Shown here piece by piece: positions 1 to 64,000 of a stretch of DNA of 64,000 nucleotides. Location: sequence record MN508624.2. One strand, 5' to 3'. How positions within the stretch are numbered: position 1 is the stretch's first letter; the number at the start of each line of letters is the position of its first letter. The DNA is from Enterobacter phage EC-F2. The notes under the pieces were generated by a model, which worked only from the letters and a program-made list of their open reading frames with translations, was not told the DNA's origin and searched no databases. The position numbers and the translations under genes were made by a program.

Positions 1-2341
<2,341 letters not shown>

Positions 2342-2359
2342 ATTAGAGGAAATTCTATA

Positions 2360-4351
2360 ATGGCTTTACAATCTCCAGGTATTGAAACCAAAGAAACATC
2401 GGTACAATCTACCGTTGTTCGAAATTCAACTGGTCGCGCTGCCATTGTCGGTAAATTTTCATGGGGGCCAGCTTATCAGATCCGTCAGATTTCTAACGAA
2501 GTCGAAATGGTAAACTATTTTGGTTCCCCAGACAACTTGACCGCTGACTATTTCATGAGTGCTGTTAACTTCTTGCAGTACGGTAATGATCTCCGTGTGG
2601 TTCGCGTTGTCGATAAAGATGCCGCTAAAAACGCAAGCGCAATTTTCAACCAGATCAAAACAACTATCGCATCACAGGGTTCTAACTACACTGTAAACGA
2701 TGTGATTAAAGTAAAATACAACAACGTTGTTGTAGAAGAAAACGGTAAAGTGTCCAAAGTTGACAGTAACGGCAAGATCCTCGCGGTAATCATCCCAAGC
2801 GAAAAAATCGTTGCCCGTGCTAAACAGATTGGTACTTACCCAGATATTTCTACTGGCTGGACTACCGAAATTGTTTCTCAGTCTTCCGGTGTTTCCGCGT
2901 CTATTACGATTGACGGCATCGAAAGCGATTCAGGGATCACTCTGTTGAACCTGGATATTGCAAAAGAAACAATTCAGGGAACCGCATTCCAGACTCTTAC
3001 CCAGAAATATCAGATCCCGTCTGTCGTGGCTCTGTATCCTGGTGAACTGGGTTCAACTGTTCAGGTGGAGATTATCTCCAAAGCTGCTTACGATTCTGGC
3101 GCTATGATTTCAGGCTACCCTTCTGGGGTTTCCGTTAAGAACAGCGGTCGTTCTGTAATGACCTACGGGCCACAGACCGATAACCAGTACGCTTTTGTTG
3201 TGCGTCGTGGTGGTATTGTACAGGAATCCTTCATCGTGTCAACTGAGAAGACCGATAAAGATATCTACGGCGTAAACATCTTCATGGATGACTTTTTCGC
3301 TAACGGTGGCTCTCAGTACGTTTACGGTACTTCCCTGAACTGGCCTAAAGGCTTCTCCGGTATCCTTGAGTTCGGCGGTGGTTTGTCCTCAAACGACACT
3401 GTAGGCGCTGATGAACTGATGACTGGTTGGGATATGTTCGCTGATCGTGAAGCGCTGCATGTACCTCTGCTGATTGCTGGTGCGTGTGCTGGTGAAACTG
3501 TAGAGATCATGTCTACCGTCCAGAAACACGTTATCTCTATCGGTGATGAACGTCAGGATTGTACTGTGTTTGTGTCGCCTCCGCGCTCTCTGATGGTGAA
3601 TATTCCACTGGCAACAGCGGTTGATAACATCATTGAATGGCGTACTGGATATAAACTCAGTGGTGGTACTCCGGTTGACAATAACCTGAACGTAAGTTCA
3701 AGCTATGGCTTCCTGGATGGTAACTATAAATATCAGTATGATAAATACAATGACGTGAACCGTTGGGTTCCGCTGGCAGGTGATATCGCTGGCCTGTGTG
3801 TTTACACTGATAGCGTTGCTCAACCGTGGATGTCTCCAGCAGGTTACAACCGTGGTCAGATCCGCAACTGTATCAAACTGGCTATCGAACCGCGCACAGC
3901 ACATCGTGACGCAATGTATCAGGTTCAGATTAACCCGGTAACTGGTTTCGCGGGTGGTTCCGGCTTCGTTCTGTTCGGTGATAAAACACTGACTAACGTA
4001 CCGAGTCCATTTGACCGTATCAACGTTCGTCGCTTGTTCAACATGATCAAGAAAGACATCGGTGATAACGCGAAATACAAACTGTTTGAAAACAACGACG
4101 ATTTCACCCGTTCTTCGTTCCGTATGGATACAGGTCAGTACATGACTAATATTCGTGCGCTGGGTGGCTGCTACGATTACCGTGTAATCTGCGACACCAC
4201 GAACAACACACCGGACGTAATCGACCGTAACGAGTTTGTAGCAACGATCTACGTGAAACCGCCTCGTTCTATCAACTACATCACTCTGAACTTCGTAGCA
4301 ACGTCTACGGGCGCAGATTTCGATGAACTGGTAGGGCCGCAAGCCGTATAA
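2360..4351 (+). CDS. 18: Tail sheath protein (gp18)
   Basis: 663 aa, T4 gp18-like in size and position, sitting between 17 and 19. Confidence 0.85.
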   Translation: MALQSPGIETKETSVQSTVVRNSTGRAAIVGKFSWGPAYQIRQISNEVEMVNYFGSPDNLTADYFMSAVNFLQYGNDLRVVRVVDKDAAKNASAIFNQIKTTIASQGSNYTVNDVIKVKYNNVVVEENGKVSKVDSNGKILAVIIPSEKIVARAKQIGTYPDISTGWTTEIVSQSSGVSASITIDGIESDSGITLLNLDIAKETIQGTAFQTLTQKYQIPSVVALYPGELGSTVQVEIISKAAYDSGAMISGYPSGVSVKNSGRSVMTYGPQTDNQYAFVVRRGGIVQESFIVSTEKTDKDIYGVNIFMDDFFANGGSQYVYGTSLNWPKGFSGILEFGGGLSSNDTVGADELMTGWDMFADREALHVPLLIAGACAGETVEIMSTVQKHVISIGDERQDCTVFVSPPRSLMVNIPLATAVDNIIEWRTGYKLSGGTPVDNNLNVSSSYGFLDGNYKYQYDKYNDVNRWVPLAGDIAGLCVYTDSVAQPWMSPAGYNRGQIRNCIKLAIEPRTAHRDAMYQVQINPVTGFAGGSGFVLFGDKTLTNVPSPFDRINVRRLFNMIKKDIGDNAKYKLFENNDDFTRSSFRMDTGQYMTNIRALGGCYDYRVICDTTNNTPDVIDRNEFVATIYVKPPRSINYITLNFVATSTGADFDELVGPQAV

Positions 4352-4396
4352 CGTCAAGGGGGCTGAAAAGCCCCCATAAATAATCCGAGGTTAAAA

Positions 4397-4882
4397 ATGC
4401 TTACTGACATTTTACGCGCCTTTGAATCCGGTGATTTCGCACGTCCGAACCTGTTCGAAGTAGAGATCCCGTATCTGGGCAAAAACTTTAAATTCAAGTG
4501 TAAAGCGGCAACCATGCCAGCGGCTACAGTTGAAAAAGTTCCGGTAGGATACCAAAACCGCAAAATCAATGTTGCTGGTGACCGTACCTATGATGACTGG
4601 ACAATCACGATCTATAACGATGACGCGCATAATACGCGTGACGCTCTGGTAGCATGGTCAAACATGATGCACGGAATGGGCGATCAGATTAGTGGTGATA
4701 TTCCAGCGAACTACAAAAAAACCGCTACGGTGAAACAGAAAAACCGTAACGATGAAATTACCGCCGAACATACCATTCACGGTCTTTTCCCTACTAACGT
4801 AGGCGAAGTTACCCTGGACTGGGACAGCAACAACGAAGTGTCAACCTTTGAGGTTACTTTCGCGCTGGACTGGTGGGAATAA
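4397..4882 (+). CDS. 19: Tail tube protein (gp19)
   Basis: 161 aa (T4 gp19 is 163 aa), in the conserved position after gene 18. Confidence 0.85.
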   Translation: MLTDILRAFESGDFARPNLFEVEIPYLGKNFKFKCKAATMPAATVEKVPVGYQNRKINVAGDRTYDDWTITIYNDDAHNTRDALVAWSNMMHGMGDQISGDIPANYKKTATVKQKNRNDEITAEHTIHGLFPTNVGEVTLDWDSNNEVSTFEVTFALDWWE

Positions 4883-4886
4883 AGGC

Positions 4887-4894
4887 TATAAATA
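4887..4894 (+). promoter_or_regulatory. T4-type late promoter TATAAATA upstream of gene 20, followed by a hairpin
   Basis: Exact TATAAATA. AGGGGTAGCAATACCCCT hairpin plus T-run at 4896-4925. Confidence 0.5.
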
Positions 4895-4935
4895 CAGGGG
4901 TAGCAATACCCCTATCATTATTTTTCGGAGTTACT

Positions 4936-6510
4936 ATGAACTTTTTGGGCTTTGGCAATGTACTTAGCTTTTTCAAGAATTTCGCCCGTGAGGACGAATT
5001 AGATCTTGAACAGCAATTAAAAAATGATGCAGGTTCGATCGCGCCTCCTAAAAATAATGATGGTGCTTATGAAATCGAAACTGATCTGACTAATCAGAAA
5101 TACGCAAGCGTATTCCAGCAGTTTTATTCTGGACAAGATCCGGCGATTCAGAACAAAGAACAATTAATCAATACATATCGCGGCATCATGTCTTACCCAG
5201 AAGTAGAAAACGCTGTTTCTGAAATTATTGACGATGCGATCGTGAATGAACAGGGCAAAGATATCATTACTTTGGATCTTGCCAAAACAGATTTTAGTAA
5301 GGCGATTCAGGACAAAATCGTAGAAGAATTTGATAACGTTCTAAATATCTATGATTTTGATAACATGGGTGCGCGTCTGTTCCGTGATTGGTATGTGGAT
5401 TCCCGTATCTACTTCCATAAAATCATGCATAAAGACGAAAGCAAAGGTATCCGCGAACTGCGTCAACTTGATCCGCGTTCGATGGAACTGATCCGCGAAT
5501 CTATCACTGAAACCCTCGATGGTGGCGTGAAAGTATTCCGTGGTTATCGCGAATTTTTCGTGTATAGCGCTCCTAAAAATGGCTATACATACAACGGGCA
5601 GATCTACCAGCATAACCAGAAGGTTAAAATCCCGCGCTCCGCTATCGTGTATGCGCATTCTGGTCTGGAAGATTGCAGTAACAACATTATCGGATATCTG
5701 CACCGCGCAGTCAAGCCAGCAAACCAATTGCGTTTACTGGAAGATGCGATGGTCATCTACCGTATCACCCGCGCACCTGAACGCCGTGTGTTCTACATCG
5801 ATGTAGGTCAGATGGGTGGCAACAAAGCGACACAGTACGTAAATAACATCGCACAGGGGCTTAAAAACCGCGTTGTGTACGATGCTAAAACGGGTACTGT
5901 TAAGAACCAGCAAAACAACCTGTCAATGACAGAAGATTACTGGTTAATGCGTCGTGACGGTAAAGCTATCACCGAAGTAGACACGCTTCCAGGCGGTGCT
6001 AACTTCTCTGATATGGATGATATCAAATGGTTTAACCGTAAGCTCTATGAAGCACTGCGTGTGCCATTAAGCCGTATGCCTCGCGATGATGGGGGTATGC
6101 AAATTGGTGGTGGTGGCGAAATCACCCGTGATGAACTGAAATTCAGTAAGTTTATCCGCACACTGCAAATTCAGTTCAGCCCTGTGCTTTCCGATCCGTT
6201 AAAAACTAACCTGATCGCGAAAAAAATCATCACAGAGGAAGAATGGGAAGAAAACGTTAGCAAAATTTCCTTCATTTTCCAGCAAGATTCATATTACGCG
6301 GAAGTGAAAGATATTGAGATTATGGAACGTCGCCTAACGTTGATGTCACAGGTTGAAGGTGTAGTTGGGAAATATGTCTCCCATAAATACATCATGAAAG
6401 AGATTCTTCGAATGTCTGATGAAGACATTGACGAACAAGCGAAGCTGATCGAAGAAGAATCCAAAGAAGAACGGTTCAAAAATCCCGAAGAGGAAGAGGA
6501 AAACTTTTGA
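4936..6510 (+). CDS. 20: Portal vertex protein (gp20)
   Basis: Collinear with T4 gp20 (HSGLEDC..NIIGYLHRAVKPANQL..LEDA..IYRITRAPERRV). I chose the internal ATG at 4936, which has a GGAG RBS and gives MNFLGFGNVLSFF aligning with T4 MKFNVLSLF. The ORF-track start at 4873 lies inside the promoter/hairpin region. Confidence 0.9.
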   Translation: MNFLGFGNVLSFFKNFAREDELDLEQQLKNDAGSIAPPKNNDGAYEIETDLTNQKYASVFQQFYSGQDPAIQNKEQLINTYRGIMSYPEVENAVSEIIDDAIVNEQGKDIITLDLAKTDFSKAIQDKIVEEFDNVLNIYDFDNMGARLFRDWYVDSRIYFHKIMHKDESKGIRELRQLDPRSMELIRESITETLDGGVKVFRGYREFFVYSAPKNGYTYNGQIYQHNQKVKIPRSAIVYAHSGLEDCSNNIIGYLHRAVKPANQLRLLEDAMVIYRITRAPERRVFYIDVGQMGGNKATQYVNNIAQGLKNRVVYDAKTGTVKNQQNNLSMTEDYWLMRRDGKAITEVDTLPGGANFSDMDDIKWFNRKLYEALRVPLSRMPRDDGGMQIGGGGEITRDELKFSKFIRTLQIQFSPVLSDPLKTNLIAKKIITEEEWEENVSKISFIFQQDSYYAEVKDIEIMERRLTLMSQVEGVVGKYVSHKYIMKEILRMSDEDIDEQAKLIEEESKEERFKNPEEEEENF

Positions 6511-6764
6511 TGAAAGAATTTATCGAAGCAATCAAAAGCGGTGATCTGGTGGAAGCGAAGAAGCAATTCTATTCCATCATGGAAGACCGTACCGAAGCCC
6601 TTCGCCAAGAAATGCGCGTTGAACTCGCGGAAGCTGTACGCATCGAAGGTGAAACCGACGATGACGACAACGATGACGATGACGACGACAAAGGCGGCGA
6701 TGATAAAGGCGACGACAAAGACAAAAAGCCGTCTGATAAAAAAGACGACGATAAAGACGAATAA
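6510..6764 (+). CDS. 67: Prohead core protein (gp67) with a poly-Asp/Lys acidic tail
   Basis: About 84 aa. The N-terminal half resembles T4 gp67 (SGDLVEAKKQF...MEDRTEAL..EMR). The C-terminus is DDDDNDDDDDDKGGDDKGDDKDKK. Its ATG overlaps the gene 20 stop (TGATG). Confidence 0.7.
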   Translation: MKEFIEAIKSGDLVEAKKQFYSIMEDRTEALRQEMRVELAEAVRIEGETDDDDNDDDDDDKGGDDKGDDKDKKPSDKKDDDKDE

Positions 6765-6776
6765 GAGGTGTAAATA

Positions 6777-7184
6777 ATGCAACTCGAACTCGAAGAAATC
6801 AGCGTCGAAGATCTCGAACCCCATTTAACCGAAGCGAAAGCCCGTGTTGATGTTCTGGGGATCGATGACGGCACTGTGAAGATCATCGAAAATTTGGCGG
6901 TCAATGAACCTCATTTAGCCCTGGCTATGATGTCCATTGTCGAGGGTTTGAGTTTAGATGAAGTCATTGTTAAACACGTAGATTCGCGCGGTAATGTGGA
7001 ACGTAAAAAAGACCGTAAAACCCGTGAACGTAATGCGTACCAAACAACTGGTTTAACTAAATCTCAACGTCGCCAAATTGCGCGTCGTGCGCTAAAAACA
7101 AAACGTGCAAACCCTTCTATTACAACCCGCGCACAGCGTAAGCGTAAAAAAGCGCTCCGTAAACGCGCCGCATTAGGGCTATAA
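6777..7184 (+). CDS. 68: Prohead core protein (gp68)
   Basis: 135 aa, sits between 67 and 21 as in T4, with a basic C-terminus. Confidence 0.7.
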   Translation: MQLELEEISVEDLEPHLTEAKARVDVLGIDDGTVKIIENLAVNEPHLALAMMSIVEGLSLDEVIVKHVDSRGNVERKKDRKTRERNAYQTTGLTKSQRRQIARRALKTKRANPSITTRAQRKRKKALRKRAALGL

Positions 7185-7186
7185 AT

Positions 7187-7846
7187 ATGAATGAATCCCA
7201 ACTCAATGAAAACGGCGATATGCTGCTAATCGAGGAATGGGGTTTACCTTGTGCGGATATTTCCGATTCGATTTTAGAATCGGTCGGTGAGTCGAAAAAA
7301 GACGGTAAACTTCGGATTGAAGGTATTTTCCTCCAGGCCGAAAAAGTTAACCGCAATAAGCGACTGTATCCGAAAAAAGTATTAGAAGAAGCAGTAAACG
7401 ATTATATCAGAACTCAGGTTAATACCCGTCAAGCTCTGGGTGAAATGAATCACCCGCCGCGACCGAATGTCGATCCGCGTAATGCTTGCATCCTAATTGA
7501 AAAATTATGGTGGAAAGGTAATGACGTTTGGGGTCGCGCTGTTGTTGTCGAAGGTGATAACGGTGATGGGGATAAACTCGCGGCGTTAATTCGCGCAGGT
7601 TGGGTTCCAGGTGTTTCTTCTCGCGGACTGGGTAAACTTTCCGATTCTGGAAAAGGTTACGGTATCGTACAAGAAGGGTTTAAATTGGCGGTGGGCGTTG
7701 ATGTTGTTTGGGGGCCAAGCGCTCCAGATGCTTACGTTAAGCCGATTACCGAATCTCAGTCAAGCAAAACGCTTGTTGAGAATAATAGTGCTGATGATGA
7801 CGCTTTCAGAAAACTCTCTGAACGTTTGAAAAGTCTATATAAATAA
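7187..7846 (+). CDS. 21: Prohead core protease (gp21)
   Basis: 219 aa (T4 gp21 is 212 aa), in the conserved position. It belongs to the HK97/herpes-like serine protease family by context. Confidence 0.85.
   Translation: MNESQLNENGDMLLIEEWGLPCADISDSILESVGESKKDGKLRIEGIFLQAEKVNRNKRLYPKKVLEEAVNDYIRTQVNTRQALGEMNHPPRPNVDPRNACILIEKLWWKGNDVWGRAVVVEGDNGDGDKLAALIRAGWVPGVSSRGLGKLSDSGKGYGIVQEGFKLAVGVDVVWGPSAPDAYVKPITESQSSKTLVENNSADDDAFRKLSERLKSLYK
7838..7845 (+). promoter_or_regulatory. T4-type late promoter TATAAATA upstream of gene 22
   Basis: Exact consensus 28 nt upstream of the ATG. Confidence 0.6.
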
Positions 7847-7872
7847 TATCATATCAAACAGGAAACTTAGAA

Positions 7873-8667
7873 ATGCTTAAAGAACAACTGTTGGCAGAAG
7901 CCCAGAACCTGGATACCCCAGTTGAGTTAGACAGCATTTTCGAATCAGTTGAACTTTCTGATGATGCGAAAGCAAACTTCACCACTGTATTCGAACAAGC
8001 TGTAAAAGCAGGTGCTGCGAAACTCGCTGAAACCCACATCGCCCAGATCGCGGAACGCTCCGATGAACTGGTTGAAGCCCAGGTTGCCGAAAAAGCTGGC
8101 GAAATCGAAAATAAACTGTACGAAGATGCGAATAAATACTTCGACCACATCGCGCAGGAATGGCTCTCTGAAAACAAAGAAGCTGTGTCCCGTGATATCA
8201 AGGCCGATCTGTTCGAATCTCTGGTAATGGGAATGAAAGAACTGTTCGTTGAACACAACGTAGTTATCCCAGAAGCGCAGGTTGATGTTGTTGCAGAACT
8301 CGAAGATGAACTGACCGAGAATCAGCAGGAAGTTAAACGCCTGTTCGAAGCTAATCAGGCTCAGGCTAAAGAGATCGCCAACATGAAACGCGATACCATC
8401 GTTTCAGAAAAAACAAAAGATCTGACTGAATCGCAAATTGAAAAGGTTCAGAACCTGATCGAAGGTTTGGAATATTCCGACAAGTTCGAATCCAAACTGA
8501 CCGCAATCGTTGAAATGGTAGCGACTAAAGCGGAAAAACAGGTTGAAGAGAGTACCACTACTCAGACAACCACTAAAGATGACTTTGTTCCGGTGAATGA
8601 AAATACACCTCCAGCAGAGAAATCGAAGATCAATAAATATGTACAAGCGGCTAAAGCCCTTTCCTAA
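7873..8667 (+). CDS. 22: Prohead core scaffolding protein (gp22)
   Basis: 264 aa, acidic and coiled-coil rich, between 21 and 23. A TATAAATA motif lies 28 nt upstream. Confidence 0.85.
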   Translation: MLKEQLLAEAQNLDTPVELDSIFESVELSDDAKANFTTVFEQAVKAGAAKLAETHIAQIAERSDELVEAQVAEKAGEIENKLYEDANKYFDHIAQEWLSENKEAVSRDIKADLFESLVMGMKELFVEHNVVIPEAQVDVVAELEDELTENQQEVKRLFEANQAQAKEIANMKRDTIVSEKTKDLTESQIEKVQNLIEGLEYSDKFESKLTAIVEMVATKAEKQVEESTTTQTTTKDDFVPVNENTPPAEKSKINKYVQAAKALS

Positions 8668-8686
8668 TCTTATAAGGTAAGAAACA

Positions 8687-10261
8687 ATGTCTAAGAAAAA
8701 CGAATTGATGGAAAAATGGAACGATCTTCTGGAATCTCAGGAAGGTTTACCGGATATCGCTACCAAATCCAAAAAACAACTGGTTGCAGCAATTCTGGAA
8801 ACTCAGGAAAAGGATGCTGATACTGATCCAGTATATCGCGACGAAAAAATCATTGAATCCTTCGGCGGTTTCCTGGCGGAAGCAGAGATCGCGGGTGACC
8901 ACGGTTACGACGCAACCAACATTGCCTCTGGTAAATCCAGCGGTGCAATCACCAACATCGGCCCTGCTGTAATCGGTATGGTTCGCCGTGCGATTCCTAA
9001 CCTGATCGCATTCGACATTTGCGGTGTTCAGCCTATGACTGGCCCTACTGGTCAGGTGTTCGCACTCCGTGCTGTATACGGTAAAGATCCTCTGGCTGGC
9101 GGTACTCCTGCAAACGTTCGTGAAGCATTCCATCCGATGTTCGCTCCAGACACCATGTATTCTGGTGAAGGTGCAAACACCGCGTTTGCTGCTATCGCAA
9201 CTGGTGTTGCTATCGCTTCCGGTGCTATCGTCAAGCACACCTTCAAGGAAACTGGTATTGCGTACTTCCAGAACGTAACCTCCGGCAACGTAACCGTAAC
9301 TGGTGCTGATGCTGCTGCTCTGGATGCTGCTGTAATCGCAGAAAACGAGAAAGGCACTCTGGCTGAAATTTCCGAAGGTATGGCTACCAGCGTAGCAGAA
9401 CTCCAGGAAAACTTCAACGGTTCAAGCTCTAACCCGTGGAACGAAATGGCTTTCCGTATCGACAAACAGGTTATCGAAGCTCGTAGCCGTCAACTGAAAG
9501 CACAGTATTCCGTTGAACTGGCGCAGGATCTTCGCGCTGTACACGGTATGGACGCTGACGCCGAACTGTCTGCAATTCTGGCAACTGAAATCATGCTGGA
9601 AATCAACCGCGAAATCGTTGACCTGATCAACTACACCGCGCAGATTGGTAAAACTGGTTTCACCCAGACCGTAGGCTCTAAAGCTGGTGCGTTTGACTTC
9701 CAAGATCCAGTAGATATTCGCGGCGCTCGTTGGGCTGGTGAAAGCTATAAAGCTCTGCTGATTCAGATCGACAAAGAAGCGAACGAAATCGCACGTCAAA
9801 CTGGTCGTGGTGCTGGTAACTTCATCATCGCTTCCCGTAACGTGGTTTCCGCTCTGGCTCGTATCGACAGCGGCATCACTCCGGCAGGTCAGGGTCTCCA
9901 GAAAACTCTGAACGTAGACACCACTAAAGCGGTATTCGCTGGTGTACTGGGTGGCACTTACAAAGTGTACATCGACCAGTACGCTCGCCAGGATTACTTC
10001 ACCGTGGGCTACAAGGGTGATAACGAAATGGATGCTGGTATCTACTACGCTCCATACGTTGCGCTGACTCCGCTGCGTGGTTCTGATCCTAAGAACTTCC
10101 AGCCAGTAATGGGCTTCAAAACTCGTTACGGTATCGGCATCAACCCGTTTGCGAACTCTCGCTCTCAGGCTCCGGCAGATCGTATCACCTCTGGTATGAT
10201 CAGCAAAGAAATGTGCGGTAAAAACGCATACTTCCGCCGCGTGTGGGTTAAGGGCTTATAA
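8687..10261 (+). CDS. 23: Major capsid protein (gp23)
   Basis: 524 aa (T4 gp23 is 521 aa), in the conserved position. A strong hairpin/T-run terminator follows it. Confidence 0.95.
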   Translation: MSKKNELMEKWNDLLESQEGLPDIATKSKKQLVAAILETQEKDADTDPVYRDEKIIESFGGFLAEAEIAGDHGYDATNIASGKSSGAITNIGPAVIGMVRRAIPNLIAFDICGVQPMTGPTGQVFALRAVYGKDPLAGGTPANVREAFHPMFAPDTMYSGEGANTAFAAIATGVAIASGAIVKHTFKETGIAYFQNVTSGNVTVTGADAAALDAAVIAENEKGTLAEISEGMATSVAELQENFNGSSSNPWNEMAFRIDKQVIEARSRQLKAQYSVELAQDLRAVHGMDADAELSAILATEIMLEINREIVDLINYTAQIGKTGFTQTVGSKAGAFDFQDPVDIRGARWAGESYKALLIQIDKEANEIARQTGRGAGNFIIASRNVVSALARIDSGITPAGQGLQKTLNVDTTKAVFAGVLGGTYKVYIDQYARQDYFTVGYKGDNEMDAGIYYAPYVALTPLRGSDPKNFQPVMGFKTRYGIGINPFANSRSQAPADRITSGMISKEMCGKNAYFRRVWVKGL

Positions 10262-10285
10262 GTTGTTGAAAAACAACGACTTTTT

Positions 10286-10312
10286 AAAGGGAACCTTCGG
10301 GTTCCCTTTTTG
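10286..10312 (+). terminator. Rho-independent terminator after gene 23
   Basis: AAAGGGAACCTTCGGGTTCCCTTT followed by TTGTTT. Confidence 0.8.
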
Positions 10313-10316
10313 TTTA

Positions 10317-10324
10317 TATAAATA
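10317..10324 (+). promoter_or_regulatory. T4-type late promoter TATAAATA upstream of the segD-like gene
   Basis: Exact consensus 24 nt upstream of the ATG. Confidence 0.55.
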
Positions 10325-10347
10325 ATGAAAACTATTGAGGCTATATT

Positions 10348-10983
10348 ATGAAACACATCATTTATAAAATAACAAACACTATAAACAATAGGATCTATAT
10401 CGGCGCACATTCGACTGATGATATTAACGATTCATACATGGGTTCTGGTAAAGCAATCAAAGCGGCCCAACGAAAATATGGAATTGACAACTTCGTAAAA
10501 GAGATCTTGTTCGTGTTTGATACAAGAGAAGAAATGTATGAAAAGGAAAGGGAGATTGTAAACCTAGATTTCGTCAATCGTCCAGATGTGTACAATATGG
10601 GTGTGGGTGGTTCTGGTGGCCCTATGCTGGGAATGTTTCATTCAGAAGAAAAGAAACATGAAATATCCAAAAGAACTCGTGAAAGAATGACACCAGAAGT
10701 AAAAGAACGCCTTTCAAAAATAAAAACAGGGAAGAAGCAATCAGAAGAATCCAACAGGAAGCGTTCAGAGACTATCAAAGCTATGTACAAGGGTTCTGCA
10801 TTCGACAGAACCGGATCTAAGCTCACAGACGCGCACAAGGCCAAAATAAGCCGTTCTGTGTCGATAGATGGAGTTGTTTACGCAAGCGGTTCCGATGCTT
10901 CTAAAGCGTTGGGGCTTTCTCGATCTGGCCTCGATTACAGGCTAAAAAGTGACAAGTATCCTGATTGGAAATTTGTTGCATAA
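10348..10983 (+). mobile_element. segD: GIY-YIG homing endonuclease (segD-like), freestanding between genes 23 and 24
   Basis: The N-terminal KITNTINNRIYIGAHS...YMGSG motif is GIY-YIG class. The C-terminal basic region is a DNA-binding tail. It occupies the same slot as T4 segD and is preceded by TATAAATA. Confidence 0.8.
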
Positions 10984-11020
10984 ATACACAATATAATCCT
11001 CTAATTCAGGAACCAAAGAA

Positions 11021-12319
11021 ATGAGTGATAAACACTACACAATTCACAAGTTGATGCGTCAGTCTGCGCTTCCGTCTGGTAAACGAGAAAAAGTTATCAA
11101 CGAAGCAACAGGCACGACCGACATCAACGTACAGAACACGCGCCCAGAACTGGTTTCTTTGACTCGCGCGGTTAACAACCTGATCTATCATGAACTGGTT
11201 GCTGTACAAGAAACAGAACTCCCTGTTGCAACACTGTTCGGTGTTCGCTATCGCAACCCTAATGGTGATATGACTTTCTCCAGTGCTGCAACCTATTCAG
11301 GCCGAATCTCTGGACGTACAGACATCGACGAAATCGATCTGACTAAAGCCTACGTTAAAGGTGATTTGTTCAAGCATGATGGTACTGACGTTGTTTATGA
11401 GGTTATCGCACCGATTACCCTGAACACTCTGGATACTGACAAAGACACCGCGATCATGAAAGCTGTGTTCCAAAGCAAAATTCGACTGGTTAGCGAAGCC
11501 GCTGATACTTCTAAGTATGAAACCAGTGAAGATATCGCGTCAACCTCCTTCCAGATGGATCGCTGGAATATTCCGGTACGCTCGCGTAAGTTTAAAACCG
11601 AAATGACGGTTGAACTGATGCAGGATTTGGAAGCGAACCAGTTCGAAGCTGATGGGGTGATCGAAGACATTCTGGGAACCGTGGCAAGTGAAGAAGTCAA
11701 CAAAGACATTATTCAAACTCTGATCACCGTTTCCAAACGTTACAACGTGGATGGACTCGTTACGGATGGTATTTTTGACGGCACTACCGCATACACCGCG
11801 AAGGATGCTCCAGCATTGGGTCGTATCCTGTATCAATTAGCGTGTGAAATGGGGCAGGAAATGAATAGAACAACTTCATTTGATGCTACCTACGTCCTCG
11901 CTACAGCGCGTGTTGTAGGCATCCTGGCTGCGTCTGGTTGGATGCACGAAACCGACGAACAACACCCACTGGCAACAGGTAAGCTGAACAACGGTTATTA
12001 TGTCTATACAGACACCAACAGCCCGTTCGATTATATGCTGACTGGTTGCAAATATGATCTGGGTGATATGGATCACGTAGGCTCTCTGTTCTTCGCTCCG
12101 TATACCGAAGCTGATGAAGCAGGTTCAATCAAAGTATCCGTAGATCCGGCATCCCTGCAACCGAAAGTTGCTATTCTGATGCGTTACGGTCTTTCCGTGA
12201 ACCCATACACAGCAGAAAGCGAATCCGATCACCTGATCAAAGGTGATGATTGGTCTGCTCTTGCAGGTAAATCTAAGCTGAGTCAGATCGTAGGTATTAA
12301 GTTACCTAAACTGGGTTAA
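11021..12319 (+). CDS. 24: Capsid vertex protein (gp24)
   Basis: 432 aa (T4 gp24 is 427 aa), a gp23 paralogue in the conserved position. Confidence 0.9.
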   Translation: MSDKHYTIHKLMRQSALPSGKREKVINEATGTTDINVQNTRPELVSLTRAVNNLIYHELVAVQETELPVATLFGVRYRNPNGDMTFSSAATYSGRISGRTDIDEIDLTKAYVKGDLFKHDGTDVVYEVIAPITLNTLDTDKDTAIMKAVFQSKIRLVSEAADTSKYETSEDIASTSFQMDRWNIPVRSRKFKTEMTVELMQDLEANQFEADGVIEDILGTVASEEVNKDIIQTLITVSKRYNVDGLVTDGIFDGTTAYTAKDAPALGRILYQLACEMGQEMNRTTSFDATYVLATARVVGILAASGWMHETDEQHPLATGKLNNGYYVYTDTNSPFDYMLTGCKYDLGDMDHVGSLFFAPYTEADEAGSIKVSVDPASLQPKVAILMRYGLSVNPYTAESESDHLIKGDDWSALAGKSKLSQIVGIKLPKLG

Positions 12320-12342
12320 CAAGTTTTGTTTTGAGAAGACCA

Positions 12343-12370
12343 TTATAGTAATAAAGATCTATAAGGTCAA
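12343..12370 (-). promoter_or_regulatory. Mirror-image sigma70-type promoter on the minus strand (TTGACC-16-TATAAT) in the left palindrome arm
   Basis: The reverse complement of 12343-12370 reads TTGACC..N16..TATAAT. It would fire leftwards into the 3' end of gene 24 as antisense. Confidence 0.45.
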
Positions 12371-12548
12371 ACGAGCGAAGCGAGTTTTCACGAACGAAGT
12401 GAGTGATGGGTAAGTACGATGTACTGTTTATAATATTTATATTTTATATATAGAGAAAACAGTACATTTCCGTATACTTTTTAACCAACATTCACTCACT
12501 ACGTTCGTTCATGTACTCGCTTCGCTCGTAGATTTGACTTCTTGATCT
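12355..12548. repeat. ~195-bp imperfect palindrome (long inverted repeat) with an AT-rich centre
   Basis: Arms such as CGAGCGAAGCGAGT, ACGAACGAAGTGAGTGA and GTACTGTTT on the left reappear as reverse complements on the right. A 28-nt AT-rich loop sits at the centre near 12451. Confidence 0.85.
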
Positions 12549-12561
12549 AACTGGTTATAAT
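12534..12561 (+). promoter_or_regulatory. Sigma70-type promoter for uvsY (TTGACT-16-TATAAT) inside the right palindrome arm
   Basis: Near-consensus -35 and -10 hexamers sit 24 nt upstream of the uvsY ATG. Confidence 0.6.
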
Positions 12562-12584
12562 GTTACTTTGTTTTGAGGTGATAC

Positions 12585-13007
12585 ATGGCTGAACTAAAAC
12601 TTGAAGATCTACAGGCTGAACTTGAAGAGGATATGCGTATTGATCCGTTGAAGTTACAAAGCGAATCAGCAGACATTCCGAAGATTTGGTCAAAATGGCT
12701 TCGATACCATTCGAATGCTAAGAAAAAACTTATTCAACTCCAGGCGAAGAAAGAAGCGATTGTAAAAGATCGGTTACTGTTCTACACTGGTAGACACGAA
12801 AGCGAAATGACCGATGTCATTTACACTGGTTCGGGTGAAATCAAAATTGCTATCTCCGGTGATCCTAAGACCGTTGAAGTTAACAAGCTGATCCAATACT
12901 TCGAACTGATTGCAGAGTTTACCGGAAAAGCGCTGGATATCGTTAAGAACAAAGGCTACTCCATCAAAAACATGTTGGAGATCCGTAAACTTGAGAGTGG
13001 TGCATAA
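12585..13007 (+). CDS. uvsY: Recombination mediator UvsY
   Basis: 140 aa. MAELKLEDLQAELEED...KIWSKWLRYHS...LLFYTGR aligns with T4 UvsY (MRLEDLQEELKKD...LYSKWLNKHS...RLDYYSGR). Confidence 0.9.
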   Translation: MAELKLEDLQAELEEDMRIDPLKLQSESADIPKIWSKWLRYHSNAKKKLIQLQAKKEAIVKDRLLFYTGRHESEMTDVIYTGSGEIKIAISGDPKTVEVNKLIQYFELIAEFTGKALDIVKNKGYSIKNMLEIRKLESGA

Positions 13008-13009
13008 AA

Positions 13010-13191
13010 TGGCAGAAGAATTTGATTGCAAATGCGTTGTGTGCAAACAACCGATGAACTCCCGTAATACGGCGTTTGTCAATGAAGCTGGTCCGATCTG
13101 CGGTGTCGTATGTTTGCAATATCTCAACGAAAGGAATGATCGCGGTATCAATGAAGCCGACGATCTGAACGAAGTTCAAATGTTGCTGTAG
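13010..13191 (+). CDS. Small Cys-rich (zinc-binding?) protein, in the uvsY.-1 position
   Basis: 60 aa. MAEEFDCKCVVCKQ...CGVVC supplies four or more Cys. Its ATG directly follows the uvsY stop. Confidence 0.5.
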
Positions 13192-13199
13192 GTGTGAAT

Positions 13200-13337
13200 A
13201 TGAAAGACTATTCAAAAATCGACTTTAACGAAGTATTTCGTTTGCTGGGATTGATGGAAGAATGTGTGACCAGGGTTCATGCACTTCGAATTTCGTTTGA
13301 AAGTGGTTGTATCGAAGACGAACGCCCAGATTTATAG
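13200..13337 (+). CDS. Small hypothetical ORF (45 aa)
   Basis: ATG 8 nt after the previous stop, and the ORF is tightly packed against its neighbour. No homology recognised. Confidence 0.3.
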   Translation: MKDYSKIDFNEVFRLLGLMEECVTRVHALRISFESGCIEDERPDL

Positions 13338-13644
13338 CAGTAAATATAATTGTAGGGCAAGGGCATGTTTACCGATGGATGCATTTTCATAATCGGATAA
13401 ACCTAATGGCCTATATGGAATGCAACATATATTCGTGATTGGGATTTTTTCTCAACCTGGAACCTTTATGCTAACAGTGTGCAACGGCACGAACTACGAT
13501 TGACTACCCCGCAAATATACGATTGCATGTTGCGGCGAATGTGTCACAGTACCCCTTGTGGGGCATGGCTGGCTGATTAATCAGCTTACGCAGTTTAGAA
13601 TAGCGGTGACGACACCGCGTTAAAAATCAACTATGCTTCAAAAT

Positions 13645-13682
13645 TAAAAAGCCCCTTCCTTTCGGTTGGGGCTTTCTTTTTA
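13645..13682. terminator. Bidirectional rho-independent terminator between the convergent uvsY block and uvsW.1
   Basis: Hairpin AGCCCCTTCC-TTTCGG-TTGGGGCT flanked by AAAAA on one side and TTTCTTTT on the other. Confidence 0.75.
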
Positions 13683-13910
13683 AAACTTCTCTTCTTCTCC
13701 GGTTTCGAGTTCGGCTTTCAGTTCTTCTCGCCGTCCCTTGATCGCGTCACGCATTGAAATATCATCGGATGCTGCAACCTCGACTTCTTTCACGCGGGTG
13801 TTGTAATACTTTTCAAGTTCTTTCAAACCGTCCAGTGTCCGGCACGAAGCAACCTTATTCATGAAATCATCAATCGCTGCTTCGTTTACGAATGTAGTAA
13901 AACTTTTCAT
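13680..13910 (-). CDS. uvsW.1: UvsW.1 (small helicase-associated protein)
   Basis: 76 aa, the same length as T4 UvsW.1, immediately downstream of uvsW on the same strand. Confidence 0.75.
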   Translation of the reverse strand: MKSFTTFVNEAAIDDFMNKVASCRTLDGLKELEKYYNTRVKEVEVAASDDISMRDAIKGRREELKAELETGEEEKF

Positions 13911-13919
13911 TTTGGCCTC

Positions 13920-15419
13920 TTAAATTTCTACCTGTTTGATCGCGTAGTCGAATCGTTCTTCATTGTAGATCCGAACACGTTCCATAGCATGTTTCATACC
14001 GTAGTTTGTCGCACTGTATTTATTTTTTGCTGTTTTAGACTTTGACAGCGTAGCCAGGTTATCAACGATATCCCATACAGTAGCGAGCGCTTTCGATCCG
14101 TGCTTACGAAGTACACGACCGATAGACTGTTTCACCACAACAGCAGATTTGCAAGGGTGCGCAAAAATGATGTGGTGTAGGTTCTTGATTGAGATACCCG
14201 TACTCAGTACCCCGATCGAACCGATGACGATTAAACCTTTCGTCGATTCTGCAATTTTCTTCATTTCGTTACGATCGTCAATGTCTGTATCACCATTGAC
14301 CAACACCACGTTATCGTAAACCTTGCTCAACTGCTCGTACAGCCATTTTCCGTGCTCTTTGTACCGGAACATCACAAAGGCGTTTTCGTTCTTCTCACGG
14401 GCTAATTTGAGCGCTAATTTTAGAATCCACGCGTTGCGCCGTGTGTGGCTGGTTACGTACTTGATTTCCGTCTGGTAGTCCGCACCCTTCAATTTTTTGA
14501 CCTCTTCTTCTTTGTATCGAAGGAAGATCGTGTTAATTTTCAGGTTGGTGACTTGTCCATCATCCATCAAACGACGCGTATCAACTGGTTTAAAGACTTT
14601 GCCGAACGCACCGATGTATTGCATCATGTTCGTTTTCCCTTCTTTCAGGGAACCGGATAAGCCCAGTTTGAAGATACATTGATCCATCGTGTCGATAATC
14701 TTTTTGATGCTCATGCCTGTTGAGAGGTGGCATTCATCAACCATCAAACACATGAACTGTTGGAACCATTCGGCAGGCATTTTAACCGCTGATTGCCAGG
14801 TAGAAACGTAAATCAGTGCATTACTGTTTTTCGCTGTACCGGAACGGATACCCAGCATTGCCGATTTCGGGAACAAACGATAGTTTGCGATGTCCTCGAT
14901 CATTTGGTCAACAAGTGCGGTAGTCGGAACGATGATCAACACTTTCCCGCTGTAATGTTCCAGACACCAACGAGAGATAAGCCCCTGAATCAGAGATTTA
15001 CCTGCTGATGTTGGTAGGTTCAGAACACCGCGACGGTTTTTGATACCGTGGAACACTGATTCGCGTTGATACCAGTACGGGTCGATCTGTTTGTCGCCGT
15101 CATAAACCGGATGTTCGCTAACCCACTTATCAAAATCTTCTTGCGTGATATCCTCTGTTTCGTGGATCTTTGGATCAACCCAGATTGAATACCCGCGTGA
15201 TTCTGCGAATTTGGATACCAGATAGGCTAACCCATACGGGAGTTTCCCGTTGTAGTCCATCAAGTAAATGTAACCGTTCCACCCGCCATATTTGTATTTG
15301 GCCTGATACTGATAGCCTGGGGGCTGGAAGCTGAAATAGTCACGCAGTTCATAGACAATGTTTGCTTCTGCCTGAATCTGTACGTGGCTTGTGTTTAAAA
15401 ATTTGACTTCAATATCCAC
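13920..15419 (-). CDS. uvsW: UvsW SF2 DNA/RNA helicase
   Basis: 499 aa with helicase motifs (PTSAGKS Walker A, DECH motif II). Size and neighbourhood match T4 UvsW. Confidence 0.9.
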   Translation of the reverse strand: MDIEVKFLNTSHVQIQAEANIVYELRDYFSFQPPGYQYQAKYKYGGWNGYIYLMDYNGKLPYGLAYLVSKFAESRGYSIWVDPKIHETEDITQEDFDKWVSEHPVYDGDKQIDPYWYQRESVFHGIKNRRGVLNLPTSAGKSLIQGLISRWCLEHYSGKVLIIVPTTALVDQMIEDIANYRLFPKSAMLGIRSGTAKNSNALIYVSTWQSAVKMPAEWFQQFMCLMVDECHLSTGMSIKKIIDTMDQCIFKLGLSGSLKEGKTNMMQYIGAFGKVFKPVDTRRLMDDGQVTNLKINTIFLRYKEEEVKKLKGADYQTEIKYVTSHTRRNAWILKLALKLAREKNENAFVMFRYKEHGKWLYEQLSKVYDNVVLVNGDTDIDDRNEMKKIAESTKGLIVIGSIGVLSTGISIKNLHHIIFAHPCKSAVVVKQSIGRVLRKHGSKALATVWDIVDNLATLSKSKTAKNKYSATNYGMKHAMERVRIYNEERFDYAIKQVEI

Positions 15420-15489
15420 TATGATTACCCTATGTACAAAGTATATATGTATTTATGCTCTAAATATTGAATAAACACTGGAGATTCCA

Positions 15490-16149
15490 ATGAACATTGA
15501 TTACGAAAAGGTTGATGGGTTCCGTACCCTCGACGCAAAAGAACAGAAAGGCGCGTTAGCTGATTATGCTATGAACGTGTTTGCTGTTAAGCTGAACAAA
15601 CAGAAATCCTTTGATAACATGCTGGCTGATCTGGTTGCTGCTTTACCGGATGAAGAAGAAAAGCCGGAACTGCTGATTGATTCCCCTGAACCGGAAATCG
15701 TTGCATACAAAGGCGAAGTGACTATGGGTGAACCTGTCATCGATGCACCAAACATTCCCGATGTGGTTATTGATGCGTCACAGGACTTCATGAATTACGT
15801 TCAAGAAGTTGCGCCGGAAGTGGCTGACCAAATTCAGTTAGTTCCTGATGTCGTAGAAGCTCCTGTAAGCGCTTCTGACGAGTCCAAAGGCGAACTGGCA
15901 TGGTTGGATACATTCAGCCCTACAATCTTCCTGATGGGCCGCTCTGCTCGTTCTAACGGGTATTACACCTGTCCGTGGTGGATCTATGACTGGATCAAGA
16001 AAAATCCAGAATGGTACAAAGATCCTGATAGCTGTCCACACGCAAGCGCGATCGAGACAATCAAATCGCTGGTGTACTACATCAAGCGTGATGGTGAAGT
16101 AACCGTTCGCGAAACTCGCAACAGTCGATTCGAGACTTTCCGCTTTTAG
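15490..16149 (+). CDS. Hypothetical protein with an extremely acidic central region and degenerate PDVV(I/E) repeats
   Basis: 219 aa. Residues ~40-140 are more than 25% Asp/Glu with almost no basic residues. The C-terminal 80 aa are Trp/Cys-containing and globular. Confidence 0.5.
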   Translation: MNIDYEKVDGFRTLDAKEQKGALADYAMNVFAVKLNKQKSFDNMLADLVAALPDEEEKPELLIDSPEPEIVAYKGEVTMGEPVIDAPNIPDVVIDASQDFMNYVQEVAPEVADQIQLVPDVVEAPVSASDESKGELAWLDTFSPTIFLMGRSARSNGYYTCPWWIYDWIKKNPEWYKDPDSCPHASAIETIKSLVYYIKRDGEVTVRETRNSRFETFRF

Positions 16150-16170
16150 CACTTTTTGCTAAAAAACTTG

Positions 16171-16199
16171 TTGACGCATACCCCCGTTTCCTGTACATT
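16171..16199 (+). promoter_or_regulatory. Early-type promoter (AAAAACTTGTTGACG-N17-TACATT) with its -10 embedded in a CCCCCG/CGGGGG stem-loop (PeSL-like cassette)
   Basis: Near-consensus -35, 17-nt spacer and the hairpin 16181-16217. The same AAAAACTTGTTGACG motif recurs at 24826. Confidence 0.55.
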
Positions 16200-16218
16200 T
16201 GTATTCGAAGGCGGGGGA

Positions 16219-16566
16219 ATGGCTCTCGCAGTAAAGAAGGAAAGCAAAATGAAAAACGAAATGATGAAAAACGCTTATTACCCAGTTCTGTTTGTTTGGG
16301 CTGATGGTAAAGTGAAAAAAGTAGTTAATTCAAACGCTCCTTACTATACTGTTGGTGAAGCACTGCGTCACGCTGCCGAAGCCGATTATCCTGTTCCTGC
16401 TGAACCTGGTTACGCTCGTTGGAATGGTTCAAAATGGGTTGCTGATACCTGGGACAACTACGAAGAAGCAAGAATGGAGTGCGATCCAGATTATGTCTCT
16501 CGTCAAATGGAAGCGCACATGATTGCAGACCGTCGCCTTGATAACGAAGCTCGCGGTTTCTACTAA
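16219..16566 (+). CDS. Hypothetical protein (115 aa)
   Basis: ATG with an AAGG RBS just downstream of the promoter. The longer ORF-track start at 16156 would lie upstream of or inside the promoter. Confidence 0.5.
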   Translation: MALAVKKESKMKNEMMKNAYYPVLFVWADGKVKKVVNSNAPYYTVGEALRHAAEADYPVPAEPGYARWNGSKWVADTWDNYEEARMECDPDYVSRQMEAHMIADRRLDNEARGFY

Positions 16567-16574
16567 TTTGAATA

Positions 16575-16594
16575 GGGGCTTCGGCCCCTTTTTT
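16575..16594 (+). terminator. Rho-independent terminator
   Basis: GGGGCTTCGGCCCC hairpin followed by TTTTTT. Confidence 0.75.
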
Positions 16595-16605
16595 GTAGGT
16601 AAAAC

Positions 16606-17178
16606 ATGAACGAATTAAATCACGAATGCCTGAAAGACTTATCAGAAGGTAAAGAGATCGGAAACGTCATCTTCCTTGATATCGACGGCGTTCTAAATAA
16701 TATGCGGTGCATGAAATTTGGTGAACATATGGACATCGAATGTGCTCGACACCTGCGCCGGATCGTAAATCACGCAAACTGCGATATTGTCATTTCCTCT
16801 ACGTGGAGGATCGGCAACACAACCCACACTCTACGGGAAATCTTCTACCCGTGGGGATTGTATCGCATCATCGGGAAAACCTGTACGAATCTGACAGATA
16901 GAAAAGCTGGACGCGGCGATGAAATCAAAGCATGGATCGACACCTTCGGGTGTAAGAATTATCTTATCCTGGATGACGATACCGATATGCTGCCGGAACA
17001 GAGTGAACACTTCATCAACACCGATGGGTTCGTGGGGCTGACAGAAGAACAATCCACTTACGCGATCCGTAATGTGTTTGGTGTAACAACCCCGTTCTGT
17101 CCTGAATGCAACGGCTACGGGCGCGTGAACCAATATGATAAATGTCCGTCTTGTGACGGCAAAATTTTACTTCTCTAA
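16606..17178 (+). CDS. HAD-superfamily phosphatase-like protein with a C-terminal CxxC...CxxC zinc ribbon
   Basis: FLDIDGVLNN is HAD motif I (DxDGV). The C-terminus carries CPEC...CPSC. Confidence 0.55.
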   Translation: MNELNHECLKDLSEGKEIGNVIFLDIDGVLNNMRCMKFGEHMDIECARHLRRIVNHANCDIVISSTWRIGNTTHTLREIFYPWGLYRIIGKTCTNLTDRKAGRGDEIKAWIDTFGCKNYLILDDDTDMLPEQSEHFINTDGFVGLTEEQSTYAIRNVFGVTTPFCPECNGYGRVNQYDKCPSCDGKILLL

Positions 17179-17205
17179 ATAGAGAAAAACTAAGAGGTTT
17201 TGAAA

Positions 17206-17709
17206 ATGGCTACAGAAAAATGGACTACGGTACACCCGATCCCGTGGCGTAATACCAGTTTTACGTATCTGCCGTGGTGGATCTTTGATATCATCGTGGC
17301 TGCGAACGCTGCAAGCGAAGACTGGCGCGATTATGCCGAAGAAAAATATGCGAAAGAATTCGATACACTGAAACAGGCGTATATTGATTACACCGATGTC
17401 GATTTCATCGAATCTCGTAACGGCTACCTGCACAAGCTGAGTGATTTCACTCCTGCTGATCCGGTTGTCACTATCACCCCTAAAACTGCCCCTGCTGATT
17501 TCAAAGTAGGTGATGCGGATCTGGCTGCAACTGATCTGTTCACAATCGATCCAACTGGTACGGCGATGACTCTCACTGTTGATTCATCCGGTCACGGTTC
17601 AATCGTAGGCGGTAAACTCCACGCGGTTAGCGCGGGTGATGTTGTAGTAACTGCAACTTCCGGTTCTGTTACGGCAACGCTGACCGTAAATGTTAAAGCT
17701 GCTGCATAA
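17206..17709 (+). CDS. Small protein with a C-terminal bacterial Ig-like (Big_2-type) domain
   Basis: The C-terminus (GKLHAVSAGDVVVTATSGSVTATLTVNVK) is typical of Ig-like group 2. The ATG at 17206 has a TAAGAGG RBS. Confidence 0.5.
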   Translation: MATEKWTTVHPIPWRNTSFTYLPWWIFDIIVAANAASEDWRDYAEEKYAKEFDTLKQAYIDYTDVDFIESRNGYLHKLSDFTPADPVVTITPKTAPADFKVGDADLAATDLFTIDPTGTAMTLTVDSSGHGSIVGGKLHAVSAGDVVVTATSGSVTATLTVNVKAAA

Positions 17710-17729
17710 CAAAAATAAGAAGGTAAAAC

Positions 17730-18230
17730 ATGCTGCTATTTGAATTCAACGATGTTTTTGCTAAATTCAGCGATGCAATTGAGGCTAAGTTCGGCAAACG
17801 TCCCGAAAACATGACAGAAACAGAATATAACACCGCTGTTTCGTCCCTGGTTCGTACAGATTTCTATGAAAAGCTGGCGATCGAGGTGTTGGGCTGGGAT
17901 ATGATGAAATGGGGTATGACCTATCGCGATCGCGAAGTCGGTTTTATTCTCGTCAACGAAGCAAAAAGCCCGTCCTGGGTGAATAGTCAAAAAATCGCGT
18001 ACATGGATAAAGTATGCGCACAGATGGGTATTGTACGTTTAGACTTCTGGACTTGTCGGGATCTGAACGAACTGAAAGCCCACGCTTACCGTTGCCCTCT
18101 GATCTCCCGCAATGATAAGCATCGTCAAGCATGGGATAGCGCAGGGAAATATCGTAGTGTTTTCCTGAACGACGATATGAACATCACTATTCAGGATGTG
18201 AACCGCTCCTTTGCGGATTACACACCATAA
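17730..18230 (+). CDS. Hypothetical protein (166 aa)
   Basis: ORF with an AGAAGG RBS. No recognisable homology. Confidence 0.45.
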   Translation: MLLFEFNDVFAKFSDAIEAKFGKRPENMTETEYNTAVSSLVRTDFYEKLAIEVLGWDMMKWGMTYRDREVGFILVNEAKSPSWVNSQKIAYMDKVCAQMGIVRLDFWTCRDLNELKAHAYRCPLISRNDKHRQAWDSAGKYRSVFLNDDMNITIQDVNRSFADYTP

Positions 18231-18232
18231 AC

Positions 18233-18267
18233 AAAAAAGGGAACCGCAATGGTTCCCTTTCTTTTAT
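18233..18267. terminator. Bidirectional terminator between convergent genes
   Basis: GGGAACCGCAATGGTTCCC hairpin flanked by AAAAAA and TTTCTTTT. Confidence 0.7.
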
Positions 18268-18731
18268 GCAATTTTTCTGATTTCTTTCAATGCTTCTTCT
18301 TTGCTACCAACGAAGAGAATCGCTTTACCTCCGGCTTTTCTGAATGGCAACACAGCTTTTGCCCTGTCATCAATCAGTATACCTTTGTCCGCATATGCTG
18401 CTTTCTCTCCGCTGCTTTTGGTGTAGTGGAATTCAGGCAGATAACCGAACACCTTCATCAACGCTTTTCTTTTTTGTTCTGCTACCGCATCGGAATTGTA
18501 TTTCCCTACGCTGGTTAAGATCGCAACCTGACCTAAAGTTCTCAAATGACAGAACAGGTCGATGCCCTCTTGTAATGGTTCCAGATTTTCGTAGAAGTCA
18601 GTTTGTGATATAGCCTGTTTCGCTTTTTTCAATTCTTCTTCCGGCATTCTCGCCGGGTCGCCGTACATCGGAACAAAAGAACCTTCCCAGTTGAACAGTA
18701 CACCATCCATATCGAACAAAAACTTTTTCAT
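18264..18731 (-). CDS. HAD-superfamily hydrolase, 5'(3')-deoxyribonucleotidase-like
   Basis: MKKFLFDMDGVLFNW is HAD motif I. About 155 aa. The internal start has a GAGGAA RBS, and the longer ORF-track start would overlap the upstream gene. Confidence 0.6.
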   Translation of the reverse strand: MKKFLFDMDGVLFNWEGSFVPMYGDPARMPEEELKKAKQAISQTDFYENLEPLQEGIDLFCHLRTLGQVAILTSVGKYNSDAVAEQKRKALMKVFGYLPEFHYTKSSGEKAAYADKGILIDDRAKAVLPFRKAGGKAILFVGSKEEALKEIRKIA

Positions 18732-18780
18732 ATCAATTCCTCGGTTTGTGTGTGCATCATATTCATATATGTTCCTATTG

Positions 18781-19614
18781 TCAACCCCATGTATCAGTTT
18801 TCGGTGCGTATGCTGCAACTTTAGCCACTAACTCTTTATCAAGCTGGTCAATGGATTTTTGCGGCTTGCCTTTTGCCTTAACTTTGATGTAGTTAGACTT
18901 AACAACAAACATACCGCCTTTGTCAGATTTCTTGATTTCGCTGTCGATGCCTACTTTGTTGAAGCTGATCCAGATATCGCCGTCCATGTACTGTTTCAGA
19001 GAGTCGCCCATATTCAGGATCTTCGCCATAGTGAGCGCTGCCCCTTCGTGGGTATCCATGAGGATTTCTTTAGGCACTACACGATCGCGTTTAAGGTTCT
19101 GCTGCATAGCAATATGAACATCGTTCATAACCCAAACGATATGGATGTTTTCTTTCTGATAACCCAGCTCTTCAACATCACGGGCGATACTTGCCAGCTT
19201 GCTCATGCTTTTCAGGGTTACGTCAAAGATCAGGTTTGGTTTACGGTCTTCCGGTGCTGCTGTGATACCAGCGTACACACGCGCCTGGTTTTTGTTGGAT
19301 ACGTTGAACACGTCTGCGATCACATGATGCAGTGTTGCTACGTTGTCCGGGTTTTTCAGGTTCATTGTTTTGACATCGTGACCAGTTTTCGCTTTGATCT
19401 CTGCTGCCAGTTTGGTACTACCCATGACCAATTTTTTGAGTGCGTCAACGTCCAGGGTGATCCCTTCGATGCCTAACAGCTTTTCGAGGGTGAACCCTTT
19501 ACCAGAACCCGCACCGCCAGCCAGGATAACTACCTGACCAAATTTAGGATAAGCCTTACCGCCGAAGGTGATCAGCGCTTCATCAAGGCTCGTAAAGTCT
19601 TTGAATGATTTCAT
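18781..19614 (-). CDS. P-loop NTPase / kinase-like protein
   Basis: 277 aa with the Walker A motif ILAGGAGSGKGFT near the N-terminus. Family not resolved; it is zeta-toxin/kinase-like in appearance. Confidence 0.5.
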   Translation of the reverse strand: MKSFKDFTSLDEALITFGGKAYPKFGQVVILAGGAGSGKGFTLEKLLGIEGITLDVDALKKLVMGSTKLAAEIKAKTGHDVKTMNLKNPDNVATLHHVIADVFNVSNKNQARVYAGITAAPEDRKPNLIFDVTLKSMSKLASIARDVEELGYQKENIHIVWVMNDVHIAMQQNLKRDRVVPKEILMDTHEGAALTMAKILNMGDSLKQYMDGDIWISFNKVGIDSEIKKSDKGGMFVVKSNYIKVKAKGKPQKSIDQLDKELVAKVAAYAPKTDTWG

Positions 19615-19648
19615 CTTAGAACTCCAGGTGTTTATTTAAAAGTATTTA

Positions 19649-19677
19649 TTGACACGGTTTATGAGTGCGTTTATAGT
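19649..19677 (+). promoter_or_regulatory. Early-type promoter TTGACA-N17-TATAGT with an upstream A/T tract
   Basis: Sits 50 nt upstream of the 19729 ORF in a divergent intergenic region. Confidence 0.55.
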
Positions 19678-19728
19678 GCAATTGTTCGACGGATAAGCCG
19701 GAAGAACTTTAACCATAAGGTAACAATT

Positions 19729-20598
19729 ATGAAAAATGAACTGCATGAATTCATCAACGCCGCTGCTCTTGGCGACCAGTCAAAATATAAATCCCGTCGC
19801 GATACCCTGATTGACGATTTCTGTAATCTCCTGGGGTTCAAGCGCTGGCATACCCCGTCTATGCGTCCAGATTGTGATCCAAAATGGGATTACTTCAAAT
19901 GGAGTGATCGCGATCGTGGTTACGTCGATAACGTCCGCGTAATGTCTTTCAACCACTTATACGCAAATTCAACAATTGCTGTTGCTAAACGCAACGATTC
20001 GACTTATCCGAACGGGTGGAGTGTTGCTAAAGTCATAGAAACACTTCTTCAACTGCGTCGCGAATATAAATCAGCATACCGTGTCAATCCCAATCCTATC
20101 TATAATGAATGGCAAATCGTCGCGAAATACCTGCTGAACATCACCTATTCTATTTTCTGTCGCTTCGGGACAAAAGAGATTGGATTTGGCTCTCATGATA
20201 TAATTGCAGAAGCACGTCACCGCATGATCCATGCAATCCTGAAAATTCAAAACTCTGGTGGGCTTGTTCTTGCTGCGTTCTGTGATGAAATTGTTTACTA
20301 CGGAGAACAGGTCGAAGTTGATGATGTTCACCACGAAAAATTCAAAAGATTTGTATTCGGGCAATATAACAGCTATTCATATGGAAACGATATTCGTGTG
20401 ATGAGGCACCCGCGCATTATGTTGGATATGGAAGGGTGGGAACCAGGTCACGGAATTGGTGATGCCGAAAGCCAACGTGAACGCCGTGTTCGTTCAGTTG
20501 CTAAAACTCGCGAATTGATGACAGGTAGCCTTACTGATTACCTGTTCAGAACAAAAGAAGACGTTGAAAAAGAATTTGTTGACTTGTCGGGAGAATAA
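19729..20598 (+). CDS. Hypothetical protein (289 aa)
   Basis: First gene after the promoter. No recognisable family. Confidence 0.45.
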   Translation: MKNELHEFINAAALGDQSKYKSRRDTLIDDFCNLLGFKRWHTPSMRPDCDPKWDYFKWSDRDRGYVDNVRVMSFNHLYANSTIAVAKRNDSTYPNGWSVAKVIETLLQLRREYKSAYRVNPNPIYNEWQIVAKYLLNITYSIFCRFGTKEIGFGSHDIIAEARHRMIHAILKIQNSGGLVLAAFCDEIVYYGEQVEVDDVHHEKFKRFVFGQYNSYSYGNDIRVMRHPRIMLDMEGWEPGHGIGDAESQRERRVRSVAKTRELMTGSLTDYLFRTKEDVEKEFVDLSGE

Positions 20599-20634
20599 CG
20601 ATAAGCTGTAATCTCTGAAAACAAGGAGATAACC

Positions 20635-20952
20635 ATGAATACCATTCATTGCCGCAAAGAGTTCGTTGAGTTCTATCACGGATCATGTACTGCTGCTGGA
20701 ATCGAAAGCATGTTGTTGCCTCCTTGTGATTCTGATACTCTGTCTGAAAAAGGCAGAAAGAAAAATCTGGATCGTGTTTTCTTCACTGCTGATATCGGGC
20801 TGGCTCGTATCTATGCTGGAAGGGCTGCACGTTCAATAGGTGGTGATCCGGTACTGTATCGGGTTGTGTGTCCGGTAGATGTGGTATGCATGAACGATGA
20901 CAAAGGCGCAAGCGTTTATCATGCTGCATGGGCTTTCTGTGAGGAATTATGA
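20635..20952 (+). CDS. Arr-like (rifampin ADP-ribosyltransferase family) small ADP-ribosyltransferase
   Basis: 105 aa. It shows FYHGS (the Arr H-G-T/S motif), RVFFTADIGLARIYAGRA (cf. Arr HIYFSALMEPAVWGAELA) and LYRVVCP...MNDDKG (cf. IYIVEP...FEDDPN). Confidence 0.5.
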   Translation: MNTIHCRKEFVEFYHGSCTAAGIESMLLPPCDSDTLSEKGRKKNLDRVFFTADIGLARIYAGRAARSIGGDPVLYRVVCPVDVVCMNDDKGASVYHAAWAFCEEL

Positions 20953-21122
20953 AAGATAAGGTGTTGGCGTATCTCGTTTTCTTGCTGGGATATCGCGTTG
21001 AAGTGATGGGTGGTTATTCTTCTTTGTATGGGGATTTAACCGCGATCTGGATGGTTGCGTTGGGGGTTATGTTTACCTTTATGGCGATCTGTATTGCGAA
21101 TGAGGCTGATCAAAATGCTTGA
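20949..21122 (+). CDS. Small membrane protein (57 aa, 2 TM segments)
   Basis: ATGA overlap with the upstream stop. Hydrophobic stretches are LAYLVFLLGY and IWMVALGVMFTFMAICIA. Confidence 0.4.
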   Translation: MKDKVLAYLVFLLGYRVEVMGGYSSLYGDLTAIWMVALGVMFTFMAICIANEADQNA

Positions 21123-21480
21123 ATTTTATCCTGCTGGTTGCAAGTCAAATCCGCCTGATGCGTCGTTCCAATCGTGGATCTATTTCCATCGTGAACTAAA
21201 CGACATCATCGAAAGTCAGTGGAAAGACCATCCTGAACGAAGTGCCCCCGATTTAGTCGATAGCGTAACAGATGTACGCACCCTGGAAAAAGGGCTGTAT
21301 GATTGTCTGGTTCAGGGAATGGTGTGTAAATTGATTTTGTGGTATGCTCCGATCGGTTCAGATCTAACTCGCAAAATCGCCCGTGGCTATATCATGACGA
21401 AACGTGAGTTTGACCAGATCTGGAACGAACCCGACTGTTTCGAACGCGAAAAATACGAAAATGAGGTTAGTTGTATATGA
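21115..21480 (+). CDS. Hypothetical protein (121 aa)
   Basis: Its ATG overlaps the previous stop (ATGCTTGA), indicating translational coupling. Confidence 0.45.
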   Translation: MLEFYPAGCKSNPPDASFQSWIYFHRELNDIIESQWKDHPERSAPDLVDSVTDVRTLEKGLYDCLVQGMVCKLILWYAPIGSDLTRKIARGYIMTKREFDQIWNEPDCFEREKYENEVSCI

Positions 21481-21803
21481 AACTATTTCATGTTGTATAT
21501 GGTGGAATGAAAAACATCGACATCGCCGCGTTATCTGCTGGGATGCTGGACGAACTCGAAGCACAGATCGGGAAACGATTCAAAGCCAGTATCACCGAAA
21601 CGCAAACTTTGTTTGTCGATCACCCTGCGGATATGGAAAACCTTGTCAACACTCTGGATGATCTGATGATCCCGTGTGCTGATGGTTGGAACGAAGCATC
21701 CGGTGTTCATGTAGTTGTAACTTTTGTTCTTAAAAATGTTGACAGCAGAAATGCCGAAGTGTTAGAGTTTATTCGTAAAATTGATTCTACTAAAGGAAAG
21801 TAA
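21477..21803 (+). CDS. Hypothetical protein (108 aa)
   Basis: ATGA overlap with the previous stop. Confidence 0.45.
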   Translation: MKLFHVVYGGMKNIDIAALSAGMLDELEAQIGKRFKASITETQTLFVDHPADMENLVNTLDDLMIPCADGWNEASGVHVVVTFVLKNVDSRNAEVLEFIRKIDSTKGK

Positions 21804-21805
21804 CT

Positions 21806-22150
21806 ATGAAAATCGTTCAGCGTAATATCAGCGAAGTTAGCCAGCAGGAAAAAGTACAGATTCATTTCAAATTCAATGATCTGAAACTGGGCTATGCACA
21901 GATCGCCCGTGAGCACATGCTCGATAACGGCGACATTTACGTGATTGTTCAGGAAATTGAGCGAATTCGTGCTTTCCGCGCAGAAAATCCAAAAGTGAAA
22001 CATGTTCTGCGTCGTGTGTACATCAATAAACATCGTGAAGAACAGCGCAAGCCTAAACTCAAAGCTAAACGCGATCCGCGTCCAGATAACAAACGTAAAG
22101 CAATCAACGGCGCTATGGCGCTGGCGTTCCAGGAAGCGGGTTTGGTGTAA
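21806..22150 (+). CDS. Hypothetical protein with a basic C-terminal tail (114 aa)
   Basis: The C-terminus is REEQRKPKLKAKRDPRPDNKRK. Its start lies 2 nt after the previous stop. Confidence 0.45.
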   Translation: MKIVQRNISEVSQQEKVQIHFKFNDLKLGYAQIAREHMLDNGDIYVIVQEIERIRAFRAENPKVKHVLRRVYINKHREEQRKPKLKAKRDPRPDNKRKAINGAMALAFQEAGLV

Positions 22151-22159
22151 GGGGTTTAT

Positions 22160-22687
22160 ATGTCTTCAATGATGAATCGCTGGTCGGGCGTGATAACTTC
22201 GACTATCAAAAAGGATTTGGTGAAGGTTGAAGCAAAACCAAAGCCAGTAGAACCGGAAAAAGTTCAAACTATGGTATCACTCGATCCTGCTGAGTTAGAA
22301 CACCGCCGCCGTGCAAAGCAAATTGAATTCGATCTGCGTGTCGCTCGTTCATACAACAGTAAAAACGATGATGCGCGTAACCGCAACCTTCAATTTGCTC
22401 TGACGTTAAGCGACTGGGCGAAGCTAATGAGTGAACCCGTATGTTCTTACTCCGGCAGACCGTTTAGCAACAAAGGCGGTTGCTCTGACTCCCGAACAAT
22501 GGAACGAATCAACGCTTCTCTGGGATACACGGTTGAAAACACGATCGCAGTAACCAGCGCCGCGAATAGCGAGAAATCAAATCTCGATGCGTTTATGAAG
22601 GGTTCTGTGATCCTTCCAGAAGTAAAACTGAAACTGTTACGCAAAGCTGCGTATCAAATTGAAAAACAACTGAAAATCAAGGGTTAA
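22160..22687 (+). CDS. Protein with a degenerate HNH/His-Me-finger-like C-terminal motif
   Basis: C..YSG...(20)...MERINASLGYTVENTIAVTSAANSEKSN resembles the phage HNH_3 signature (DRID..GY..N......N..K), but Glu/Arg replaces the first His. Confidence 0.35.
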   Translation: MSSMMNRWSGVITSTIKKDLVKVEAKPKPVEPEKVQTMVSLDPAELEHRRRAKQIEFDLRVARSYNSKNDDARNRNLQFALTLSDWAKLMSEPVCSYSGRPFSNKGGCSDSRTMERINASLGYTVENTIAVTSAANSEKSNLDAFMKGSVILPEVKLKLLRKAAYQIEKQLKIKG

Positions 22688-22689
22688 TT

Positions 22690-23733
22690 ATGTTTGTGAA
22701 ATATTCTTCTCTGACTAACCATTATGAAGGTAAATTCATCAATGGTGTGATCATGAATGGTTTGACTGGTGGCGTGTGGGTTGCGCGTGAAAAGATCCAC
22801 GGGGCTAACTTTAGCCTGATCACTTCTGACGGTATCAAAGTCATTCCGGCAAAACGTAGCGGAGAAATTCTCCCTACTGAACAGTTCTACGGTTGCGAAC
22901 CAGTAGTTGCAAAATACTCTGAATCCGTCCGCAAGCTGTGGGAAATGATCTCTACTGCCCGTCAGATTAGCGGCGTGTATGATGATGAACTGGTTATCCA
23001 GGTATACGGCGAATTCGCGGGGCGTGGTGTCCAGAAAGATGTTGACTACGGCGAAAAAGATTTCTACGTATTTGATATCCGCATGAATGGCGAATTCCTC
23101 CCTGATAACGTTGTAGCCACGTATTCCGTTGCTGTAGGTCTGAAAATGGCTCCACTGCTGGCATACGGTACGTTTGACGAGATCCGCGCATTGCCTATCA
23201 CCTTTGATTCGGTGGTTAACCTGGCGAACTCCGGTGCGATCCCTGCAAAGAACGGCGTTGAACCTGAGTTCAAAAACTTCATGACGCTGAAAGATGGTGA
23301 AGGTGAGAACATCGCAGAAGGTTTCGTGATGAAGCCTGTTCAACCCGCTTTCATGCCGAACGGTGAACGCGTTGCAATCAAATGCAAAACGACGAAGTTC
23401 ACAGAGAAGAAGAACAAGCAAGCGAACCGCTTCAATGCTCCTTCTGAACTGTCAGAAACAGACAAAGTGAAGCTGAACGAATTCACCTGCTACCTGACTG
23501 AAAACCGCGTGAAAAACGTTCTGTCCAAAATTGACAGCGCGAATCTCACCGCTAAAGATTTCGGTCGCGTGATGGGGCTTACGGTACAGGACGCGCTGGA
23601 AGAAATCGAACGTAACTACGGGCCTTTCCTGGAACAGTTCGAAAATCCAACGCTGGCGAAGAAAACCTTCACTAACGAAGCGTCAAATCTGGTTCGTGAG
23701 AACTGGGGCGCAATCCTGAACAATGAATTTTAA
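22690..23733 (+). CDS. rnlB: RNA ligase 2 (RnlB, T4 gp24.1 family)
   Basis: The first ~40 aa are nearly identical to T4 Rnl2 (MFxKYSSLxNHY...LTGGxWVAREKIHGxNFSLI with the adenylated Lys in KIHG). It is collinear through VAIKCK and GxVMGLTVQD. Confidence 0.95.
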   Translation: MFVKYSSLTNHYEGKFINGVIMNGLTGGVWVAREKIHGANFSLITSDGIKVIPAKRSGEILPTEQFYGCEPVVAKYSESVRKLWEMISTARQISGVYDDELVIQVYGEFAGRGVQKDVDYGEKDFYVFDIRMNGEFLPDNVVATYSVAVGLKMAPLLAYGTFDEIRALPITFDSVVNLANSGAIPAKNGVEPEFKNFMTLKDGEGENIAEGFVMKPVQPAFMPNGERVAIKCKTTKFTEKKNKQANRFNAPSELSETDKVKLNEFTCYLTENRVKNVLSKIDSANLTAKDFGRVMGLTVQDALEEIERNYGPFLEQFENPTLAKKTFTNEASNLVRENWGAILNNEF

Positions 23734-24304
23734 AACTGTTCTCGAAAACGCAAAAACGGCTACCCTGATCGGTAGCCGTGAACCCCCTGAACGTATCGCG
23801 AGTATAGCCATAAAGATTGGACGTGCTTTAAGTGATCGGGGGATATTCGCTTACTCTGGTGGTGCTCCTGGAATGGATAGCCATTTCATGTTTGACTACT
23901 CACCAGAAAGACGGCGTATAATCCTCCCTGAGAACGGTTTTAACGGGTTGTATTCGAATGGTAAGGATATCATCGACTATACAGAATACGACACGTACAA
24001 AGCCGCTGACGAAGCGAGAAAGGTAGCTGGACACTTCGACAACCAAAGCGAATGGACACAACGCCGATACGCTCGCAATTCAATGCAGGTATTAACCGAA
24101 AACCTGGACAAACCTACAGATTTTGTTCTATTCTGGGCGGTAGAGAAAGATTTTTGTGTTAAAGGTGGTACTGCGATCGCTGCAAGGCTTGCCAGATTGT
24201 ATAAAGTTCCAACGTTCAACCTTTGGAATCAAAACGTTCTGGATGAAGTCTGCGATACTTTAGGGATTAACACTAAACCTCCTACTCTGGATTTTCTCTG
24301 GTGA
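23723..24304 (+). CDS. DprA/Smf-like Rossmann-fold (SLOG superfamily) protein
   Basis: 193 aa. LIGSREPP...SGGAPGMDSHFM matches the DprA core (GSRN...SGlArGID.aAH). It overlaps rnlB by 11 nt. Confidence 0.45.
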   Translation: MNFKTVLENAKTATLIGSREPPERIASIAIKIGRALSDRGIFAYSGGAPGMDSHFMFDYSPERRRIILPENGFNGLYSNGKDIIDYTEYDTYKAADEARKVAGHFDNQSEWTQRRYARNSMQVLTENLDKPTDFVLFWAVEKDFCVKGGTAIAARLARLYKVPTFNLWNQNVLDEVCDTLGINTKPPTLDFLW

Positions 24305-24373
24305 TAACTCCCGAACAATCACGTAATTACGAACGCCTCTCTGTTGAAGAGGCATTAAAAAAGGCGAAACATA

Positions 24374-24817
24374 ATGGTAGAAATCAATGGAATCGGTGTG
24401 AACGCACAGGCGGGAAGCGGGACATCGTGGGTCAAACGCGAAACACAAGATGATCCCCGCTGTGGACGTAGCCCGACACTGGCGGAACGTGCGCGTAAAC
24501 TGGTTGATGAAATCAACGCGAAAATGGTCGAAGCATCCCGTAAAGACATTTCCGAGTATGTCCTGAAATATCCGACTAAACAAGCATATACCTTTGATAT
24601 GAAACGTTTTATCGGTAAGGTTATGGATCAGGAATGTACCGAAAAAGCATATGCGGATCTGGGTGAATGGCTGGCGGAAGAAGGGTTTACTTTCGATACC
24701 CAGCGCAACCGACAAGCTGCGTTACTCAATACCTTCGCGGGTTCGCGTCGTATTACCAACTTTAGCGATCCTAAGCGTGACGGATATAGCGATCTGACTT
24801 ATTACATCACCTGGTGA
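24374..24817 (+). CDS. Hypothetical protein (147 aa)
   Basis: ORF with an AAGGCG RBS, preceded by a GCCTCT..AGAGGC hairpin. Confidence 0.4.
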   Translation: MVEINGIGVNAQAGSGTSWVKRETQDDPRCGRSPTLAERARKLVDEINAKMVEASRKDISEYVLKYPTKQAYTFDMKRFIGKVMDQECTEKAYADLGEWLAEEGFTFDTQRNRQAALLNTFAGSRRITNFSDPKRDGYSDLTYYITW

Positions 24818-24835
24818 AAATAATTCGAAAAACTT

Positions 24836-24864
24836 GTTGACGGGAGTTATGAGTGTGGTAATAT
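24836..24864 (+). promoter_or_regulatory. Early-type promoter (AAAAACTTGTTGACG-N16/17-TAATAT) embedded in a CGGGAG/CTCCCG stem-loop (PeSL-like cassette)
   Basis: Same -35 context as the promoter at 16171. The hairpin 24841-24872 encloses the -10. Confidence 0.5.
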
Positions 24865-24904
24865 AGCTCCCGTAGACAAGACACTAACCTAAAAGGAAAA
24901 CATC

Positions 24905-25156
24905 ATGGAAATCAAATTAGTACCTACTTGCGCTGGCTACTGCTTGGCACTGAATGGTGTAGCACACAACGGTAAAGGCTTACGGGCTAACGTTGAAGCA
25001 ATGCTGAACGAACTGTGTGCGGTTTATGAATATGATGACGTTGCAACCAGCGTTAAAATCATAAGCCTTGAAAAAGATGGTGTTAACTGTGCGGGTTGGT
25101 GGGATTGCTACATCGACTATAGCGACAACCGGGTCTTCTTACTGACCAGCAATTAA
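24905..25156 (+). CDS. Hypothetical protein (83 aa)
   Basis: ORF directly downstream of the promoter cassette. Confidence 0.4.
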   Translation: MEIKLVPTCAGYCLALNGVAHNGKGLRANVEAMLNELCAVYEYDDVATSVKIISLEKDGVNCAGWWDCYIDYSDNRVFLLTSN

Positions 25157-25165
25157 GGATCGAAC

Positions 25166-25630
25166 ATGTTTGGAATGAATGAGTGTTCAGAAGCGGAAGC
25201 GCTCGAAGATTGGGCTGACTTTGATGACCTTGATCTCGATAATGAATATGGAGAATTCTTCTGTGTTGGGCGCGGGGTTGAAAGAACAAAGCGTGAACTT
25301 CGAAGCCGTTTAGCAATGGGGCGTACTGTTGGATCTGGAAAGAAACAACAAGTTAAATATTCCGATGGTTCGATTCGAAATGAAACGGTTGTCAAAGAAG
25401 TAAACGGGCGTGTCATTACGTCCGAGCGGCAGAAGGACATCAAACAATTGTACGATGTTGCAAAAGCCGCTAAAGTAGGAACCATGATCACTTGTCCTAC
25501 GTGCAAAGAGTTGCACAAGAAGACGACATATCATAAGGTGTTCTGCTCTAATGGTAAAAAATCCAGGAAAGACTGTAAGAGTAAATACTGGAACACGATC
25601 CATCCAGAACGGTTGGATCGTATATTTTAA
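25166..25630 (+). CDS. Hypothetical protein with an acidic N-terminus and a CPTC...C..C zinc-ribbon-like segment
   Basis: 154 aa. Confidence 0.4.
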   Translation: MFGMNECSEAEALEDWADFDDLDLDNEYGEFFCVGRGVERTKRELRSRLAMGRTVGSGKKQQVKYSDGSIRNETVVKEVNGRVITSERQKDIKQLYDVAKAAKVGTMITCPTCKELHKKTTYHKVFCSNGKKSRKDCKSKYWNTIHPERLDRIF

Positions 25631-25652
25631 TCAAAACGTGGAGTACGTTTAA

Positions 25653-27086
25653 ATGCAAAAATTTAATGAACTGAATAGCCTGATCACCTCAACTGATTCC
25701 TATAAAGTGTCCCACTGGTTGCAGTATCCACAAGGCACTGATGCAGCGATGTTCTATATTGAATCTCGCGGTGGTAAGTTTGATGAAGTAGTAACCGCTG
25801 GCGTTAACTTCGTTGCGCGGGTTCTTGCTGAACCAATTACCATGAAACAAGTTGAGTTGGCACGGGTACTTTACCGTAAGCACTTTGGGAAAGAGATTTT
25901 CAACTACGAAGGGTGGAAGAAGATCGCAGAACTGGGTTATGTCCCTGTTACTTTCCGTGCGATCCCAGAAGGTACGGTTGTTCCGGTTAAAAATGCCGTT
26001 GCGACTGTGTACGCCGAACGTGAATTCTCATGGTTGGCTGGGTGGCTGGAGACAATGACGATTCGCGGTATCTGGTATCCGTCATCTGTAGCAACGCTAT
26101 CGCGCGAGTGTAAAAAGGTTCTGGCTCATTACCTTGATATGACTTCTGACCTGACTGGTGAAGCATATAACATCACACTGGGTACACGTCTGCATGATTT
26201 CGGGGCGCGTGGCGCGACCTCTGCTGAATCTGCTGGTATTGGTGGGCTGGCACACCTCTATAACTTCATCGGGACTGATACCGTTGAAGGTATGATTATG
26301 GCAATCAGTCTGTTTGCGGACTATCAAACTCTGTTTGACGAAGTTGAAAACGTCGAAGCAATCGGTGTTTCAATTCCGGCTCGCGAACATTCGACTACGA
26401 TTTCCTACGGTAAAGAGAACGAAGACGAAGCATACAAAAACAGCATCGAAATGTTCGGTACAGGGTTCTACGCTTGTGTGTATGATTCCTGGGACTATAA
26501 AGGCGCTGTAGATCGCATCGCTGAATATAAAGAGCAAATCATTGCTGCGGGTGGTACTCTGGTTGTTCGTCCTGATTCCGGTGATATGATTGATAACATC
26601 ATGTACACCCTGCGTAAACTGGGCGAAATCTTCGGATACACCGTAAACAGCAAAGGTTACAAAGTTCTGCATAATTCAGTTCGCATCATCCAGGGCGACG
26701 AGATCCACGGGCCGGAAACAATCAACCGTGTGTTAAGTTGGATGGAAGCGAACAAGTGGGCGAGTGATAACATCGCGTTCGGTATGGGCGGCGGTTTGCT
26801 GCAAGAAGTTACCCGCGATACTCAAAAGTATGCTGAAAAACTGTGCGCTATCCGCGTGAATGGTGTGTGGAAAGGCGTTTACAAATGCCCGAAAGGTTCC
26901 GAGTGGAAACAGAGTAAGAAAGGTTTGCTGATGACCATCACTAACGGTGTGGAATTCAGAACGATCGACACTCTCGAAACAGAGATTCCTGACGGGTGGC
27001 GTGATGCGATGATTACGTATTACGACAACGGTGTATTAAACACCTCCGATACAGTAGGGGTTATCCGTGAGCGAGCAAGGATTTAA
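25653..27086 (+). CDS. nadV: Nicotinamide phosphoribosyltransferase (NAMPT/NadV)
   Basis: 477 aa. The N-terminal DSYK.SH motif and LHDFGARGATS, typical of NAMPT, are present. The size is right. Confidence 0.85.
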   Translation: MQKFNELNSLITSTDSYKVSHWLQYPQGTDAAMFYIESRGGKFDEVVTAGVNFVARVLAEPITMKQVELARVLYRKHFGKEIFNYEGWKKIAELGYVPVTFRAIPEGTVVPVKNAVATVYAEREFSWLAGWLETMTIRGIWYPSSVATLSRECKKVLAHYLDMTSDLTGEAYNITLGTRLHDFGARGATSAESAGIGGLAHLYNFIGTDTVEGMIMAISLFADYQTLFDEVENVEAIGVSIPAREHSTTISYGKENEDEAYKNSIEMFGTGFYACVYDSWDYKGAVDRIAEYKEQIIAAGGTLVVRPDSGDMIDNIMYTLRKLGEIFGYTVNSKGYKVLHNSVRIIQGDEIHGPETINRVLSWMEANKWASDNIAFGMGGGLLQEVTRDTQKYAEKLCAIRVNGVWKGVYKCPKGSEWKQSKKGLLMTITNGVEFRTIDTLETEIPDGWRDAMITYYDNGVLNTSDTVGVIRERARI

Positions 27087-27375
27087 TATCCGCGCCAACG
27101 ATAACGGATCAGTAGTCTTCTACAACAATCAGCCCCTTGTCGCTCGCAAGGGGCTTTTTTGTAAGTTGGTGGGCTACGGGTTCAAGTTGGAACAGGTGGA
27201 CAACGCGACACTGAAAGAGATTGTTCGGATCGCTTATCTTTTGAAAGATAAAAAAGATGAACATCGTGCTATTGCAATGCTTGAGAAATTAGGCGAAAAT
27301 CATTGCTTCGTGGTGAATCGTGGGTATAAGTACGAAACGATCGCCTTATTTGAAAAAGGGTTAAGTGAACTATGA
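27067..27375 (+). CDS. Hypothetical protein (102 aa)
   Basis: Overlaps the nadV 3' end by 20 nt. Confidence 0.4.
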   Translation: MSEQGFNIRANDNGSVVFYNNQPLVARKGLFCKLVGYGFKLEQVDNATLKEIVRIAYLLKDKKDEHRAIAMLEKLGENHCFVVNRGYKYETIALFEKGLSEL

Positions 27376-28223
27376 GTTACTTGGGTGTTATTCCCTATAC
27401 AGGCAACAAGCAATCACTATTGCCTGAACTCTTCAAGCTGTTCCCAGAAAGAAGCTCGTACATGCGTTTTATTGATTGTTTTTGCGGTGGCCTTAGTGTG
27501 TCGTTAAACGTCCCTAAACCCGTTCTAAGCAACGATTATGATAAGACGCTGATTGATATGTACAAGCGTCTTCAAATGCTTCCTGACCTCTCTCCGGTGC
27601 GAGAATTGATTGAATCAAAGGGGCTGGGGAAGAACAACAAAGAAGAGTATTTGAAATTCCGTGAAGAGTACAATCAGAACAAAGATCCGTTGTGGCTCTA
27701 TGTCCTGATCCTGCATTCGTTCAGCAACGTAAACCGGACAAACGAGAAAGGCGATTTCAACGCTAATTTCGGATGCCGGACACTGAACGGGGCAACGGAA
27801 AAACGCTTCGAGCATTTTAAAAAGAATGTGCGAGGCATTGAGTTTACCAGCGGGTCATTCAAGGATATTGATATATGTCTGAATGACTTTGTGTATTGCG
27901 ATCCTCCGTACCTGATCACCGATGCGGTGTACAACAAATTCTGGAACGAAGAACGCGAACGTGAGCTATATGCTTTCCTGGATAAACTGAATGATGCGGG
28001 GATCATGTTCGGGCTGTCCAACGTGACTCACCATGCCGGAAAACAAAATGATATCCTGATTGAATGGATGCAGAAATACCGCGTTCATAATCTGGATAAA
28101 AAGTATCTGTTAGGCCAGCATACCGACTCTTACGAGCAAAACAAAACGCAAGAAGTCTACGTGTGCAACTACCAGAAACGCGACGTAAATACATTCCCTT
28201 CAACACTAAATGATTTAATGTAG
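27372..28223 (+). CDS. dam: DNA adenine methyltransferase (Dam)
   Basis: YTGNKQSLLPEL...FCGGLSVSLNV...DPPY aligns with T4 Dam (AYTGNKQSLLPEL..FCGGLSVSLNV..DPPY). Confidence 0.95.
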   Translation: MSYLGVIPYTGNKQSLLPELFKLFPERSSYMRFIDCFCGGLSVSLNVPKPVLSNDYDKTLIDMYKRLQMLPDLSPVRELIESKGLGKNNKEEYLKFREEYNQNKDPLWLYVLILHSFSNVNRTNEKGDFNANFGCRTLNGATEKRFEHFKKNVRGIEFTSGSFKDIDICLNDFVYCDPPYLITDAVYNKFWNEERERELYAFLDKLNDAGIMFGLSNVTHHAGKQNDILIEWMQKYRVHNLDKKYLLGQHTDSYEQNKTQEVYVCNYQKRDVNTFPSTLNDLM

Positions 28224-28229
28224 GTTAAC

Positions 28230-28499
28230 ATGTTTAAAATTTATGGTTATATTCCTTCTGTCTACAACTGCGCACCATGCCTGAACTCAAAGCGTTTGCT
28301 GGATGCGAAAAAACATCCGTATGAGTTTGTGTCTGTTGCTGATTCAGTCGAAGACGGCAAACCAGTGCTGAACGAAACGGTGATTGATGAACTCGAAGCC
28401 CTGGTTGGTACGCGCCGGATGACCATGCCTCAAATTTTCCATAACGGTAAACATGTAGGCGGTTTCGACCAACTTCGTGAGTACGTCCGCACTCTGTAA
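28230..28499 (+). CDS. nrdC: Thioredoxin/glutaredoxin NrdC
   Basis: MFKIYGY...C..C...MPQIFHNGKHVGGFDQLREY is nearly identical in pattern to T4 NrdC. Confidence 0.9.
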   Translation: MFKIYGYIPSVYNCAPCLNSKRLLDAKKHPYEFVSVADSVEDGKPVLNETVIDELEALVGTRRMTMPQIFHNGKHVGGFDQLREYVRTL

Positions 28500-28531
28500 T
28501 AAATAATGACACCTTACTGAATGGTGTTATT

Positions 28532-29014
28532 ATGCTGACGAAACGAATTACCAAAAAAGACTACCCAACTATCAAGCAAGCCCTCTTTGAAAAACAAGGG
28601 GGGCGTTGTGCTCTCTGTAAACGTCCTCTTGAGGGTGAGATCGAAAAACATCACCTCGACCATGACCATGCTTTAGACGGCGAAAACGCCGGACGCGTGC
28701 GCGGCCTACTGTGTAACCTATGTAACGGTACAGAAGGTATTGTGAAGCACAAATTCAACCGATCCGGTCTTGTGTCCCGTGATGTAGATTACATCCAGTG
28801 GTTAGAGAACTTGCTTGCATATCTGAAACAAGACTATTCCGAAAACCGTATTCATGACAAATTCATACCAGATAAGGTAAAATGGTTTTCAAGACTTACC
28901 AAACCTGATATGATTGCCGAAATGGTTTCTATGGGCTTCGAGTACGCCGACAAAGACGAACGCAAAGCCTTAACCGCGAAATATAGAAAGCAATTAATGA
29001 AGGCAACGAAATGA
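28532..29014 (+). CDS. 49: Endonuclease VII (gp49), Holliday-junction resolvase
   Basis: HLDHDH..G..AG.VRGLLCNLCN..EG..KHKFNRSGL...VDYI.WLENLL.YLK is collinear with T4 gp49. Confidence 0.95.
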   Translation: MLTKRITKKDYPTIKQALFEKQGGRCALCKRPLEGEIEKHHLDHDHALDGENAGRVRGLLCNLCNGTEGIVKHKFNRSGLVSRDVDYIQWLENLLAYLKQDYSENRIHDKFIPDKVKWFSRLTKPDMIAEMVSMGFEYADKDERKALTAKYRKQLMKATK

Positions 29015-29517
29015 ATGAAAAATATACGGAACTTGATGAACTTCTCAAGTGCGTAAGTGTAGACATTTGTAGCGGTGTTGTTACGTGGACTAAGCCAACA
29101 AACCGAAAAATTTGTATAGGCCAATCTGCTGGTGTTGTTGATAAAAACGGGTATACTGTTATCGGGTTCAAAGGGAAGAAATTCTTCCGACACCACGTTA
29201 TATGGTATGCGATTCATGGTACACTACCAGAAAAACCGTATGTTATTGATCATGTTCACGGAGTTGAACGTGGCGATGGGGTTTCGAACCTACAAAAGAT
29301 TACACAACAACAAAACATCATGAAGAAAAAGGTTCAGAGAAATAATAAATCTGGACATAAAGGCGTACATTGGTGCAACACATACAACAAATGGGTTGCA
29401 AAAATAAAGTTCAATGGAAAATCAATTTATATCGGAGAGTATGACGATTTGAATGATGCTATCAACGCAAGAATTCGCAAATCTCAAGAACTCTTTGGTG
29501 AGTTTGGAGAAATATAA
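29011..29517 (+). mobile_element. Freestanding HNH endonuclease with a C-terminal AP2 DNA-binding domain (mob/I-Tev-like homing endonuclease)
   Basis: HNH core IDHVHGVERGDGVSNLQKITQQQN, then AP2-like SGHKGVHW...NKWVAKIKFNGKSIYIGEYDDLNDAINARIRK. It is inserted between gene 49 and nrdD. Confidence 0.75.
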
Positions 29518-31640
29518 TGCTTGTAGAAAAACGCGACGGCAAAACCGTTGATTTTGATAAAGAAAAAATTCGCAACGCTGTGTATAAAGCTGGCGGGACT
29601 ATGACGGATGCTGATGCCGCAATCATGCTGGTTCAGTACAATCAGATCCGCGATGGTAGCGCAATGAAGATCGCCCGTATCCAGGAACTCGTTGAAGAAT
29701 CCCTGATGAAAACGAACCCAGCGGTCGCCCGTGCATACATCGAGTATCGCCACGATCGCGATATTGCCCGTGAACAGAAAAGTAAATTGTTCAAAGATAT
29801 CTCCGGCATGGTGAATCTGTCCAACAAAGAGATCACCAACGAGAACGCGAACAAAGACGCAAGGGTATTCCCGACACAGCGCGATTTGCTGGCGGGTATC
29901 GTAGCGAAGCATTTCGCCCGTAATCATATCCTTCCGAAACACATCGTAGAAGCGCATGACTCCGGCGACATCCACTATCACGATCTGGATTATAGCCCGT
30001 TCACCCCTTACACTAACTGCTGTCTGGTTGACCTGAAAGGTATGCTGGAGAACGGTTTCAAAATGGGTAACGCGGACATCGAACCGCCTAAATCAATCGG
30101 TGTTGCTACCGCTCTCATGGCGCAGATCACCGCACAGATTGCTTCTCACCAGTACGGCGGGACAACCTTTGCAAACGTGGATAAGGTACTGGCTCCATAT
30201 GCTCGCATGACGTATGAAAAACACGAAAAAGAAGCAAGGAAATACGGTATTTCTGGCGATCGTACATACGCGATGGAAAAGACCGAAAAAGATGTATTCG
30301 ATGCGTTCCAGTCCTATGAATATGAAGTGAATACCCTGCATACTGCCAACGGACAAACACCATTCGTTACCATCACTTTCGGTACGGGTACGGGCATGTT
30401 TGAACGCATGATCCAGAAAGCAATTCTGAAAAACCGTATTCGCGGCCTGGGTAAAGAGGGTATCACTCCGGTATTCCCTAAACTGGTTATGTTCATGGAA
30501 AAAGGCGTTAACCTTGATCCAGAGGATCGCAACTATGACATCAAAAAACTTGCCCTTGAATGTGCTTCGAAACGCATGTACCCAGATATCATTAGTTCAG
30601 CTAATAACCGCGCTATTACTGGTTCTAGCGTTCCTGTATCTCCTATGGGTTGTCGCAGTTTCCTTAGCGTGTGGCATGATGATAACGGTAATGAAATTCT
30701 GGATGGACGTAATAATCTGGGTGTGGTGACAATCAACCTTCCACGTATTGCGATCGAAGCCGAAGCACAGGAAGAAGAAGACGCGCACGATGCATTTTGG
30801 CGTATCCTTGATGAACGTCTGGAACTGTGCTTTGAAGCCCTGATGACTCGTATCGATAGCCTACGCGGTGTTAAAGCCAGTGTAGCCCCGATCCTGTACA
30901 CAGAAGGTGCTTTTGGTGTCCGACTGAAACCGGATGATGAAATTCTGGAACTGTTCAAAAATGGGCGTAGTTCTATCAGTCTGGGCTATATCGGGCTGCA
31001 TGAAACGCTGTTGATGTTCGGCTCCGGTCAACATCCATTCGATCGCGTTGGCTCTCAAAATGTGGGTAAACTGATTCTGGAATATCTACACGCTGCGACC
31101 GAAGCATGGAAAAAGAAAACTGGATTCGGGTTCAGTCTGTATTCAACCCCAGCGGAATCGCTCTGCCATCGCTTCTGTAAGCTGGACTTTGAGAAGTTCG
31201 GAAGCGTCAAGGGGATCACGGATAAAGGCTGGTACACAAACAGTTTCCACCTTGACGTTGATCGCAAGGTGACACCGTTCGAGAAAATCGACTATGAAGC
31301 CGATTATCATTACATCGCTACTGCTGGTCATATCAGTTATGTTGAATTCCCTGATATGAAAAACAACCTGCAAGCCCTGGAAAAAGTCTGGGATTATGCG
31401 ATGGATAAACTGGACTACTTCGGGACTAACCTTCCGGTCGATAAGTGCTTTGTATGTGGCTCTGATGACGAGTTCACGCCTACAGAAGACGGTTTCCACT
31501 GCAAACACTGCGGTAATCATGATCCGGCTAAAATGAGCGTCACGCGCCGTACATGCGGTTATTTGGGTGCTCCTGCTGTCCGTGGTTTCAACGACGGTAA
31601 GAACAAAGAAATGATGCACCGAACTAAGCATCAAAATTAA
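29517..31640 (+). CDS. nrdD: Anaerobic ribonucleoside-triphosphate reductase (NrdD)
   Basis: 707 aa with an N-terminal ATP-cone (VEKRDGKTVDFDKEKI). The C-terminal glycyl-radical region is RRTCGYLGAP, and a Zn site is CxxC....C.HC. The ORF is uninterrupted (no intron). Confidence 0.9.
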   Translation: MLVEKRDGKTVDFDKEKIRNAVYKAGGTMTDADAAIMLVQYNQIRDGSAMKIARIQELVEESLMKTNPAVARAYIEYRHDRDIAREQKSKLFKDISGMVNLSNKEITNENANKDARVFPTQRDLLAGIVAKHFARNHILPKHIVEAHDSGDIHYHDLDYSPFTPYTNCCLVDLKGMLENGFKMGNADIEPPKSIGVATALMAQITAQIASHQYGGTTFANVDKVLAPYARMTYEKHEKEARKYGISGDRTYAMEKTEKDVFDAFQSYEYEVNTLHTANGQTPFVTITFGTGTGMFERMIQKAILKNRIRGLGKEGITPVFPKLVMFMEKGVNLDPEDRNYDIKKLALECASKRMYPDIISSANNRAITGSSVPVSPMGCRSFLSVWHDDNGNEILDGRNNLGVVTINLPRIAIEAEAQEEEDAHDAFWRILDERLELCFEALMTRIDSLRGVKASVAPILYTEGAFGVRLKPDDEILELFKNGRSSISLGYIGLHETLLMFGSGQHPFDRVGSQNVGKLILEYLHAATEAWKKKTGFGFSLYSTPAESLCHRFCKLDFEKFGSVKGITDKGWYTNSFHLDVDRKVTPFEKIDYEADYHYIATAGHISYVEFPDMKNNLQALEKVWDYAMDKLDYFGTNLPVDKCFVCGSDDEFTPTEDGFHCKHCGNHDPAKMSVTRRTCGYLGAPAVRGFNDGKNKEMMHRTKHQN

Positions 31641-31644
31641 TCAA

Positions 31645-31676
31645 AAAGCCCCTTGCGAAAGTGAGGGGCTTTTGTT
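31645..31676 (+). terminator. Rho-independent terminator after nrdD
   Basis: AGCCCCTTGCGAAAGTGAGGGGCT hairpin followed by TTTT. Confidence 0.7.
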
Positions 31677-31710
31677 ATATTGCACATACCGAAACTATGA
31701 GGTATTGAAA

Positions 31711-32193
31711 ATGATGTACTGGACAAAAGACTATTTTGAATTTCGTGACGAAGAAAGTTTTGGGACTGTGTACCGCAATTTAGCTTTGCGTGGTAGTCCT
31801 CTGTCGCCTAATCAACTATCATCTGTCGTGTTTCCTATCAAGGTAACGCACTGCAACCGGAAAGGTGTTAGTGGGATCGTTGATGCCAATGGCACAACAT
31901 GGTATTCCGAAGATTCATATCTGTTTGATAACGAGGATCGCGGATTCTTTAAAAAGTTTGTCGCGATTAAACCTGCTGTTGAAAAAGCCGACGCGCAACA
32001 ACTGCTGGATTGTTCTCACCTGCTGGGACGAATTTACGTAGATGGTAAGCTGGTGACGAAACCAGGTGATCTGGAAAAATTCTTGCGTAAGGCGCGGGAA
32101 ACTACCCTGAAAGAGACCGAAAAACGTTACGATACTGCAACCGCCAATCTACAGCGTTTGTCTGGTGAACTGAAAGTTCTACGGGGTGAATGA
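31711..32193 (+). CDS. Hypothetical protein (~160 aa)
   Basis: The ATG at 31711 has a GAGGT RBS. The ORF-track start at 31672 lies within the terminator. Confidence 0.4.
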   Translation: MMYWTKDYFEFRDEESFGTVYRNLALRGSPLSPNQLSSVVFPIKVTHCNRKGVSGIVDANGTTWYSEDSYLFDNEDRGFFKKFVAIKPAVEKADAQQLLDCSHLLGRIYVDGKLVTKPGDLEKFLRKARETTLKETEKRYDTATANLQRLSGELKVLRGE

Positions 32194-32432
32194 TGTTTCC
32201 ATTAAAGGCGCGGGTACGCAACAAAACCGGAACACAAGAATGGATGGAGTGTTTACGCGAAACTAAACACTACTACATTTCACAGGCTGTAGGCTATGAC
32301 GGAAAGAACATCCGTTATAACAAAGTAGGTGGTAAGCGTGTGGGGATGGAACAATATCTCCAATTAGAAACCGTCCGGCCTGTGAATGTTCCTTTCGATC
32401 TGAAACTACCAAACGGAAAGCCAACGATATGA
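32190..32432 (+). CDS. Hypothetical protein (80 aa)
   Basis: ATGA overlap with the upstream stop. Confidence 0.35.
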   Translation: MMFPLKARVRNKTGTQEWMECLRETKHYYISQAVGYDGKNIRYNKVGGKRVGMEQYLQLETVRPVNVPFDLKLPNGKPTI

Positions 32433-32929
32433 TCGGGAAAATCCTTGATACTCTGTTCCCCTCCCGTGTACGTGCGCGGGTAGAACGGGAAAACCGACTC
32501 GAAGAAATCCGGTTCAATAAGTTCCTTGAGGACAAGAAGAAGCGCGAAGACGAGAAACACCCAAACGCGGTAATGGCTGAGGGTGTATCGAAATGCTCTG
32601 TTGGGCGGTTCTGGGTTGAAAAGGATTATCTTGATCTGATAGGTGCAATTGCCCCTGGTGTTACGCTGGAGGACTTCTCCCGCGCTACTGGTCGTTCGTA
32701 TACTGGTTGTATCAACCGCTTGCGTATGCTCTCTATAGTGGTGCGTAGTGCTCATTTCGGCTATCGTGACGTTATCCGTCCGGTGATCCCAGTAAGCAGA
32801 TTAAAATTTTACATGGTGGGTGGAAAAAGACTTGACTTGACCAACGAACTATGTAAAATCGGTTATATCAGAGAGGGGAAAGTTGTTAAAGCCCCTGAAT
32901 GGTTCACCAATCAATTTGAAATAAAATAA
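32429..32929 (+). CDS. Hypothetical protein (166 aa)
   Basis: ATGA overlap with the upstream stop. Confidence 0.4.
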   Translation: MIGKILDTLFPSRVRARVERENRLEEIRFNKFLEDKKKREDEKHPNAVMAEGVSKCSVGRFWVEKDYLDLIGAIAPGVTLEDFSRATGRSYTGCINRLRMLSIVVRSAHFGYRDVIRPVIPVSRLKFYMVGGKRLDLTNELCKIGYIREGKVVKAPEWFTNQFEIK

Positions 32930-32938
32930 GGTAAAATT

Positions 32939-33535
32939 ATGTTCAAGAAAATCGTAGCATTTGTGACTGGTAAAGTTGAAACTGCAATTGAACAAAACAC
33001 TTCCCCAGAAGAAGCCTGGCGCAGTGCTGCACGTATCCTGATCAAAGAGATCGACCGTCTGCAACATACTCGCGTTTCTGCTGTTCAGGAAATCGTGAAG
33101 TTGAAAAAGAAAGTCAAAGAACACAAAGACCTTCACACTGGCAAAGAGTCGGAGATCAAAAAACTGCTGGCAGCGGGGCAGGAAGTGTCCAACAGTCATT
33201 ACGTGCTGGCGCTGCAACACCGTAACATCTGGCAGGGCTTGCAGACGAAGATCGAAGAACTGGAAGGGATGAACAAAGAGATCGATCTCTCTGTCGTCGA
33301 ACTGGATCGCAAACTGGCTGATGTCAAAATCAACCTGGAGATCATCGAACTGAACAAGCAAACCGAAAGTCTGGGTCTGACTGTACCGGAAGACGTGATC
33401 GCCGCTGTAGGCCACACCTCCGTAAGCGTCGATACCATCGTGACGAAGATTGATGTGTTGCTGGGTGGCAAAAATGCCGCTTCTGTAACCTCCGCTGACG
33501 TTAGCGCTTACATCGACTCCCTGAACGCGAAATAA
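32939..33535 (+). CDS. Coiled-coil protein, possibly PspA/IM30-like
   Basis: 198 aa with long heptad-like helical segments. The resemblance to PspA is only architectural. Followed by a strong terminator. Confidence 0.3.
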   Translation: MFKKIVAFVTGKVETAIEQNTSPEEAWRSAARILIKEIDRLQHTRVSAVQEIVKLKKKVKEHKDLHTGKESEIKKLLAAGQEVSNSHYVLALQHRNIWQGLQTKIEELEGMNKEIDLSVVELDRKLADVKINLEIIELNKQTESLGLTVPEDVIAAVGHTSVSVDTIVTKIDVLLGGKNAASVTSADVSAYIDSLNAK

Positions 33536-33540
33536 GAGGA

Positions 33541-33562
33541 AGGGGCGAAAGCCCCTTTTTTG
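33541..33562 (+). terminator. Rho-independent terminator
   Basis: AGGGGCGAAAGCCCCT followed by TTTTTT. Confidence 0.75.
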
Positions 33563-33564
33563 CT

Positions 33565-34512
33565 ATGTACGATTACACTATTGAACGTGATCGCGGTGAA
33601 GAATGGTTGATTTCTCGTGCGAGAAACTTCTATGTTAAACTTCCTAAAAACTTTCATACTTTACCGAATGATGATACTGATCGCTTATTGAGGATTCTTG
33701 TGGATGGGAATGTTCCACAGCGCGTTTTTCAGGAAATGGTTGATCATGCGTGTTCTGAATGGGATAAAAAGTATTGCGAAGAACTGACGCATGATAGTAT
33801 AGTAAACAGCAACCTAAAAGACGCTTACGAACGAAGAAGTGTGTACGACATTTACGAAAAAGAGAGGAAAGAAATGATGTTCGAAGACGGCGGTAGTGCA
33901 TTCAAACCAGCACGTAAAACGTATCCAGACTGGCGCAAACAGTACGCAGAACAGTTATGGCACATTGACATTCCCGAAGCGCTCATGAAAGCGATTAGCC
34001 CTGCTGTTGACTACTATTCAGGCTGGAAAGATGAATATGAGTTAGAAGTCGGTTCGTTTAAGGCACACGTCATCAAAGCGACCAGAATTCTTGATTTCGT
34101 TGAAGCTGTTGCGTCATGTGATATCGTTGAAGATATTCGTATTCCGTCAATCAACGTTTCTCGGTATAGTTCTCCGGGTAACATTCGCGGGGATCGTTAT
34201 GCGAACCTGGCAAGCACTACGGATAAGCTGAACTTCCATAAAATCAATGAAAAAGGATTTGATGGTTGTGTTCTGATTTCAATGGTAGTCGCAACAACAC
34301 AAGGCGAATACAAGCTGATCATTGATTGTGACAAAGCGGCTCGTGCAATTCCCACAATCAAACAATGCTTTGGTGAAGATTTCAAAGTATTGATGAAAGC
34401 CCGTGCGATGGAAAAGTTCATCCATTCGTGCAAAAAGAACGTGCTGGAGAAGTATGATCCGGCGCTCACATACACCAAAATTGATAAAGATCTGGTAGGT
34501 GATTTATGCTGA
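33565..34512 (+). CDS. Hypothetical protein (315 aa)
   Basis: Long ORF. No recognisable family. Confidence 0.45.
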   Translation: MYDYTIERDRGEEWLISRARNFYVKLPKNFHTLPNDDTDRLLRILVDGNVPQRVFQEMVDHACSEWDKKYCEELTHDSIVNSNLKDAYERRSVYDIYEKERKEMMFEDGGSAFKPARKTYPDWRKQYAEQLWHIDIPEALMKAISPAVDYYSGWKDEYELEVGSFKAHVIKATRILDFVEAVASCDIVEDIRIPSINVSRYSSPGNIRGDRYANLASTTDKLNFHKINEKGFDGCVLISMVVATTQGEYKLIIDCDKAARAIPTIKQCFGEDFKVLMKARAMEKFIHSCKKNVLEKYDPALTYTKIDKDLVGDLC

Positions 34513-34790
34513 TTAACAAAGCGCAGTGCAAAGCGATTAACTTTCTGCTGCACGAACTGATTGAAAACGGTATCAGATTTGAATTCGTTGATCCGATTAA
34601 CGGTGATGATCGTCATCTGCTCCGCTGGGTGTCTGGTAGCAATCCGCTGGATTCAGTCTCCCAGGTTGTAGAGTCTGCGCATAACAATATGCCTTGTCGT
34701 GTTCTGTTGGGTAGCGTTAACGCCTCAACATGGAATGGATCTGATGCTTATTATGTCGGATTCAAAAAAGAGTTGACGGAAGACGAATGA
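34506..34790 (+). CDS. Hypothetical protein (94 aa)
   Basis: Start overlaps the previous stop. Confidence 0.35.
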   Translation: MLINKAQCKAINFLLHELIENGIRFEFVDPINGDDRHLLRWVSGSNPLDSVSQVVESAHNNMPCRVLLGSVNASTWNGSDAYYVGFKKELTEDE

Positions 34791-34835
34791 TGTTATAATA
34801 TGCCCCTGTAGACAACAAACTATAGGGGCTAAATC

Positions 34836-35030
34836 ATGAAAATCAAAAATACTGCTACTGAAAATCTTTGCAACGAAATCGCGGTGACTTACTGGAAAGA
34901 AGGTCACGTAAAAGCAATGAAGGATTTTCAACAGTGGTGTGATACCCAGAAGTTAGCCAACTGGGAATACGCCGTAATCGTGGAACGGATCAAAGAACTG
35001 ATCCTTGAGAAGAAAGGCACTATAAAATGA
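34836..35030 (+). CDS. Hypothetical protein (64 aa)
   Basis: Preceded by a TGTTATAAT extended -10 and a CCCCTGTAG/CTATAGGGG stem-loop at 34786-34830. Confidence 0.35.
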   Translation: MKIKNTATENLCNEIAVTYWKEGHVKAMKDFQQWCDTQKLANWEYAVIVERIKELILEKKGTIK

Positions 35031-35088
35031 TTCAACTGAAATTAGACACCCAAGCGCTGAACAACCTGTTCCCAGAGGCGAAAGGCTG

Positions 35089-35580
35089 ATGAACTTTGAC
35101 CGCATCTATAACATGGATGTGGTTAACGGTAAAGGAATCCGTGTAGTGTTGTTCGTGACTGGCTGCAATCATAAATGCGAAGGTTGCTACAACAAATCAA
35201 CATGGAATCCCCGCAACGGTACACCATACACCGAAGAGACTGAAAACGAGTTGATTAAACTCCTTTCAAATCCCCATGTGGACGGGTTGACGCTTACAGG
35301 CGGCGATCCGTTTTACCGCACCAATCATCCAACGCTCTTAAAACTGCTCCAGCGCGTCCGTGCGACGTTCCCTGATAAAGATGTGTGGGTTTGGACGGGT
35401 TACACCCTCGAAGCCTTACAGAGCGATACAGAACGTTCTAAGCTATTACCATTCATTGATGTTCTAATCGATGGACGGTACGAAAAGGATCTACCGACTA
35501 AGAAACCGTTTCGCGGTTCGGATAATCAGCGAATGATTGAGTTCAAAAAGAATTCGATAGAAATTAAAAATATCGCTTGA
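35089..35580 (+). CDS. nrdG: Anaerobic RNR activating enzyme (NrdG), radical SAM
   Basis: 163 aa with the radical-SAM motif CNHKCEGC. Size matches T4 NrdG. Confidence 0.85.
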   Translation: MNFDRIYNMDVVNGKGIRVVLFVTGCNHKCEGCYNKSTWNPRNGTPYTEETENELIKLLSNPHVDGLTLTGGDPFYRTNHPTLLKLLQRVRATFPDKDVWVWTGYTLEALQSDTERSKLLPFIDVLIDGRYEKDLPTKKPFRGSDNQRMIEFKKNSIEIKNIA

Positions 35581-35645
35581 CCTGGTTTGTGGTTCTGTTA
35601 AGATATCCACGTAGCATAAATTTAACCCAATTGAGAGATAATATA

Positions 35646-36605
35646 ATGATCCTGAATTTCAAAACCCGTAAAGAAGCCCGTGACTATTGCTGGAAGTGGT
35701 CAATTCCGCTGAAAAATATCAACAAACAATCCGCTGGTTCACATCCGTGGACGGTGAGAACAAAAGAAACCCGCTTCGTAAGCGGTAAAGATTATAAACT
35801 GATTGATGTCGAAGGTTTCACCGATAACGACAAAAACGTTGCTAACCGCATCCAGGCACAACAGATCAACAAATTCATGAACGGTGTTGTAAACATCACA
35901 ATGCGTGATGGTGATCGTTACACCTTCAATGCTCCGGCAGGTGTCGCTATGAACACCCTTCGTGCGTGGGAAGCGAAATACTTCACAGAAGTTGTTCCTG
36001 GTAAAGAGCCAGCGCCAAAACGCGCTAAAAAGCCAAAACCAGTAGGCAAACCGTCTGCGGTTCCTGCACCAGCGAAACCAGATCTGGATTCAGAACTTGA
36101 CGGTGGCGTTAACCTCGCTCCGGCAGTAACCGAACCTCCTGTTGCTAAACCTGCTGCACCACAGCCAGCAACCGTAGAAGCGATGCCTGGTTGTTTTGTT
36201 GCCGACCGTCCGTATGTTCTGGTAGATGAAGCTGGTTTCCTGCGCTCTCATACCGCAAACAAACGCATTGTACAGCACATCAAAAACAACAATGGTGTTC
36301 TGGTGTTTTCGAATGTTGACGGTGACGGTGACGCGACTATCACGCAAGAACGTACTCTCCCGTATATCATGCATCGTGAGCGTAAATTCTTCCGTGAACT
36401 GGGTACTGGTAAAGCTCCAGCAAACACTCCAGCGGTTCAGACCGTTGATATTGCCAAACAGCAACGCGACAAAGAGATCATCGAAGCTGCACAGGCGGTA
36501 GAAGACGCACTGGCAGAACACCAGAAAGCGATCGAAGTTGTTGCGCAGAAAGCTCGCGCAGTTCGTGAAGCCGCCGCAAAACTTGCATTGCTGGCAAGTA
36601 AGTAA
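35646..36605 (+). CDS. Hypothetical protein with a central Pro/Ala/Lys-rich linker and an Ala-rich helical C-terminus
   Basis: About 319 aa. The linker is PAPKRAKKPKPVGKPSAVPAPAKP...PAVTEPPVAKPAAPQPA. The ATG at 35646 has a GAGAGA RBS. Confidence 0.45.
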   Translation: MILNFKTRKEARDYCWKWSIPLKNINKQSAGSHPWTVRTKETRFVSGKDYKLIDVEGFTDNDKNVANRIQAQQINKFMNGVVNITMRDGDRYTFNAPAGVAMNTLRAWEAKYFTEVVPGKEPAPKRAKKPKPVGKPSAVPAPAKPDLDSELDGGVNLAPAVTEPPVAKPAAPQPATVEAMPGCFVADRPYVLVDEAGFLRSHTANKRIVQHIKNNNGVLVFSNVDGDGDATITQERTLPYIMHRERKFFRELGTGKAPANTPAVQTVDIAKQQRDKEIIEAAQAVEDALAEHQKAIEVVAQKARAVREAAAKLALLASK

Positions 36606-36613
36606 TATAATTC

Positions 36614-36641
36614 GGGGGTGCTTACGGCATCCCCTTTTTTA
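36614..36641 (+). terminator. Rho-independent terminator
   Basis: GGGGGTGCTTACGGCATCCCC followed by TTTTTTA. Confidence 0.75.
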
Positions 36642-36653
36642 TTTGAGGTAATC

Positions 36654-37388
36654 ATGGAATTATTCGCTGGAAAAACTTACGGTTTAACCGTATCCCCTGA
36701 AATCTTTGCAGAGAAAACCTGGAAAACAGGTATCGCAAACATCATTCGTGAAAAAGGTTACGTGACGATTGATCGCACCTCGATCGGTGAGTTCGAAGAC
36801 CGCGCGTTTATCATGGACGGTGGTTACGAATATGAACTCCCTGCATCACTATGGAAATGGTTCAAGGAAGTAACGCCGGAAAATGGTGAATTCACCTCAG
36901 AAGAACCAGAAGAAGTTAATCTGGGTAAAGGTGTAGAGGCTGAAAACGTTATGCATATCGCTACGCCGGAAGAGGTTTCCGCTGGTGTCACTGGTTCGGA
37001 TCTGTGCCTGATGGATATCCCTAAATTCACGTATCGCCCTGTACAGGAAAATCCTTTGCGTGATCTCCGCATCGATCCATCATTCGGGGCTAACCTGGAA
37101 ACGTTGAGCATCGCACCGATGCCAGTACGTAAATCCGATGCAATGCTTCGTTTCGCCTTGCAACATGTTTTCAGTGGTGGTAGCATCTATCAAATCAACA
37201 TGGAATCTGAACTGAAAATGCAGGAAGACCAGATTGCAAACCTGTTCGATCTGCACACTCAGTTAACCGCTGTTGAAAATATCGAAAAACTGTTAGGCAA
37301 AGAGAAAAAGCGTATTTTGCAGGATCTCAAACCATACGGGAAGAAGAATGAAAGTCGAAATATACGGAATCCCCGAAAGTCTTCATAA
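36654..37388 (+). CDS. Hypothetical protein (~244 aa)
   Basis: ATG with a GAGGT RBS. No family recognised. Confidence 0.45.
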   Translation: MELFAGKTYGLTVSPEIFAEKTWKTGIANIIREKGYVTIDRTSIGEFEDRAFIMDGGYEYELPASLWKWFKEVTPENGEFTSEEPEEVNLGKGVEAENVMHIATPEEVSAGVTGSDLCLMDIPKFTYRPVQENPLRDLRIDPSFGANLETLSIAPMPVRKSDAMLRFALQHVFSGGSIYQINMESELKMQEDQIANLFDLHTQLTAVENIEKLLGKEKKRILQDLKPYGKKNESRNIRNPRKSS

Positions 37389-37626
37389 CTGTTACGGGTG
37401 TATACAAGCACAAAAGCTGTTGACAGAAAAAGGGATAGAATATACATTTTATCCCGTTCTGAAAGAAGCGAAAAACGATCTGGGCTTTGAATACGATCGC
37501 CCACGTATCGAAGAGTTAGCAAAACGGGTAAGGCAACGTAGTTTAGCGTTTCAATACCCGCGTATTTTTGTCGATAACAAACTTATCGGCGGTTATCTGC
37601 AATTGAAACAACTTATTGGTGATTAA
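37348..37626 (+). CDS. nrdH: Glutaredoxin-like protein (NrdH-like)
   Basis: 92 aa. MKVEIYG...CYGC redox motif, then ...PRIFVDNKLIGGY (glutaredoxin fold signature). Confidence 0.6.
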   Translation: MKVEIYGIPESLHNCYGCIQAQKLLTEKGIEYTFYPVLKEAKNDLGFEYDRPRIEELAKRVRQRSLAFQYPRIFVDNKLIGGYLQLKQLIGD

Positions 37627-37965
37627 ATGAGCCGTGAAATTTTACTCCCTGCTGCAAATGCTGTTCATGCTGAAACAATGGAATACATGGAGAAATTCGT
37701 TGAACGCGATAACACCGCGATCATCACTCCTACTCACCTGGACGCGCTCGAAGATCGTCTTCATAAGCAGATTAAAGATCAATTCCCTGAAAAGGTTAGC
37801 CGCAACTTCATTCGTCAGGAAATCGTTGCAATGATGCTGAAACATTACGGCGTTGAAATCTTCGGTGTCGAACCACTGAAACCGAAGAAAGCACGTCAAA
37901 TGCCTAAACAGATCACCGACGAAGCAATCAAGAAATACCAGAAGAAATACGCTAAGAATAAATGA
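37627..37965 (+). CDS. Hypothetical protein (112 aa)
   Basis: Its start abuts the previous stop. Basic C-terminus. Confidence 0.4.
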   Translation: MSREILLPAANAVHAETMEYMEKFVERDNTAIITPTHLDALEDRLHKQIKDQFPEKVSRNFIRQEIVAMMLKHYGVEIFGVEPLKPKKARQMPKQITDEAIKKYQKKYAKNK

Positions 37966-39389
37966 TCTTTAATACGATTGAATGTGTTCCGTCAAGCGGT
38001 AAAACAAAGGCGATTCTGAACCATATCAATCAAACGGGCGAAAAAGCAATCATCGCTTCGATTTCCATGATGTTATCAAAACAGTCTTATGACTACTACA
38101 TCAACCAGGTAAAAGGGAAACGAGCGGTGATTGTGGACACGGATCACCGAACCAAAAGAACCAATAATGATGCGCTGCGTGAGGTTGTCAAAGATTATGA
38201 TGTGATCTTTATCACTCATGCAGCACTCAAAAACATTGATGACTTTGATTTGTATAAGGATTTTTCCCTGTATATTGACGAAGTTCCTGATTTGGTTGCG
38301 TTCGAAAGTCTGCGATTTAATAGCAATATCAAGCACATACGCGAGATTTGCTTGCCGTTTAGTTGCAATGCCGATGATATCGTTGATTTAAAACTTGACG
38401 AAGAAAAACGAGAACTGGTTACACGATTAGCCTATGATGGTCTTCGTAAACGTGATGATATCGCAATGAAGATGTTCCCGCTTTACCGTGCTCTGTTAGG
38501 GGCTATTCCGGTGAAGATGCAATGTAGCGATTCGGGATATGTCTGTTACTTCGTAGAGGATCATGACGTAAGCCAGTGGAAGTTCAAAAATGTAACCATT
38601 GCTTCATCCAACATCAAAGACACAATTACAGGGAAGATCCTGCAAACGTTTCATGATGTGGAGTTCAAAGATTCATCGCTTCAAAAGCTGGTTGACTTTA
38701 AGCAATACAAAAACACTGGGCGCATACATATACATGTGCTCGCAGAGGGGGATTATTCGCGTTATACGGGCGATCTCTCTCAATCTGGGACGACAGTATA
38801 CACCCAGATTAAAAAACGCGTGGAGGCGCTTCTAGGGGGCGAACAGTTCATCTACTGCACCAACACGTATCGATCGAAGTTTAGCGAGGGGCAAGAAATT
38901 CCGTATAACTCGCACGGATTGAACTTCTATTCGAGCTATACTAACGTGGTAGCATTATTCAGTTACAACCCGTTACCCTGGCTTCGTCAAATGTTGCGAG
39001 CGGTTGCGGTGTCCTCTGGACTCGAAGAGGAAGAATTAGTTGATGCTTATGTTGTCAGTAAATATTACGAACCAGCCTTTCAGTTATGCGCTCGTTCTGA
39101 TATCCGACACAACAACAGCAAACGAAAGATTAATTTATTTGTGCCTGATATGCGGTTAGCGAAATACATGAAGGAAAAATATTTTCCTGATGCCATTATC
39201 GAAACCACAGAAGCAGTTCAAACGAAAAGGCAACGCAAATCATTTCAAACCCTTTTCCAAATGACGGACAAAGAGAAAAACGCTTTTACGCCATACAAGA
39301 AAAGAAACAAATTAGATTATGCGAATCCTCTTCATCACGCGATTGTTAAAGATTGGCTGAACAATTACCGTGAGAAAAAGGCGACTTGA
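37962..39389 (+). CDS. P-loop NTPase (Walker A VPSSGKTKA, Walker B LYIDEVPD), function unknown
   Basis: 475 aa with ATPase motifs in the N-terminal third. It sits directly upstream of gene 34, where T4 has rnh. Confidence 0.45.
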   Translation: MIFNTIECVPSSGKTKAILNHINQTGEKAIIASISMMLSKQSYDYYINQVKGKRAVIVDTDHRTKRTNNDALREVVKDYDVIFITHAALKNIDDFDLYKDFSLYIDEVPDLVAFESLRFNSNIKHIREICLPFSCNADDIVDLKLDEEKRELVTRLAYDGLRKRDDIAMKMFPLYRALLGAIPVKMQCSDSGYVCYFVEDHDVSQWKFKNVTIASSNIKDTITGKILQTFHDVEFKDSSLQKLVDFKQYKNTGRIHIHVLAEGDYSRYTGDLSQSGTTVYTQIKKRVEALLGGEQFIYCTNTYRSKFSEGQEIPYNSHGLNFYSSYTNVVALFSYNPLPWLRQMLRAVAVSSGLEEEELVDAYVVSKYYEPAFQLCARSDIRHNNSKRKINLFVPDMRLAKYMKEKYFPDAIIETTEAVQTKRQRKSFQTLFQMTDKEKNAFTPYKKRNKLDYANPLHHAIVKDWLNNYREKKAT

Positions 39390-39405
39390 TGGTCGCCTTT
39401 TTTGT
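39380..39405 (+). terminator. Rho-independent terminator overlapping the stop codon
   Basis: AGGCGACTTGATGGTCGCCT followed by TTTTTTG. Confidence 0.7.
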
Positions 39406-39406
39406 T

Positions 39407-39414
39407 TATAAATA
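39407..39414 (+). promoter_or_regulatory. T4-type late promoter TATAAATA upstream of gene 34
   Basis: Exact consensus 33 nt upstream of the ATG. Confidence 0.6.
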
Positions 39415-39446
39415 TCAGTATTGAATAAGATAAAGGAAAAACGATA

Positions 39447-42400
39447 ATGGTAGCTAAATCATTCCGCGCCACAAGTGGCCTTGATGCTGCTGGCGAAAAA
39501 GTTATCAACGTTGGTAAAGCATCGCGCTCCGTGTTGAGTGACGGCGTGAACGTTGACTTTTTTAACGAATTTAACACCGTACAACAGTACGATTCAACCC
39601 GTGGCTATGCTGCTTTCATGGCTATCATTTACGCGCGTCGTATCTGGTACGCTCGCGCTGATATCGCATCACCTGCGGGGGCTTTCGATGAAACAAAGTG
39701 GATCGCAACACGTAATGATCCAAAATGGGTATATAACAACGTAACCAATCCAGACGGCTTGCCTGTTGAGTCTGGTACGTACATGATGTGTGATGGGCGA
39801 TTCTCTGAACTATCGTACATTCTGCCAGATTCCCCGATTGAAGGTGATATTGTAACCTTTAAAGACGGTGGCGGTCTTGCTGGTGTCAACAGCATTCTGG
39901 TACGTTCAAACACTCGTCAGATCCGTCTGCGTGATATTCAGTCAAGCTCTTACCGACTGACTCACCCATATATGACCGTAGCGTTTATCTTCAACGGTAA
40001 CTTATGGCGTGTAGCGGAAATGCGTGATAACCGCGATTCTCAGTTTGTAAACGCAACTGGTTTGCTTCCTTTCCAAATGCAAGCGGGTATGGTAACATTC
40101 CGTAACAGCGGTACAGGTAAAATCACCCTCCAGTTGCCGAAGTATGCAAACGATGGTGATTCAATCACAACCTACGATCTGGATCGTCTTGCTTCGGTGA
40201 ACGTTGCGACTCTGCAAGTTTATCCCGGTAGCGGACACACGATCAGTTATGACGGTATCAATAACGTACCCTCTGTGACTTCACAGCGTTCCGGTTATGG
40301 TATTTTCATGTTCGATCAGGCTAATAACCGTTGGGTTGTTTATGACGGTGATCAGCGCGTTCGTCTGCGTCGTATCAGTGATGACCTGAACATGTTGCCG
40401 AACGATTACGTGTTCATCACTCCGATTGCTGTCAACCCACCAACTGTACGTAATGTAACGCTGACTCTTCCGCAAGATGTTGCAGAAGGTGATCGCGTAT
40501 ATATCAGTATGTACATGATGGGGAAAACGCAGAACTGTACAATCAAAGTTAAAGATGGTTCCGGTGAAAAGATCCGCACCAATAAAAACATGATGCAGTT
40601 CCCACAGCGTAAGGATTATCCGCCTGATGACTGGTTCAGTGTTGACTCTCTGACTTTCAACGCCGATACTGACTATCTTCCATATATGGAACTGTCATAT
40701 CTGAAAGCTACGAAAGAATGGGTAGTTGCACAGTATCGCCCGATCATTGAACGTGTCGATCCAACAAACCGTTCTCGTCTGGGTGTTATCGCACTGGCTA
40801 CACAGGCAGAAGTAAACAAAAACTGGGAAGATTTGCCGTCTGATGAACTGGCAGTAACCCCGCGCACATTGGCGAATAAAACCGCTACTGAAACGCGTCG
40901 TGGTATCGCTCGCCTGGCAACAACTGCGGAAGTTAACCAGAACACGACAGCAACCTTCCTTGATGACGTGATCGTGACGCCTAAAAAGCTGAACGAACGA
41001 TCAGCAACAGAAGATCGTCGTGGGGTGCTGGAAATCGCAACTCAGGCAGAAACAAACGCTGGTACTGATGACACTACCGCAATCACGCCTAAAAAGCTCG
41101 ACACACGCCGCGCGACCGAAACCCTAGCAGGTATCGGAAAACTCGTTACAACGGGGGCTACGACAGCGGAGGGGGCTTTACGTGGGGATGCTGGTACGAA
41201 CGTCTACAACTTCAATAACGGTGTTGATCTGATCACTCCGAAATCATTGAACGAGAAGACGGCGACCGAAAAGTCAAAAGGTCTGGTTGTTCTGGCGACT
41301 GAAAACGAAGTGGTGACTGGTGCTGCTGCGGGATCTGCTTCAATGCCGATCGTAGTAACTCCTGAAATGTTGCATCGCAAAACGTCTACTGAAACGCGTA
41401 TCGGATTGATTGAGATCGCAACCCAGACAGAAACGAACACGGGAACCGATGATCTTCGTGCGGTAACGCCTAAGAAGCTGAACGATCGCAAGGCTACTGA
41501 ATCGCTTGATGGTATTATTGCCCTCGCTACTACTGCGGAAGTTGCAGCAGGCACAGTGACGAATAAGGCAGTGGTTCCGGTTAAGCTGAAAGAGTTCTTC
41601 GACGTTACGAGTCATGTTGCGGTTGCAACTGCTGATGGTTTAACTCAGTCCGGTACTATCTGGACAACGATTAACCTGGGGATTGCGTCTGCTACTGAAA
41701 CACAGCGCGGTACTCTGCGCGTAGCGACTCAGGGTGAAACTGATGCGGGTACTCTGGATAACGTGGTTATCACGCCTAAGAAGCTGCAAGCGAAGAAAGC
41801 GACTGATACCGCCGAAGGTATTATTCGTTGTGCGACTAACGCGGAAGCGGGTGCTGGTACTGCTACTAACCTGGCAATTACTCCGGCTACCATGCAGTTC
41901 TTGAACGGTACTGATCCGGCATGGGGTGCAACGACAACTCGACGCGGTGCGGTGTTCATCACTACCAAATCGAATACGTTCATCGGTGATAATCTGGTTG
42001 GTTCTACTCAGCCCGTAGATAGCTATCTGGAAGATTTCTACGCTGTATCGCCTCGCGGTCTGAACTTTGCTCTACAAAACTTCTTACCGTTGAACGCAAC
42101 AGCACAGAACAGCCTGAAACTGGGCGGTGTGGTAGCTGCAAGCTGGATGCGTCGTGATGCAGATCAAACCGTAACGGGCAACAACACGTTCAACGGTACA
42201 AGCAACTTCGTTGGTAACGTAACCACTAACGGGACTCTGACGGCTAACGCTGCGGTAACTGTTAACAACACCGTAACCACGAACAATAACATTAACCAGT
42301 CTGCGAAAGCAAACACGGTTTATGCTAATACTGTTTTGAGTACAGCAACCGCTGGAACTAAAAACTTGCTTCGTACTTTCCGTGGTGGCGTGACGGATAC

Positions 42401-43106
42401 TACATGGCATGAAACTGTTCAGGGAACTACGTATCGCCTGGCAACTGGCACAACCGACACGACCGACGTTCTGACTGTTGGTGATGTATCTAACGGCACA
42501 ATGGCGTACTCCGGTACTACTCTGCGTCTGAATGGTAAAGCACTGGCTAACACGAACGCAACAGGTGATGTGACCATTGCAAGTGATGCAAGTCCTACGG
42601 TACAATTACGAACCGCTGCAACTAACGGTTGGAACGGTGTAACAATCAGTAATGATAACGGTGTGACTACTGCGACCGTGATCAACACCCGAAACTTTAC
42701 CCAGCATCTTGACAGTACCTATGTCAATACAGCGGGCGATACTATGACTGGTGCGCTGTCAGTTAGCGTAAACGGTACGGGTGGACGCTTTACCAGTGTG
42801 AGCGGTACGGCACATGTTCAGGCGGGTGATTTCTCTGGGAACGTCCAGAAAATGCGCTTAACTGGCATTGACGATAAGGTATTGACTGAGTTCAACATCA
42901 ATATCACCGATTACAACAAAGCGATGATCAACGGAAACCTGATTTATCATGCGGGTCGTCGTCCGACTCCTGCGGAAATCGGTGCTGTTGCGCTGGTGGG
43001 TTCAACCGTTGATACTCTGGTTGTTCGCGACTACATCAAAATCGGTAACGTGAAAATCTTCGCAAATCCAGTCACTAAGGCTTGTGAATTTGTGTGGGAG
43101 GAATAA
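39447..43106 (+). CDS. 34: Long tail fibre proximal subunit (gp34)
   Basis: 1219 aa. The N-terminus resembles T4 gp34 (DAAGEKVINVGKASRSVLSDGVNVDFF..NTVQQYD). The C-terminal region has motifs shared with gp37 (FRGG..DT.WHETVQG.TYRLATG). Confidence 0.9.
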   Translation: MVAKSFRATSGLDAAGEKVINVGKASRSVLSDGVNVDFFNEFNTVQQYDSTRGYAAFMAIIYARRIWYARADIASPAGAFDETKWIATRNDPKWVYNNVTNPDGLPVESGTYMMCDGRFSELSYILPDSPIEGDIVTFKDGGGLAGVNSILVRSNTRQIRLRDIQSSSYRLTHPYMTVAFIFNGNLWRVAEMRDNRDSQFVNATGLLPFQMQAGMVTFRNSGTGKITLQLPKYANDGDSITTYDLDRLASVNVATLQVYPGSGHTISYDGINNVPSVTSQRSGYGIFMFDQANNRWVVYDGDQRVRLRRISDDLNMLPNDYVFITPIAVNPPTVRNVTLTLPQDVAEGDRVYISMYMMGKTQNCTIKVKDGSGEKIRTNKNMMQFPQRKDYPPDDWFSVDSLTFNADTDYLPYMELSYLKATKEWVVAQYRPIIERVDPTNRSRLGVIALATQAEVNKNWEDLPSDELAVTPRTLANKTATETRRGIARLATTAEVNQNTTATFLDDVIVTPKKLNERSATEDRRGVLEIATQAETNAGTDDTTAITPKKLDTRRATETLAGIGKLVTTGATTAEGALRGDAGTNVYNFNNGVDLITPKSLNEKTATEKSKGLVVLATENEVVTGAAAGSASMPIVVTPEMLHRKTSTETRIGLIEIATQTETNTGTDDLRAVTPKKLNDRKATESLDGIIALATTAEVAAGTVTNKAVVPVKLKEFFDVTSHVAVATADGLTQSGTIWTTINLGIASATETQRGTLRVATQGETDAGTLDNVVITPKKLQAKKATDTAEGIIRCATNAEAGAGTATNLAITPATMQFLNGTDPAWGATTTRRGAVFITTKSNTFIGDNLVGSTQPVDSYLEDFYAVSPRGLNFALQNFLPLNATAQNSLKLGGVVAASWMRRDADQTVTGNNTFNGTSNFVGNVTTNGTLTANAAVTVNNTVTTNNNINQSAKANTVYANTVLSTATAGTKNLLRTFRGGVTDTTWHETVQGTTYRLATGTTDTTDVLTVGDVSNGTMAYSGTTLRLNGKALANTNATGDVTIASDASPTVQLRTAATNGWNGVTISNDNGVTTATVINTRNFTQHLDSTYVNTAGDTMTGALSVSVNGTGGRFTSVSGTAHVQAGDFSGNVQKMRLTGIDDKVLTEFNINITDYNKAMINGNLIYHAGRRPTPAEIGAVALVGSTVDTLVVRDYIKIGNVKIFANPVTKACEFVWEE

Positions 43107-43111
43107 TTTAA

Positions 43112-44704
43112 ATGGCGAATAACGAATTTATGGCGTTATTCGGCCCTGATAGTTTCACGGCGAGTGTGTTTTCAGAAGCAAACGCCGTGAAATATCGCCT
43201 TGTTGTCCGTGGAACGAATAACGATTCTGCGGTCAACTCGGTTGAGGTATCTATTAACGGGGCTGATATTATTAACAGACGAACACAAGCTGCTCGCGGA
43301 ATTAACCTGGCTGTCATTGATGGAACAACTTTAGCATTATTGGATTACAAAGCATTCGATATGTATGGTGATCCTGCTACGAACGGGAATGCGATTAAAG
43401 ACTACCTGAATTCACTTCCAGCGAACAGAATTGTGTGTTTTTATACTTTCGATGCTATCAAAAGTGACGATAACTTTTTAGCAACAATGAGGAAAATAGG
43501 TTCTGTTGCGTGGCCTGAAACTCGGTTCTTTAATATCCCGATCACCACAACCAACTATTCTCACCGTTCATCCTATTCAGCTATCTATTCATCCACGATG
43601 AAAAAGATCTGTATGGAAAACTTTGTCGGTGGTTCTGGTAGTCTGAAAGACAATACAACGAGTTTTGTTGAAGTTGTGTTTGATGAATTCAGTGATATCG
43701 GGGTAACGGGTATTCCAGAAAGAATGGTTGATGATGTTCAGACATACCAGAACAGCGGGGATCTTTACGGCTTCCATACTTACGGGCTATGGTCAATTGG
43801 TAATGATGTTTATCTGGGTGATATCTTCAAATTCACTGGGGATTTGTATTGTTCTAAAGAACTCCGTGATGCTGGGGGAGAAGTTCACCTGTATATGTGG
43901 ACAGAAAACGGTAGCGGACAATGGATCACGTCATCCATTCTTCGAACAACCGGACTAGCCCCCGATCAGTGGCATTCGTTATCAGGATATTTCACCATCC
44001 CGACCGATCCGCTAAATGCTCGAATGGGTTCACAGGTATATCATTACCCGTCAACTGTTAAAGTCGGGCTGGCGCAATGTCGTAACGTCCAGATCACAAA
44101 AGTACCGCGTGAAGAAATAAACCGCAATGGTGCTGCTGTTGGTGTGAATGGTGTTAGAATGCAGACACTTTCCGAAGTGGATTCAAGCGGAAATGAAAAC
44201 CCGATTGATAAATTGCTTTCTCTGCCTGTTTCGCCTACTGGTGTTGTCAGTGATAAGAAAATCATTTCACATAACTTTGCTGAACTTGATTATATTGTTT
44301 CTGATCCGGTTGAATACACTTCAACCAGTACAACAGAATATCAGTTTAAAGAATGGACTGCTACCCAGCAAGCGGCGGTAACGAAAGCATCACTAAGCAG
44401 TTATGGCTTAAAAGCTGGTGATACGATCCGTATGCAATGCCAAATGAAACGCGATGCAAACGCAATCGCCAACAATAAAGGTGCATATATCGTAATGCAG
44501 TTCTGGGACGCGAATAATACGTATATTTCAGGGATCAACATGCGTGATGTTGGTACGATACCTAACGTATATTCATTCTATAAAAACGAAGGTGTTGTTC
44601 CTGCTGGGGCGGTTACTTTCGATTTCGGTTTATATCGTTATCCAAACAGCACAAACATCGGTACGGTATCCGCTAAAGACGTTAAACTGTCAATCGTGAG
44701 ATAA
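43112..44704 (+). CDS. 35: Long tail fibre hinge protein (gp35)
   Basis: 530 aa, positioned between 34 and the distal fibre genes. Larger than T4 gp35 (372 aa). Confidence 0.7.
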   Translation: MANNEFMALFGPDSFTASVFSEANAVKYRLVVRGTNNDSAVNSVEVSINGADIINRRTQAARGINLAVIDGTTLALLDYKAFDMYGDPATNGNAIKDYLNSLPANRIVCFYTFDAIKSDDNFLATMRKIGSVAWPETRFFNIPITTTNYSHRSSYSAIYSSTMKKICMENFVGGSGSLKDNTTSFVEVVFDEFSDIGVTGIPERMVDDVQTYQNSGDLYGFHTYGLWSIGNDVYLGDIFKFTGDLYCSKELRDAGGEVHLYMWTENGSGQWITSSILRTTGLAPDQWHSLSGYFTIPTDPLNARMGSQVYHYPSTVKVGLAQCRNVQITKVPREEINRNGAAVGVNGVRMQTLSEVDSSGNENPIDKLLSLPVSPTGVVSDKKIISHNFAELDYIVSDPVEYTSTSTTEYQFKEWTATQQAAVTKASLSSYGLKAGDTIRMQCQMKRDANAIANNKGAYIVMQFWDANNTYISGINMRDVGTIPNVYSFYKNEGVVPAGAVTFDFGLYRYPNSTNIGTVSAKDVKLSIVR

Positions 44705-44725
44705 AGGGGCTTTCGCCCCTTTTTC
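44705..44725 (+). terminator. Rho-independent terminator after gene 35
   Basis: AGGGGCTTTCGCCCCT followed by TTTTC, then a CATAAATA late-like motif. Confidence 0.7.
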
Positions 44726-44755
44726 ATAAATACAGTCATTACAGGAGAAATTTTT

Positions 44756-46921
44756 ATGGCTGATTTGAAATTAGGTACAACGCTTGGTGGTGCGGGTATC
44801 TGGAGTGCTTCTAACCTTCCTCTATTGCCCTCTGGTGGACAATTAACGTATAAAGGCTGGAGAGTATACACAGAAAATGATCGACCAACAGCAGAAGATA
44901 TAAATGCCCTCTCGACGATTAACGGCGGGACTGTTGCAAAGAATACTACATTCAGTCAGAACGTGAATGTAGGGCAGGTGTTAACAGCAAATGATATTCT
45001 TTCTAATACTCGCGTACAAATTGCAAGAACAGGCGGTGCGGGTGCAAACTTAACATTTCGTCGTTATGACGTTACCGGAACCCCTTCTTCGGAAATTGGT
45101 ATCATGGATATCAACGTACACAACGGTTCAGGTCAGTTTGTTGGTGCATTTAACGTTAACGCACGTCCAGACGGCGGTAATAAAATATACTTCCGTGCAT
45201 ACAAAGATGGAACACAGAATACATTATTAACTATAGATTCTCAAACTCAACAGGTAACAGTTGAGCAAGGGTCTTTCCGTGTGATTGGGACTTCTGACCT
45301 CGGCGTGACGAACGCTGCATCAATGGCGGTTAGCGGTGCGGTAACTGCGAATACAGTAACCCCAGCAAATTGGGCTAACCATGATGAACGTTATATCACG
45401 GGTATTCCTCGCGGTATGTATGGAACAAGTTTCGGGGCTGCTGTTGTGACTGAAAAGAATGATGTTCTGACAGTAGGCGGTAACATCACCGACGGTCCAT
45501 ATGGTAACACTACGTATTACGGGCAGGTTGTCAACTATCGCCGTACACTGAATACTGGGGTTTCATTAGTTCAAACATACTTCGGGAACGAAATGTGGTT
45601 TCGTCTTGGATCAGGTTCTCCGGGTGCGTGGTCGTGGAACCAGGGTGATGCTAATGGCTGGCGACGTGTATACGATACGGTCACTCCACCAACTCCGGCA
45701 GAAGTGGGGGCAGTAAACAAAGCTGGTGATACCATGAGTGGTGTTTTAACCCTGGCGTCTACTGGTCAACCGCTTAAAACGCAAGGAGGCGGTATTTTTG
45801 CGAATGACGGAAACGTGTATATCAATAAAAGCGGATTTGCTGGATGGATTGATGCTTTATTCTTGAAAAATACAGGTGGTACTGTAACAGGAACAATTAA
45901 CCAGACAGGCGGGTATTTTGATACATCTACCGAAGGGAGAGGTTCATGGGCTTCACAAAACACCGCAAAAGCTCCAATTTTCCAAACCATTAACACAACA
46001 GCAACTTCCGAATACTGGCCTATTGTTAAACAGTATTACACACAAGCTGGTGGTGCTTGGTCTATGGGTACGTTGGTAAACACTAACCGATTTACCGTTC
46101 ATTACCGCACGAGTTCGGTAGATCGGCAGTGGTATTTTGACAATTCAGGTGAATTTGTATCATCTGGTGAAATTATTACCACCTCGGTAAACGGATTTCG
46201 TATCGCATATGGCAACACCGGATCATTTATTCGTAGTGACGGAAACAACACGTATTTCCTGTTGACAAATAGCGGTGATGTTTATGGTGGATATAACAAT
46301 TTGCGTCCGATTTATTACAGCAACACCACGGGTGCTGTTACAATGGGACATACGTTATCCGTTAATGGTCGTATTAGTCAATCTAGTAGTTATATCGACG
46401 ATGGACAATTATTGTTAAATGGTAGTGGTAGCGGACGTATAGATTTTATTCGCAGTGGTGCAAACCCTCGCGATATGACTATGTTCCATGCTGGTGATGC
46501 TTCTCGTGGAAACCGTATAGAACTTGCTGATACAACATCATATCTGGTTTATTTTGAGCGTCATCCGTCAAGTGGCATTCAGTTGGTAATGAACGGTAAT
46601 GGTAGTTTTAACGATGTATATATTCGTTCTGATGAAAGACTGAAAAGTAATTTCAGTAAGATTGAAAATGCATTGGATAAAGTTGATTTACTTGATGGTA
46701 TGGTGTACGACAAAGCAAATCATATTGGGGGTGAAGAAACTACCCGTGAGGCTGGTTTAGTCGCACAACAACTGCAAGAAGTATTACCGGAAGCCGTTAA
46801 GAAAGGTGTTGATGGTGAACAGAACGAGATCTTAACTGTTTCTTCTTCTGCTGTTATCGCCTTGCTGGTTAACGCGGTAAAAGAACTCCGTGAGGAAGTC
46901 AGGGAACTTAAATCCCGCTAA
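44756..46921 (+). CDS. Distal long-tail-fibre protein: gp36-like N-terminus, gp37-like shaft, C-terminal S74-type intramolecular chaperone (SDERLK)
   Basis: The N-terminus MADLKLGTTLGG..IWS..NLPLLPSG..TYKGWRVYTENDRP matches T4 gp36 (MADLKVGSTTGGSVIWHQGNFPLNPAG..LYKSFKIYSEYNKP). The shaft shares NTYF(L/M)LT..G..YG....LRP and GDTMSG motifs with its downstream paralogue and with gp34. The C-terminus DVYIRSDERLKSN...LVNAVKELREEV is an auto-cleaving chaperone module. Confidence 0.7.
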   Translation: MADLKLGTTLGGAGIWSASNLPLLPSGGQLTYKGWRVYTENDRPTAEDINALSTINGGTVAKNTTFSQNVNVGQVLTANDILSNTRVQIARTGGAGANLTFRRYDVTGTPSSEIGIMDINVHNGSGQFVGAFNVNARPDGGNKIYFRAYKDGTQNTLLTIDSQTQQVTVEQGSFRVIGTSDLGVTNAASMAVSGAVTANTVTPANWANHDERYITGIPRGMYGTSFGAAVVTEKNDVLTVGGNITDGPYGNTTYYGQVVNYRRTLNTGVSLVQTYFGNEMWFRLGSGSPGAWSWNQGDANGWRRVYDTVTPPTPAEVGAVNKAGDTMSGVLTLASTGQPLKTQGGGIFANDGNVYINKSGFAGWIDALFLKNTGGTVTGTINQTGGYFDTSTEGRGSWASQNTAKAPIFQTINTTATSEYWPIVKQYYTQAGGAWSMGTLVNTNRFTVHYRTSSVDRQWYFDNSGEFVSSGEIITTSVNGFRIAYGNTGSFIRSDGNNTYFLLTNSGDVYGGYNNLRPIYYSNTTGAVTMGHTLSVNGRISQSSSYIDDGQLLLNGSGSGRIDFIRSGANPRDMTMFHAGDASRGNRIELADTTSYLVYFERHPSSGIQLVMNGNGSFNDVYIRSDERLKSNFSKIENALDKVDLLDGMVYDKANHIGGEETTREAGLVAQQLQEVLPEAVKKGVDGEQNEILTVSSSAVIALLVNAVKELREEVRELKSR

Positions 46922-46924
46922 TTA

Positions 46925-46950
46925 AAAGCCCTTCGGGGCTTTTTCTTTTT
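46925..46950 (+). terminator. Rho-independent terminator between the two distal fibre genes
   Basis: AAGCCCTTCGGGGCTT followed by TTTCTTTTT. Confidence 0.7.
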
Positions 46951-46957
46951 ATAAATA
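46950..46957 (+). promoter_or_regulatory. T4-type late promoter TATAAATA
   Basis: Exact consensus 27 nt upstream of the gene 37 ATG. Confidence 0.6.
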
Positions 46958-46983
46958 TCATAAAAGCATTTGAGGATCTAATA

Positions 46984-49197
46984 ATGGCAGATTTAAAAGC
47001 GGGTACTACCGTTGGCGGTAATACTATCTGGAGTCAGGCGAACTTGCCTTTGCTCCCTTCTGGAAACACAATCACATATAAAGGCTTTAAAATCTACACC
47101 GAAAACGATAAGCCAACAAAGGCAGAAATCGGATTAGGCAACGTAACGAACGATGCACAGGTGAAGAAAGCTGGCGACGATATGACCGGATCGTTGAACA
47201 TTACGGGCGCAAACAGTCAATTAACTGTTCCTTATCGTCTGTTGATGCAACGCGCGGTTGCTGGCGATCCGTATGTGTTATTTGTTCGTCCAGATAACAA
47301 CCCTGTATCAAACGGCTATCCGTCAAGCACTCTTCGAGTAATGACTATCACTGCACGTACCGCAACAACAGCAGATCCGGTTTCTGGTGCTAAACTGGCT
47401 AACGTATTAGCAGATCAGACAGCACAGGGTAACGGATCACTAACATTACAAGCATTTGCAGCCCCAAATACAACCACAGGCGCAAGCGGTGCGCGAACAG
47501 CAGAGATTTACCTAAACGGCAACGGTGAAATATCTTTTATCGGAAGTGGGCTGAACATTGGCATGACAACCAGGGTCAATGGTACTTTGTTTGGTACACA
47601 AATGGCAATCAAAGGAGATTCTAACCGAAATCTGTTCTTCCAGGATGCTGGTGGTAATGAACTCGGTTTGATCTATGCCGATACAGGAAAGAACTTATAT
47701 GTTCGTACTGGTGGCGGTGCATACGCAACCAGATTTGCATCTGATGGAACTTTAGTTCTCGCTAACCATCTAACTGTTCCTGGACAGGCTACATTTAATG
47801 GTCTGGGTGTGTTCAATAACCGTGCTTCTGTAGGCGTAGATTACGATTCACAAGGAACAAACTCAGCAATCCTTCGTATTGATACAAGCGGGGATGGAAA
47901 CGCAGTTGGTGATGGTGTTACTCACTTTGGATATAAAGACAGCAACGGACGATACAACCATTATTTCCGTGGTACTGGTTCGACTTTCATCAACACCAAA
48001 TTAGGTCTTAACGTAAACGTACCATCGTATTATAACGACGTTCCACAGGGCACACCAGCACAATATTTCTTGCCTACTGTTGGTCAGGGCGGGAAAAACT
48101 ATTTGCGTCAGTTCCGAGGCGGTAACGCGGACACAATCTGGCATGAAACTGTTCAGGGCGGTACTTATCGTTTAGCAACAGGTAGCACTGATGCGCAGGA
48201 AGAATTGCAGATCTCTACTGCTGGTTATATTCGAGGTCGTAACGAAATTCAATCGGCATCATGTGGTTCTGGTGGACAGTTCCGCGCGGTACAAGGAAAC
48301 TATGGATTCTTTATCCGAAATGATGGTGGTAACACCTATTTCATGCTTACTGAATCTGGAAACCCTTACGGCGCATGGGGTGATCTTCGCCCGTTGGTGA
48401 TTAGCAACGGCACTGGTACTGTGTCTATGAACAACGGTGTTAACGTTGGTGGTGGTTTGGATGTAAGCGGCGCTACTAAGTTCAGCAATGGTATCGGTTG
48501 TGGTACTCCAAACGGATTGGGCGCAAACGCGATATCACTAGGTGATACTGATACTGGTTTTGTTCAAGAAGGCGATGGTATTCTCAACGCTTATGCAAAC
48601 AGTCAACGAATCCAACGATGGACAACGGGGGCTACAGCAGTCTATAAGCAGTTGCAGGTTCAGGGTATTAACGGGCCAGCATTGCTTCTGAATAACACAG
48701 CAAGCAATCAGTCTGTATATATGCTGTTGCAATATGCAGGTAGTAACGCGGGTTATTTGGGTTTTGGTGGTTCTGATAATACCATGTCAATGCACAACTA
48801 TCAGACGAATACAACGATACAATTACGTACTTCCGATCTGTATATGAACCGTGCATTATATGGTGAAAGTACAGGCAACTTTACCGATGTGTATATTCGT
48901 TCGGATCGCCGTCTGAAATCAAATCTGGTTGAGATCAAAGACGCTCTGTTTAAAGTAGAACAGCTTACGGGCTATGTATACGATAAACAATCAAAAGACG
49001 CTGATGAAATTGTATATCACCGTGAATCGGGGTTGATTGCGCAAGATGTTCAGGAAGTATTGCCTGATGCAGTCAAAGAAGATCATAACTCAGGTATGCT
49101 TACGATTTCTCCTGCTGGCGTTAACGCGCTTCTGGTCAACGCAATTAACGAACTGCGCGAACGTCTGGAAGCAATCGAAAACAAATTAGGGGCTTAA
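46984..49197 (+). CDS. 37: Long tail fibre distal subunit (gp37, T2/S16 type) with a gp36-like N-terminus and a C-terminal intramolecular chaperone (SDRRLK)
   Basis: [26 protein letters not shown] aligns with T4 gp37 [25 protein letters not shown]. The N-terminus [12 protein letters not shown] is gp36-like. The C-terminus [13 protein letters not shown]...[16 protein letters not shown] is an S74-type module. It is followed by a gp38 adhesin, as in T2. Confidence 0.8.
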   Translation: [737 protein letters not shown]

Positions 49198-49222
49198 TGC
49201 CCCTCTTTAAGAGGAATATTTT

Positions 49223-50035
49223 ATGGCTGTTGTAGGCGTACCTGGTTGGATCGGGTCTTCTGCTGTAAGCGAAACGGGTGAAAGATGGATGTCCGCTGCT
49301 GCGGGACAACTTCGATTATCTGCTGCTGGTTATATGTCACGATTTGCGGGGATCTCCCGCGAACAATCAATAACGATTTCCGCAAGCAACGCATACGCAT
49401 GGTCAACCCTGGTCAATCAGATTAAATCATTGGGTGTGTCCGGTGGTGCATTCAAAATTACTGTTGTCGGGAACATCGTTTCAAGCAGTGCTGGTGCTCC
49501 GTGCCTTAACTTCACATCTGATCTTGCGGGTGTTGATTATATTGAACTGATCATTAACTCTGGTGTAGGTGTTATGGGTCGTGGTGGTGCGGGTGGTGGT
49601 GATAACACAGGTGGCGCGTATTCATCCGGCGAAAATGGTGGTGTCGGTATTACTAACGCGATCGGAAACAAACTGCGAATAACGAACAATGGTTATATTG
49701 CGGGTGGTGGTGGTGGTGGTGGCCTGGTAAACATGCCAACTTCTACATCACGACGTGTACAGGTATCCGGTGGTGGTGGTCGACCTTTCGGTGCTGCTGG
49801 TACAGGTGGTTATGACGGTAACGGTACAGCGGCAACAATTTCCGCTCCTGGTTCCGGTGGTTCTTCGAGTCTATCACAAGCTGGTGCGGGTGGTAACTTA
49901 GGTGCGGCTGGTCAATATCCACCTAAAGCCGATGGTCGTCTGGAAGCTCAAGCGGCGGGTGCTGCGGGTGCTGCGGTTAACGGTAACGCGCCAACGTGGA
50001 GAACTGTAGGGACAATTTACGGTTCGAGAGTTTAA
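49223..50035 (+). CDS. 38: Receptor-recognising adhesin gp38 (T2/S16 type) with glycine-rich motifs and variable segments
   Basis: The N-terminus MAVVGVPGWIGSSAVSETGERWMSAAAGQLRL is near-identical to T2-type gp38. There are multiple GRMs (GRGGAGGGDNTGG, GGGGGGG, SGGGGRPFGAAGTGG, GAGGNLGAAGQ). Confidence 0.9.
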   Translation: MAVVGVPGWIGSSAVSETGERWMSAAAGQLRLSAAGYMSRFAGISREQSITISASNAYAWSTLVNQIKSLGVSGGAFKITVVGNIVSSSAGAPCLNFTSDLAGVDYIELIINSGVGVMGRGGAGGGDNTGGAYSSGENGGVGITNAIGNKLRITNNGYIAGGGGGGGLVNMPTSTSRRVQVSGGGGRPFGAAGTGGYDGNGTAATISAPGSGGSSSLSQAGAGGNLGAAGQYPPKADGRLEAQAAGAAGAAVNGNAPTWRTVGTIYGSRV

Positions 50036-50088
50036 GTAAATTCCTAAATATAATCGGGGGTCGGCATCCCCGAACTTGAGGATTAAAC

Positions 50089-50733
50089 ATGGCGCTATTA
50101 CAAGATAAATTGGCGGTGCTTGAACGGGTAATATCGTTCATCATGGCGGTCAAAACATGGAAACAGTTATTCATTAAATTGGTTCTTATCGTCACTATTT
50201 TCATTATGTTCGTAACATGGTACAAGTGGGATGACTTATTTTCAGTCTGGAAAACATCTTCAAGCGTTATAGACGTGCCGACGATGGAGATTGAAAAGGC
50301 AAAAAAGTTTGAATCCGCATCCATCGAACAGTTAAACATAGTGCATTTAACTACGGGTGCGGATTTTTCGGCAATCTTTGGGTTCAGACCTAAGAATGTC
50401 AATTATTTTGTTGATATAATTGCGTATGAAGGGAAGTTACCGCAACAGATTAACCCGAAAAATCTGGGTGGCTATCCTATAGACAAGACATCGGAAGAGT
50501 ATAATAGACATATAAACGGGCTGTACTATATCTCAGATATTGCAAGCCCGTATCTTCCAACAAAAGACCTTGTTCCGGTAGCATATACCTTTAGTTGTCC
50601 TTATTTCAATCTAGAAAACTACTATTCTGGATCGATTCTAATGGAATGGTATATACAGAAGCCCGAAGTCACCGATACGAAGTTGATGATCGTGTGCAAT
50701 CAGGCCGCTAGAATTTTAGGCAGGGTTCGATGA
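50089..50733 (+). CDS. t: Holin (gp t)
   Basis: 214 aa, collinear with T4 T holin (EQL.IVH..ADFSA...FRPKN.NYFVDIIAYEGKLP....LGGYP.DKT..EY..H.NG...YSCPYFNL.N.Y.G...M.WY....ICAQAARILGR). It has an N-terminal TM segment. Confidence 0.95.
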   Translation: MALLQDKLAVLERVISFIMAVKTWKQLFIKLVLIVTIFIMFVTWYKWDDLFSVWKTSSSVIDVPTMEIEKAKKFESASIEQLNIVHLTTGADFSAIFGFRPKNVNYFVDIIAYEGKLPQQINPKNLGGYPIDKTSEEYNRHINGLYYISDIASPYLPTKDLVPVAYTFSCPYFNLENYYSGSILMEWYIQKPEVTDTKLMIVCNQAARILGRVR

Positions 50734-50991
50734 TAATTTCAGTTTCAAACCGCTTAAAGCCCGATTGATGAAATCTTTTACTTTCGTCATCTGGTTTTTA
50801 TCGTATATGTCCCATACGCGCATGAGTTCGTAAGGTGTCGGAACATATTCATCGTTCCAGTATCCAACATTACCTATCGTAATGCGCCGGAAACCAGCCT
50901 CTACGCTGTGATATACAAAGAACCCAGCCTTACCCACAGGGGCGACTTTAAAACCGCGTGTAGCGGCTTTCATGGCTTCGTCGTGTGTCAT
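50716..50991 (-). CDS. DUF2829 (Tad2-like) small protein, candidate anti-Thoeris/cyclic-nucleotide sponge
   Basis: 91 aa. MTHDEAMKAATRGFKVAPVGKAGFFVY follows the DUF2829 N-terminal pattern (M.F.EAL.ALK.GKKVAR.GWNGKG.FIY). PTPYELMRVWDIY matches the C-terminal PW..SQ.D.LAEDWEIV pattern. Confidence 0.4.
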   Translation of the reverse strand: MTHDEAMKAATRGFKVAPVGKAGFFVYHSVEAGFRRITIGNVGYWNDEYVPTPYELMRVWDIYDKNQMTKVKDFINRALSGLKLKLSSNPA

Positions 50992-51290
50992 GATAGAATC
51001 ACTTCGCCTCTGTATTGATTGTGATAGATGTATGGACGAACACCCAGTGGGTGATTATCTATGACTAAGATCAGGTCAAGTTCGTCGTGGTTATCATCTT
51101 CTGCAACTATATCCCAGTCGGTCGCTTTCTGTTCTTCAACACTGGCAATGAATACCTTGTTAATCTCAACCTTGCGGTGAGAACGTCGAATGATCGTATC
51201 CCCTTCACGGAACACGATCATATCTGGGTTAATTGGACGGTACGCGGTTTTACCCGCGCACACTTCGTTTAACATTTCTTCGTAAGTCAT
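50988..51290 (-). CDS. Second DUF2829 (Tad2-like) small protein with a ~35-aa C-terminal extension
   Basis: 100 aa. MTYEEMLNEVCAGKTAYRP... and ...IASVEEQKATDWDIV match the DUF2829 N- and C-terminal signatures (LASQTD.LAEDWEIV). ATGA overlap with the downstream paralogue. Confidence 0.45.
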   Translation of the reverse strand: MTYEEMLNEVCAGKTAYRPINPDMIVFREGDTIIRRSHRKVEINKVFIASVEEQKATDWDIVAEDDNHDELDLILVIDNHPLGVRPYIYHNQYRGEVILS

Positions 51291-52089
51291 TCTAATACCT
51301 TTACTCGCTGAACGATTGTTTGTTTAACTTCTTTGTATTCGTTGTGAAGTTTGGGTGTCGCTTTGAAGCGAATCACATCACCCTCTTCAACAATTTTGTT
51401 TCCGTAGTAGATAACCACGTTACCATCTACGTTGATTTTGGTCATGAAACGTTCCACTTCGGTGTAATAAGAAACTTGGGTATATCCGAGAGAAATCACT
51501 TTCTCAACAACACCGCTCATTTCCATACGCTTACCGATTTCCCCGATGTGCTGCGCTGCTGCGATCTTCGCCTGGCGCTCTGCTTCCCATTCTGCGCGGA
51601 TCTCTTCACGTTTAGCGATGTAATCCTTCTCCAGCGCTACGCCCATGCAGTAAGAGCAAATAGCCTGAAATACTGGGCTATCGTTGCCGTTTTCTTTGCA
51701 CTGATCAGCCCACCACAGAATCGTATACATCGGCATATCAGCAATCACTTCACCTTTACGCTTACCGATTGGCATGATGCCCTGTTCCAGCAGTTCCAGG
51801 TTTTCGGTATCCTGTACAGACAGTTTGCCGCGACGTTCAAACAGATCGAAATCTGCGAATCCCTGGAACACCATCTGGAAAGTGTCGGTCTGGTTCAGAC
51901 GATCCACCATGCGATCGAAGTATTCACGCGCTTTCGCTTCTGCTTTATCTGGGTCGGTAGACAGGTTGCAGATATAGTTATCAGAAGTGAATCCACCTCC
52001 ACGACGCTCTACACGCAGGGTGTACATAGCGTTTTTAGCGCCAGAAGAAATGAAGTATGTCGCGGTAACTTTAGTCAGGTTAGTCATGG
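51287..52089 (-). CDS. Hypothetical protein (~267 aa)
   Basis: I chose the internal ATG (MTNLTKV), which has a perfect AAGGAGA RBS. No family recognised. Confidence 0.45.
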
Positions 52090-52130
52090 TGAATCTCCTT
52101 AGTGGTTTCGTTTCGACAAGGCCAATATAG

Positions 52131-52162
52131 CAAAAGCCCTCAACCGAAGTCAAGGGCTTTTT
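52131..52162. terminator. Bidirectional hairpin terminator
   Basis: AGCCCTCAACCGAAGTCAAGGGCT flanked by AAAA and TTTTT. Confidence 0.6.
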
Positions 52163-52163
52163 A

Positions 52164-52391
52164 TCATGCGTTCGAATCTTTCATAACTTTATGAAGATGG
52201 ATATCAAAAATTTTCCAGTATGCTTTTCCGCGAGGATAAATTTTTGCTTTATCAATGTCTTCGTTGCTTCCCCATGTATTGTTTGGGTTACGACAACGAT
52301 TTTTTGTATAATCCATGTGCCAGAATAAGCGCTGCACCGATGAATCTGTGCCTAATGGATCTTCTTTGCTGAACAGAATTTGTGAACTCAT
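52164..52391 (-). CDS. Hypothetical protein (75 aa)
   Basis: ORF. ATGA-type overlap with the upstream gene. Confidence 0.35.
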   Translation of the reverse strand: MSSQILFSKEDPLGTDSSVQRLFWHMDYTKNRCRNPNNTWGSNEDIDKAKIYPRGKAYWKIFDIHLHKVMKDSNA

Positions 52392-52717
52392 AAGAAGAAA
52401 CCTGTTCGAACTACTAAATCGATCTGTTTTTCCGGTATCAGTGGCGCTTTATCGTCAACGTTGCACTGATAATACATCCCGACATACTCATGAGGAACGT
52501 TGGATTCGCTCGCCCATTTCAGGTTGTCATCTGTACGCGGCCCTAACATGAGGTTAACGATATTGACAGCGTGATCCTGTTCTGGGGTATTGTTGCATCC
52601 GTTCACATAATGTCCGTGAGCGGTTTCGAGGATTTCAATGATATCTTCGTCGGCTTCAACGAGATACAGCCCCGTGTTTTCTGGGATTTCCTCAAGAATA
52701 ATCAAAGCGGTTTTCAT
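52388..52717 (-). CDS. Hypothetical acidic protein (~109 aa)
   Basis: I chose the internal start MKTALIIL, which has an AAGGT RBS. The longer ORF-track form (to 52804) is possible. Confidence 0.35.
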   Translation of the reverse strand: MKTALIILEEIPENTGLYLVEADEDIIEILETAHGHYVNGCNNTPEQDHAVNIVNLMLGPRTDDNLKWASESNVPHEYVGMYYQCNVDDKAPLIPEKQIDLVVRTGFFL

Positions 52718-52822
52718 CACACTTACCTTTATGTTTCTGCTTACGTTTTGCTTCTTTAAGTGCTCGCTTGCGATCGCGGTGAGTAGAAGCGCGGTTGAAA
52801 TCATGTTTCGCTACCAGGTTGT

Positions 52823-53053
52823 TCATCGAGGATATAATGGCACATGATGTTGAATACTGACTTCGCCATACAGTTTTACGATAGTTAAGCTATCAGATCC
52901 TTTAACAATTCTGTATTTTTCTGGAACAACGCGGTCGATTTCTTTTTTGACAAAGTTAAGCAATCCGAAGTCATCTATATCTTTTGGTGCTTTGGAAATA
53001 GAAGACAACGATACTCGTTGACGTGAATCATAGTACGAAGAAATTACAAACAT
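52823..53053 (-). CDS. Hypothetical protein (76 aa)
   Basis: ORF only. Confidence 0.3.
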   Translation of the reverse strand: MFVISSYYDSRQRVSLSSISKAPKDIDDFGLLNFVKKEIDRVVPEKYRIVKGSDSLTIVKLYGEVSIQHHVPLYPR

Positions 53054-53097
53054 ATATTATTTTCCTTATTGGGGCTTTTCAGCCCCATTTTAGATAA

Positions 53098-53352
53098 TTA
53101 ATCCAGCAGTTTGCGGATTTTATCCGCGATACGTCCGGCGCGTGTTGCGCTTGCGGTATGATCGCTTTCTTTGGTAGCCAGTTCAGCCAGCTTACGCTGA
53201 TGTTCTTCTTCCGCTGCTTTGCGGTCTGCTGCTACCTGTGCGACCTGTTCGTTATCGTGAGCAATACGCGCTTCGAGTTCGGTCAGGGTTTTGTCAAAAG
53301 TTGCTACGATTTCGTCTACAGAACGGATTTTGGAAAACAGTTTCATATTCAT
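53098..53352 (-). CDS. Hypothetical coiled-coil protein (84 aa)
   Basis: Highly charged helical sequence. Confidence 0.35.
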   Translation of the reverse strand: MNMKLFSKIRSVDEIVATFDKTLTELEARIAHDNEQVAQVAADRKAAEEEHQRKLAELATKESDHTASATRAGRIADKIRKLLD

Positions 53353-53360
53353 TATCTCAA

Positions 53361-53798
53361 TTAGTATGGTTGGAATTCAAAGTCAAACAGATCATTTAGT
53401 GCGCGGTTGTATTCAGTATAGTTCTCACCATCCCCGAACCGCATCTGAATCGCGCTTTCCGCTATTGTACCAGTAAGATTTGAGAAACCAAAGAGGTTTT
53501 TAATCTTATCGTGTGCAACGAAGTACAGAGAAGCACTATCCAGCAAGGCCACCATCGCTGATGGTTCGTGTTCGCGGCGTTTGATACGTAACAGAGTACG
53601 GTTTGCGCCAGTCTTACGGCGTTGATTTGGGGCTACGTAGAATCGGAATACTACCTTACCCGTTTTATCATCAACTACCAGGTAGAAGCCGTGTTCTTTC
53701 AGGTCAACCCCTTCGAACTTGGTGAAGTCACCGCGCTTCATGTCACCTATCTTAACAGCGTATTTGTGGATGTCAAGTCTTGTCAGAATTCTTTTCAT
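53361..53798 (-). CDS. ndd: Nucleoid disruption protein Ndd
   Basis: GFYLVVDDKTGKVV..FRFYVAPNQRRKTG...LLRIKRR aligns with T4 Ndd (GFYFLVSKLDGRPF..ARFYVGNQRSKQG....SHIRQRR), and the C-terminal YTEYNRALNDLFDF..QPY aligns with [22 protein letters not shown]. Confidence 0.75.
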   Translation of the reverse strand: MKRILTRLDIHKYAVKIGDMKRGDFTKFEGVDLKEHGFYLVVDDKTGKVVFRFYVAPNQRRKTGANRTLLRIKRREHEPSAMVALLDSASLYFVAHDKIKNLFGFSNLTGTIAESAIQMRFGDGENYTEYNRALNDLFDFEFQPY

Positions 53799-54186
53799 TT
53801 TTCTTTACCAGTTTATTTCCGAATTTGGTGTTTACACCAGTTTTCATATTCATAGTCAGTGCCAGTAAGAAGATAGGGCATGACAAAATCAAGATCGTTG
53901 ATCCGAACAGCAAACGAACTAAGCGAATCAATAACGTCCCGAACCATTTCATCGGTATCTCTACCCACTTCTGAACCGTTGCGAGCACCAGCATAACATA
54001 ACCCAGATTAAATGCAAGGGCTGTTGCGATAATACCGTAAGGTTTTTTGAAGTATGTCTGTTCGCCGTCTTCTGTGCGTCCAGCGGTAACGTTGCCTCCG
54101 TTCCAGAGTTCTTTAGCGGTTTTAATGGCTGTTTCTGCCCCGCTCAAGTTCTGCCAGTAGTCAGGAATGCTATGTAGGAATTTCAT
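53773..54186 (-). CDS. Membrane protein (2-3 TM segments)
   Basis: 137 aa. Hydrophobic stretches are IIATALAFNLGYVMLVLA and LLFGSTILILSCPIFLLAL. Confidence 0.45.
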   Translation of the reverse strand: MKFLHSIPDYWQNLSGAETAIKTAKELWNGGNVTAGRTEDGEQTYFKKPYGIIATALAFNLGYVMLVLATVQKWVEIPMKWFGTLLIRLVRLLFGSTILILSCPIFLLALTMNMKTGVNTKFGNKLVKKNEKNSDKT

Positions 54187-54231
54187 AATCGAATCCTCCG
54201 CGCCTGAATCGCTCCAGGCGCTGTTTTGGGG

Positions 54232-55140
54232 TTAGTAGTGACTGAATCCCACAGTTACATCACGCATCACCTGATAACGACATACGCGCATCTTAGCGTT
54301 GTCGTAATCTGTTGGGATTGCTACAACATCGCGAGGATTAACCTTAACCTGAATGACTCGCCCACGTCCTCCGCCATAGTGAGGCAGGTACGATTTTGCG
54401 GCAACATGCAAACCACATGAACAGGTTCGGTTTTTATTCTCGTCTACCTGGTTACGTGGCATTTCAACCACAACACCAGGGGAGTTATCGAACTTACCGG
54501 AAGCCAGATCGCGGAAGTCTTCACGAACACGTTTCCACGCGTAGAAATCTCCATCATCTGCCAGTTCGATATCGTTATGCACCATGAACCCGTAAAGCTG
54601 ATACACAGCATCGCGTGAAGGGTTTTCCATCAACTTCTCGAAGAAGTTCACCAGGTGCTCGTAAGGGCGATCGTTGTACATTTCACGAACGATACGTTGC
54701 GTGATACCGCTGTCAAACACGATATCTTTGTACAGGACTTTATGCCCGATGATTTTAATGTTGCCTTTGCTGTAAATCTTCAACGCTTGCGTTGTGTCCA
54801 ACAGGGTAGCAACTCCCTCAATGTCACCCTTAACCATTAAAGCATGTGCTTTTTCGAAGTTAGGGTGTGACGAATCCGCTGTGATGATCTTGCCGTCCAG
54901 TACCAGAGTAATGAACGATTCAGAACCAATCATTTTAGATTTGACATCTGTTTGCGGAAGTGGTTTCGATGCTTCCGTATTATACTTAGAATGCTGTTCG
55001 GTAATAACGCGCCCGATGGTTCGGACGCTTACACCAAATTGTTTAGCCAGTGCGGTTTTGTTTGCGCTGGTCAGAAAGCCCTCATAAACTGCTTTCTTTT
55101 GTACATCATCAAGGATCTTAACGTTTCTCATTATTTCCAC
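54232..55140 (-). CDS. rIIB: rIIB
   Basis: 302 aa, collinear with T4 rIIB (ENPS..AV..L..F.V.NDIE...DG.FYAWK.V...F.D...FDNSPG.VV.MPR..V..D...TCS.GLHV..KSY..H.G.....V..VKV.PRDVV.IP.DY..AKMR.C.Y.V). Confidence 0.95.
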   Translation of the reverse strand: MEIMRNVKILDDVQKKAVYEGFLTSANKTALAKQFGVSVRTIGRVITEQHSKYNTEASKPLPQTDVKSKMIGSESFITLVLDGKIITADSSHPNFEKAHALMVKGDIEGVATLLDTTQALKIYSKGNIKIIGHKVLYKDIVFDSGITQRIVREMYNDRPYEHLVNFFEKLMENPSRDAVYQLYGFMVHNDIELADDGDFYAWKRVREDFRDLASGKFDNSPGVVVEMPRNQVDENKNRTCSCGLHVAAKSYLPHYGGGRGRVIQVKVNPRDVVAIPTDYDNAKMRVCRYQVMRDVTVGFSHY

Positions 55141-57380
55141 CGTATAAGGTTGACCAAATCCATCACAATTTTATCATCATTAAACATACTGCGGAATGTA
55201 GAATAAGATGAATGTAACAACATGTAATGAATTGATGGGTTGCGTTCTGCAAATAAATCGTAAGCAGTATCAACGCGTTCTTTCATATCTTTCCGCATTT
55301 TGTAATACTTCGTTGACATTTCACGAAGTAACGGGTTACGCACCACAGTTTTTGATTTGTTTTTGCCCTCGATAACATCATAGGTAAACTTACCATCAAG
55401 ATAATCGAGCAACATATACAATTCTGGATTATAGCGGTTTTTAACCATGCGATCAAGGGTTACGCCCATAGAATCGCGCAAGGTTCGGATCTCGCTTCCG
55501 TGTTTTGATGAAATCCATGCAGGGAACCAGTTAGGTTTTATCTTCTTCGCTGCGTCTGCAAAACGTTTTACCAGATAATCATCAAGGCATTTCATGTTGC
55601 TATCTGGAATTCGACTCCACAAAGAGTTTCGCAGAACCATCACACCTTCCAGCCCCGTGACCTTTAACATGGTCATCATACTGCTGGCGATGCTACCCAA
55701 CGAATAGTTTGATGCTTCTCCGTCCAGTCGGCTATATTCGTCAAGCCCATAAAGGCGCATAGCGTACATTTCATCCAGGTTCATGAACTGTGCTTTAGTC
55801 AGGTACAGATCGTTTTTCTGTAAGTTGCCCCGATCATCCAGGAAGTAATGATATGCTGTAGGCGTTTTTGGACGCGGTTCTGAATCACCAGAAGATGATT
55901 CACGCGTTGCTTTCCAGCGCTTGCGATCTTCGGTGTACGTTTCGAATTCTTTGGTCATTTCACTGGTTTTCAGTGTAACGATCTCAGATTCATCGAAATA
56001 CCCAGTTCTGATCAAGCCCTGAACAGGTTCACTATTAATCTCTTTGGTTACGAAACTGATACGATCCGAACCATTCAACATGCAGTAACCGATCAGATAC
56101 GGGCGGAGTGAACGCGCTTCATTATCGTTTTCAACGATGAAAAGTTTCTTCTGTCGCCACGGTTGAATCATGCGCATAACGTCCTGGCGTTTGGTGGTTT
56201 CCGCTTTGTACTTCTCATAACGGCGACCAGAACCCACACGTTCGAATACGCAATCTTTCCCGTCATATGGGTTAGCCCAGAAGCCCCACACATATTTTCC
56301 GGTTGCAGTCTCAGAGCTTTTAAGATGCGTCAGAATTTCAGCCAGCGAATCTTTACCCACACGGAAACGATTATCACGGGTTACGAACCCCTGCAACAAA
56401 CCAGGCAGATTATTAAACCATACGAGTTTATCGCGGGTTGTTTTCTGCTTGCCGAACTCCGCAACTAACTCTTCGTCATAGCGTTTGTTGATCTTTTCCA
56501 GTCGATCCAGGATTACTTTTTTGGTGACTTTATCAAGGCTCAACTCTTCACGCGACGGCATGAAGTCCAGCGATCCCAGAGGGAAATCCAGAATATACGC
56601 ATAACTGCTGTTACGGTAGCAGTAGAACAGCGAGTTTTCGAACATGTCCATGTCGATTGGATAGCAAATGTTACCCATACGCGCGTATACGCCTGAATAG
56701 TTGATAGACTTATAACGGACGATCCCGCGATCGTCTGCTTCTTTTGGTTGCCAGTTTACATCAACCTGAACACCGATAAAGCGAGGACGGATGCCCGTAA
56801 ACGGTTCGTAAACACGCGCCGCTTCACGTTCCCATTCTGCAATATCTTCGACTTTAACCGGAACGGTGATTTGAACGCCGTTAGGTTCGTCTGTTTCGGT
56901 TTCGTAGATTTGGTCAACGAAAGGTTCACCATTATCCATATAAGCCGTGTACGCACGTTTAACGCCGTCCTGGATGGATTCGATAGTGAATGTTTCGGTG
57001 TAGCAGAACGGGGATTTACTACCCAGTCCCAGCGCCCCGATCAGTTCGTCGGTGTCGGTTTTGGTGGATTCGAAATAGGTTGCAAACACCTCTTTAACCA
57101 TCCAGTCACTTAACCCTGTGCCGTAATCACGGACGATGAAACGCGGATCGAGAACAGTTGGTAACTGAACATCGAACGGGTTCATGTTACCCGCTACCAT
57201 ATGACCATCAATGGCGTTACTGGAGATTTCGCGAATGATTGCGCGGATCTTGTATTTGTAGATGGTTGATGACATGATTTTGTATGTTTTCGCACTGGTA
57301 GCCATTTTAAACTTCGTGCGTTCGCCTTTATCGAAGCCCGTAGTGTGAATGGTTTGTGGTGCTAACTGACGCAATTTCAT
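55131..57380 (-). CDS. rIIA: rIIA
   Basis: 749 aa (T4 rIIA is 725 aa), with an N-terminal GHKL-type ATPase-like region. Adjacent to and overlapping rIIB, as in T4. Confidence 0.9.
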   Translation of the reverse strand: MKLRQLAPQTIHTTGFDKGERTKFKMATSAKTYKIMSSTIYKYKIRAIIREISSNAIDGHMVAGNMNPFDVQLPTVLDPRFIVRDYGTGLSDWMVKEVFATYFESTKTDTDELIGALGLGSKSPFCYTETFTIESIQDGVKRAYTAYMDNGEPFVDQIYETETDEPNGVQITVPVKVEDIAEWEREAARVYEPFTGIRPRFIGVQVDVNWQPKEADDRGIVRYKSINYSGVYARMGNICYPIDMDMFENSLFYCYRNSSYAYILDFPLGSLDFMPSREELSLDKVTKKVILDRLEKINKRYDEELVAEFGKQKTTRDKLVWFNNLPGLLQGFVTRDNRFRVGKDSLAEILTHLKSSETATGKYVWGFWANPYDGKDCVFERVGSGRRYEKYKAETTKRQDVMRMIQPWRQKKLFIVENDNEARSLRPYLIGYCMLNGSDRISFVTKEINSEPVQGLIRTGYFDESEIVTLKTSEMTKEFETYTEDRKRWKATRESSSGDSEPRPKTPTAYHYFLDDRGNLQKNDLYLTKAQFMNLDEMYAMRLYGLDEYSRLDGEASNYSLGSIASSMMTMLKVTGLEGVMVLRNSLWSRIPDSNMKCLDDYLVKRFADAAKKIKPNWFPAWISSKHGSEIRTLRDSMGVTLDRMVKNRYNPELYMLLDYLDGKFTYDVIEGKNKSKTVVRNPLLREMSTKYYKMRKDMKERVDTAYDLFAERNPSIHYMLLHSSYSTFRSMFNDDKIVMDLVNLIRWK

Positions 57381-57390
57381 TGTTTATATC

Positions 57391-57627
57391 TCACTTGGTG
57401 TTGAAGATGATGTTATCACATGAATATTTCATAGGCTTTTGATCAAGCCCATACTCAACAGGTGTACACATCCGGTCAAGGTATTCGTAAACCTGTTGCT
57501 TCTGACGTTCGCGGTCTTTCATATCCATGATACCGACCACGATAGCAGTTACAAAACATATTGCAATAGTACACAGCACAGCTATTGTAATATATTTTCC
57601 CGTTTTTGGTGCATCATATGGTTTCAT
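57391..57627 (-). CDS. rIIA.1: rIIA.1-like small membrane protein
   Basis: 78 aa with one TM segment (ITIAVLCTIAICFVTAIVVGI), directly upstream of rIIA. Confidence 0.55.
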   Translation of the reverse strand: MKPYDAPKTGKYITIAVLCTIAICFVTAIVVGIMDMKDRERQKQQVYEYLDRMCTPVEYGLDQKPMKYSCDNIIFNTK

Positions 57628-58163
57628 TGAATCGCCTCTGCATATTGTTCTGGTGTCAATTTACGCGCTACTAAGCGCCCTTTGGTTGCTCGTTTGTTTC
57701 TTGAAATGTAGATGTTTGCAATGTTGCGTTTACCTTCCTGGATCTCATTGTACATCTTTTCGGTCATATTGCACTGATAAACTTCACCGTTCGGAGTTTT
57801 CAGGAAAAACGCGTATATGTCTTTTTCGCTTTCCTGAATTACTGATTTCTCACGGATACGGCTTTTGCATGGTGTAGGCTGTGCGCCCAACTCGATAGCT
57901 TTACGCTGCCATACGATCCCGTGTCCAGCCCCTTCGGTCAGAGCATGTGCAATTTCGTGCATGAGAGTATCTAAAACGTTCTCGTAGATATCTTCCTTAA
58001 CGTGAGAACGGCTCAATTCAATTGACTTGCGACTGTAATTGCATTGTCCCAGAGTACGCTTGAAACGTCCGTTGATTTTGAAAGACCAATGAGATAAGCC
58101 ATGCTTCGCCATGATGCTTTTGGCCCAGATGGTTATTTCCATATCGCTACGAGTTTTGAACAT
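57624..58163 (-). CDS. SprT-like zinc metalloprotease domain protein
   Basis: HExxH motif in LMHEIAHALTEGAGHGIVW, preceded by the SprT-type W.F..N.R..RTLGQC segment. The start MFKTRSD has a GGAGGA RBS. Confidence 0.6.
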   Translation of the reverse strand: MFKTRSDMEITIWAKSIMAKHGLSHWSFKINGRFKRTLGQCNYSRKSIELSRSHVKEDIYENVLDTLMHEIAHALTEGAGHGIVWQRKAIELGAQPTPCKSRIREKSVIQESEKDIYAFFLKTPNGEVYQCNMTEKMYNEIQEGKRNIANIYISRNKRATKGRLVARKLTPEQYAEAIQ

Positions 58164-58199
58164 TTTATATCCTCCCCAATCAGTGAGGACACTATAACA

Positions 58200-58231
58200 A
58201 AAAAGCCTCCCGCAATGCAAGAGGCTTTTTG
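58200..58231 (-). terminator. Rho-independent terminator downstream of gene 52
   Basis: AGCCTCCCGCAATGCAAGAGGCT hairpin with flanking A/T runs on both strands. Confidence 0.7.
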
Positions 58232-58235
58232 TAAA

Positions 58236-59525
58236 TTATTTCAATTTCTTCGAAAGTTCTTTCAAATCATTGAGATATTCAGTTTTCGGGGTCGTTTCTT
58301 CCCAGTATTTCAGTTGCTTACGCAGTTCGTTCGCTTCGTCTTCCAGCTTTTGACGTTCATCCGTGGTTAGATGATAGATGTTCATTGCAACCAGAATTTC
58401 GGCGTGGTTCTCGCAACCCGTCCACGTAGAGACAAGTTTAACCGCTTCGCTGCGACTAAGCCCCTTCAATGCGTCAGGCTGTGCGATCATCTGGTCGATG
58501 AAGTCAACCTTCGCCAGCGCCTTATCTAACGCTTCCTTAGTCTCCTGAATGCGCTTATCAATACGCTGTTGGTAAACACCAATACGGATATCAACGAAGT
58601 CTTTCAGCAACGTTTCAGGACGCTCGTATGAATGCAGTTTCCCGTTAAAGATAACGTTGATGTTCGGGTTTGAGTTCTCAATCAATCCGAAATCTTTCAG
58701 GATCTTCTCGCGGGTAAGCCCGTTTGCGTATTCGCGTTTCAGGGTAATTTCGTAGCGAAAATCTTCTTTCGATAGATCCTTGTAGCTTACGATATACCCT
58801 TTCTCTTCCAGCTTATCCAGGATAGAGATATATTTCACACGATCGTACTTGACCGGAATCTCTGTGATCACCAGTTTGGTTTTACCCTGGAGTTCATACT
58901 TGCCGTAAATCGTACCGTTTTCAATGTCACCTTTGAAATGCGGGTATTTCAGATCCAGTGTGAAATCTTTCCCGTTCAGGTAACTAACACATCCATTCAG
59001 AACCGAAATCGGATCGTGTGGTGGAATGTTGGTAGCGTATGCTTTCGCGATCCCGCTGAACCCGTTAACCAGTACCATCGGAATGATTGGCAGGTAATAG
59101 GCTGGCGGTACGTGTTCAGGATCTTCATGCGGGATTGTTAAATCTTCATCCATGTAGATAGCCTTGAACAGCGGAGACAGCTTACATTTAATGTAACGCG
59201 GTGCGCCTGGCTTTTTAACCAGACGGGAACCAAAGAACCCATCGCGGTCAAAAAGCGGGATGTTATTGCACCAGTGCGCCGCCATAAGAGACAATGCCTC
59301 TTCAACGGATGTTTCCCCGTGGTGATAACCATACATTGCAACACCGCCAGCGATAGAGGCTACTTTCTGGAAGCCTGTACCGCCTTTCGCTGCGGAATGC
59401 ACGAAGAAACGGTGAACGGGTTTGAACCCGTCTACCAGGTGCGGGATCGCACGAGAATAAATTGTGTAAAGGGCAAACGTAAGCCCTTCTACCTGCACAA
59501 CGTCTTTAATACTTCTTTCCATCAT
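58236..59525 (-). CDS. 52: DNA topoisomerase II medium subunit (gp52, GyrA-like)
   Basis: DGFKPV.RF......IAGGVA..GYHHGE.S........A...NN.PL.D..G.FGSR.....GAPRYI is collinear with T4 gp52. Confidence 0.95.
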   Translation of the reverse strand: MMERSIKDVVQVEGLTFALYTIYSRAIPHLVDGFKPVHRFFVHSAAKGGTGFQKVASIAGGVAMYGYHHGETSVEEALSLMAAHWCNNIPLFDRDGFFGSRLVKKPGAPRYIKCKLSPLFKAIYMDEDLTIPHEDPEHVPPAYYLPIIPMVLVNGFSGIAKAYATNIPPHDPISVLNGCVSYLNGKDFTLDLKYPHFKGDIENGTIYGKYELQGKTKLVITEIPVKYDRVKYISILDKLEEKGYIVSYKDLSKEDFRYEITLKREYANGLTREKILKDFGLIENSNPNINVIFNGKLHSYERPETLLKDFVDIRIGVYQQRIDKRIQETKEALDKALAKVDFIDQMIAQPDALKGLSRSEAVKLVSTWTGCENHAEILVAMNIYHLTTDERQKLEDEANELRKQLKYWEETTPKTEYLNDLKELSKKLK

Positions 59526-61423
59526 TTCACCGAAAATTTATGTTTTCCGTTCACCCAGTCTTTACGCGGATCGGATTCATCACCGAAACACAGTTCCAGA
59601 ACGTCTTTGTATTCGTCGCCCAGTACGATTGTATCGTATTTTAACTGGTCGCCCAACACCCGATCGTAATCTTCTTTGCGTAAAGAACCCAGCCCTTTGA
59701 TATATCGTACCTCTTTCGCTTTATCGCGGAACGGTGCGAAATCTTCAAGGGAGTAGAACCATTTTTCATCTTTACCGACTTTCGCAATGATAATCGGTGT
59801 GCGGATATAACGGATCTTTTTCTTCTCGAACAACTCAGGCCAGCGGCTAAAGAACGCAATCAGTAGGGTGAGAATATCGCCCCCGTCAACGTCCGCATCG
59901 ACCATGATCCCGATGTTGTCGTAAGTCATTTCGGAAGAGTCGCCTGGATGGAGATTCAGGATCGCCATGAGTTCAGACAATTCTTTGTTTTTGAGCACTT
60001 CTAAGTTACTCATTCCCCAGGTGTTCAACGGTTTGCCACGTAGCGGAAATGCGCCTTGTGTCTCTTCGTTTCTGCACTCGATAAACTGCCCTACAGCGGA
60101 ATCGCCCTCGGTCAGAAACAAAGTGGTTTCTACCCCGTCAGTGTCGATCCCTGATGCCGGAACATGTTTTGCAACCTTCGCCTTTTTCGCTTTCTTCTTC
60201 GCTTTGGTAATGGCTGCGGCTTCTGCTGCCTGTTTACGAATCAGAGCGGACTCAATGATCGGAGTGATTATTTCAGAAGTATCCATAATCTGTTTCGCGA
60301 TCTTTTTATAGTTCAGTCCGGCGTGGTTGTTGAACTCCCCAGCGGTGTTAGTCAGTTTTTCTTTCGTCTGACTATCAAAAGCTGGTGCATTGAAGTTATG
60401 CAAAAACACAACCAAAGTCAAGCATTCTTTTACACGGGCTTTCGGGATCTCGATAGCGTGTGTTTTCTTGATCATCGGTTCGAGTTCGGAATAGATACCG
60501 TCGATCATGGTGTCAACATGAACACCGCCGTTTTTCGTATCCAGACCGTTAACGAAGGATTTCTGTTTGAAACCGTCTTCTGTGCTCGCCAGGATGAAAC
60601 TGATTTTGTTGTTTGTCTGGGTAATCGTTTTATCGCCATACATCGCGCCATACATCGCGAATTTGTTCGGGAGGATATCGCCGTTATATGTGAATTTAAC
60701 GGCAGGGAAAGCCACTGCAAGCGCCATAAGGCGGTCTTTGATGACTTCCTTTGTCTCTTCGTCGATACCGTCCACACCGAAGATAGAGAAGTCAGGGGTA
60801 AACTTAACGGTTGTCCCTTGCTCCTTCGTCGGGCTGGTGCGGTAATCCATGTTCTGCGCCCCGTCCGTACAGTTGATCGTGACTTTGCGTTTACCGTTGG
60901 ATGTCTCACCGATAAAGATCGCGCTGTAACAGTTTGTCAGGAAAGAACCTACACCGTTCATCCCCATTGTTACGCGGTTTTCGTCATCGAAGTTAGAACC
61001 GGATTTAGCCATTGTCCATGCTGCAACAGGTTTAGGAACAATCTTCCCTTCTGGCGTTCTCACGTCATCTTGTGGAATACCGCGTCCGTTGTCCGAAATA
61101 GTAACCAGGTTGTGATCAATCTTGACTTCGATTTTGTTCGCAAATTTGAAATCAGTTCGGATCGCTTCGTCGATGGAGTTATCCAGGATTTCGTTGATGA
61201 TTTTCACCAACCCTTCCACGTATTCCACTTTGCGGAATTGCCCCATGATAAAACGTTCATGGGCTTCTTTGTTCACTGAACCCACGTACATATTCGGACG
61301 TTTGCGAATGTGATCGCGATCGCTCAAGCAGAATGATTCATCCACCTTAGCGCCCTTTGCTGGGGCTTCTGGTGCTTTCTGCGGCTCGTTATCGTCCATT
61401 AAGAAATCTAAACTCATATTCAC
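59522..61423 (-). CDS. 39: DNA topoisomerase II large subunit (gp39 fused with the gp60 region, GyrB-like), unsplit
   Basis: 633 aa with a GHKL ATPase (IINEILDNSIDEA) and a TOPRIM region. This single ORF covers the region that T4 splits into 39 and 60. Confidence 0.9.
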   Translation of the reverse strand: MNMSLDFLMDDNEPQKAPEAPAKGAKVDESFCLSDRDHIRKRPNMYVGSVNKEAHERFIMGQFRKVEYVEGLVKIINEILDNSIDEAIRTDFKFANKIEVKIDHNLVTISDNGRGIPQDDVRTPEGKIVPKPVAAWTMAKSGSNFDDENRVTMGMNGVGSFLTNCYSAIFIGETSNGKRKVTINCTDGAQNMDYRTSPTKEQGTTVKFTPDFSIFGVDGIDEETKEVIKDRLMALAVAFPAVKFTYNGDILPNKFAMYGAMYGDKTITQTNNKISFILASTEDGFKQKSFVNGLDTKNGGVHVDTMIDGIYSELEPMIKKTHAIEIPKARVKECLTLVVFLHNFNAPAFDSQTKEKLTNTAGEFNNHAGLNYKKIAKQIMDTSEIITPIIESALIRKQAAEAAAITKAKKKAKKAKVAKHVPASGIDTDGVETTLFLTEGDSAVGQFIECRNEETQGAFPLRGKPLNTWGMSNLEVLKNKELSELMAILNLHPGDSSEMTYDNIGIMVDADVDGGDILTLLIAFFSRWPELFEKKKIRYIRTPIIIAKVGKDEKWFYSLEDFAPFRDKAKEVRYIKGLGSLRKEDYDRVLGDQLKYDTIVLGDEYKDVLELCFGDESDPRKDWVNGKHKFSVK

Positions 61424-61460
61424 CTCTTTATTAGTTCTCAGGCATTATATAGGGTTCTAT

Positions 61461-61487
61461 GAAAAAGAAAACCCCTTTCGGGGTTTA
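61461..61487 (-). terminator. Rho-independent terminator
   Basis: On the minus strand, AAACCCCGAAAGGGGTTT followed by TCTTTTTC. Confidence 0.7.
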
Positions 61488-61649
61488 CTTGTTGTACGGG
61501 AAACCGTCTTTCACCATCTGCGGCTTATCAACCGTTCGTTTCGCCTCGCCCCCGCAATCACAATCTTTCGGTTCGTCGCGGCTTGCGATGCTGGACATTT
61601 TCGGGAATTCTTTTTCGCACTTGGTGCATTTATAGGTATATGTTGGCAT
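61485..61649 (-). CDS. FmdB-family zinc-ribbon protein
   Basis: MPTYTYKCTKCEKEF...CDCGG has the characteristic M-P-x-Y-x-Y-x-C-x-x-C start. Confidence 0.55.
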   Translation of the reverse strand: MPTYTYKCTKCEKEFPKMSSIASRDEPKDCDCGGEAKRTVDKPQMVKDGFPYNK

Positions 61650-62080
61650 TAATAAATCTCTGACAATGGAATAAAACGGATCGGGGTTGCGGCTTTGCTG
61701 AAAACACATTGCTTATTCCCAGCGAACAGGAGATCAGTTTCGTACACCATACAGATATATCCCTGATTCTCCAAAATTTGCCGCTCCCAGCTATCGAACC
61801 ATTTAGACAACTTCTGCAATGAAGAGAAGCCGAAAATATAGCTACGATAATTTTTACCATGTTTTTTGAGGTTACGCATTAAACGAAGGTCTTCGCATGG
61901 TGCGGGGTGACGAGTCTCGGAGATACCGAAGTTTAAACCGAACTCGATTCCATGAATATCAAGATACTCATAGAGATCGTCTTCATCACCGACACAACCC
62001 GTATACGGGCCTAATTGCTTACACCATCCATCATATTTGGATAATATAGACGCTTTCAATTCAACGCGATAAACCAACAT
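61649..62080 (-). CDS. Hypothetical protein (143 aa)
   Basis: ORF only. Confidence 0.4.
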   Translation of the reverse strand: MLVYRVELKASILSKYDGWCKQLGPYTGCVGDEDDLYEYLDIHGIEFGLNFGISETRHPAPCEDLRLMRNLKKHGKNYRSYIFGFSSLQKLSKWFDSWERQILENQGYICMVYETDLLFAGNKQCVFSKAATPIRFIPLSEIY

Positions 62081-62100
62081 GATCCGATCCTCGTAATTGA

Positions 62101-62700
62101 TTAACTACAAGTAGAGTACCACTTATCTAATTTCTTATCAAGCAGTTTATTGATCACTTGCGCGATTTCTGTCGTCCCGTGGGTTGTACTCAGTTTCAGG
62201 TAAATCACATCCAGGGCACACACGATCGCATCAACGCTTTCTTCGACGATATCACCGCCGCGTTGAGGCTGAACGAGACATTCGGAGATCTCCCCAACCT
62301 CTGCGGACAGGTGGTGAACCACGTCGCTAACGGTTCGTTTTTTGACGCTATGAGCGGTCTTGAAAAACTTATCCAGAACTACAGCGGAATTTTCGCGCGG
62401 TACTTCCTCACCTTTATTGACGTGGATCGTAATTTCAGTTTCCGGTTCTGGTGCAACCCATACCGGATTGAAAAGCCCTTTCATATCGTTGAACTTTACA
62501 GGAACGGGAATACCTTCAAGATAAAGAATCCCTGTTTCTTCATACACCATACTGATCCGGCGTGGTGAATTGAAGTCCATCGGATTCTTACGCAACGCGT
62601 CATACATACGACGAATCGGATCGGCTTCTGATGCCATTTGACACACAGCCATTAAAATAGATTTCGGGGCGTACATATCGCCAACTTTATACTTGCTCAT
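62101..62700 (-). CDS. Hypothetical protein, C-terminal half possibly MazG-like all-alpha NTP pyrophosphatase
   Basis: HHLSAEVGEISE....IVEESVDAIVCALDVIYLK......IAQVINKLLDKKLDKW resembles the MazG EEXXE/D helical pattern. Confidence 0.3.
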   Translation of the reverse strand: MSKYKVGDMYAPKSILMAVCQMASEADPIRRMYDALRKNPMDFNSPRRISMVYEETGILYLEGIPVPVKFNDMKGLFNPVWVAPEPETEITIHVNKGEEVPRENSAVVLDKFFKTAHSVKKRTVSDVVHHLSAEVGEISECLVQPQRGGDIVEESVDAIVCALDVIYLKLSTTHGTTEIAQVINKLLDKKLDKWYSTCS

Positions 62701-62986
62701 TTACAATACCTTTATGATAACCAACAATAAAACAGTTCACTTCTGGACGTTCGCCAGGGAAATGCACACACTGCATGACGCGTTCAGCCATGAGTTCTTC
62801 GCCCAAATAAACAGAGGTGGTTTCTTCGTTGTAATGACAATCATACGAAGTCTTAACACTCATACCAGGCAATCCGGCGATATGCATAAACTTTGAGTTC
62901 GTGCATGGTTTACCCTCAATGTTCTTTCCGTTTACATCAAACGTTGCAAACATTTCGGTTTTGCTGTTCTTTGGGCGTCTGCTCAT
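62687..62986 (-). CDS. Hypothetical protein (99 aa)
   Basis: ORF only. Confidence 0.35.
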   Translation of the reverse strand: MSRRPKNSKTEMFATFDVNGKNIEGKPCTNSKFMHIAGLPGMSVKTSYDCHYNEETTSVYLGEELMAERVMQCVHFPGERPEVNCFIVGYHKGIVNEQV

Positions 62987-63573
62987 TTCTTCACAACCTC
63001 ATTATATGTTGACAGGTTCCATTCATGCACTTCCGGCACTTTGGAGTAATGATCCAGGAATACTAACTGGACTTGCATAACATTAGCACGATCCATATTG
63101 AAAAGGAAACGTTGCGGGGAAGTAATACACAGGAAATCTTCGGTACTTCCTCTGCTTGCGCTAAACTCTTTTGTTTCTCCGCCGTCAAATTTAGCATAGA
63201 CTGGCGTAGAAAAATACGGGGCGAATAGTTCGCGTTTGGAATCGTCCGTAATCGCGCTGAAACACACGTCTACGAGCTTTCCGGTTCCTTCCCGTCTGAT
63301 GGTGAGCATTGTCCCTTTCGTGCGCCCTAAGACGTTTACAGAGCGCGTGGTGACATCACCAAAAGCGTTTGTGTAACTCACAGTCTCCACAAAGCCCATA
63401 TCACGACGTTGTTTTAACATTGCTTCGTGTTGCGCTTCTGCATCCTGTTCTACTACTCGTTGTGCGGCTTCATACGCCGCTTTGTTCGGATCTCTTGATT
63501 GCCATGCGAAGAATAAAACCCCTGCGGCTATCAGTCCGAAGATTGACCAACTTGCGGTCGCTGATAGTTTCAT
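62983..63573 (-). CDS. Hypothetical signal-anchored or secreted protein (196 aa)
   Basis: N-terminal hydrophobic segment WSIFGLIAAGVLFFAW. Confidence 0.4.
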   Translation of the reverse strand: MKLSATASWSIFGLIAAGVLFFAWQSRDPNKAAYEAAQRVVEQDAEAQHEAMLKQRRDMGFVETVSYTNAFGDVTTRSVNVLGRTKGTMLTIRREGTGKLVDVCFSAITDDSKRELFAPYFSTPVYAKFDGGETKEFSASRGSTEDFLCITSPQRFLFNMDRANVMQVQLVFLDHYSKVPEVHEWNLSTYNEVVKK

Positions 63574-63605
63574 TTTAATATTCCAAAGGGGCCGAAGCCC
63601 CGATT

Positions 63606-63938
63606 TTAGCGAAGATAGCGAACGTAACCGCTACGGTCGATCGCGTTCTCTGGGTTGTTGAAGATATTACCGCGAATACCCTTAGCAGGTGCTTTCCATC
63701 CTGCGGCTTTCAGGATATTGCCGTCATTGTCCAGGAAACCAGCAACTGAACGCTGATCGAACATTTCACCAGTCTGTTTGTTGCGAGTATCCTGCACAAT
63801 ACGATGATACTTACGGCCTTTTTCCAGAACGAAAACAGTTTCAAAGAATTCGTTTTCGAATGCGCCACCGTTACGGGCTTTGAACATCGCATCCAGTAAA
63901 GGCTGTGCTGCGGCTTTCAGTTCGTCAAAAGTATACAT
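63606..63938 (-). CDS. Hypothetical protein (110 aa)
   Basis: ORF with a GGAG RBS. Confidence 0.4.
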   Translation of the reverse strand: MYTFDELKAAAQPLLDAMFKARNGGAFENEFFETVFVLEKGRKYHRIVQDTRNKQTGEMFDQRSVAGFLDNDGNILKAAGWKAPAKGIRGNIFNNPENAIDRSGYVRYLR

Positions 63939-64000
63939 GGCAATCTCCTAAAGTCTGTTTCGTTTCGATGGGATAACTATATCAAAGCTATCCCGTGAAG

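Follow-up and report, generated by a model that had tools for sequence, protein, structure and literature searches.

A nicotinamide phosphoribosyltransferase gene of a T4-like phage (RB43/GAP161 type) as the probable NadV member of a split NARP2

Phages that encode a nicotinamide phosphoribosyltransferase (Nampt, or NadV) of the type found in phage KVP40 also encode a nicotinamide-nucleotide adenylyltransferase (Nmnat) in 94% of cases; the pair has been named NARP2 and occurs in approximately 1.1% of phage genomes (Osterman et al., bioRxiv 10.1101/2024.02.11.579819). The stretch of phage DNA considered here, referred to below as the window (64 kb in total length), raises the question of what a NAMPT gene does when no such partner is in sight. 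A first-pass annotation had recognized the gene, nampt, had seen no sign of a partner in the genes on either side, and had left three possibilities: a partner beyond the window, the use of host enzymes, or a non-canonical partner among the small neighbouring genes. We consider it very probable (about 90%) that nampt encodes the NadV/Nampt enzyme of a split NARP2 in a T4-like phage of the RB43/GAP161 type, with its NadM/NatV partner about 72 kb away and outside the window; the partner appears to be missing because of the window boundary. The features on which the argument draws are collected in Table 1.

Table 1. Features of the nampt locus and of the distant partner gene in a close relative (coordinates are those of the window unless another genome is named)
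Feature	Coordinates	Strand	Basis
DprA-like/SLOG protein, 193 aa	23723-24304
Sigma-70-like promoter match (TTGACG, spacer of 16 nt, TG-extended TAATAT), within the 87 bp that precede ORF83	24837..24864	+	consensus scan
ORF83, conserved small gene upstream of nampt	24905..25156	+	PHROG 7372; 71% identical in KP15
ORF154, variable acidic N-terminus, then conserved C-terminal CPxC...C...C zinc-ribbon-like domain	25166..25630	+	alignment
Shine-Dalgarno-like GGAG, 9 nt upstream of the nampt ATG	25640..25643	+	direct sequence reading
nampt/nadV, nicotinamide phosphoribosyltransferase of 477 aa, probable first NARP2 enzyme	25653..27086	+	Pfam, NCBIfam, PHROG and PDB matches
ORF102, conserved small gene, GTG start overlapping the nampt 3' end	27067..27375	+	PHROG 7497; 70% identical in KP15
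Terminator-like hairpin (10-bp G+C-rich stem, 5-nt loop, then T6 run)	27131..27161	+	scan
Extra homing-endonuclease-like ORF, relative to UPEC03	29011-29517
UPEC03 'NadM family nicotinamide-nucleotide adenylyltransferase / ADP-ribose pyrophosphatase', 351 aa	130599-131654 (UPEC03)	-	annotation and domain checks

The nampt reading frame is intact, running from its ATG without interruption. Its product has the full-length domain organization of a NAMPT/NadV protein, an NAMPT_N domain (PF18127, E = 2.7e-23, residues 10-93) followed by an NAPRTase TIM-barrel domain (PF04095, 8e-38, residues 179-427). The match to the NCBIfam equivalog PRK09198 scores 460 bits, above the curated threshold of 405, and covers model positions 5-462 of 465; among the PHROGs, the protein falls into number 448 ('nicotinamide phosphoribosyl transferase', 5e-164). 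Solved NAMPT structures are also matched over their full length: the bacterial NAMPT-related 7yqo at 1e-106 and the human enzyme (3dgr/2gvg) at 4e-85. By tblastn, the protein is 49% identical to KVP40 NadV over 89% of the query. On this sequence evidence the product is a genuine phage NAMPT/NadV, as the first-pass annotation had proposed, and both of the motifs that it quoted (DSYKVSH and LHDFGARGATS) are present.

The active site leads to the same identification. Residues were mapped through a phmmer alignment to 3dgr, the numbering of which was taken as that of human NAMPT. In the human enzyme Asp219 confers nicotinamide specificity and His247 is the site of autophosphorylation, and the catalytic and substrate residues also include Tyr18, Phe193, Arg196, Arg311, Asp313, Gly353-Asp354, Gly383-385 and Arg392. 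Among the 21 human residues mapped, 19 are identical in the window protein, the exceptions being Ser275, which is replaced by Ala, and Val242, which is replaced by Ile. The correspondences, human residue first, are D16/Y18 with D15/Y17; H191/F193/R196 with H181/F183/R186; D219 with D209; H247 with H246; D279 with D278; R311/D313 with R306/D308; G353/D354 with G348/D349; G383-385 with G379-381; R392 with R388; and K400/K415/K423 with K396/K411/K419. The residues for nicotinamide, for PRPP and for the phospho-histidine are thus all kept, and the catalytic Asp/Arg constellation, looked at as the point on which the identification might fail, is present. The phage protein resembles the human and bacterial enzymes in its full-length homology and conserved active-site residues; it differs from human NAMPT in its cellular context and in the Ala at the position of Ser275.

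The window belongs to an RB43-like, pseudo-T-even phage of the RB43/GAP161 group (Pseudotevenvirus), and its gene content spans the terminase and head genes, rnlB, nrdD, the long tail fibres, rIIA/B and the topoisomerase genes. Around nampt, the identity to Escherichia phage UPEC03 (Straboviridae, Pseudotevenvirus) is 98.5%, and several myophages of Cronobacter, Enterobacter, Klebsiella and Citrobacter with genomes of about 178 kb, GAP161 among them, reach 97-98%. By megablast the whole window is colinear with positions 755-64109 of UPEC03. For 27-52 kb of the window, Enterobacter phage EC-F1 comes closest (97.2% identity). No database record is identical to the window, and its exact NAMPT protein is absent from public assemblies; IMG/VR contigs with 99% NAMPT protein identity reach only about 95% DNA identity to the window. 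The local gene order (srd, rnlB, the DprA-like gene, small ORFs, nadV, a small ORF, dam, nrdC, gp49, nrdD) is common to the window and its pseudotevenvirus and KP15 relatives, and is seen around nampt in GAP161, RB43, RB16 and Lw1 (Pseudotevenvirus) as well as in KP15 (Slopekvirus). From these relatives the window differs only in mobile-element content: it has the extra homing-endonuclease-like ORF, and it lacks an extra methyltransferase that UPEC03 has. The start of the DprA-like gene overlaps the rnlB stop. At the protein level, the Nampt of GAP161 is 99% identical, and that of KP15 73% identical, to the window NAMPT.

Within the window no partner enzyme was found, in agreement with the first-pass annotation. 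A tblastn search of the 64 kb with the NadM, NudE and macro proteins of a relative returned nothing below E = 0.9, and a regular-expression scan of all 349 stop-to-stop segments with 60 aa or more revealed neither a Nudix box (consensus GX5EX7REUXEEXGU) nor a nucleotidyltransferase HxGH motif; the sole match of the motif scan, a loose one inside NrdD, was rejected as spurious. If the genome measures about 178 kb, the window holds about 36% of it and leaves some 114 kb outside.

In UPEC03 a candidate partner (QUL77060.1) is annotated far from nampt (Table 1). Its protein matches the Pfam families CTP_transf_like in its N-terminal part (6e-8) and NUDIX in its C-terminal part (5e-14), and carries both an HxGH motif (in GRFQPFHNGH) and the Nudix box GGHKNANETFLDCAIRELLEEVRI. 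Over its full length it matches PDB 2qjo, the Synechocystis protein slr0787 described as 'Bifunctional NMN adenylyltransferase/Nudix hydrolase', at 2.7e-54, and also 2qjt/2r5w, and 98% of its length aligns with KVP40 NatV at 40% identity. Matches to the NCBIfam bifunctional NMNAT/Nudix models reach 1e-73 yet stay below the equivalog cut-offs, and the protein is therefore treated here as a family member and not as a named equivalog. On the 178,307-bp, circularly permuted UPEC03 map the gene and nampt are separated by about 72 kb, a distance that would put natV about 47 kb to the left of the window or about 66 kb to its right. The same spacing is found in GAP161, with nampt at 149632 and NadM at 76122. 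Bifunctional Nudix/NMNAT proteins have been described in the literature as common in pseudo-T-even phages. Besides NadM, the genomes of the relatives encode another Nudix protein and a protein with a macro domain.

The joint occurrence of the two genes was surveyed by tblastn against 50,697 phage records. In the RB43/GAP161 clade, NAMPT was found in 62 records (at least 90% identity) and NadM in 61 (at least 80%); in the KP15/Slopekvirus clade the corresponding figures are 117 and 115 (60-80% identity for both proteins). When the best 60 NAMPT and the best 60 NadM matches were compared by accession, 58 of the 60 were in common. The two entries with NAMPT only are OK210075.1, a record of 61.6 kb, and NC_007023.1, the RefSeq twin of AY967407.1, which stands last among the best 60 for NadM. 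Every full-length record (175-182 kb) among the 60 closest carries both genes, EC-F1 is among the records that have both, and each of the six IMG/VR contigs with a close NAMPT relative also encodes a relative of NadM. A canonical natV elsewhere in the genome, which the first-pass annotation had said would make the locus an ordinary split NARP2, is thus present in every complete relative, about 72 kb from nampt, and of its three suggestions the one that placed the partner outside the window is supported. From these relatives we infer that the genome of the window has natV as well, with a residual uncertainty of about 5-10%. In Cronobacter phage leE the NAMPT is annotated as two CDS, indicating that the pathway can decay in individual genomes.

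The locus was also compared with the known NAD+ reconstitution systems. The archetype of NARP2, KVP40 NadV and NatV, comprises the same two protein families as the window NAMPT and the NadM of its relatives: the window gene is a KVP40-type Nampt homologue, and an Nmnat homologue is encoded in the same genome in close relatives. KVP40 is likewise a T4-like phage (Straboviridae) with the two genes far apart (natV at 94.5 kb, nadV 43 kb further on at 138.2 kb); it differs in host range, infecting Vibrio where the window clade infects Enterobacteriaceae, and in the genes that flank nampt. The Nampt proteins of GAP161 (JN882287_00240) and KP15 are already listed as 'Nmnat-associated' (Osterman et al., bioRxiv 10.1101/2024.02.11.579819, Table S2). 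Two other systems were set aside. The Namat of NARP1, a nicotinamide ADPR-transferase, belongs to the same superfamily as the window NAMPT and shares the purpose of rebuilding NAD+, but it uses ADPR-PP from an adjacent Prs-like Adps, and none adjoins the window nampt: the neighbours of nampt have no Pfam or NCBIfam match, and neither an Adps nor any pyrophosphokinase is annotated in UPEC03. For NARP3 (NadR and PnuC), neither gene is annotated in UPEC03. The 'Nmnat-associated' listing of the GAP161 homologue speaks against both.

By analogy with KVP40, for which the conversion of nicotinamide and PRPP to NMN and PPi has been shown (via Osterman et al., bioRxiv 10.1101/2024.02.11.579819), the window Nampt would make NMN from nicotinamide and PRPP, probably via a phospho-histidine at His246 (human His247). 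The distant, bifunctional NadM/NatV would then join NMN and ATP to give NAD+. The Nudix domain of NadM-Nudix enzymes hydrolyses ADP-ribose, and that of the partner probably does the same. Together the two proteins would rebuild NAD+ from the nicotinamide freed by host NADase defences, such as TIR or SIR2 effectors, or would raise NAD+ generally during infection. Both the enzyme activities and the counter-defence role are carried over from work on KVP40, the pair of which abolishes defence by type I Thoeris and by DSR2 (Osterman et al., bioRxiv 10.1101/2024.02.11.579819). The first-pass annotation was right in framing the gene within NARP2. The range of defences that it listed as countered (Thoeris, DSR, SIR2 and SEFIR) was shown in the same study for NARP1; the assays of NARP2 there covered type I Thoeris and DSR2.

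The same enzymes could also serve a metabolic purpose, supplying NAD+ for the nucleotide and energy metabolism of the phage or for phage enzymes that consume NAD+, whether or not a host NADase is at work. NARP2 still raises NAD+ in cells that have no defence system (Osterman et al., bioRxiv 10.1101/2024.02.11.579819), and nampt lies among genes of nucleotide metabolism (rnlB, dam, nrdC, nrdD, nrdG). Against this purpose stand the abolition of two defences by the KVP40 pair and the macro-domain and second Nudix proteins of the relatives, which fit a toolkit for ADPR/NAD conflict. We regard a metabolic purpose as possible but somewhat doubtful; the metabolic and the counter-defence roles are not mutually exclusive.

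It has also been proposed that viral SLOG domains bind or degrade ADPR-derived immune signals (Iyer et al. 2022). That the nampt neighbourhood takes part in NAD/ADPR counter-defence beyond NARP2, with ORF83 and ORF154, which appear to have conserved promoter-like and terminator-like elements in common with nampt, regulating or assisting it, or with the DprA-like/SLOG protein binding or degrading such signals, seems unlikely to us.

For ORF83, ORF154 and nampt, transcription as one unit is suggested by two consensus matches, the promoter-like site before ORF83 and the hairpin behind nampt. The -35 hexamer of the promoter-like site is kept in all aligned relatives, including KP15, in which a 'putative middle promoter' is annotated in the corresponding intergenic gap, and the site may drive early expression of nampt. 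The hairpin begins 45 nt past the nampt stop codon and has an RNA minimum free energy of -19.6 kcal/mol (z = -3.7). Its stem is invariant in nine aligned sequences (the window and eight relatives, including KP15) apart from one position in L007, and a third-codon position that adjoins the loop varies; it may be a terminator, an attenuator or a stabiliser of the mRNA 3' end.

A third reading is that NAMPT stands alone: the phage would have no NMNAT, and host NadR, or PncC followed by NadD and NadE, would turn NMN into NAD+. The window does lack an NMNAT or Nudix gene, and in tblastn the phage records that match the NAMPT family (2017) far outnumber those that match the NadM type (467), indicating that other lineages have NAMPT-family genes without NadM, many of which are homologues of the NARP1 Namat. 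In the lineage of the window, NAMPT and NadM occur together in all of the full-length records among the closest 60, and the expected position of natV is in the part of the genome that lies outside the window. A stand-alone NAMPT is thus very improbable here.

The small genes around nampt are the remaining place for a partner. The first-pass annotation placed ORFs of 83, 154 and 102 aa correctly and saw no HxGH or Nudix signature in them, and the regular-expression scan (segments of at least 60 aa) likewise found neither motif in any of the three. The KP15 counterparts of these three, and of ORF147 further upstream, are 41-71% identical to them; Pfam and NCBIfam gave no match for any of the four, and their PHROGs carry no assigned function. 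Compared with the NadM profile by hhalign, the four give probabilities of 0.3-1.0% (0.6% for ORF83, 0.4% for ORF154 and 1.0% for ORF102). The AF2 model of ORF154 has a mean pLDDT of 66, with residues 1-41 below 50 and confidence in the C-terminal part only, and a PDB fold search with this low-confidence model gave no match better than E = 0.2; the protein is predicted to consist of a disordered acidic tail and a zinc-ribbon-like domain. In the two distant T4-like phages checked, Aeromonas phage 44RR2.8t and KVP40, no counterparts of the small ORFs are found beside NAMPT, and the small ORFs are therefore regarded as part of the local gene order of the lineage and not as travellers of NAMPT. ORF83, ORF154 and ORF102 are not NMNAT or Nudix proteins; since a canonical partner exists, no enzymatic role is left for them to fill. 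That one of the three is nonetheless a non-canonical NMN adenylyltransferase or ADPR-processing partner, as the first-pass annotation had entertained in treating the locus as an anomaly, is scarcely credible: the three are co-oriented and tightly packed with nampt, may share (ORF83 and ORF154) its promoter and terminator, and are conserved across the RB43 and KP15 groups, but they are too short for the nucleotidyltransferase fold (archaeal NMNAT chains in the PDB have 168-181 aa) and show no HxGH or Nudix motif, no Pfam or NCBIfam domain and no NadM profile match, nor, for ORF154, a fold match.

We return, then, to a split NARP2 as the best explanation of the locus. Published work already covers the two genes, their separate location and their occurrence in phages of the RB43/GAP161 and KP15 groups. 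Since the genes of NARP2 are typically tens of kilobases apart, not seeing the partner in 64 kb of a 178-kb genome does not show that the genome lacks it. For those Klebsiella, Enterobacter and Cronobacter phages of the two groups that are candidates for phage therapy, the pathway, by analogy with KVP40, would be predicted to give some resistance to NAD+-depleting defences.

A small gene that begins at the end of rnlB (RNA ligase 2, 22690-23733), its start overlapping the rnlB stop by 11 nt, encodes a 193-aa protein in which GSR...SGGAPGxD...GGT motifs are conserved, and which matches the PHROG 768 family ('DprA-like') and, weakly, Pfam PF02481. Its AF2 model (mean pLDDT 95.7) retrieved Helicobacter pylori DprA as the top Foldseek match (1e-6, TM 0.56), followed by ShosA, the SLOG domain of ThsA, LOG and YpsA. 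The product is a stand-alone SLOG/DprA-type Rossmann domain, encoded ~1.3 kb upstream of the nicotinamide phosphoribosyltransferase gene (nampt), and viral SLOG domains have been proposed to process signals derived from ADP-ribose (ADPR) (Iyer et al. 2022). Homologues carry other names: the version in the close relative UPEC03 is shorter and annotated 'FHA domain-containing protein', and that of Pantoea phage Phynn is annotated 'RNA ligase'; both labels look wrong.

Features in the nampt region and in UPEC03
Feature	Position	Strand	Remarks
DprA-like/SLOG gene	23723-24304	+	193 aa
Promoter-like site and inverted repeat, before ORF83	24837-24880	+	
Terminator-like hairpin	27131-27161	+	GCCCCTTG, 7 nt, CAAGGGGC, then T6
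168-aa ORF	29011-29517	+	between gp49 (endonuclease VII, 28532-29014) and nrdD (29517-31640)
Macro-domain protein	UPEC03 135208-135705		outside the window; annotated O-acetyl-ADP-ribose deacetylase
Separate NudE-type Nudix hydrolase	UPEC03 150312-150725		outside the window; 2.5e-16

The macro-domain protein of UPEC03 matches Pfam Macro (3e-6) and, weakly, ThsA_Macro; with this gene and the NudE-type hydrolase present in relatives, the clade therefore has several ADPR/NAD-related genes besides NARP2, the NAD+ rebuilding pathway to which nampt belongs. In the Vibrio phage KVP40, a second, divergent NAPRTase-family gene (KVP40.0259, AY283928.2 134159-135052) lies ~3 kb upstream of nadV, and its product shares 24% identity with the NAMPT of the window (E = 7e-5).

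The hairpin listed in the table is situated 45 nt past the nampt stop, in the 5' part of the overlapping ORF102, over the codons for PLVARKGLF. Across nine aligned sequences (the window and eight relatives, including the more distant KP15) the stem is invariant except at one position in the relative L007; because it is nearly invariant while an adjoining third-codon position varies, the alignment suggests constraint on the hairpin at the RNA level. In the KP15 homologue of ORF102, the annotated start codon falls at the foot of the hairpin. Upstream of nampt, a GGGAG...CTCCC inverted repeat brackets the promoter-like site before ORF83 and spans its -10 element; this repeat is kept in the relatives RB43, RB16, Lw1, CfP1 and KP15.

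Downstream of nampt, gene content varies among relatives. An extra DNA methyltransferase gene of ~840 bp separates ORF102 from dam in UPEC03 (27186-28025) and several relatives and is missing from the window (at 27375), GAP161 and others, a presence/absence polymorphism directly downstream of the nampt unit. The 168-aa ORF is absent from UPEC03, whose alignment with the window breaks at 29015/29523; where the ORF lies and how its sequence reads both suggest an inserted homing endonuclease.

In Cronobacter phage leE (KX443552.1/NC_048646.1, 151780-154470) NAMPT is annotated as two coding sequences, so that the gene may be disrupted; NadM, its adenylyltransferase/Nudix partner, is intact there (96.9% identity). 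A true disruption of leE nampt would show that single genomes can let the pathway decay.

Follow-up and report, generated by a model that had tools for sequence, protein, structure and literature searches.

The tandem fibre locus

The window analysed here, a stretch of 64,000 nucleotides from Enterobacter phage EC-F2 (record MN508624.2), shares 99.3% identity with Enterobacter phage EC-F1, a Pseudotevenvirus. EC-F2 is an RB43-like Pseudotevenvirus with two complete "mini" distal long-tail-fibre proteins encoded in tandem, together with one gp38 adhesin, and the order of genes at the locus is gp34-gp35-ORF1-ORF2-gp38-t. Downstream of gp34 (39447-43106) lies the gene for the knee, or 'kneecap', protein gp35 (43112-44704; plus strand, as for the fibre genes, gp38 and all features within and between them), present in a long form of 530 amino acids (PHROG 1154, E 9e-179; Pfam ILEI). 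ORF1 (44756-46921, 721 amino acids) is predicted to encode an accessory protein of the distal half-fibre, its distal module being of type A, and ORF2 (46984-49197, 737 amino acids) a distal half-fibre of T2/S16 type to which a gp36-type N-terminus has been fused. Then come the gene for an adhesin of the T2/S16 polyglycine type (49223-50035, 270 amino acids) and that of the holin, t (50089-50733). An earlier note on this DNA had described paralogues of 721 and 737 residues, of which only the second is followed by a gp38 adhesin. Both statements hold: the ORF positions are exact, and the 270-residue protein matches GP38 (PF05268, 166 bits, E 1e-48) and Gp38_N (PF21721, 63 bits, E 2e-17), and aligns end to end with RB18 gp38 at 46% identity.

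The tandem two-fibre arrangement occurs throughout the genus, and records of it go back to 2003. ORF1 and ORF2 are orthologues of the RB43 pair named "gp 36-37.1 / gp 36-37.2" in GenBank AY266307, and the novelty implied by the earlier note has to be given up, the same reading being found in that record and in Trojet et al. 2011 (PMC3157838), who called the function of the duplication unclear. Two tandem fibre genes with gp36-type N-termini lie between gp35 and gp38, as in RB43 and RB16 (synteny across 14 genomes), and several records besides that of RB16 annotate them as 'small' and 'large' distal subunits. NCBIfam gave no names for gp35, ORF1, ORF2 or gp38, and the window holds no second gp35-like gene. 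Literature searches for virion proteomics or electron microscopy placing ORF1 in RB43-like virions, including under 'gp36-37' and GuL6, returned nothing usable.

As read from the sequence, each of the two fibre genes has its own terminator and late-promoter box. After gp35, a hairpin and T-run terminator-like site is followed by a near-consensus box, CATAAATA, upstream of ORF1 (44705-44732; box at 44725-44732); after ORF1, a site of the same kind is followed by a perfect T4-type late-promoter box, TATAAATA, upstream of ORF2 (46924-46957; box at 46950-46957). The window contains 8 TATAAATA boxes, against 2.2 expected by chance. ORF1 is intact in most genomes examined, and both fibre genes are under purifying selection (dN/dS 0.13-0.27 for ORF1, 0.12-0.25 for ORF2). 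We count the separate terminators and promoter boxes, as well as these ratios, in favour of two independent half-fibres.

Domain composition of the fibre and knee proteins

The pairwise alignment proposed in the earlier note recovered, as three significant BLASTP blocks, the elements it had ascribed to both proteins. The first covers the N-terminus (residues 1-62, 58% identity, E 6e-19). The second holds the shaft motif NTYF(L/M)LT...LRP (ORF1 481-545 versus ORF2 433-497, 49%, E 1e-14), and the third, with DVYIRSD(E/R)RLKSN ... LVNA..ELRE, is the chaperone (ORF1 616-721 versus ORF2 631-734, 50%, E 1e-26).

The N-terminal anchors (amino acids 1-62; 44756-44941 in ORF1, 46984-47169 in ORF2) bear the signatures GGAGIWSASN and GGNTIWSQAN, respectively. 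That both are of gp36 type is borne out by alignment to RB18 gp36, which gave 40% identity for ORF1 residues 1-101 (E 1e-18) and 56% for ORF2 residues 1-48 (E 2e-16), so that the closer copy of the canonical gp36 N-terminus is that of ORF2, not that of ORF1. By analogy with the T4 literature, this segment would dock onto gp35. The shared shaft motif falls within a Gp34_trimer-type module (PF21446) found in both proteins, at amino acids 439-521 of ORF1 (46070-46318, E 1e-18; includes NTYFLLT...LRP; PDB matches to Mu gpS, 5yvq, and T4 gp34, 4uxe) and 402-473 of ORF2 (48187-48402, E 2e-18, again with PDB matches). A gp37_trimer-type tip (PF20744), presumed to be the region on which gp38 docks, was found in ORF2 only, where the match is marginal (amino acids 566-632, 48679-48879; 22.0 bits for a cut-off of 21.7). 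Pfam gave no such match in ORF1, which skips the corresponding RB18 gp37 segment of about 70 residues (1088-1158), and its type-A tip contains no recognisable globular receptor-binding domain.

Both proteins end in an intramolecular chaperone (ORF1 amino acids 626-721, 46631-46921; ORF2 641-737, 48904-49197). Peptidase_S74 (PF13884) matches their extreme C-termini at 52.3 bits in ORF1 (625-682) and 52.4 bits in ORF2 (640-698), well over the cut-off of 22. Autocleavage is predicted between S625 and D626 in ORF1 (DVYIRS followed by DERLKSN) and between S640 and D641 in ORF2 (DVYIRS followed by DRRLKSN), and the Ser-Asp motif is kept in every orthologue examined.

Judged from alignments with RB18, both ORFs are compressed, colinear mosaics of a gp36 N-terminus and gp37. 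ORF1 follows gp36 1-94 and then gp37 55-169, 938-1088 and 1158-1259, with a C-terminus 65% identical to that of RB18 gp37; ORF2 follows gp36 1-48 and then gp37 371-424 and 963-1260, the last segment being colinear with ORF2 residues 438-735. Likeness to gp36 is confined to the N-terminal 48-101 amino acids. The gp36 body (Phage_T4_gp36, PF03903; about residues 56-195 of T-even gp36) was detected neither in ORF1 1-220 nor in ORF2 1-220 at E <= 10, the positive control, RB18 gp36, scoring 139 bits, and neither ORF aligned to residues 1-54 of RB18 gp37, the T-even N-terminus (MATLKQIQFKRSK...) that joins gp36. The idea, raised in the earlier note as a way to overturn its own reading, that ORF1 is an elongated gp36 carrying the gp37-binding site finds no support.

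Compared with the T2/S16-type fibre (PDB 6F45), ORF2 and gp38 share the Gp34_trimer module, the S74 chaperone and the GP38 adhesin and, going by the marginal match, may share the gp37_trimer tip. EC-F2 differs in having no separate gp36, about 50 N-terminal amino acids of gp36 being fused straight to a gp37-like shaft, in a fibre about half as long, and in the second, paralogous fibre gene that stands before ORF2.

The presumed docking partner of both fibres, gp35, consists of an ILEI/FAM3-like domain, a CBM-like domain D2 (about 203-335) and its homologue D3, likewise CBM-like (about 390-530; hhalign probability of 98.8% and E 6e-17 for D2 versus D3), in an AF2 model of mean pLDDT 75. Its residues 5-392 align with the entire 371-residue T-even gp35. 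A search of the PDB by sequence with gp35 and the ORF1 N-terminus found no solved gp35 or gp36.

Variation of the locus among relatives

A scan of phage records for the gp36-type N-terminus found it at 1542 places in 1437 records. Among the matches listed, Pseudotevenvirus records have two copies and other records one each, two Vibrio phages excepted. The ORF1-type N-terminus is carried by 62 records, a number close to the 65 (of 1189 with a gp35 match) that have a long gp35 with the duplicated CBM-like domain, the two sets being compared by count alone; the long-gp35 records among the matches listed are Pseudotevenviruses. Residues 11-20 of the anchor depend on the position of the gene, reading GGAGxWxASN in the first cassette and GG(N/S)TIWxQ(A/G)N in the second, and this signature is kept in relatives whose gp35 is just 43-49% identical. 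The first-position cassette is itself conserved in distant relatives.

The locus of RB43 and RB16 is orthologous: its genes stand in the same order, and the two fibre proteins have N-termini of gp36 type and C-termini of S74 type. Over residues 1-385, EC-F2 ORF1 shares 75% identity with RB16 'gp36', and ORF2 is 55% identical to its RB43 counterpart over residues 1-445. The distal parts differ. The last 160 amino acids of ORF1 before cleavage belong to unrelated types across the genus: type A in EC-F2, phi5, Nando and others, type B in RB16, RB43, Margaery and others. Type B is also the ORF2 tip of RB16 and RB43, while that of EC-F2 is a T2-like type C; in RB43, the two type-B tips are 44% identical over 262 amino acids. 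The adhesin of EC-F2, of 270 amino acids and T2/S16 type, is replaced by one of 174 in the RB43 type. Two stretches vary little: the ORF2 N-terminus is about 98% conserved among the 12 ORF2 sequences compared, and the last 13 or so residues before cleavage are conserved across all ORF1 tip types. Klebsiella phage RCIP0032 was considered as a gp38-capped carrier of the ORF1 type-A tip and rejected, having the chaperone alone in common.

Two MADLK-fibre cassettes also occur in more distant relatives that share the long gp35. In L019 a Caudo_TAP-like chaperone gene, and in L020 a small ORF matching no family, follows each of the two fibres. L022 has a Gp38_N adhesin after its first fibre (S74), and its second fibre has a tip resembling those of fibres served by chaperones.

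Independent losses of the ORF1 body number at least two, in the natural recombinants Taquito (a phage) and L030 (a metagenome contig), each by recombination between the N-terminal repeats. The crossover lies within the 10-nucleotide TATCTGGAGT in Taquito, whose fibre is of ORF2 type from residue 18, and near codon 40 in L030, which was among the loci (7 and 3, mainly known genomes) found by gp35-alignment scans of IMG/VR and metagenomes. The hybrid ORF1/ORF2 gene is preceded in both by the same terminator/promoter element. Taquito is able to propagate (burst size 13). Taquito, L030 and POP12, all with a single fibre, retain the long gp35. As both recombinants keep N-terminal codons derived from ORF1, they are no strict proof that the native ORF2 N-terminus binds gp35. 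ORF1 is also frameshifted in Lw1, UPEC03 and one RB43 record; sequencing errors may account for these cases.

Arrangement of the two fibres

The question arises as to how the two proteins would be placed on the virion. Going by the sequence, we favour, with a probability of about 0.62, the reading that these genes specify two distal half-fibres of the long tail fibre, each self-contained, that are alternative or parallel, not serial. Each protein would trimerise aided by the S74 chaperone at its own C-terminus, this chaperone would then cleave itself off after ...DVYIRS, and each trimer would join the gp35 knee through its gp36-type segment. ORF2 capped by gp38 would be the core receptor-binding arm, of T2/S16 type; ORF1, if incorporated into the virion, would be an accessory arm that can be lost, with a distal module that phages exchange, and its probable effect is to broaden or modulate adsorption, for instance through a surface glycan. 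Single fibres or knees would thus bear one of the two proteins or both, but not ORF1 and ORF2 end to end. The mosaics, the absent gp36-gp37 joint, the swapping of ORF1 tips, the cassettes of relatives and the ORF1-less recombinants all suggest that ORF2 with gp38 is the core and ORF1 an accessory. The RB43 fibre is of a size that fits a single gp37 trimer (Trojet et al. 2011), which is counted on the same side; the want of a recognisable receptor-binding domain in the type-A tip is counted against. Of the 'alternative or serially joined' half-fibres of the earlier note, the first option has thus gained and the second lost ground. Heterotrimers of ORF1 and ORF2 were set aside, their shafts being mostly unalignable.

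A serial fibre, in which ORF1 is an enlarged gp36 on gp35 and its C-terminus after cleavage binds the N-terminus of ORF2 (gp35-ORF1-ORF2-gp38), seems to us very unlikely. The mature proteins, of 625 and 640 amino acids (about 1265), would give a fibre of T4-like length, T4 gp36 and gp37 having 221 and 1026 (1247 together); the order of genes agrees with 36-37-38, and the 'small' and 'large' annotations and the conserved pre-cleavage residues of ORF1 point the same way. However, ORF2 starts with a gp36-type anchor instead of the T-even gp37 N-terminus, ORF1 lacks PF03903, and an ORF2 N-terminus that hardly varies would have to fit two ORF1 tips of unrelated type. One of them, type B, also makes up the end of ORF2 that gp38 caps in RB16 and RB43. 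Moreover, the first fibre of relatives has its own chaperone-like gene or adhesin directly after it, and the propagation of Taquito without the ORF1 body, like the ORF1 frameshifts, argues against a serial role. That ORF1 stands outside the long tail fibre, unassembled or attached elsewhere, for example to the baseplate or collar, is more improbable still. Trojet et al. 2011 raise the case of only one version being expressed or used, which the repeated loss or frameshifting of ORF1 and its non-consensus promoter box would suit; but most genomes examined have an intact gene under purifying selection, the N-terminus of ORF1 is an anchor elsewhere found only at the knee, the window offers no second gp35-like gene, and the first-position cassette persists in distant relatives.

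Within the parallel reading, a branched knee is conceivable, if rather unlikely: every gp35 would hold a trimer of ORF1 and a gp38-capped trimer of ORF2, making 12 distal arms per virion, and the extra CBM-like domain of long gp35 would be, or help to form, the second socket. The similar record counts of long gp35 and ORF1-type N-termini and the position-specific signatures, which suit two distinct docking sites, speak for it. However, this co-occurrence is a single clade-level event of little statistical weight, the three single-fibre members keep the long gp35, and the anchors would seem interchangeable from the hybrid N-termini of Taquito and L030. According to a 2026 preprint on T4 (10.64898/2026.03.06.709160), the CBM-like domain has the fibritin whisker as its partner, not gp36. 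The T4 knee protein, by the same preprint, has a single joint domain, tower-like in shape, a point that counts against the parallel reading as a whole wherever two rods would share a knee. The extra domain as second socket has accordingly been downgraded as the main explanation, on account of the whisker and of these single-fibre members. It is quite unlikely, too, that a single gp38 caps both mature trimers and so puts the same adhesin on different shafts. The pre-cleavage residues are nearly equal (NGNGSFNDVYIRS in ORF1, ESTGNFTDVYIRS in ORF2) and similar in the gp38-capped gp37 of RB18 and RCIP0032, genes of Gp38_N type stand directly 3' of fibres with quite different tips, and RB43 has related type-B tips on both proteins. 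Yet the conserved residues may merely be the S74 cleavage site, type-A ORF1 lacks the segment of about 70 residues (gp37_trimer) found before the chaperone in T2-like gp37 and in ORF2, and the gp38 gene follows ORF2 only.

Should the knee be branched, each virion would have two specificities, in an architecture undescribed for T4-type phages, and Taquito-like recombinants would be one-armed derivatives. The locus would be a natural case of the same gp36-type anchor with two different rods at a T4-type knee, and a good system for studying partner choice by the gp34-gp35-gp36 joint. Pseudotevenviruses, Nando, Taquito and EC-F1 among them, are in use against Enterobacter, Klebsiella and Cronobacter as parts of therapeutic cocktails, and the pairing of fibre and receptor, with the easy loss of one fibre by repeat recombination, bears on host-range prediction, routes of resistance and fibre engineering.

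Two other systems resemble this locus. The lateral tail fibres of the T5-like phages DT57C and DT571/2 are reportedly branched (Golomidova et al. 2016, as cited in PMC9569957), with tandem genes LtfA and LtfB, each said to end in an S74-type chaperone, LtfB docking onto LtfA in DT57C, so that one fibre system bears two receptor-binding arms. EC-F2 likewise has two tandem S74-ended fibre genes. However, DT57C belongs to a different family with a different attachment partner, and in EC-F2 both proteins start with an anchor of one kind, and ORF1 can be dispensed with. Aeromonas phage Aeh1 has a duplicated g37 with a small ORF after each copy (Trojet et al. 2011); by this description it is a tandem distal-fibre-gene duplication in a T4-type phage and resembles L019 and L020. 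The EC-F2 window differs from it in having an accessory gene only after the second fibre, and in a maturation that would rely on fused, not Tfa-like, chaperones.

Composition of the fibre pair

The phage is of the T4 type and belongs to the genus Pseudotevenvirus (RB16/RB43 group), with a G+C content of about 45% in the window. Positions 43000-50800 are 99.3% identical to Enterobacter phage EC-F1 (MN508623.2) and match, at lower identity, 62 further phage records with Enterobacter, Cronobacter, Citrobacter, Klebsiella and E. coli as hosts. From the ORF list, with PHROG and Pfam assignments, the locus reads gp34 (39447-43106, 1219 aa), the knee protein gene gp35 (43112-44704, 530 aa), two fibre genes, ORF1 (44756-46921, 721 aa) and ORF2 (46984-49197, 737 aa), an adhesin assigned by Pfam as GP38 plus Gp38_N (49223-50035, 270 aa), and the holin gene t (50089-50733).

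The fibre pair itself is found genus-wide and is already known, from an annotation of 2003 and a published discussion of 2011. In RB43 (AY266307), the orthologous genes are labeled 'gp 36-37.1' and 'gp 36-37.2', followed by gp38; the GenBank note to the first reads 'amino-terminal region similar to amino-terminus of gp 36 from T2', and that to the second 'organized in a similar manner'. A passage of Trojet et al. (2011, PMC3157838) takes fibre size as an indication of a single gp37 trimer per fibre. The two-gene genomes that we fetched for comparison are RB16, RB43, EC-F1, phi5, PF-CE2, Invicta, leE, Margaery, KPN-11i, JC03, Cronuts, Nando, CfP1 and two UViGs, and their annotation of the pair varies ('small/large distal subunit', 'L-shaped tail fiber', 'hypothetical'). 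What is new here is comparative throughout: two independent deletions of ORF1 through recombination between N-terminal repeats; the typing of tips; a two-cassette design in relatives; and a duplicated CBM-like domain in gp35.

The earlier note had described two paralogues sharing a gp36-type N-terminus, shaft motifs and an S74 intramolecular chaperone, with a gp38 adhesin after the second gene only. This description is confirmed by the ORF order, the alignments, the Pfam matches, the N-termini and a tblastn census. Pairwise alignment gave exactly the three blocks described, all significant: an N-terminal block (residues 1-62; 58% identity, E 6e-19), a shaft block (ORF1 481-545 against ORF2 433-497; 49%, E 1e-14) and a C-terminal block (ORF1 616-721 against ORF2 631-734; 50%, E 1e-26). 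Peptidase_S74 scores 52 bits in each protein, for a cut-off of 22, and cleavage is predicted between S625 and D626 in ORF1 and between S640 and D641 in ORF2. Gp34_trimer is matched by both alike, gp37_trimer by ORF2 only, and marginally.

With the T2-like phage RB18 as reference, the gp36 N-terminus is 56% identical to ORF2 1-48 and 40% to ORF1 1-101. Each protein maps onto RB18 as a compressed, colinear mosaic: gp36 1-94, then gp37 55-169, 938-1088 and 1158-1259 for ORF1; gp36 1-48, then gp37 371-424 and 963-1260 for ORF2. Neither protein matches the Pfam gp36 body (PF03903, 139 bits in the RB18 gp36 control), and neither has a counterpart of the T-even gp37 N-terminus (1-54) in this mapping; the canonical gp36-gp37 joint is thus absent from both. 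ORF1 also skips about 70 aa of RB18 gp37 (1088-1158), the gp37_trimer region, a stretch that in ORF2 and in fibres capped by gp38 immediately precedes the chaperone; the putative gp38-docking segment is therefore missing from ORF1.

A hairpin with T-run and a late-promoter box precede ORF1 and, separately, ORF2. The ORF1 box (44725) is the variant CATAAATA, the ORF2 box (46950) a perfect TATAAATA, also found upstream of gp34 (39407); the whole window holds 8 exact copies, where 2.2 are expected by chance. At 0.13-0.27 (ORF1) and 0.12-0.25 (ORF2), the dN/dS ratios resemble those of gp34 and gp35. Judged from these sequence data, both genes are functional and under purifying selection.

Exchange of tips and loss of ORF1

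Within the genus, ORF1 is 97% conserved over its N-terminal 60 aa and about 85% in the chaperone, and only 45-50% over residues 330-600, because wholly different distal modules have been exchanged there, as the alignment makes clear. At the N-terminus of ORF2, conservation is about 98% throughout. Tips were typed on the last 160 aa ahead of the cleavage site. Type A terminates ORF1 in the window, EC-F1, phi5, PF-CE2, Invicta, leE, UPEC03 and Nando; type B terminates ORF1 in RB16, RB43, KPN-11i, JC03, Margaery and Cronuts, and also ORF2 in RB16 and RB43; the T2-like type C is found in ORF2 of the window and of most other phages, and type D in ORF2 of Nando and Cronuts. An exchanged module directly 5' of a conserved chaperone is, at the sequence level, the pattern of receptor-binding fibres, and since one tip type can terminate either protein, the ends of ORF1 and ORF2 are arguably equivalent in position. 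gp34 (42324-42443) and ORF2 (aa 359-398, 48058-48177) have in common a 40-aa module (KNYLRQFRGG...TIWHETVQGGTYRLATG), with 65% identity; it recurs in type-B ORF1 proteins and is a shaft motif that moves within the fibre locus.

ORF1 is missing from some relatives. In Enterobacter phage Taquito (PQ096441, 6760-8973 of its locus), only one gene separates gp35 from gp38, and its 737-aa product consists of ORF1 residues 1-17 followed by ORF2. On the DNA, the ORF1 promoter and first codons are fused to ORF2 inside a 10-nt microhomology, TATCTGGAGT, with the crossover in codons 15-18. A 106-kb metagenome contig (ERZ1035001 NODE-22, 10645-12741 of its locus) carries another deletion, with a crossover near codon 40 and a 270-aa gp38 after the hybrid gene. 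The two deletions are independent, and both came about by a crossover between the N-terminal repeats that ORF1 and ORF2 share; each removes the ORF1 body and leaves one hybrid fibre gene plus gp38. No loss of ORF2 was seen among the genomes compared. Taquito propagates, with a burst size of 13, and is used in a therapeutic cocktail. The resistance loci mapped in the hosts are rfaQ (LPS inner core) for Taquito and wzzB (O-antigen chain length) for Nando, a relative with both fibres; since the hosts differ, this contrast is no more than suggestive.

Three deposited records have a frameshift in the ORF1 N-terminus: Lw1 by a 14-nt deletion (about 10630-10690 of its locus), RB43 NC_007023 by a 1-nt deletion (about 10635-10700), with RB43-GVA and AY266307 intact, and UPEC03 by a tandem duplication of about 92 nt (5818-6260). 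All three phages are recorded on E. coli hosts, and the lesions may be sequencing errors or real losses during propagation on E. coli.

Arrangement of the two fibres

A protein search with gp35 returned 22 homologues of the 515-531-aa form, the lowest at 41% identity. Four contigs with long-gp35 homologues keep the same frame, from gp34 and gp35 to the holin, with different fibre cassettes between. POP12 has one 800-aa protein with the gp36-type anchor (MADLK fibre). The uncultured relative L019 (11636-16509) has two, of 689 and 627 aa, with a Caudo_TAP-like gene after each whose Pfam score is just under the cut-off; in L020 (11627-16188), those of 599 and 652 aa are each followed by a small ORF without family match. 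In L022 (11637-16731), a Gp38_N adhesin comes after the 701-aa first fibre, which has PF03903 and Peptidase_S74 as precomputed hits; next are a Caudo_TAP gene, above the cut-off at 28.3 bits, and a second, 632-aa MADLK fibre with a C-terminus like that of the fibres in L019 and L020. Cassettes and maturation systems are more diverse in these three uncultured relatives than in cultured Pseudotevenvirus.

Comparison of the fibre pairs of the window, L019, L020 and L022 showed that anchor residues 11-20 track gene position: GGAGxWxASN marks the first gene and GG(N/S)TIWxQ(A/G)N, nearer to canonical gp36, the second, a pattern suggestive of two distinct docking contexts. Over residues 26-45, the two paralogues of a genome tend to agree (both read GNSVAYRGFKIYTENDKP in L022), which would fit either gene conversion or joint adaptation to a shared partner.

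The earlier note had proposed alternative or serially joined distal half-fibres. The best-supported reading of the sequences, to which we give a probability of about 0.6, is that of two independent distal half-fibres, each anchored by its gp36-type N-terminus at the gp35 knee. ORF2 with gp38 would form an indispensable adhesin arm of the T2/S16 type, and ORF1 an accessory arm, exchangeable and dispensable; each knee may carry both fibres, in a branched structure, or one of the two. An end-to-end joining of ORF1 and ORF2 in one fibre has one real argument, the summed mature length of the two proteins, which is in line with that of T4. It is nevertheless improbable given the missing gp36-gp37 joint elements, the swapping of tips, the existence of Taquito and the cassette structure in relatives, where a first fibre with its own tip-maturation or adhesin partner is hard to square with a role as internal connector. 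That gp38 caps both fibres, or that ORF1 is not a long-tail-fibre component, are minor alternatives to independent half-fibres.

The knee protein and the census of N-termini

The 371-aa T-even gp35 aligns over its full length with residues 5-392 of the gp35 in the window, and residues 421-503 match the same T-even region again. The AF2 model (mean pLDDT 75) has an ILEI-like domain followed by two beta-sandwich domains, with strand patterns offset by exactly 200 residues. Profile-profile alignment (hhalign) of residues 203-335 with 390-530 gave a probability of 98.8% (E 6e-17), against 0.1% for the control of domain 1 with domain 3, and among PDB folds a tandem CBM22 pair matches best. A CBM-like beta-sandwich domain is therefore tandemly duplicated in the 530-aa gp35 and single in T4-type gp35. 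It is tempting to see in the extra domain a 'second socket' for the second fibre, as just 65 of the 1189 phage records in which gp35 is matched have the long form, a figure near that for the ORF1-type N-terminus (62 records). However, this co-occurrence is one clade-level event, single-fibre phages retain the long gp35, and in T4 the joint is a tower-like domain, the CBM-like domain binding the fibritin whisker (2026 preprint, 10.64898/2026.03.06.709160).

In the tblastn census, the gp36-type N-terminus segment matched 1542 places in 1437 phage records. Among the matches listed, two copies are found in Pseudotevenvirus records and in two Vibrio phages, and one copy in the others. In Vibrio phage EniLVp02, a member of another T4-type lineage, distal-fibre genes likewise form a tandem pair (1058 and 896 aa; 9040-15031 of its locus), so that their duplication is not unique to Pseudotevenvirus; the two places matched by the query in this record lie outside any gp34/gp35 neighbourhood.

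Follow-up and report, generated by a model that had tools for sequence, protein, structure and literature searches.

The 64-kb window, that is, the whole stretch of Enterobacter phage EC-F2 DNA analysed here (64,000 nucleotides, MN508624.2), carries two small minus-strand genes, referred to below as A and B, next to the holin gene t. The initial annotation had described two translationally coupled ORFs of 91 and 100 aa immediately behind holin t. Both ORFs are indeed present at 50716..50991 and 50988..51290, and they are joined by a 4-bp ATGA stop/start overlap. The pair adjoins a PF11031 gene, which runs convergent to B and shares 18 bp with the 3′ end of B. The features of the region are as follows:

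50089..50733, plus strand: holin t, PF11031 match (E 1.7e-55); a context neighbour outside the A-B module
50716..50991, minus strand: gene B, 91 aa, PHROG 7751 match (E 2.5e-53)
50716..50799, minus strand: C-terminal extension of B, residues 65-91 and stop codon (model helix; basic)
50800..50991, minus strand: core domain of B, residues 1-64 (alignments with the insertion-trimmed Tad2 core and with A)
50988..51290, minus strand: gene A, 100 aa, PHROG 7434 match (E 2.3e-54)
50988..51104, minus strand: tail of A, residues 63-100 and stop codon (family variability; pLDDT <50)
51105..51290, minus strand: core domain of A, residues 1-62 (family alignment and end-to-end Tad2 alignment)
51287..52153, minus strand: upstream ORF as given in the ORF list, 288 aa
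51287..52087, minus strand: upstream gene of ~266 aa, PHROG 3628 (E 1.3e-122 from residue 25 onward)
52124..52153, minus strand: sigma-70-like promoter candidate upstream of the three-gene unit (consensus scan)

A second ATGA overlap leads from the upstream ORF (51287..52153) into gene A. The start of this upstream gene is likely M23 of the listed 288-aa ORF. A and B are probably co-transcribed with the 266-aa gene, and their expression is presumably early. The promoter candidate consists of TTGACT, an 18-nt spacer, TG and TATATT; we regard it as weak evidence, since the number of sigma-70-like sites found in the region by the consensus scan was not above the shuffled expectation. At the other end of the unit, a functional role for the conserved LSSNPA terminus of B was weighed and dismissed: SSNPA* is the antisense of the LGRVR* end of the holin, whose C-terminus is itself conserved.

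The region that contains A and B extends from t to ndd/rIIB and is a plastic stretch of unnamed genes. At the equivalent locus T4 has asiA, arn and motA, as well as stp, and no A- or B-like ORF was found there, in agreement with the initial annotation. Homologues of asiA, motA and arn were not detected within the 64-kb window. T4 AsiA resembles B as a 90-aa early gene directly convergent to holin t, but it is only a positional analogue: AsiA is all-helical, B is predicted to be α+β in a low-confidence model, and an assignment of B as an AsiA analogue was rejected because the two share no sequence similarity.

Conservation of the gene pair

A and B are real genes and not chance ORFs, as follows from the PHROG matches of ~1e-54 and from the conservation of the pair in ~176 records of T4-like phages of Enterobacterales. 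The carriers are Karamvirus-, Pseudotevenvirus- and Slopekvirus-type T4-like phages, and the host-genus counts in the phage database are identical for A and B. The order A, B, convergent holin t is shared by POP12, Miro, Phynn and metagenomic contigs and persists even where identity is down to 30-45%; the PHROG 3628 gene precedes the pair in POP12, Miro and Phynn and is missing in L004. In IMG/VR, a scan with the A core brought up no phage groups beyond those already found. An exhaustive search of 1.84 billion representatives with the B-family HMM yielded only nine small relatives and did not reach canonical Tad2; three giant repeat proteins in this search matched through a periodic G-F stretch and were considered spurious. 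In all records inspected, A and B are labelled 'hypothetical protein'. NCBIfam and PADLOC gave no matches for them, the genes are unmentioned in the literature searched, and their sequences are absent from the supplementary tables of Hadary et al. that we examined.

The family alignment divides A into two parts. All invariant columns fall within residues 1-61, and the tail is hypervariable; the boundary between conserved core and variable tail coincides exactly with the end of the Tad2 domain in the alignments described below. The tail begins with an acidic, His-rich stretch, continues with alternating hydrophobic residues and terminates in the ATGA overlap with B. It had been described as an acidic extension (EDDNHDELDL...), and this stretch is present from residue 64, but only ~12 of the 38 tail residues are acidic. 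The net charge of the whole A protein is -8. The extension of B is basic and predicted to be helical (residues 69-81 in the model). In six of six divergent pairs, the pI values were 4.8-5.6 for A and 8.6-9.9 for B, and this combination of an acidic and a basic partner hints at a heteromer.

Remote homology to Tad2

Both genes had been assigned to the Tad2/DUF2829 family (PF11195, gathering threshold 25 bits) on the basis of their terminal motifs. Tad2 proteins serve phages as sponges for bacterial alarm molecules. In the PF11195 check, which was set in advance, A was borderline: its residues 1-62 aligned with profile positions 1-73 of 73, with 15.2 bits and an E value of 0.033, below the threshold. 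B as a single sequence had no Pfam match, and neither had its 14 close relatives. Of the two cores, that of B is the more divergent. PF11195 was the top, albeit weak, Pfam match for A and for 15 of 19 A relatives (best E 0.011). Furthermore, it was the sole Pfam match of a divergent A relative (17.8 bits, E 0.005) and of five divergent B relatives (E 3e-4 to 0.19), the best of which, P0159, reached 21.7 bits with an E value of 3e-4. Sub-threshold matches to RE_MjaI, observed in 4 of 19 A relatives, involved the variable tail and were treated as noise.

For profile-profile comparisons, the Tad2 reference was our own alignment of 122 PF11195 sequences, mostly of the long-insertion type, and not the Pfam HMM, and the family profiles for A and B took in the divergent members. 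In hhalign, the A core family aligned with the 122 Tad2 sequences over 66 columns with a probability of 94.5% (P 8.3e-8, score 44.0), whereas the control scores were 9.6 for the reversed target and at most 24.9 in 30 column shuffles. The B family reached 88.6% (P 2.6e-6, score 38.6; controls ≤23.6) and its alignment with the insertion-trimmed Tad2 core (~89%) ran over the full length. The criterion for Tad2 homologues in Hadary et al. 2025 was an HHpred probability of at least 90% against PF11195; relative to this mark, and with our own 122-sequence alignment as the target, A lies above (94.5%) and B just under (88.6-89.2%). When the A and B family HMMs were run against the 122 Tad2 sequences together with 596 decoys consisting of ORFs from the window, the top 13 non-self matches were all Tad2.

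Tad2 also emerged from the PDB sequences. The top natural matches were SPO1 Tad2 and ModTad2 for the A profile, and ModTad2 for the B profile; matches of B to IcmE/DotG repeats and to the designed repeat protein 8G8I were repeat artefacts. The PDB Tad2 chains carry the closing motif as WLASQTDMLANDWVIVE, WLASQTDMQAEDWFVLE and WVPSQTDVLAEDWDIV, so that the Tad2 motif originally quoted for comparison is real. With A and B as single sequences, Tad2 was not found among the PDB sequences, and the scores against the Tad2 profile (3-8 bits) could not be separated from those of other window ORFs. The profiles built from close relatives only (A1 and A2) did not find Tad2 in the PDB either. The A1 profile matched the YhaM/Cbf1 OB domain (E 0.0045); we treated this match as spurious because it weakened to an E value of 1.2 upon addition of the divergent members, when the Tad2 matches appeared. 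Comparison of A with B gave nothing in BLASTP or in hhalign with shallow alignments, and a weak direct hhalign match (P 0.0014, 17%). Taken together, these results support the view that A and B are Tad2/DUF2829-like, in the sense of a remote homology that becomes visible only with family profiles. The initial family assignment thus stands as remote homology, below the PF11195 threshold.

AlphaFold2 models calculated from the shallow family alignments were poor (pLDDT 53.5 for A and 55.6 for B), and a Foldseek search of these models against the PDB gave no match at E 0.001 or better. The order of elements in both weak models (helix at residues 3-11, strands, helix at the motif) fits the Tad2 core, which comprises an N-terminal α1, a five-stranded antiparallel β-sheet and a short α3 before the last strand. 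For the A core, we propose the order α1, β1, β2, β3, β4, α3, β5, with which its low-confidence model is consistent.

Tad2 elements retained and lost in A and B

The C-terminal Tad2 motif reads W-x-x-S-x-T-D-x-x-x-x-D-W-x-I-V (W73, S76, T78 and D79 in SPO1 Tad2). The core of A ends in F47-I-A-S50-V-E-E53-Q-K-A-T-D58-W59-D-I-V62, so that the motif survives in part, with F47, S50, E52, E53, D58, W59, I61 and V62. The core of B, which starts with MTHDEAMKAATRGFKVAP and aligns collinearly with that of A, ends in Y49-V-P-T52-P-Y-E55-L-M-R-V-W60-D-I-Y63 and likewise shows the motif in part, with Y49, T52, Y54, E55, W60 and I62; one residue is deleted, and the D preceding W is absent. Compared with SPO1 Tad2, F or Y stands in place of W73 and E in place of D79. 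The end strings quoted in the initial annotation, PTPYELMRVWDIY (residues 51-63 of B) and ASVEEQKATDWDIV (residues 49-62 of A), are present, but they close the 62-64-aa cores and are not the C-termini of the ORFs; in each protein the motif precedes an extension of 28-38 aa. The basic patch G(K/F)K(V/T)A attributed to both N-terminal parts was found in B (GFKVA), while A has only GKTA.

Two other parts of Tad2 are missing. The β1-β2 loop, R-x-G-W-N-G-K-G, does not vary among the 122 canonical Tad2 sequences; its GWNG part provides the gcADPR contacts W21, N22 and G23 in HgmTad2. W25 and N26 are the principal gcADPR contacts of SPO1 Tad2, and the W21A/N22A variant of HgmTad2 has markedly lost binding (10.1101/2023.05.01.538930; PMC10680739). 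The corresponding region is Y-R-P-I-N-P-D in A and A-P-V-G-K-A-G in B; for both, W-N faces a gap of two residues in all hhalign alignments. Furthermore, the β2-β3 insertion of Tad2 carries α2, which forms the dimer interface, and the pocket for cyclic dinucleotides (CDNs) or cUMP in the Hgm, Spt and Mo proteins. In A and B, β2 passes into β3 by a turn of 2-4 residues, and the insertion is absent from the entire core of 62-64 aa. Since the GWNG loop is deleted and the insertion is missing, both known Tad2 pockets are dismantled; therefore, the ligand and the pocket of A and B must differ from those of SPO1, Hgm and Mo Tad2.

Among the closest known systems is SPO1 Tad2 (Gp34.65; PDB 8SME, 8SMF, 8SMG, 8WJE), the founding member of PF11195, which ranked first among natural PDB entries with the A-family profile. 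Like A and B, this phage protein is small (89 aa), and it shares with them the N-terminal helix motif x-F/Y-x-E-A-hydrophobic...G-x-K-V followed by β-strands, as well as the closing aromatic-x-x-S/T-x-x-acid...W-x-I-V/Y; both A and B align with it collinearly end to end in hhalign. They differ from it in lacking the W25/N26 loop and the insertion (residues 36-59) that bears α2, and in having 28-38-aa C-terminal extensions, obligate pairing and sub-threshold Pfam scores. MoTad2, or ModTad2 (Myroides odoratus; 8V3E, 9EIB), is a sponge for His-ADPR and cUMP. Among natural PDB entries it ranked first with the B-family profile, and the A profile matched it as well. It illustrates that the Tad2 fold can be adapted to other ligands and can accommodate two pockets (10.1101/2025.08.24.671296). 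The second of these lies at the A-C protomer interface, where the HgmTad2 pocket is formed from the insertion. Unlike A and B, it retains the GWNG loop and the insertion. HgmTad2 (AcrIIA7) and SptTad2 belong to the same core family, are of the long-insertion type and bind gcADPR as well as CDNs. Their insertion of 35-41 residues makes the CDN pocket (PMC10680739); A and B, which have none, represent the opposite extreme.

Possible functions of the pair

The initial annotation had proposed that the two copies bind gcADPR and other cyclic-nucleotide signals, one ligand per copy. The loss of W-N, of the insertion pocket and of the α2 interface speaks against this proposal, and we consider it unlikely that A and B are two ordinary Tad2 homotetramers that sequester gcADPR or hold two ligands in the canonical pockets. 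Such a function would fit the remote homology of both proteins, the partly kept C-terminal motif, especially in A (S50, the acidic E53, D58-W59-x-I-V), and the documented differences in specificity among Tad2 homologues (10.1101/2025.08.24.671296). It is at odds with the deletion of the gcADPR-contact loop found in 122 of 122 Tad2 sequences, with the complete absence of the insertion, in which both the α2 dimer interface and the CDN/cUMP pocket lie, and with the replacement of W73 by F/Y and of D79 by E. Even less probable, in our opinion, is that A and B are unrelated small early proteins whose short motifs resemble those of Tad2 by chance. Although A and B have no match at a curated threshold, are barely similar to each other, cannot be distinguished from other window ORFs as single sequences and gave uninformative structure models, two independent families pick out Tad2 through Pfam, the PDB, hhalign and reciprocal HMM searches. 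Moreover, the alignments are collinear and full-length, with scores far above the reversed and shuffled controls, and the core of A ends exactly where the Tad2 domain does.

A somewhat stronger competitor, though still an improbable one, is a repurposed Tad2 fold that binds protein or nucleic acid instead of small molecules. A and B might then be a defence-protein inhibitor or a host-takeover factor, with the charged tails as working surfaces. The loss of both known ligand pockets would agree with this, as would the rapid evolution of the extensions under conserved charge character, the position of B in the place of the T4 anti-sigma factor AsiA (90 aa) and the lack of asiA, motA and arn homologues in the window. 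Against it, B has no similarity to AsiA, and a partner protein for A or B is not known. In addition, conservation is strongest at the positions that line the ligand site in Tad2 (A: F47, E53, D58 and W59; B: Y49, E55 and W60), a pattern more suggestive of a pocket that has been kept than of a newly formed surface.

In the likeliest reading, the Tad2 sponge family has in A and B a new variant that is minimal and paired. More specifically, they would be a divergent, co-translated pair with 62-64-aa cores of the Tad2/DUF2829 fold family and a likely counter-defence role, with a different ligand or pocket and perhaps acting as a heteromer; we regard this full proposal as evenly poised between right and wrong. 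The two proteins would most likely act as small oligomers that bind and sequester a host immune signal derived from a nucleotide, held in a pocket other than the known Tad2 pockets. This would be compatible with the diversification of the family, whose members bind 3'cADPR, His-ADPR, N7-cADPR, cUMP/cCMP and CDNs (bioRxiv 10.1101/2025.08.24.671296).

Tad2 sponges form homotetramers, with the ligands bound where the protomers meet. Given the acidic A and basic B, their constant co-occurrence and the translational coupling, A and B may instead form one hetero-oligomer rather than two separate homotetramers. In its detailed form, this idea is tentative and rather doubtful: in an A-B hetero-oligomer such as A2B2, composed of two paralogous Tad2-like subunits without the insertion, the acidic A tail and the basic helical B tail could substitute for the missing α2 interface, and the mixed interfaces could provide a new pocket for an immune signal that Tad2-type proteins are so far not known to sponge. 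Known sponges are all homo-oligomers, which counts against a heteromer; at the same time, sponge domains are often fused to each other, as in Acb4-Tad2 of Pasteurella phage Pm86 and in Tad2-Sequestin (bioRxiv 10.1101/2025.07.12.664507). These fusions resemble A and B in bringing two modules together with stoichiometric expression, which for A and B is putative. They differ in that the fused sponges come from unrelated families and were each modelled as their own homo-oligomer, whereas A and B are separate, coupled paralogues of complementary charge.

T4-like phages of these genera that infect Klebsiella, Enterobacter and Cronobacter are common candidates for phage therapy. If A and B are sponges, the Tad2 family would extend to a minimal core of 62 aa that works without either known pocket, which would indicate that the ligand or the geometry of the pocket is new, and an A-B heteromer, if true, might be the first phage sponge composed of unlike subunits. 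Otherwise, the Tad2 fold would have been reused for another purpose, which would call for caution in annotating function from DUF2829 similarity alone.

Genes A and B and their surroundings

The window is ~99% identical to Escherichia phage UPEC03, which has been placed in Pseudotevenvirus, and 95-98% identical to many Enterobacter, Cronobacter and Klebsiella T4-like phages (Straboviridae). The two minus-strand ORFs that the initial annotation had described as tandem Tad2-like genes behind holin t, here named A and B, were found exactly where it had placed them, with an ATGA common to the A stop codon and the B start codon. A second ATGA couples the upstream ORF to A; the real start of this ORF is probably M23 (~52087), giving ~266 aa.

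Features of the A-B locus
50089..50733, plus strand: holin t (PF11031, E = 1.7e-55), convergent to B and covering its last 18 bp
50716..50991, minus strand: B, 91-aa ORF (PHROG 7751, E ~1e-54)
50988..51290, minus strand: A, 100-aa ORF (PHROG 7434, E ~1e-54)
51287..52087, minus strand: upstream gene, ~266 aa (PHROG 3628; listed ORF 51287..52153, ATGA overlap with A)
52153-52124, minus strand: sigma-70-like candidate promoter (TTGACT, 18-nt spacer, TG, TATATT) before the three-gene unit

Since both ORFs match these functionally unassigned PHROG families and occur in ~176 phage records (tblastn), we conclude that A and B are real genes; they are labelled hypothetical in every annotated record inspected. 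In the GenBank entry of UPEC03, the closest relative (QUL76921.1, positions 4217-4474 of that locus), B is annotated from Met7 as an 85-aa protein, so that its ATGA overlap with A is overlooked. Conservation of the MTHDEA N-terminus across the B family shows the longer ORF to be correct.

Host-genus counts are the same for A and B (Klebsiella 116, Enterobacter 19, Cronobacter 14, Citrobacter 11, and others), and all named hosts of the T4-like phages carrying them are Enterobacterales. Pectobacterium phage POP12 (A 47% identical, B ~30%), Klebsiella phage Miro, Pantoea phage Phynn and the metagenomic contigs L004-L008 all have A, B and convergent holin t in this order, and this synteny persists at protein identities as low as 30-45%. 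The pair can occur without the ~266-aa gene, which POP12, Miro and Phynn carry and L004 lacks. When 1.84 billion representative proteins were searched exhaustively with the B-family HMM, nine small relatives only were returned, and a scan of IMG/VR with the A core returned the same phage groups only; the distribution of both families is therefore narrow and limited to T4-like phages.

The pair sits in a plastic region of unnamed genes extending from t to ndd/rIIB, and the equivalent T4 region holds asiA, arn and stp. As the initial annotation had stated, T4 has no such genes at this locus: it carries asiA, asiA.1, arn and motA there, and nothing resembling A or B. No homologues of T4 asiA, motA or arn were detected in the 64-kb window by phmmer. 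Compared with T4, the stretch between t and rIIB is much shortened and filled with small genes of unknown function at 52164-53352 (e.g. PHROGs 10349 and 4658). Sigma-70-like sites are no commoner in the region than in shuffled sequence. Pfam gave nothing above threshold for the ~266-aa protein, the sole match being QSregVF_b (E = 6e-4, residues 116-151), and no PDB sequence matched it; its C-terminal ~100 aa are common to several other PHROGs of unknown function. Upstream of t, the tail-fibre genes (46984-50035) encode a 737-aa distal fibre protein and a 270-aa glycine-rich gp38, whose homologues are labelled 'assembly catalyst' in UPEC03 and tail fiber adhesin or receptor recognizing protein in other near-identical records; it looks like a T2-type adhesin rather than a T4-type chaperone.

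Relationship of A and B to Tad2

Direct searches gave sub-threshold or no matches. A aligned with PF11195 (DUF2829) below the cut-off (E = 0.033, 15.2 bits vs a threshold of 25), the whole 73-position profile matching exactly A residues 1-62, and 15 of 19 A relatives gave the same sub-threshold match. B and its 13 close relatives had no Pfam match whatever, BLASTP detected no similarity between A and B, and single A or B sequences and shallow profiles retrieved no Tad2 from the PDB sequences. In the PF11195 check proposed by the initial annotation, A was thus borderline and B, as a single sequence, failed. Divergent relatives gave a different picture: PF11195 was the sole Pfam match of the B relatives P0159 (E = 3e-4, 21.7 bits, still below the threshold), P0155 (0.0099), POP12_137 (0.057), P0156 (0.064) and P0154 (0.19), and the A relative in L004 matched it with E = 0.005.

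For profile-profile comparison (hhalign), we locally aligned 122 Tad2 sequences, i.e. the PDB Tad2 sequences and 120 genuine PF11195 proteins. The A core matched this alignment end to end over 66 columns (Prob 94.5%, P = 8.3e-8, score 44.0; reversed target 9.6, best of 30 column shuffles 24.9), and the B family matched it with Prob 88.6%, P = 2.6e-6 and score 38.6 (reversed target 23.6, best of 30 column shuffles 17.9). The maximum score of 359 single window ORFs against the same target was 23.8. After trimming of the variable β2-β3 insertion, B aligned end to end with a probability of 89%, and the value for A was 79%. In the trimmed alignment EYVPTPYELM-RVWDIY of B falls opposite GWLASQTDmLAeDWxIl, the very pairing of end motifs noticed initially; the strings quoted there are present, but lie where a 62-64-aa core ends and not at the ORF ends. 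A residues 1-63 and B residues 1-64 align collinearly (P = 0.0014).

In a reciprocal HMM search against the 122 Tad2 sequences and 596 window-ORF decoys, the top 13 non-self matches of each family profile were all Tad2. Among 177,635 PDB sequences, the best natural matches were SPO1 Tad2 (E = 0.57) and ModTad2 for the A profile, and ModTad2 (E = 0.15) for the B profile; none of these E-values is significant alone, but it is significant that two independent families converge on the same few proteins. From these comparisons A is very probably, and B probably, homologous to Tad2. AlphaFold2 models from shallow family alignments had pLDDT values of 53.5 (A) and 55.6 (B); the predicted succession of elements (helix 3-11, then three strands and a helix at the end motif) agrees with the Tad2 core, and Foldseek found no meaningful PDB match for either low-pLDDT model. 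B residues 11-45, RGFKVAPVGKAGFFVYHSVEAGFRR, show a loose periodic G-F pattern, and matches of B to IcmE/DotG repeats, the designed repeat protein 8G8I and three giant repeat proteins (P0161-P0163) were rejected as spurious products of this segment.

Ligand sites and C-terminal extensions

SPO1 Tad2 holds gcADPR mainly by W25, N26, W73 and D79, with contributions from S76 and T78 (10.1101/2023.05.01.538930), and the HgmTad2 mutants W21A/N22A and S90A/T92A/D93A lost binding (PMC10680739). R-x-G-W-N-G-K-G is invariant in the 122 canonical sequences, as are W69, S72, D75, D80 and W81 (ModTad2 numbering).

Canonical Tad2 positions in A and B
W-N of the GWNG loop: deleted in A and in B (two-residue gap in every alignment)
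β4 tryptophan (SPO1 W73): A, F47; B, Y49
Aspartate (SPO1 D79): A, E53; B, E55
S76 equivalent: A, S50 (kept); B, T52
D-W before the last strand: A, D58-W59 (kept); B, W60 only

The β2-β3 insertion is wholly absent from A and B. In SPO1 Tad2 this segment carries α2, part of the V-shaped dimer interface. The cyclic-dinucleotide pocket of HgmTad2 and SptTad2 is built from it, and the cUMP pocket of MoTad2 lies at the same protomer interface as that pocket. With W-N deleted and the insertion missing, both known Tad2 ligand sites are dismantled in A and B and one oligomer interface is lost.

Each protein bears a C-terminal extension, which may compensate for these losses. All invariant columns of the A family lie within residues 1-61; the tail (residues 63-100, 50988-51104) is hypervariable in sequence and length, with indels, and evolves much faster than the near-invariant core. 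Its acidic, His-rich beginning is retained, as is the β-like alternation of hydrophobic residues after it. Sub-threshold RE_MjaI (PF09568) matches over this tail in four relatives are probably noise. The strongly conserved B terminus LSSNPA* (50716-50733) is antisense to the holin C-terminus ILGRVR* within the 18-bp overlap. Conservation of the holin ending RILGRx(K/R)* extends to T4, which has no gene overlapping it, and in Miro B and the holin abut without overlap and B ends in NLTPALR; conservation of the B tail therefore probably reflects constraint on the holin and not B function.

A possible paired sponge

A was acidic (pI 4.8-5.6, net charge -4 to -8) in each of the six divergent pairs compared, and its partner B always basic (pI 8.6-9.9, net charge +2 to +7), the difference lying mostly in the C-terminal extensions. 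This asymmetry, together with strict co-occurrence and translational coupling of the genes, suggests that A and B may form one complex.

The Tad2 family has diversified towards 3'cADPR, His-ADPR, N7-cADPR, cUMP/cCMP and cyclic dinucleotides (10.1101/2025.08.24.671296). The gcADPR sequestration proposed initially was not borne out by the alignments, as the canonical contacts are missing (W-N deleted, W73 replaced by F/Y, D79 by E), and ordinary gcADPR sponges forming two homotetramers are accordingly unlikely. Reuse of a Tad2-derived fold for protein or nucleic acid binding is a somewhat better, still minority, prospect. That the resemblance to Tad2 is due to chance is the least probable reading: the weak single-sequence tests would allow it, but the Tad2-like character proposed initially was recovered as remote homology through family profiles with divergent members. 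We regard it as an even call that A and B are a minimal version of the Tad2 sponge that comes as a pair and would capture a nucleotide-derived host immune signal, possibly as a joint A-B complex.

No paper in the literature searched mentions these genes, and their sequences were not found in the possibly truncated supplementary tables of the largest Tad2 survey. The A-B pair is not categorically new, yet it is not a plain member of the Tad2 family, since it lacks two defining Tad2 features. Homo-oligomerization is the rule for all sponges known to date (10.1101/2025.07.12.664507), so an A-B heteromer would be new.
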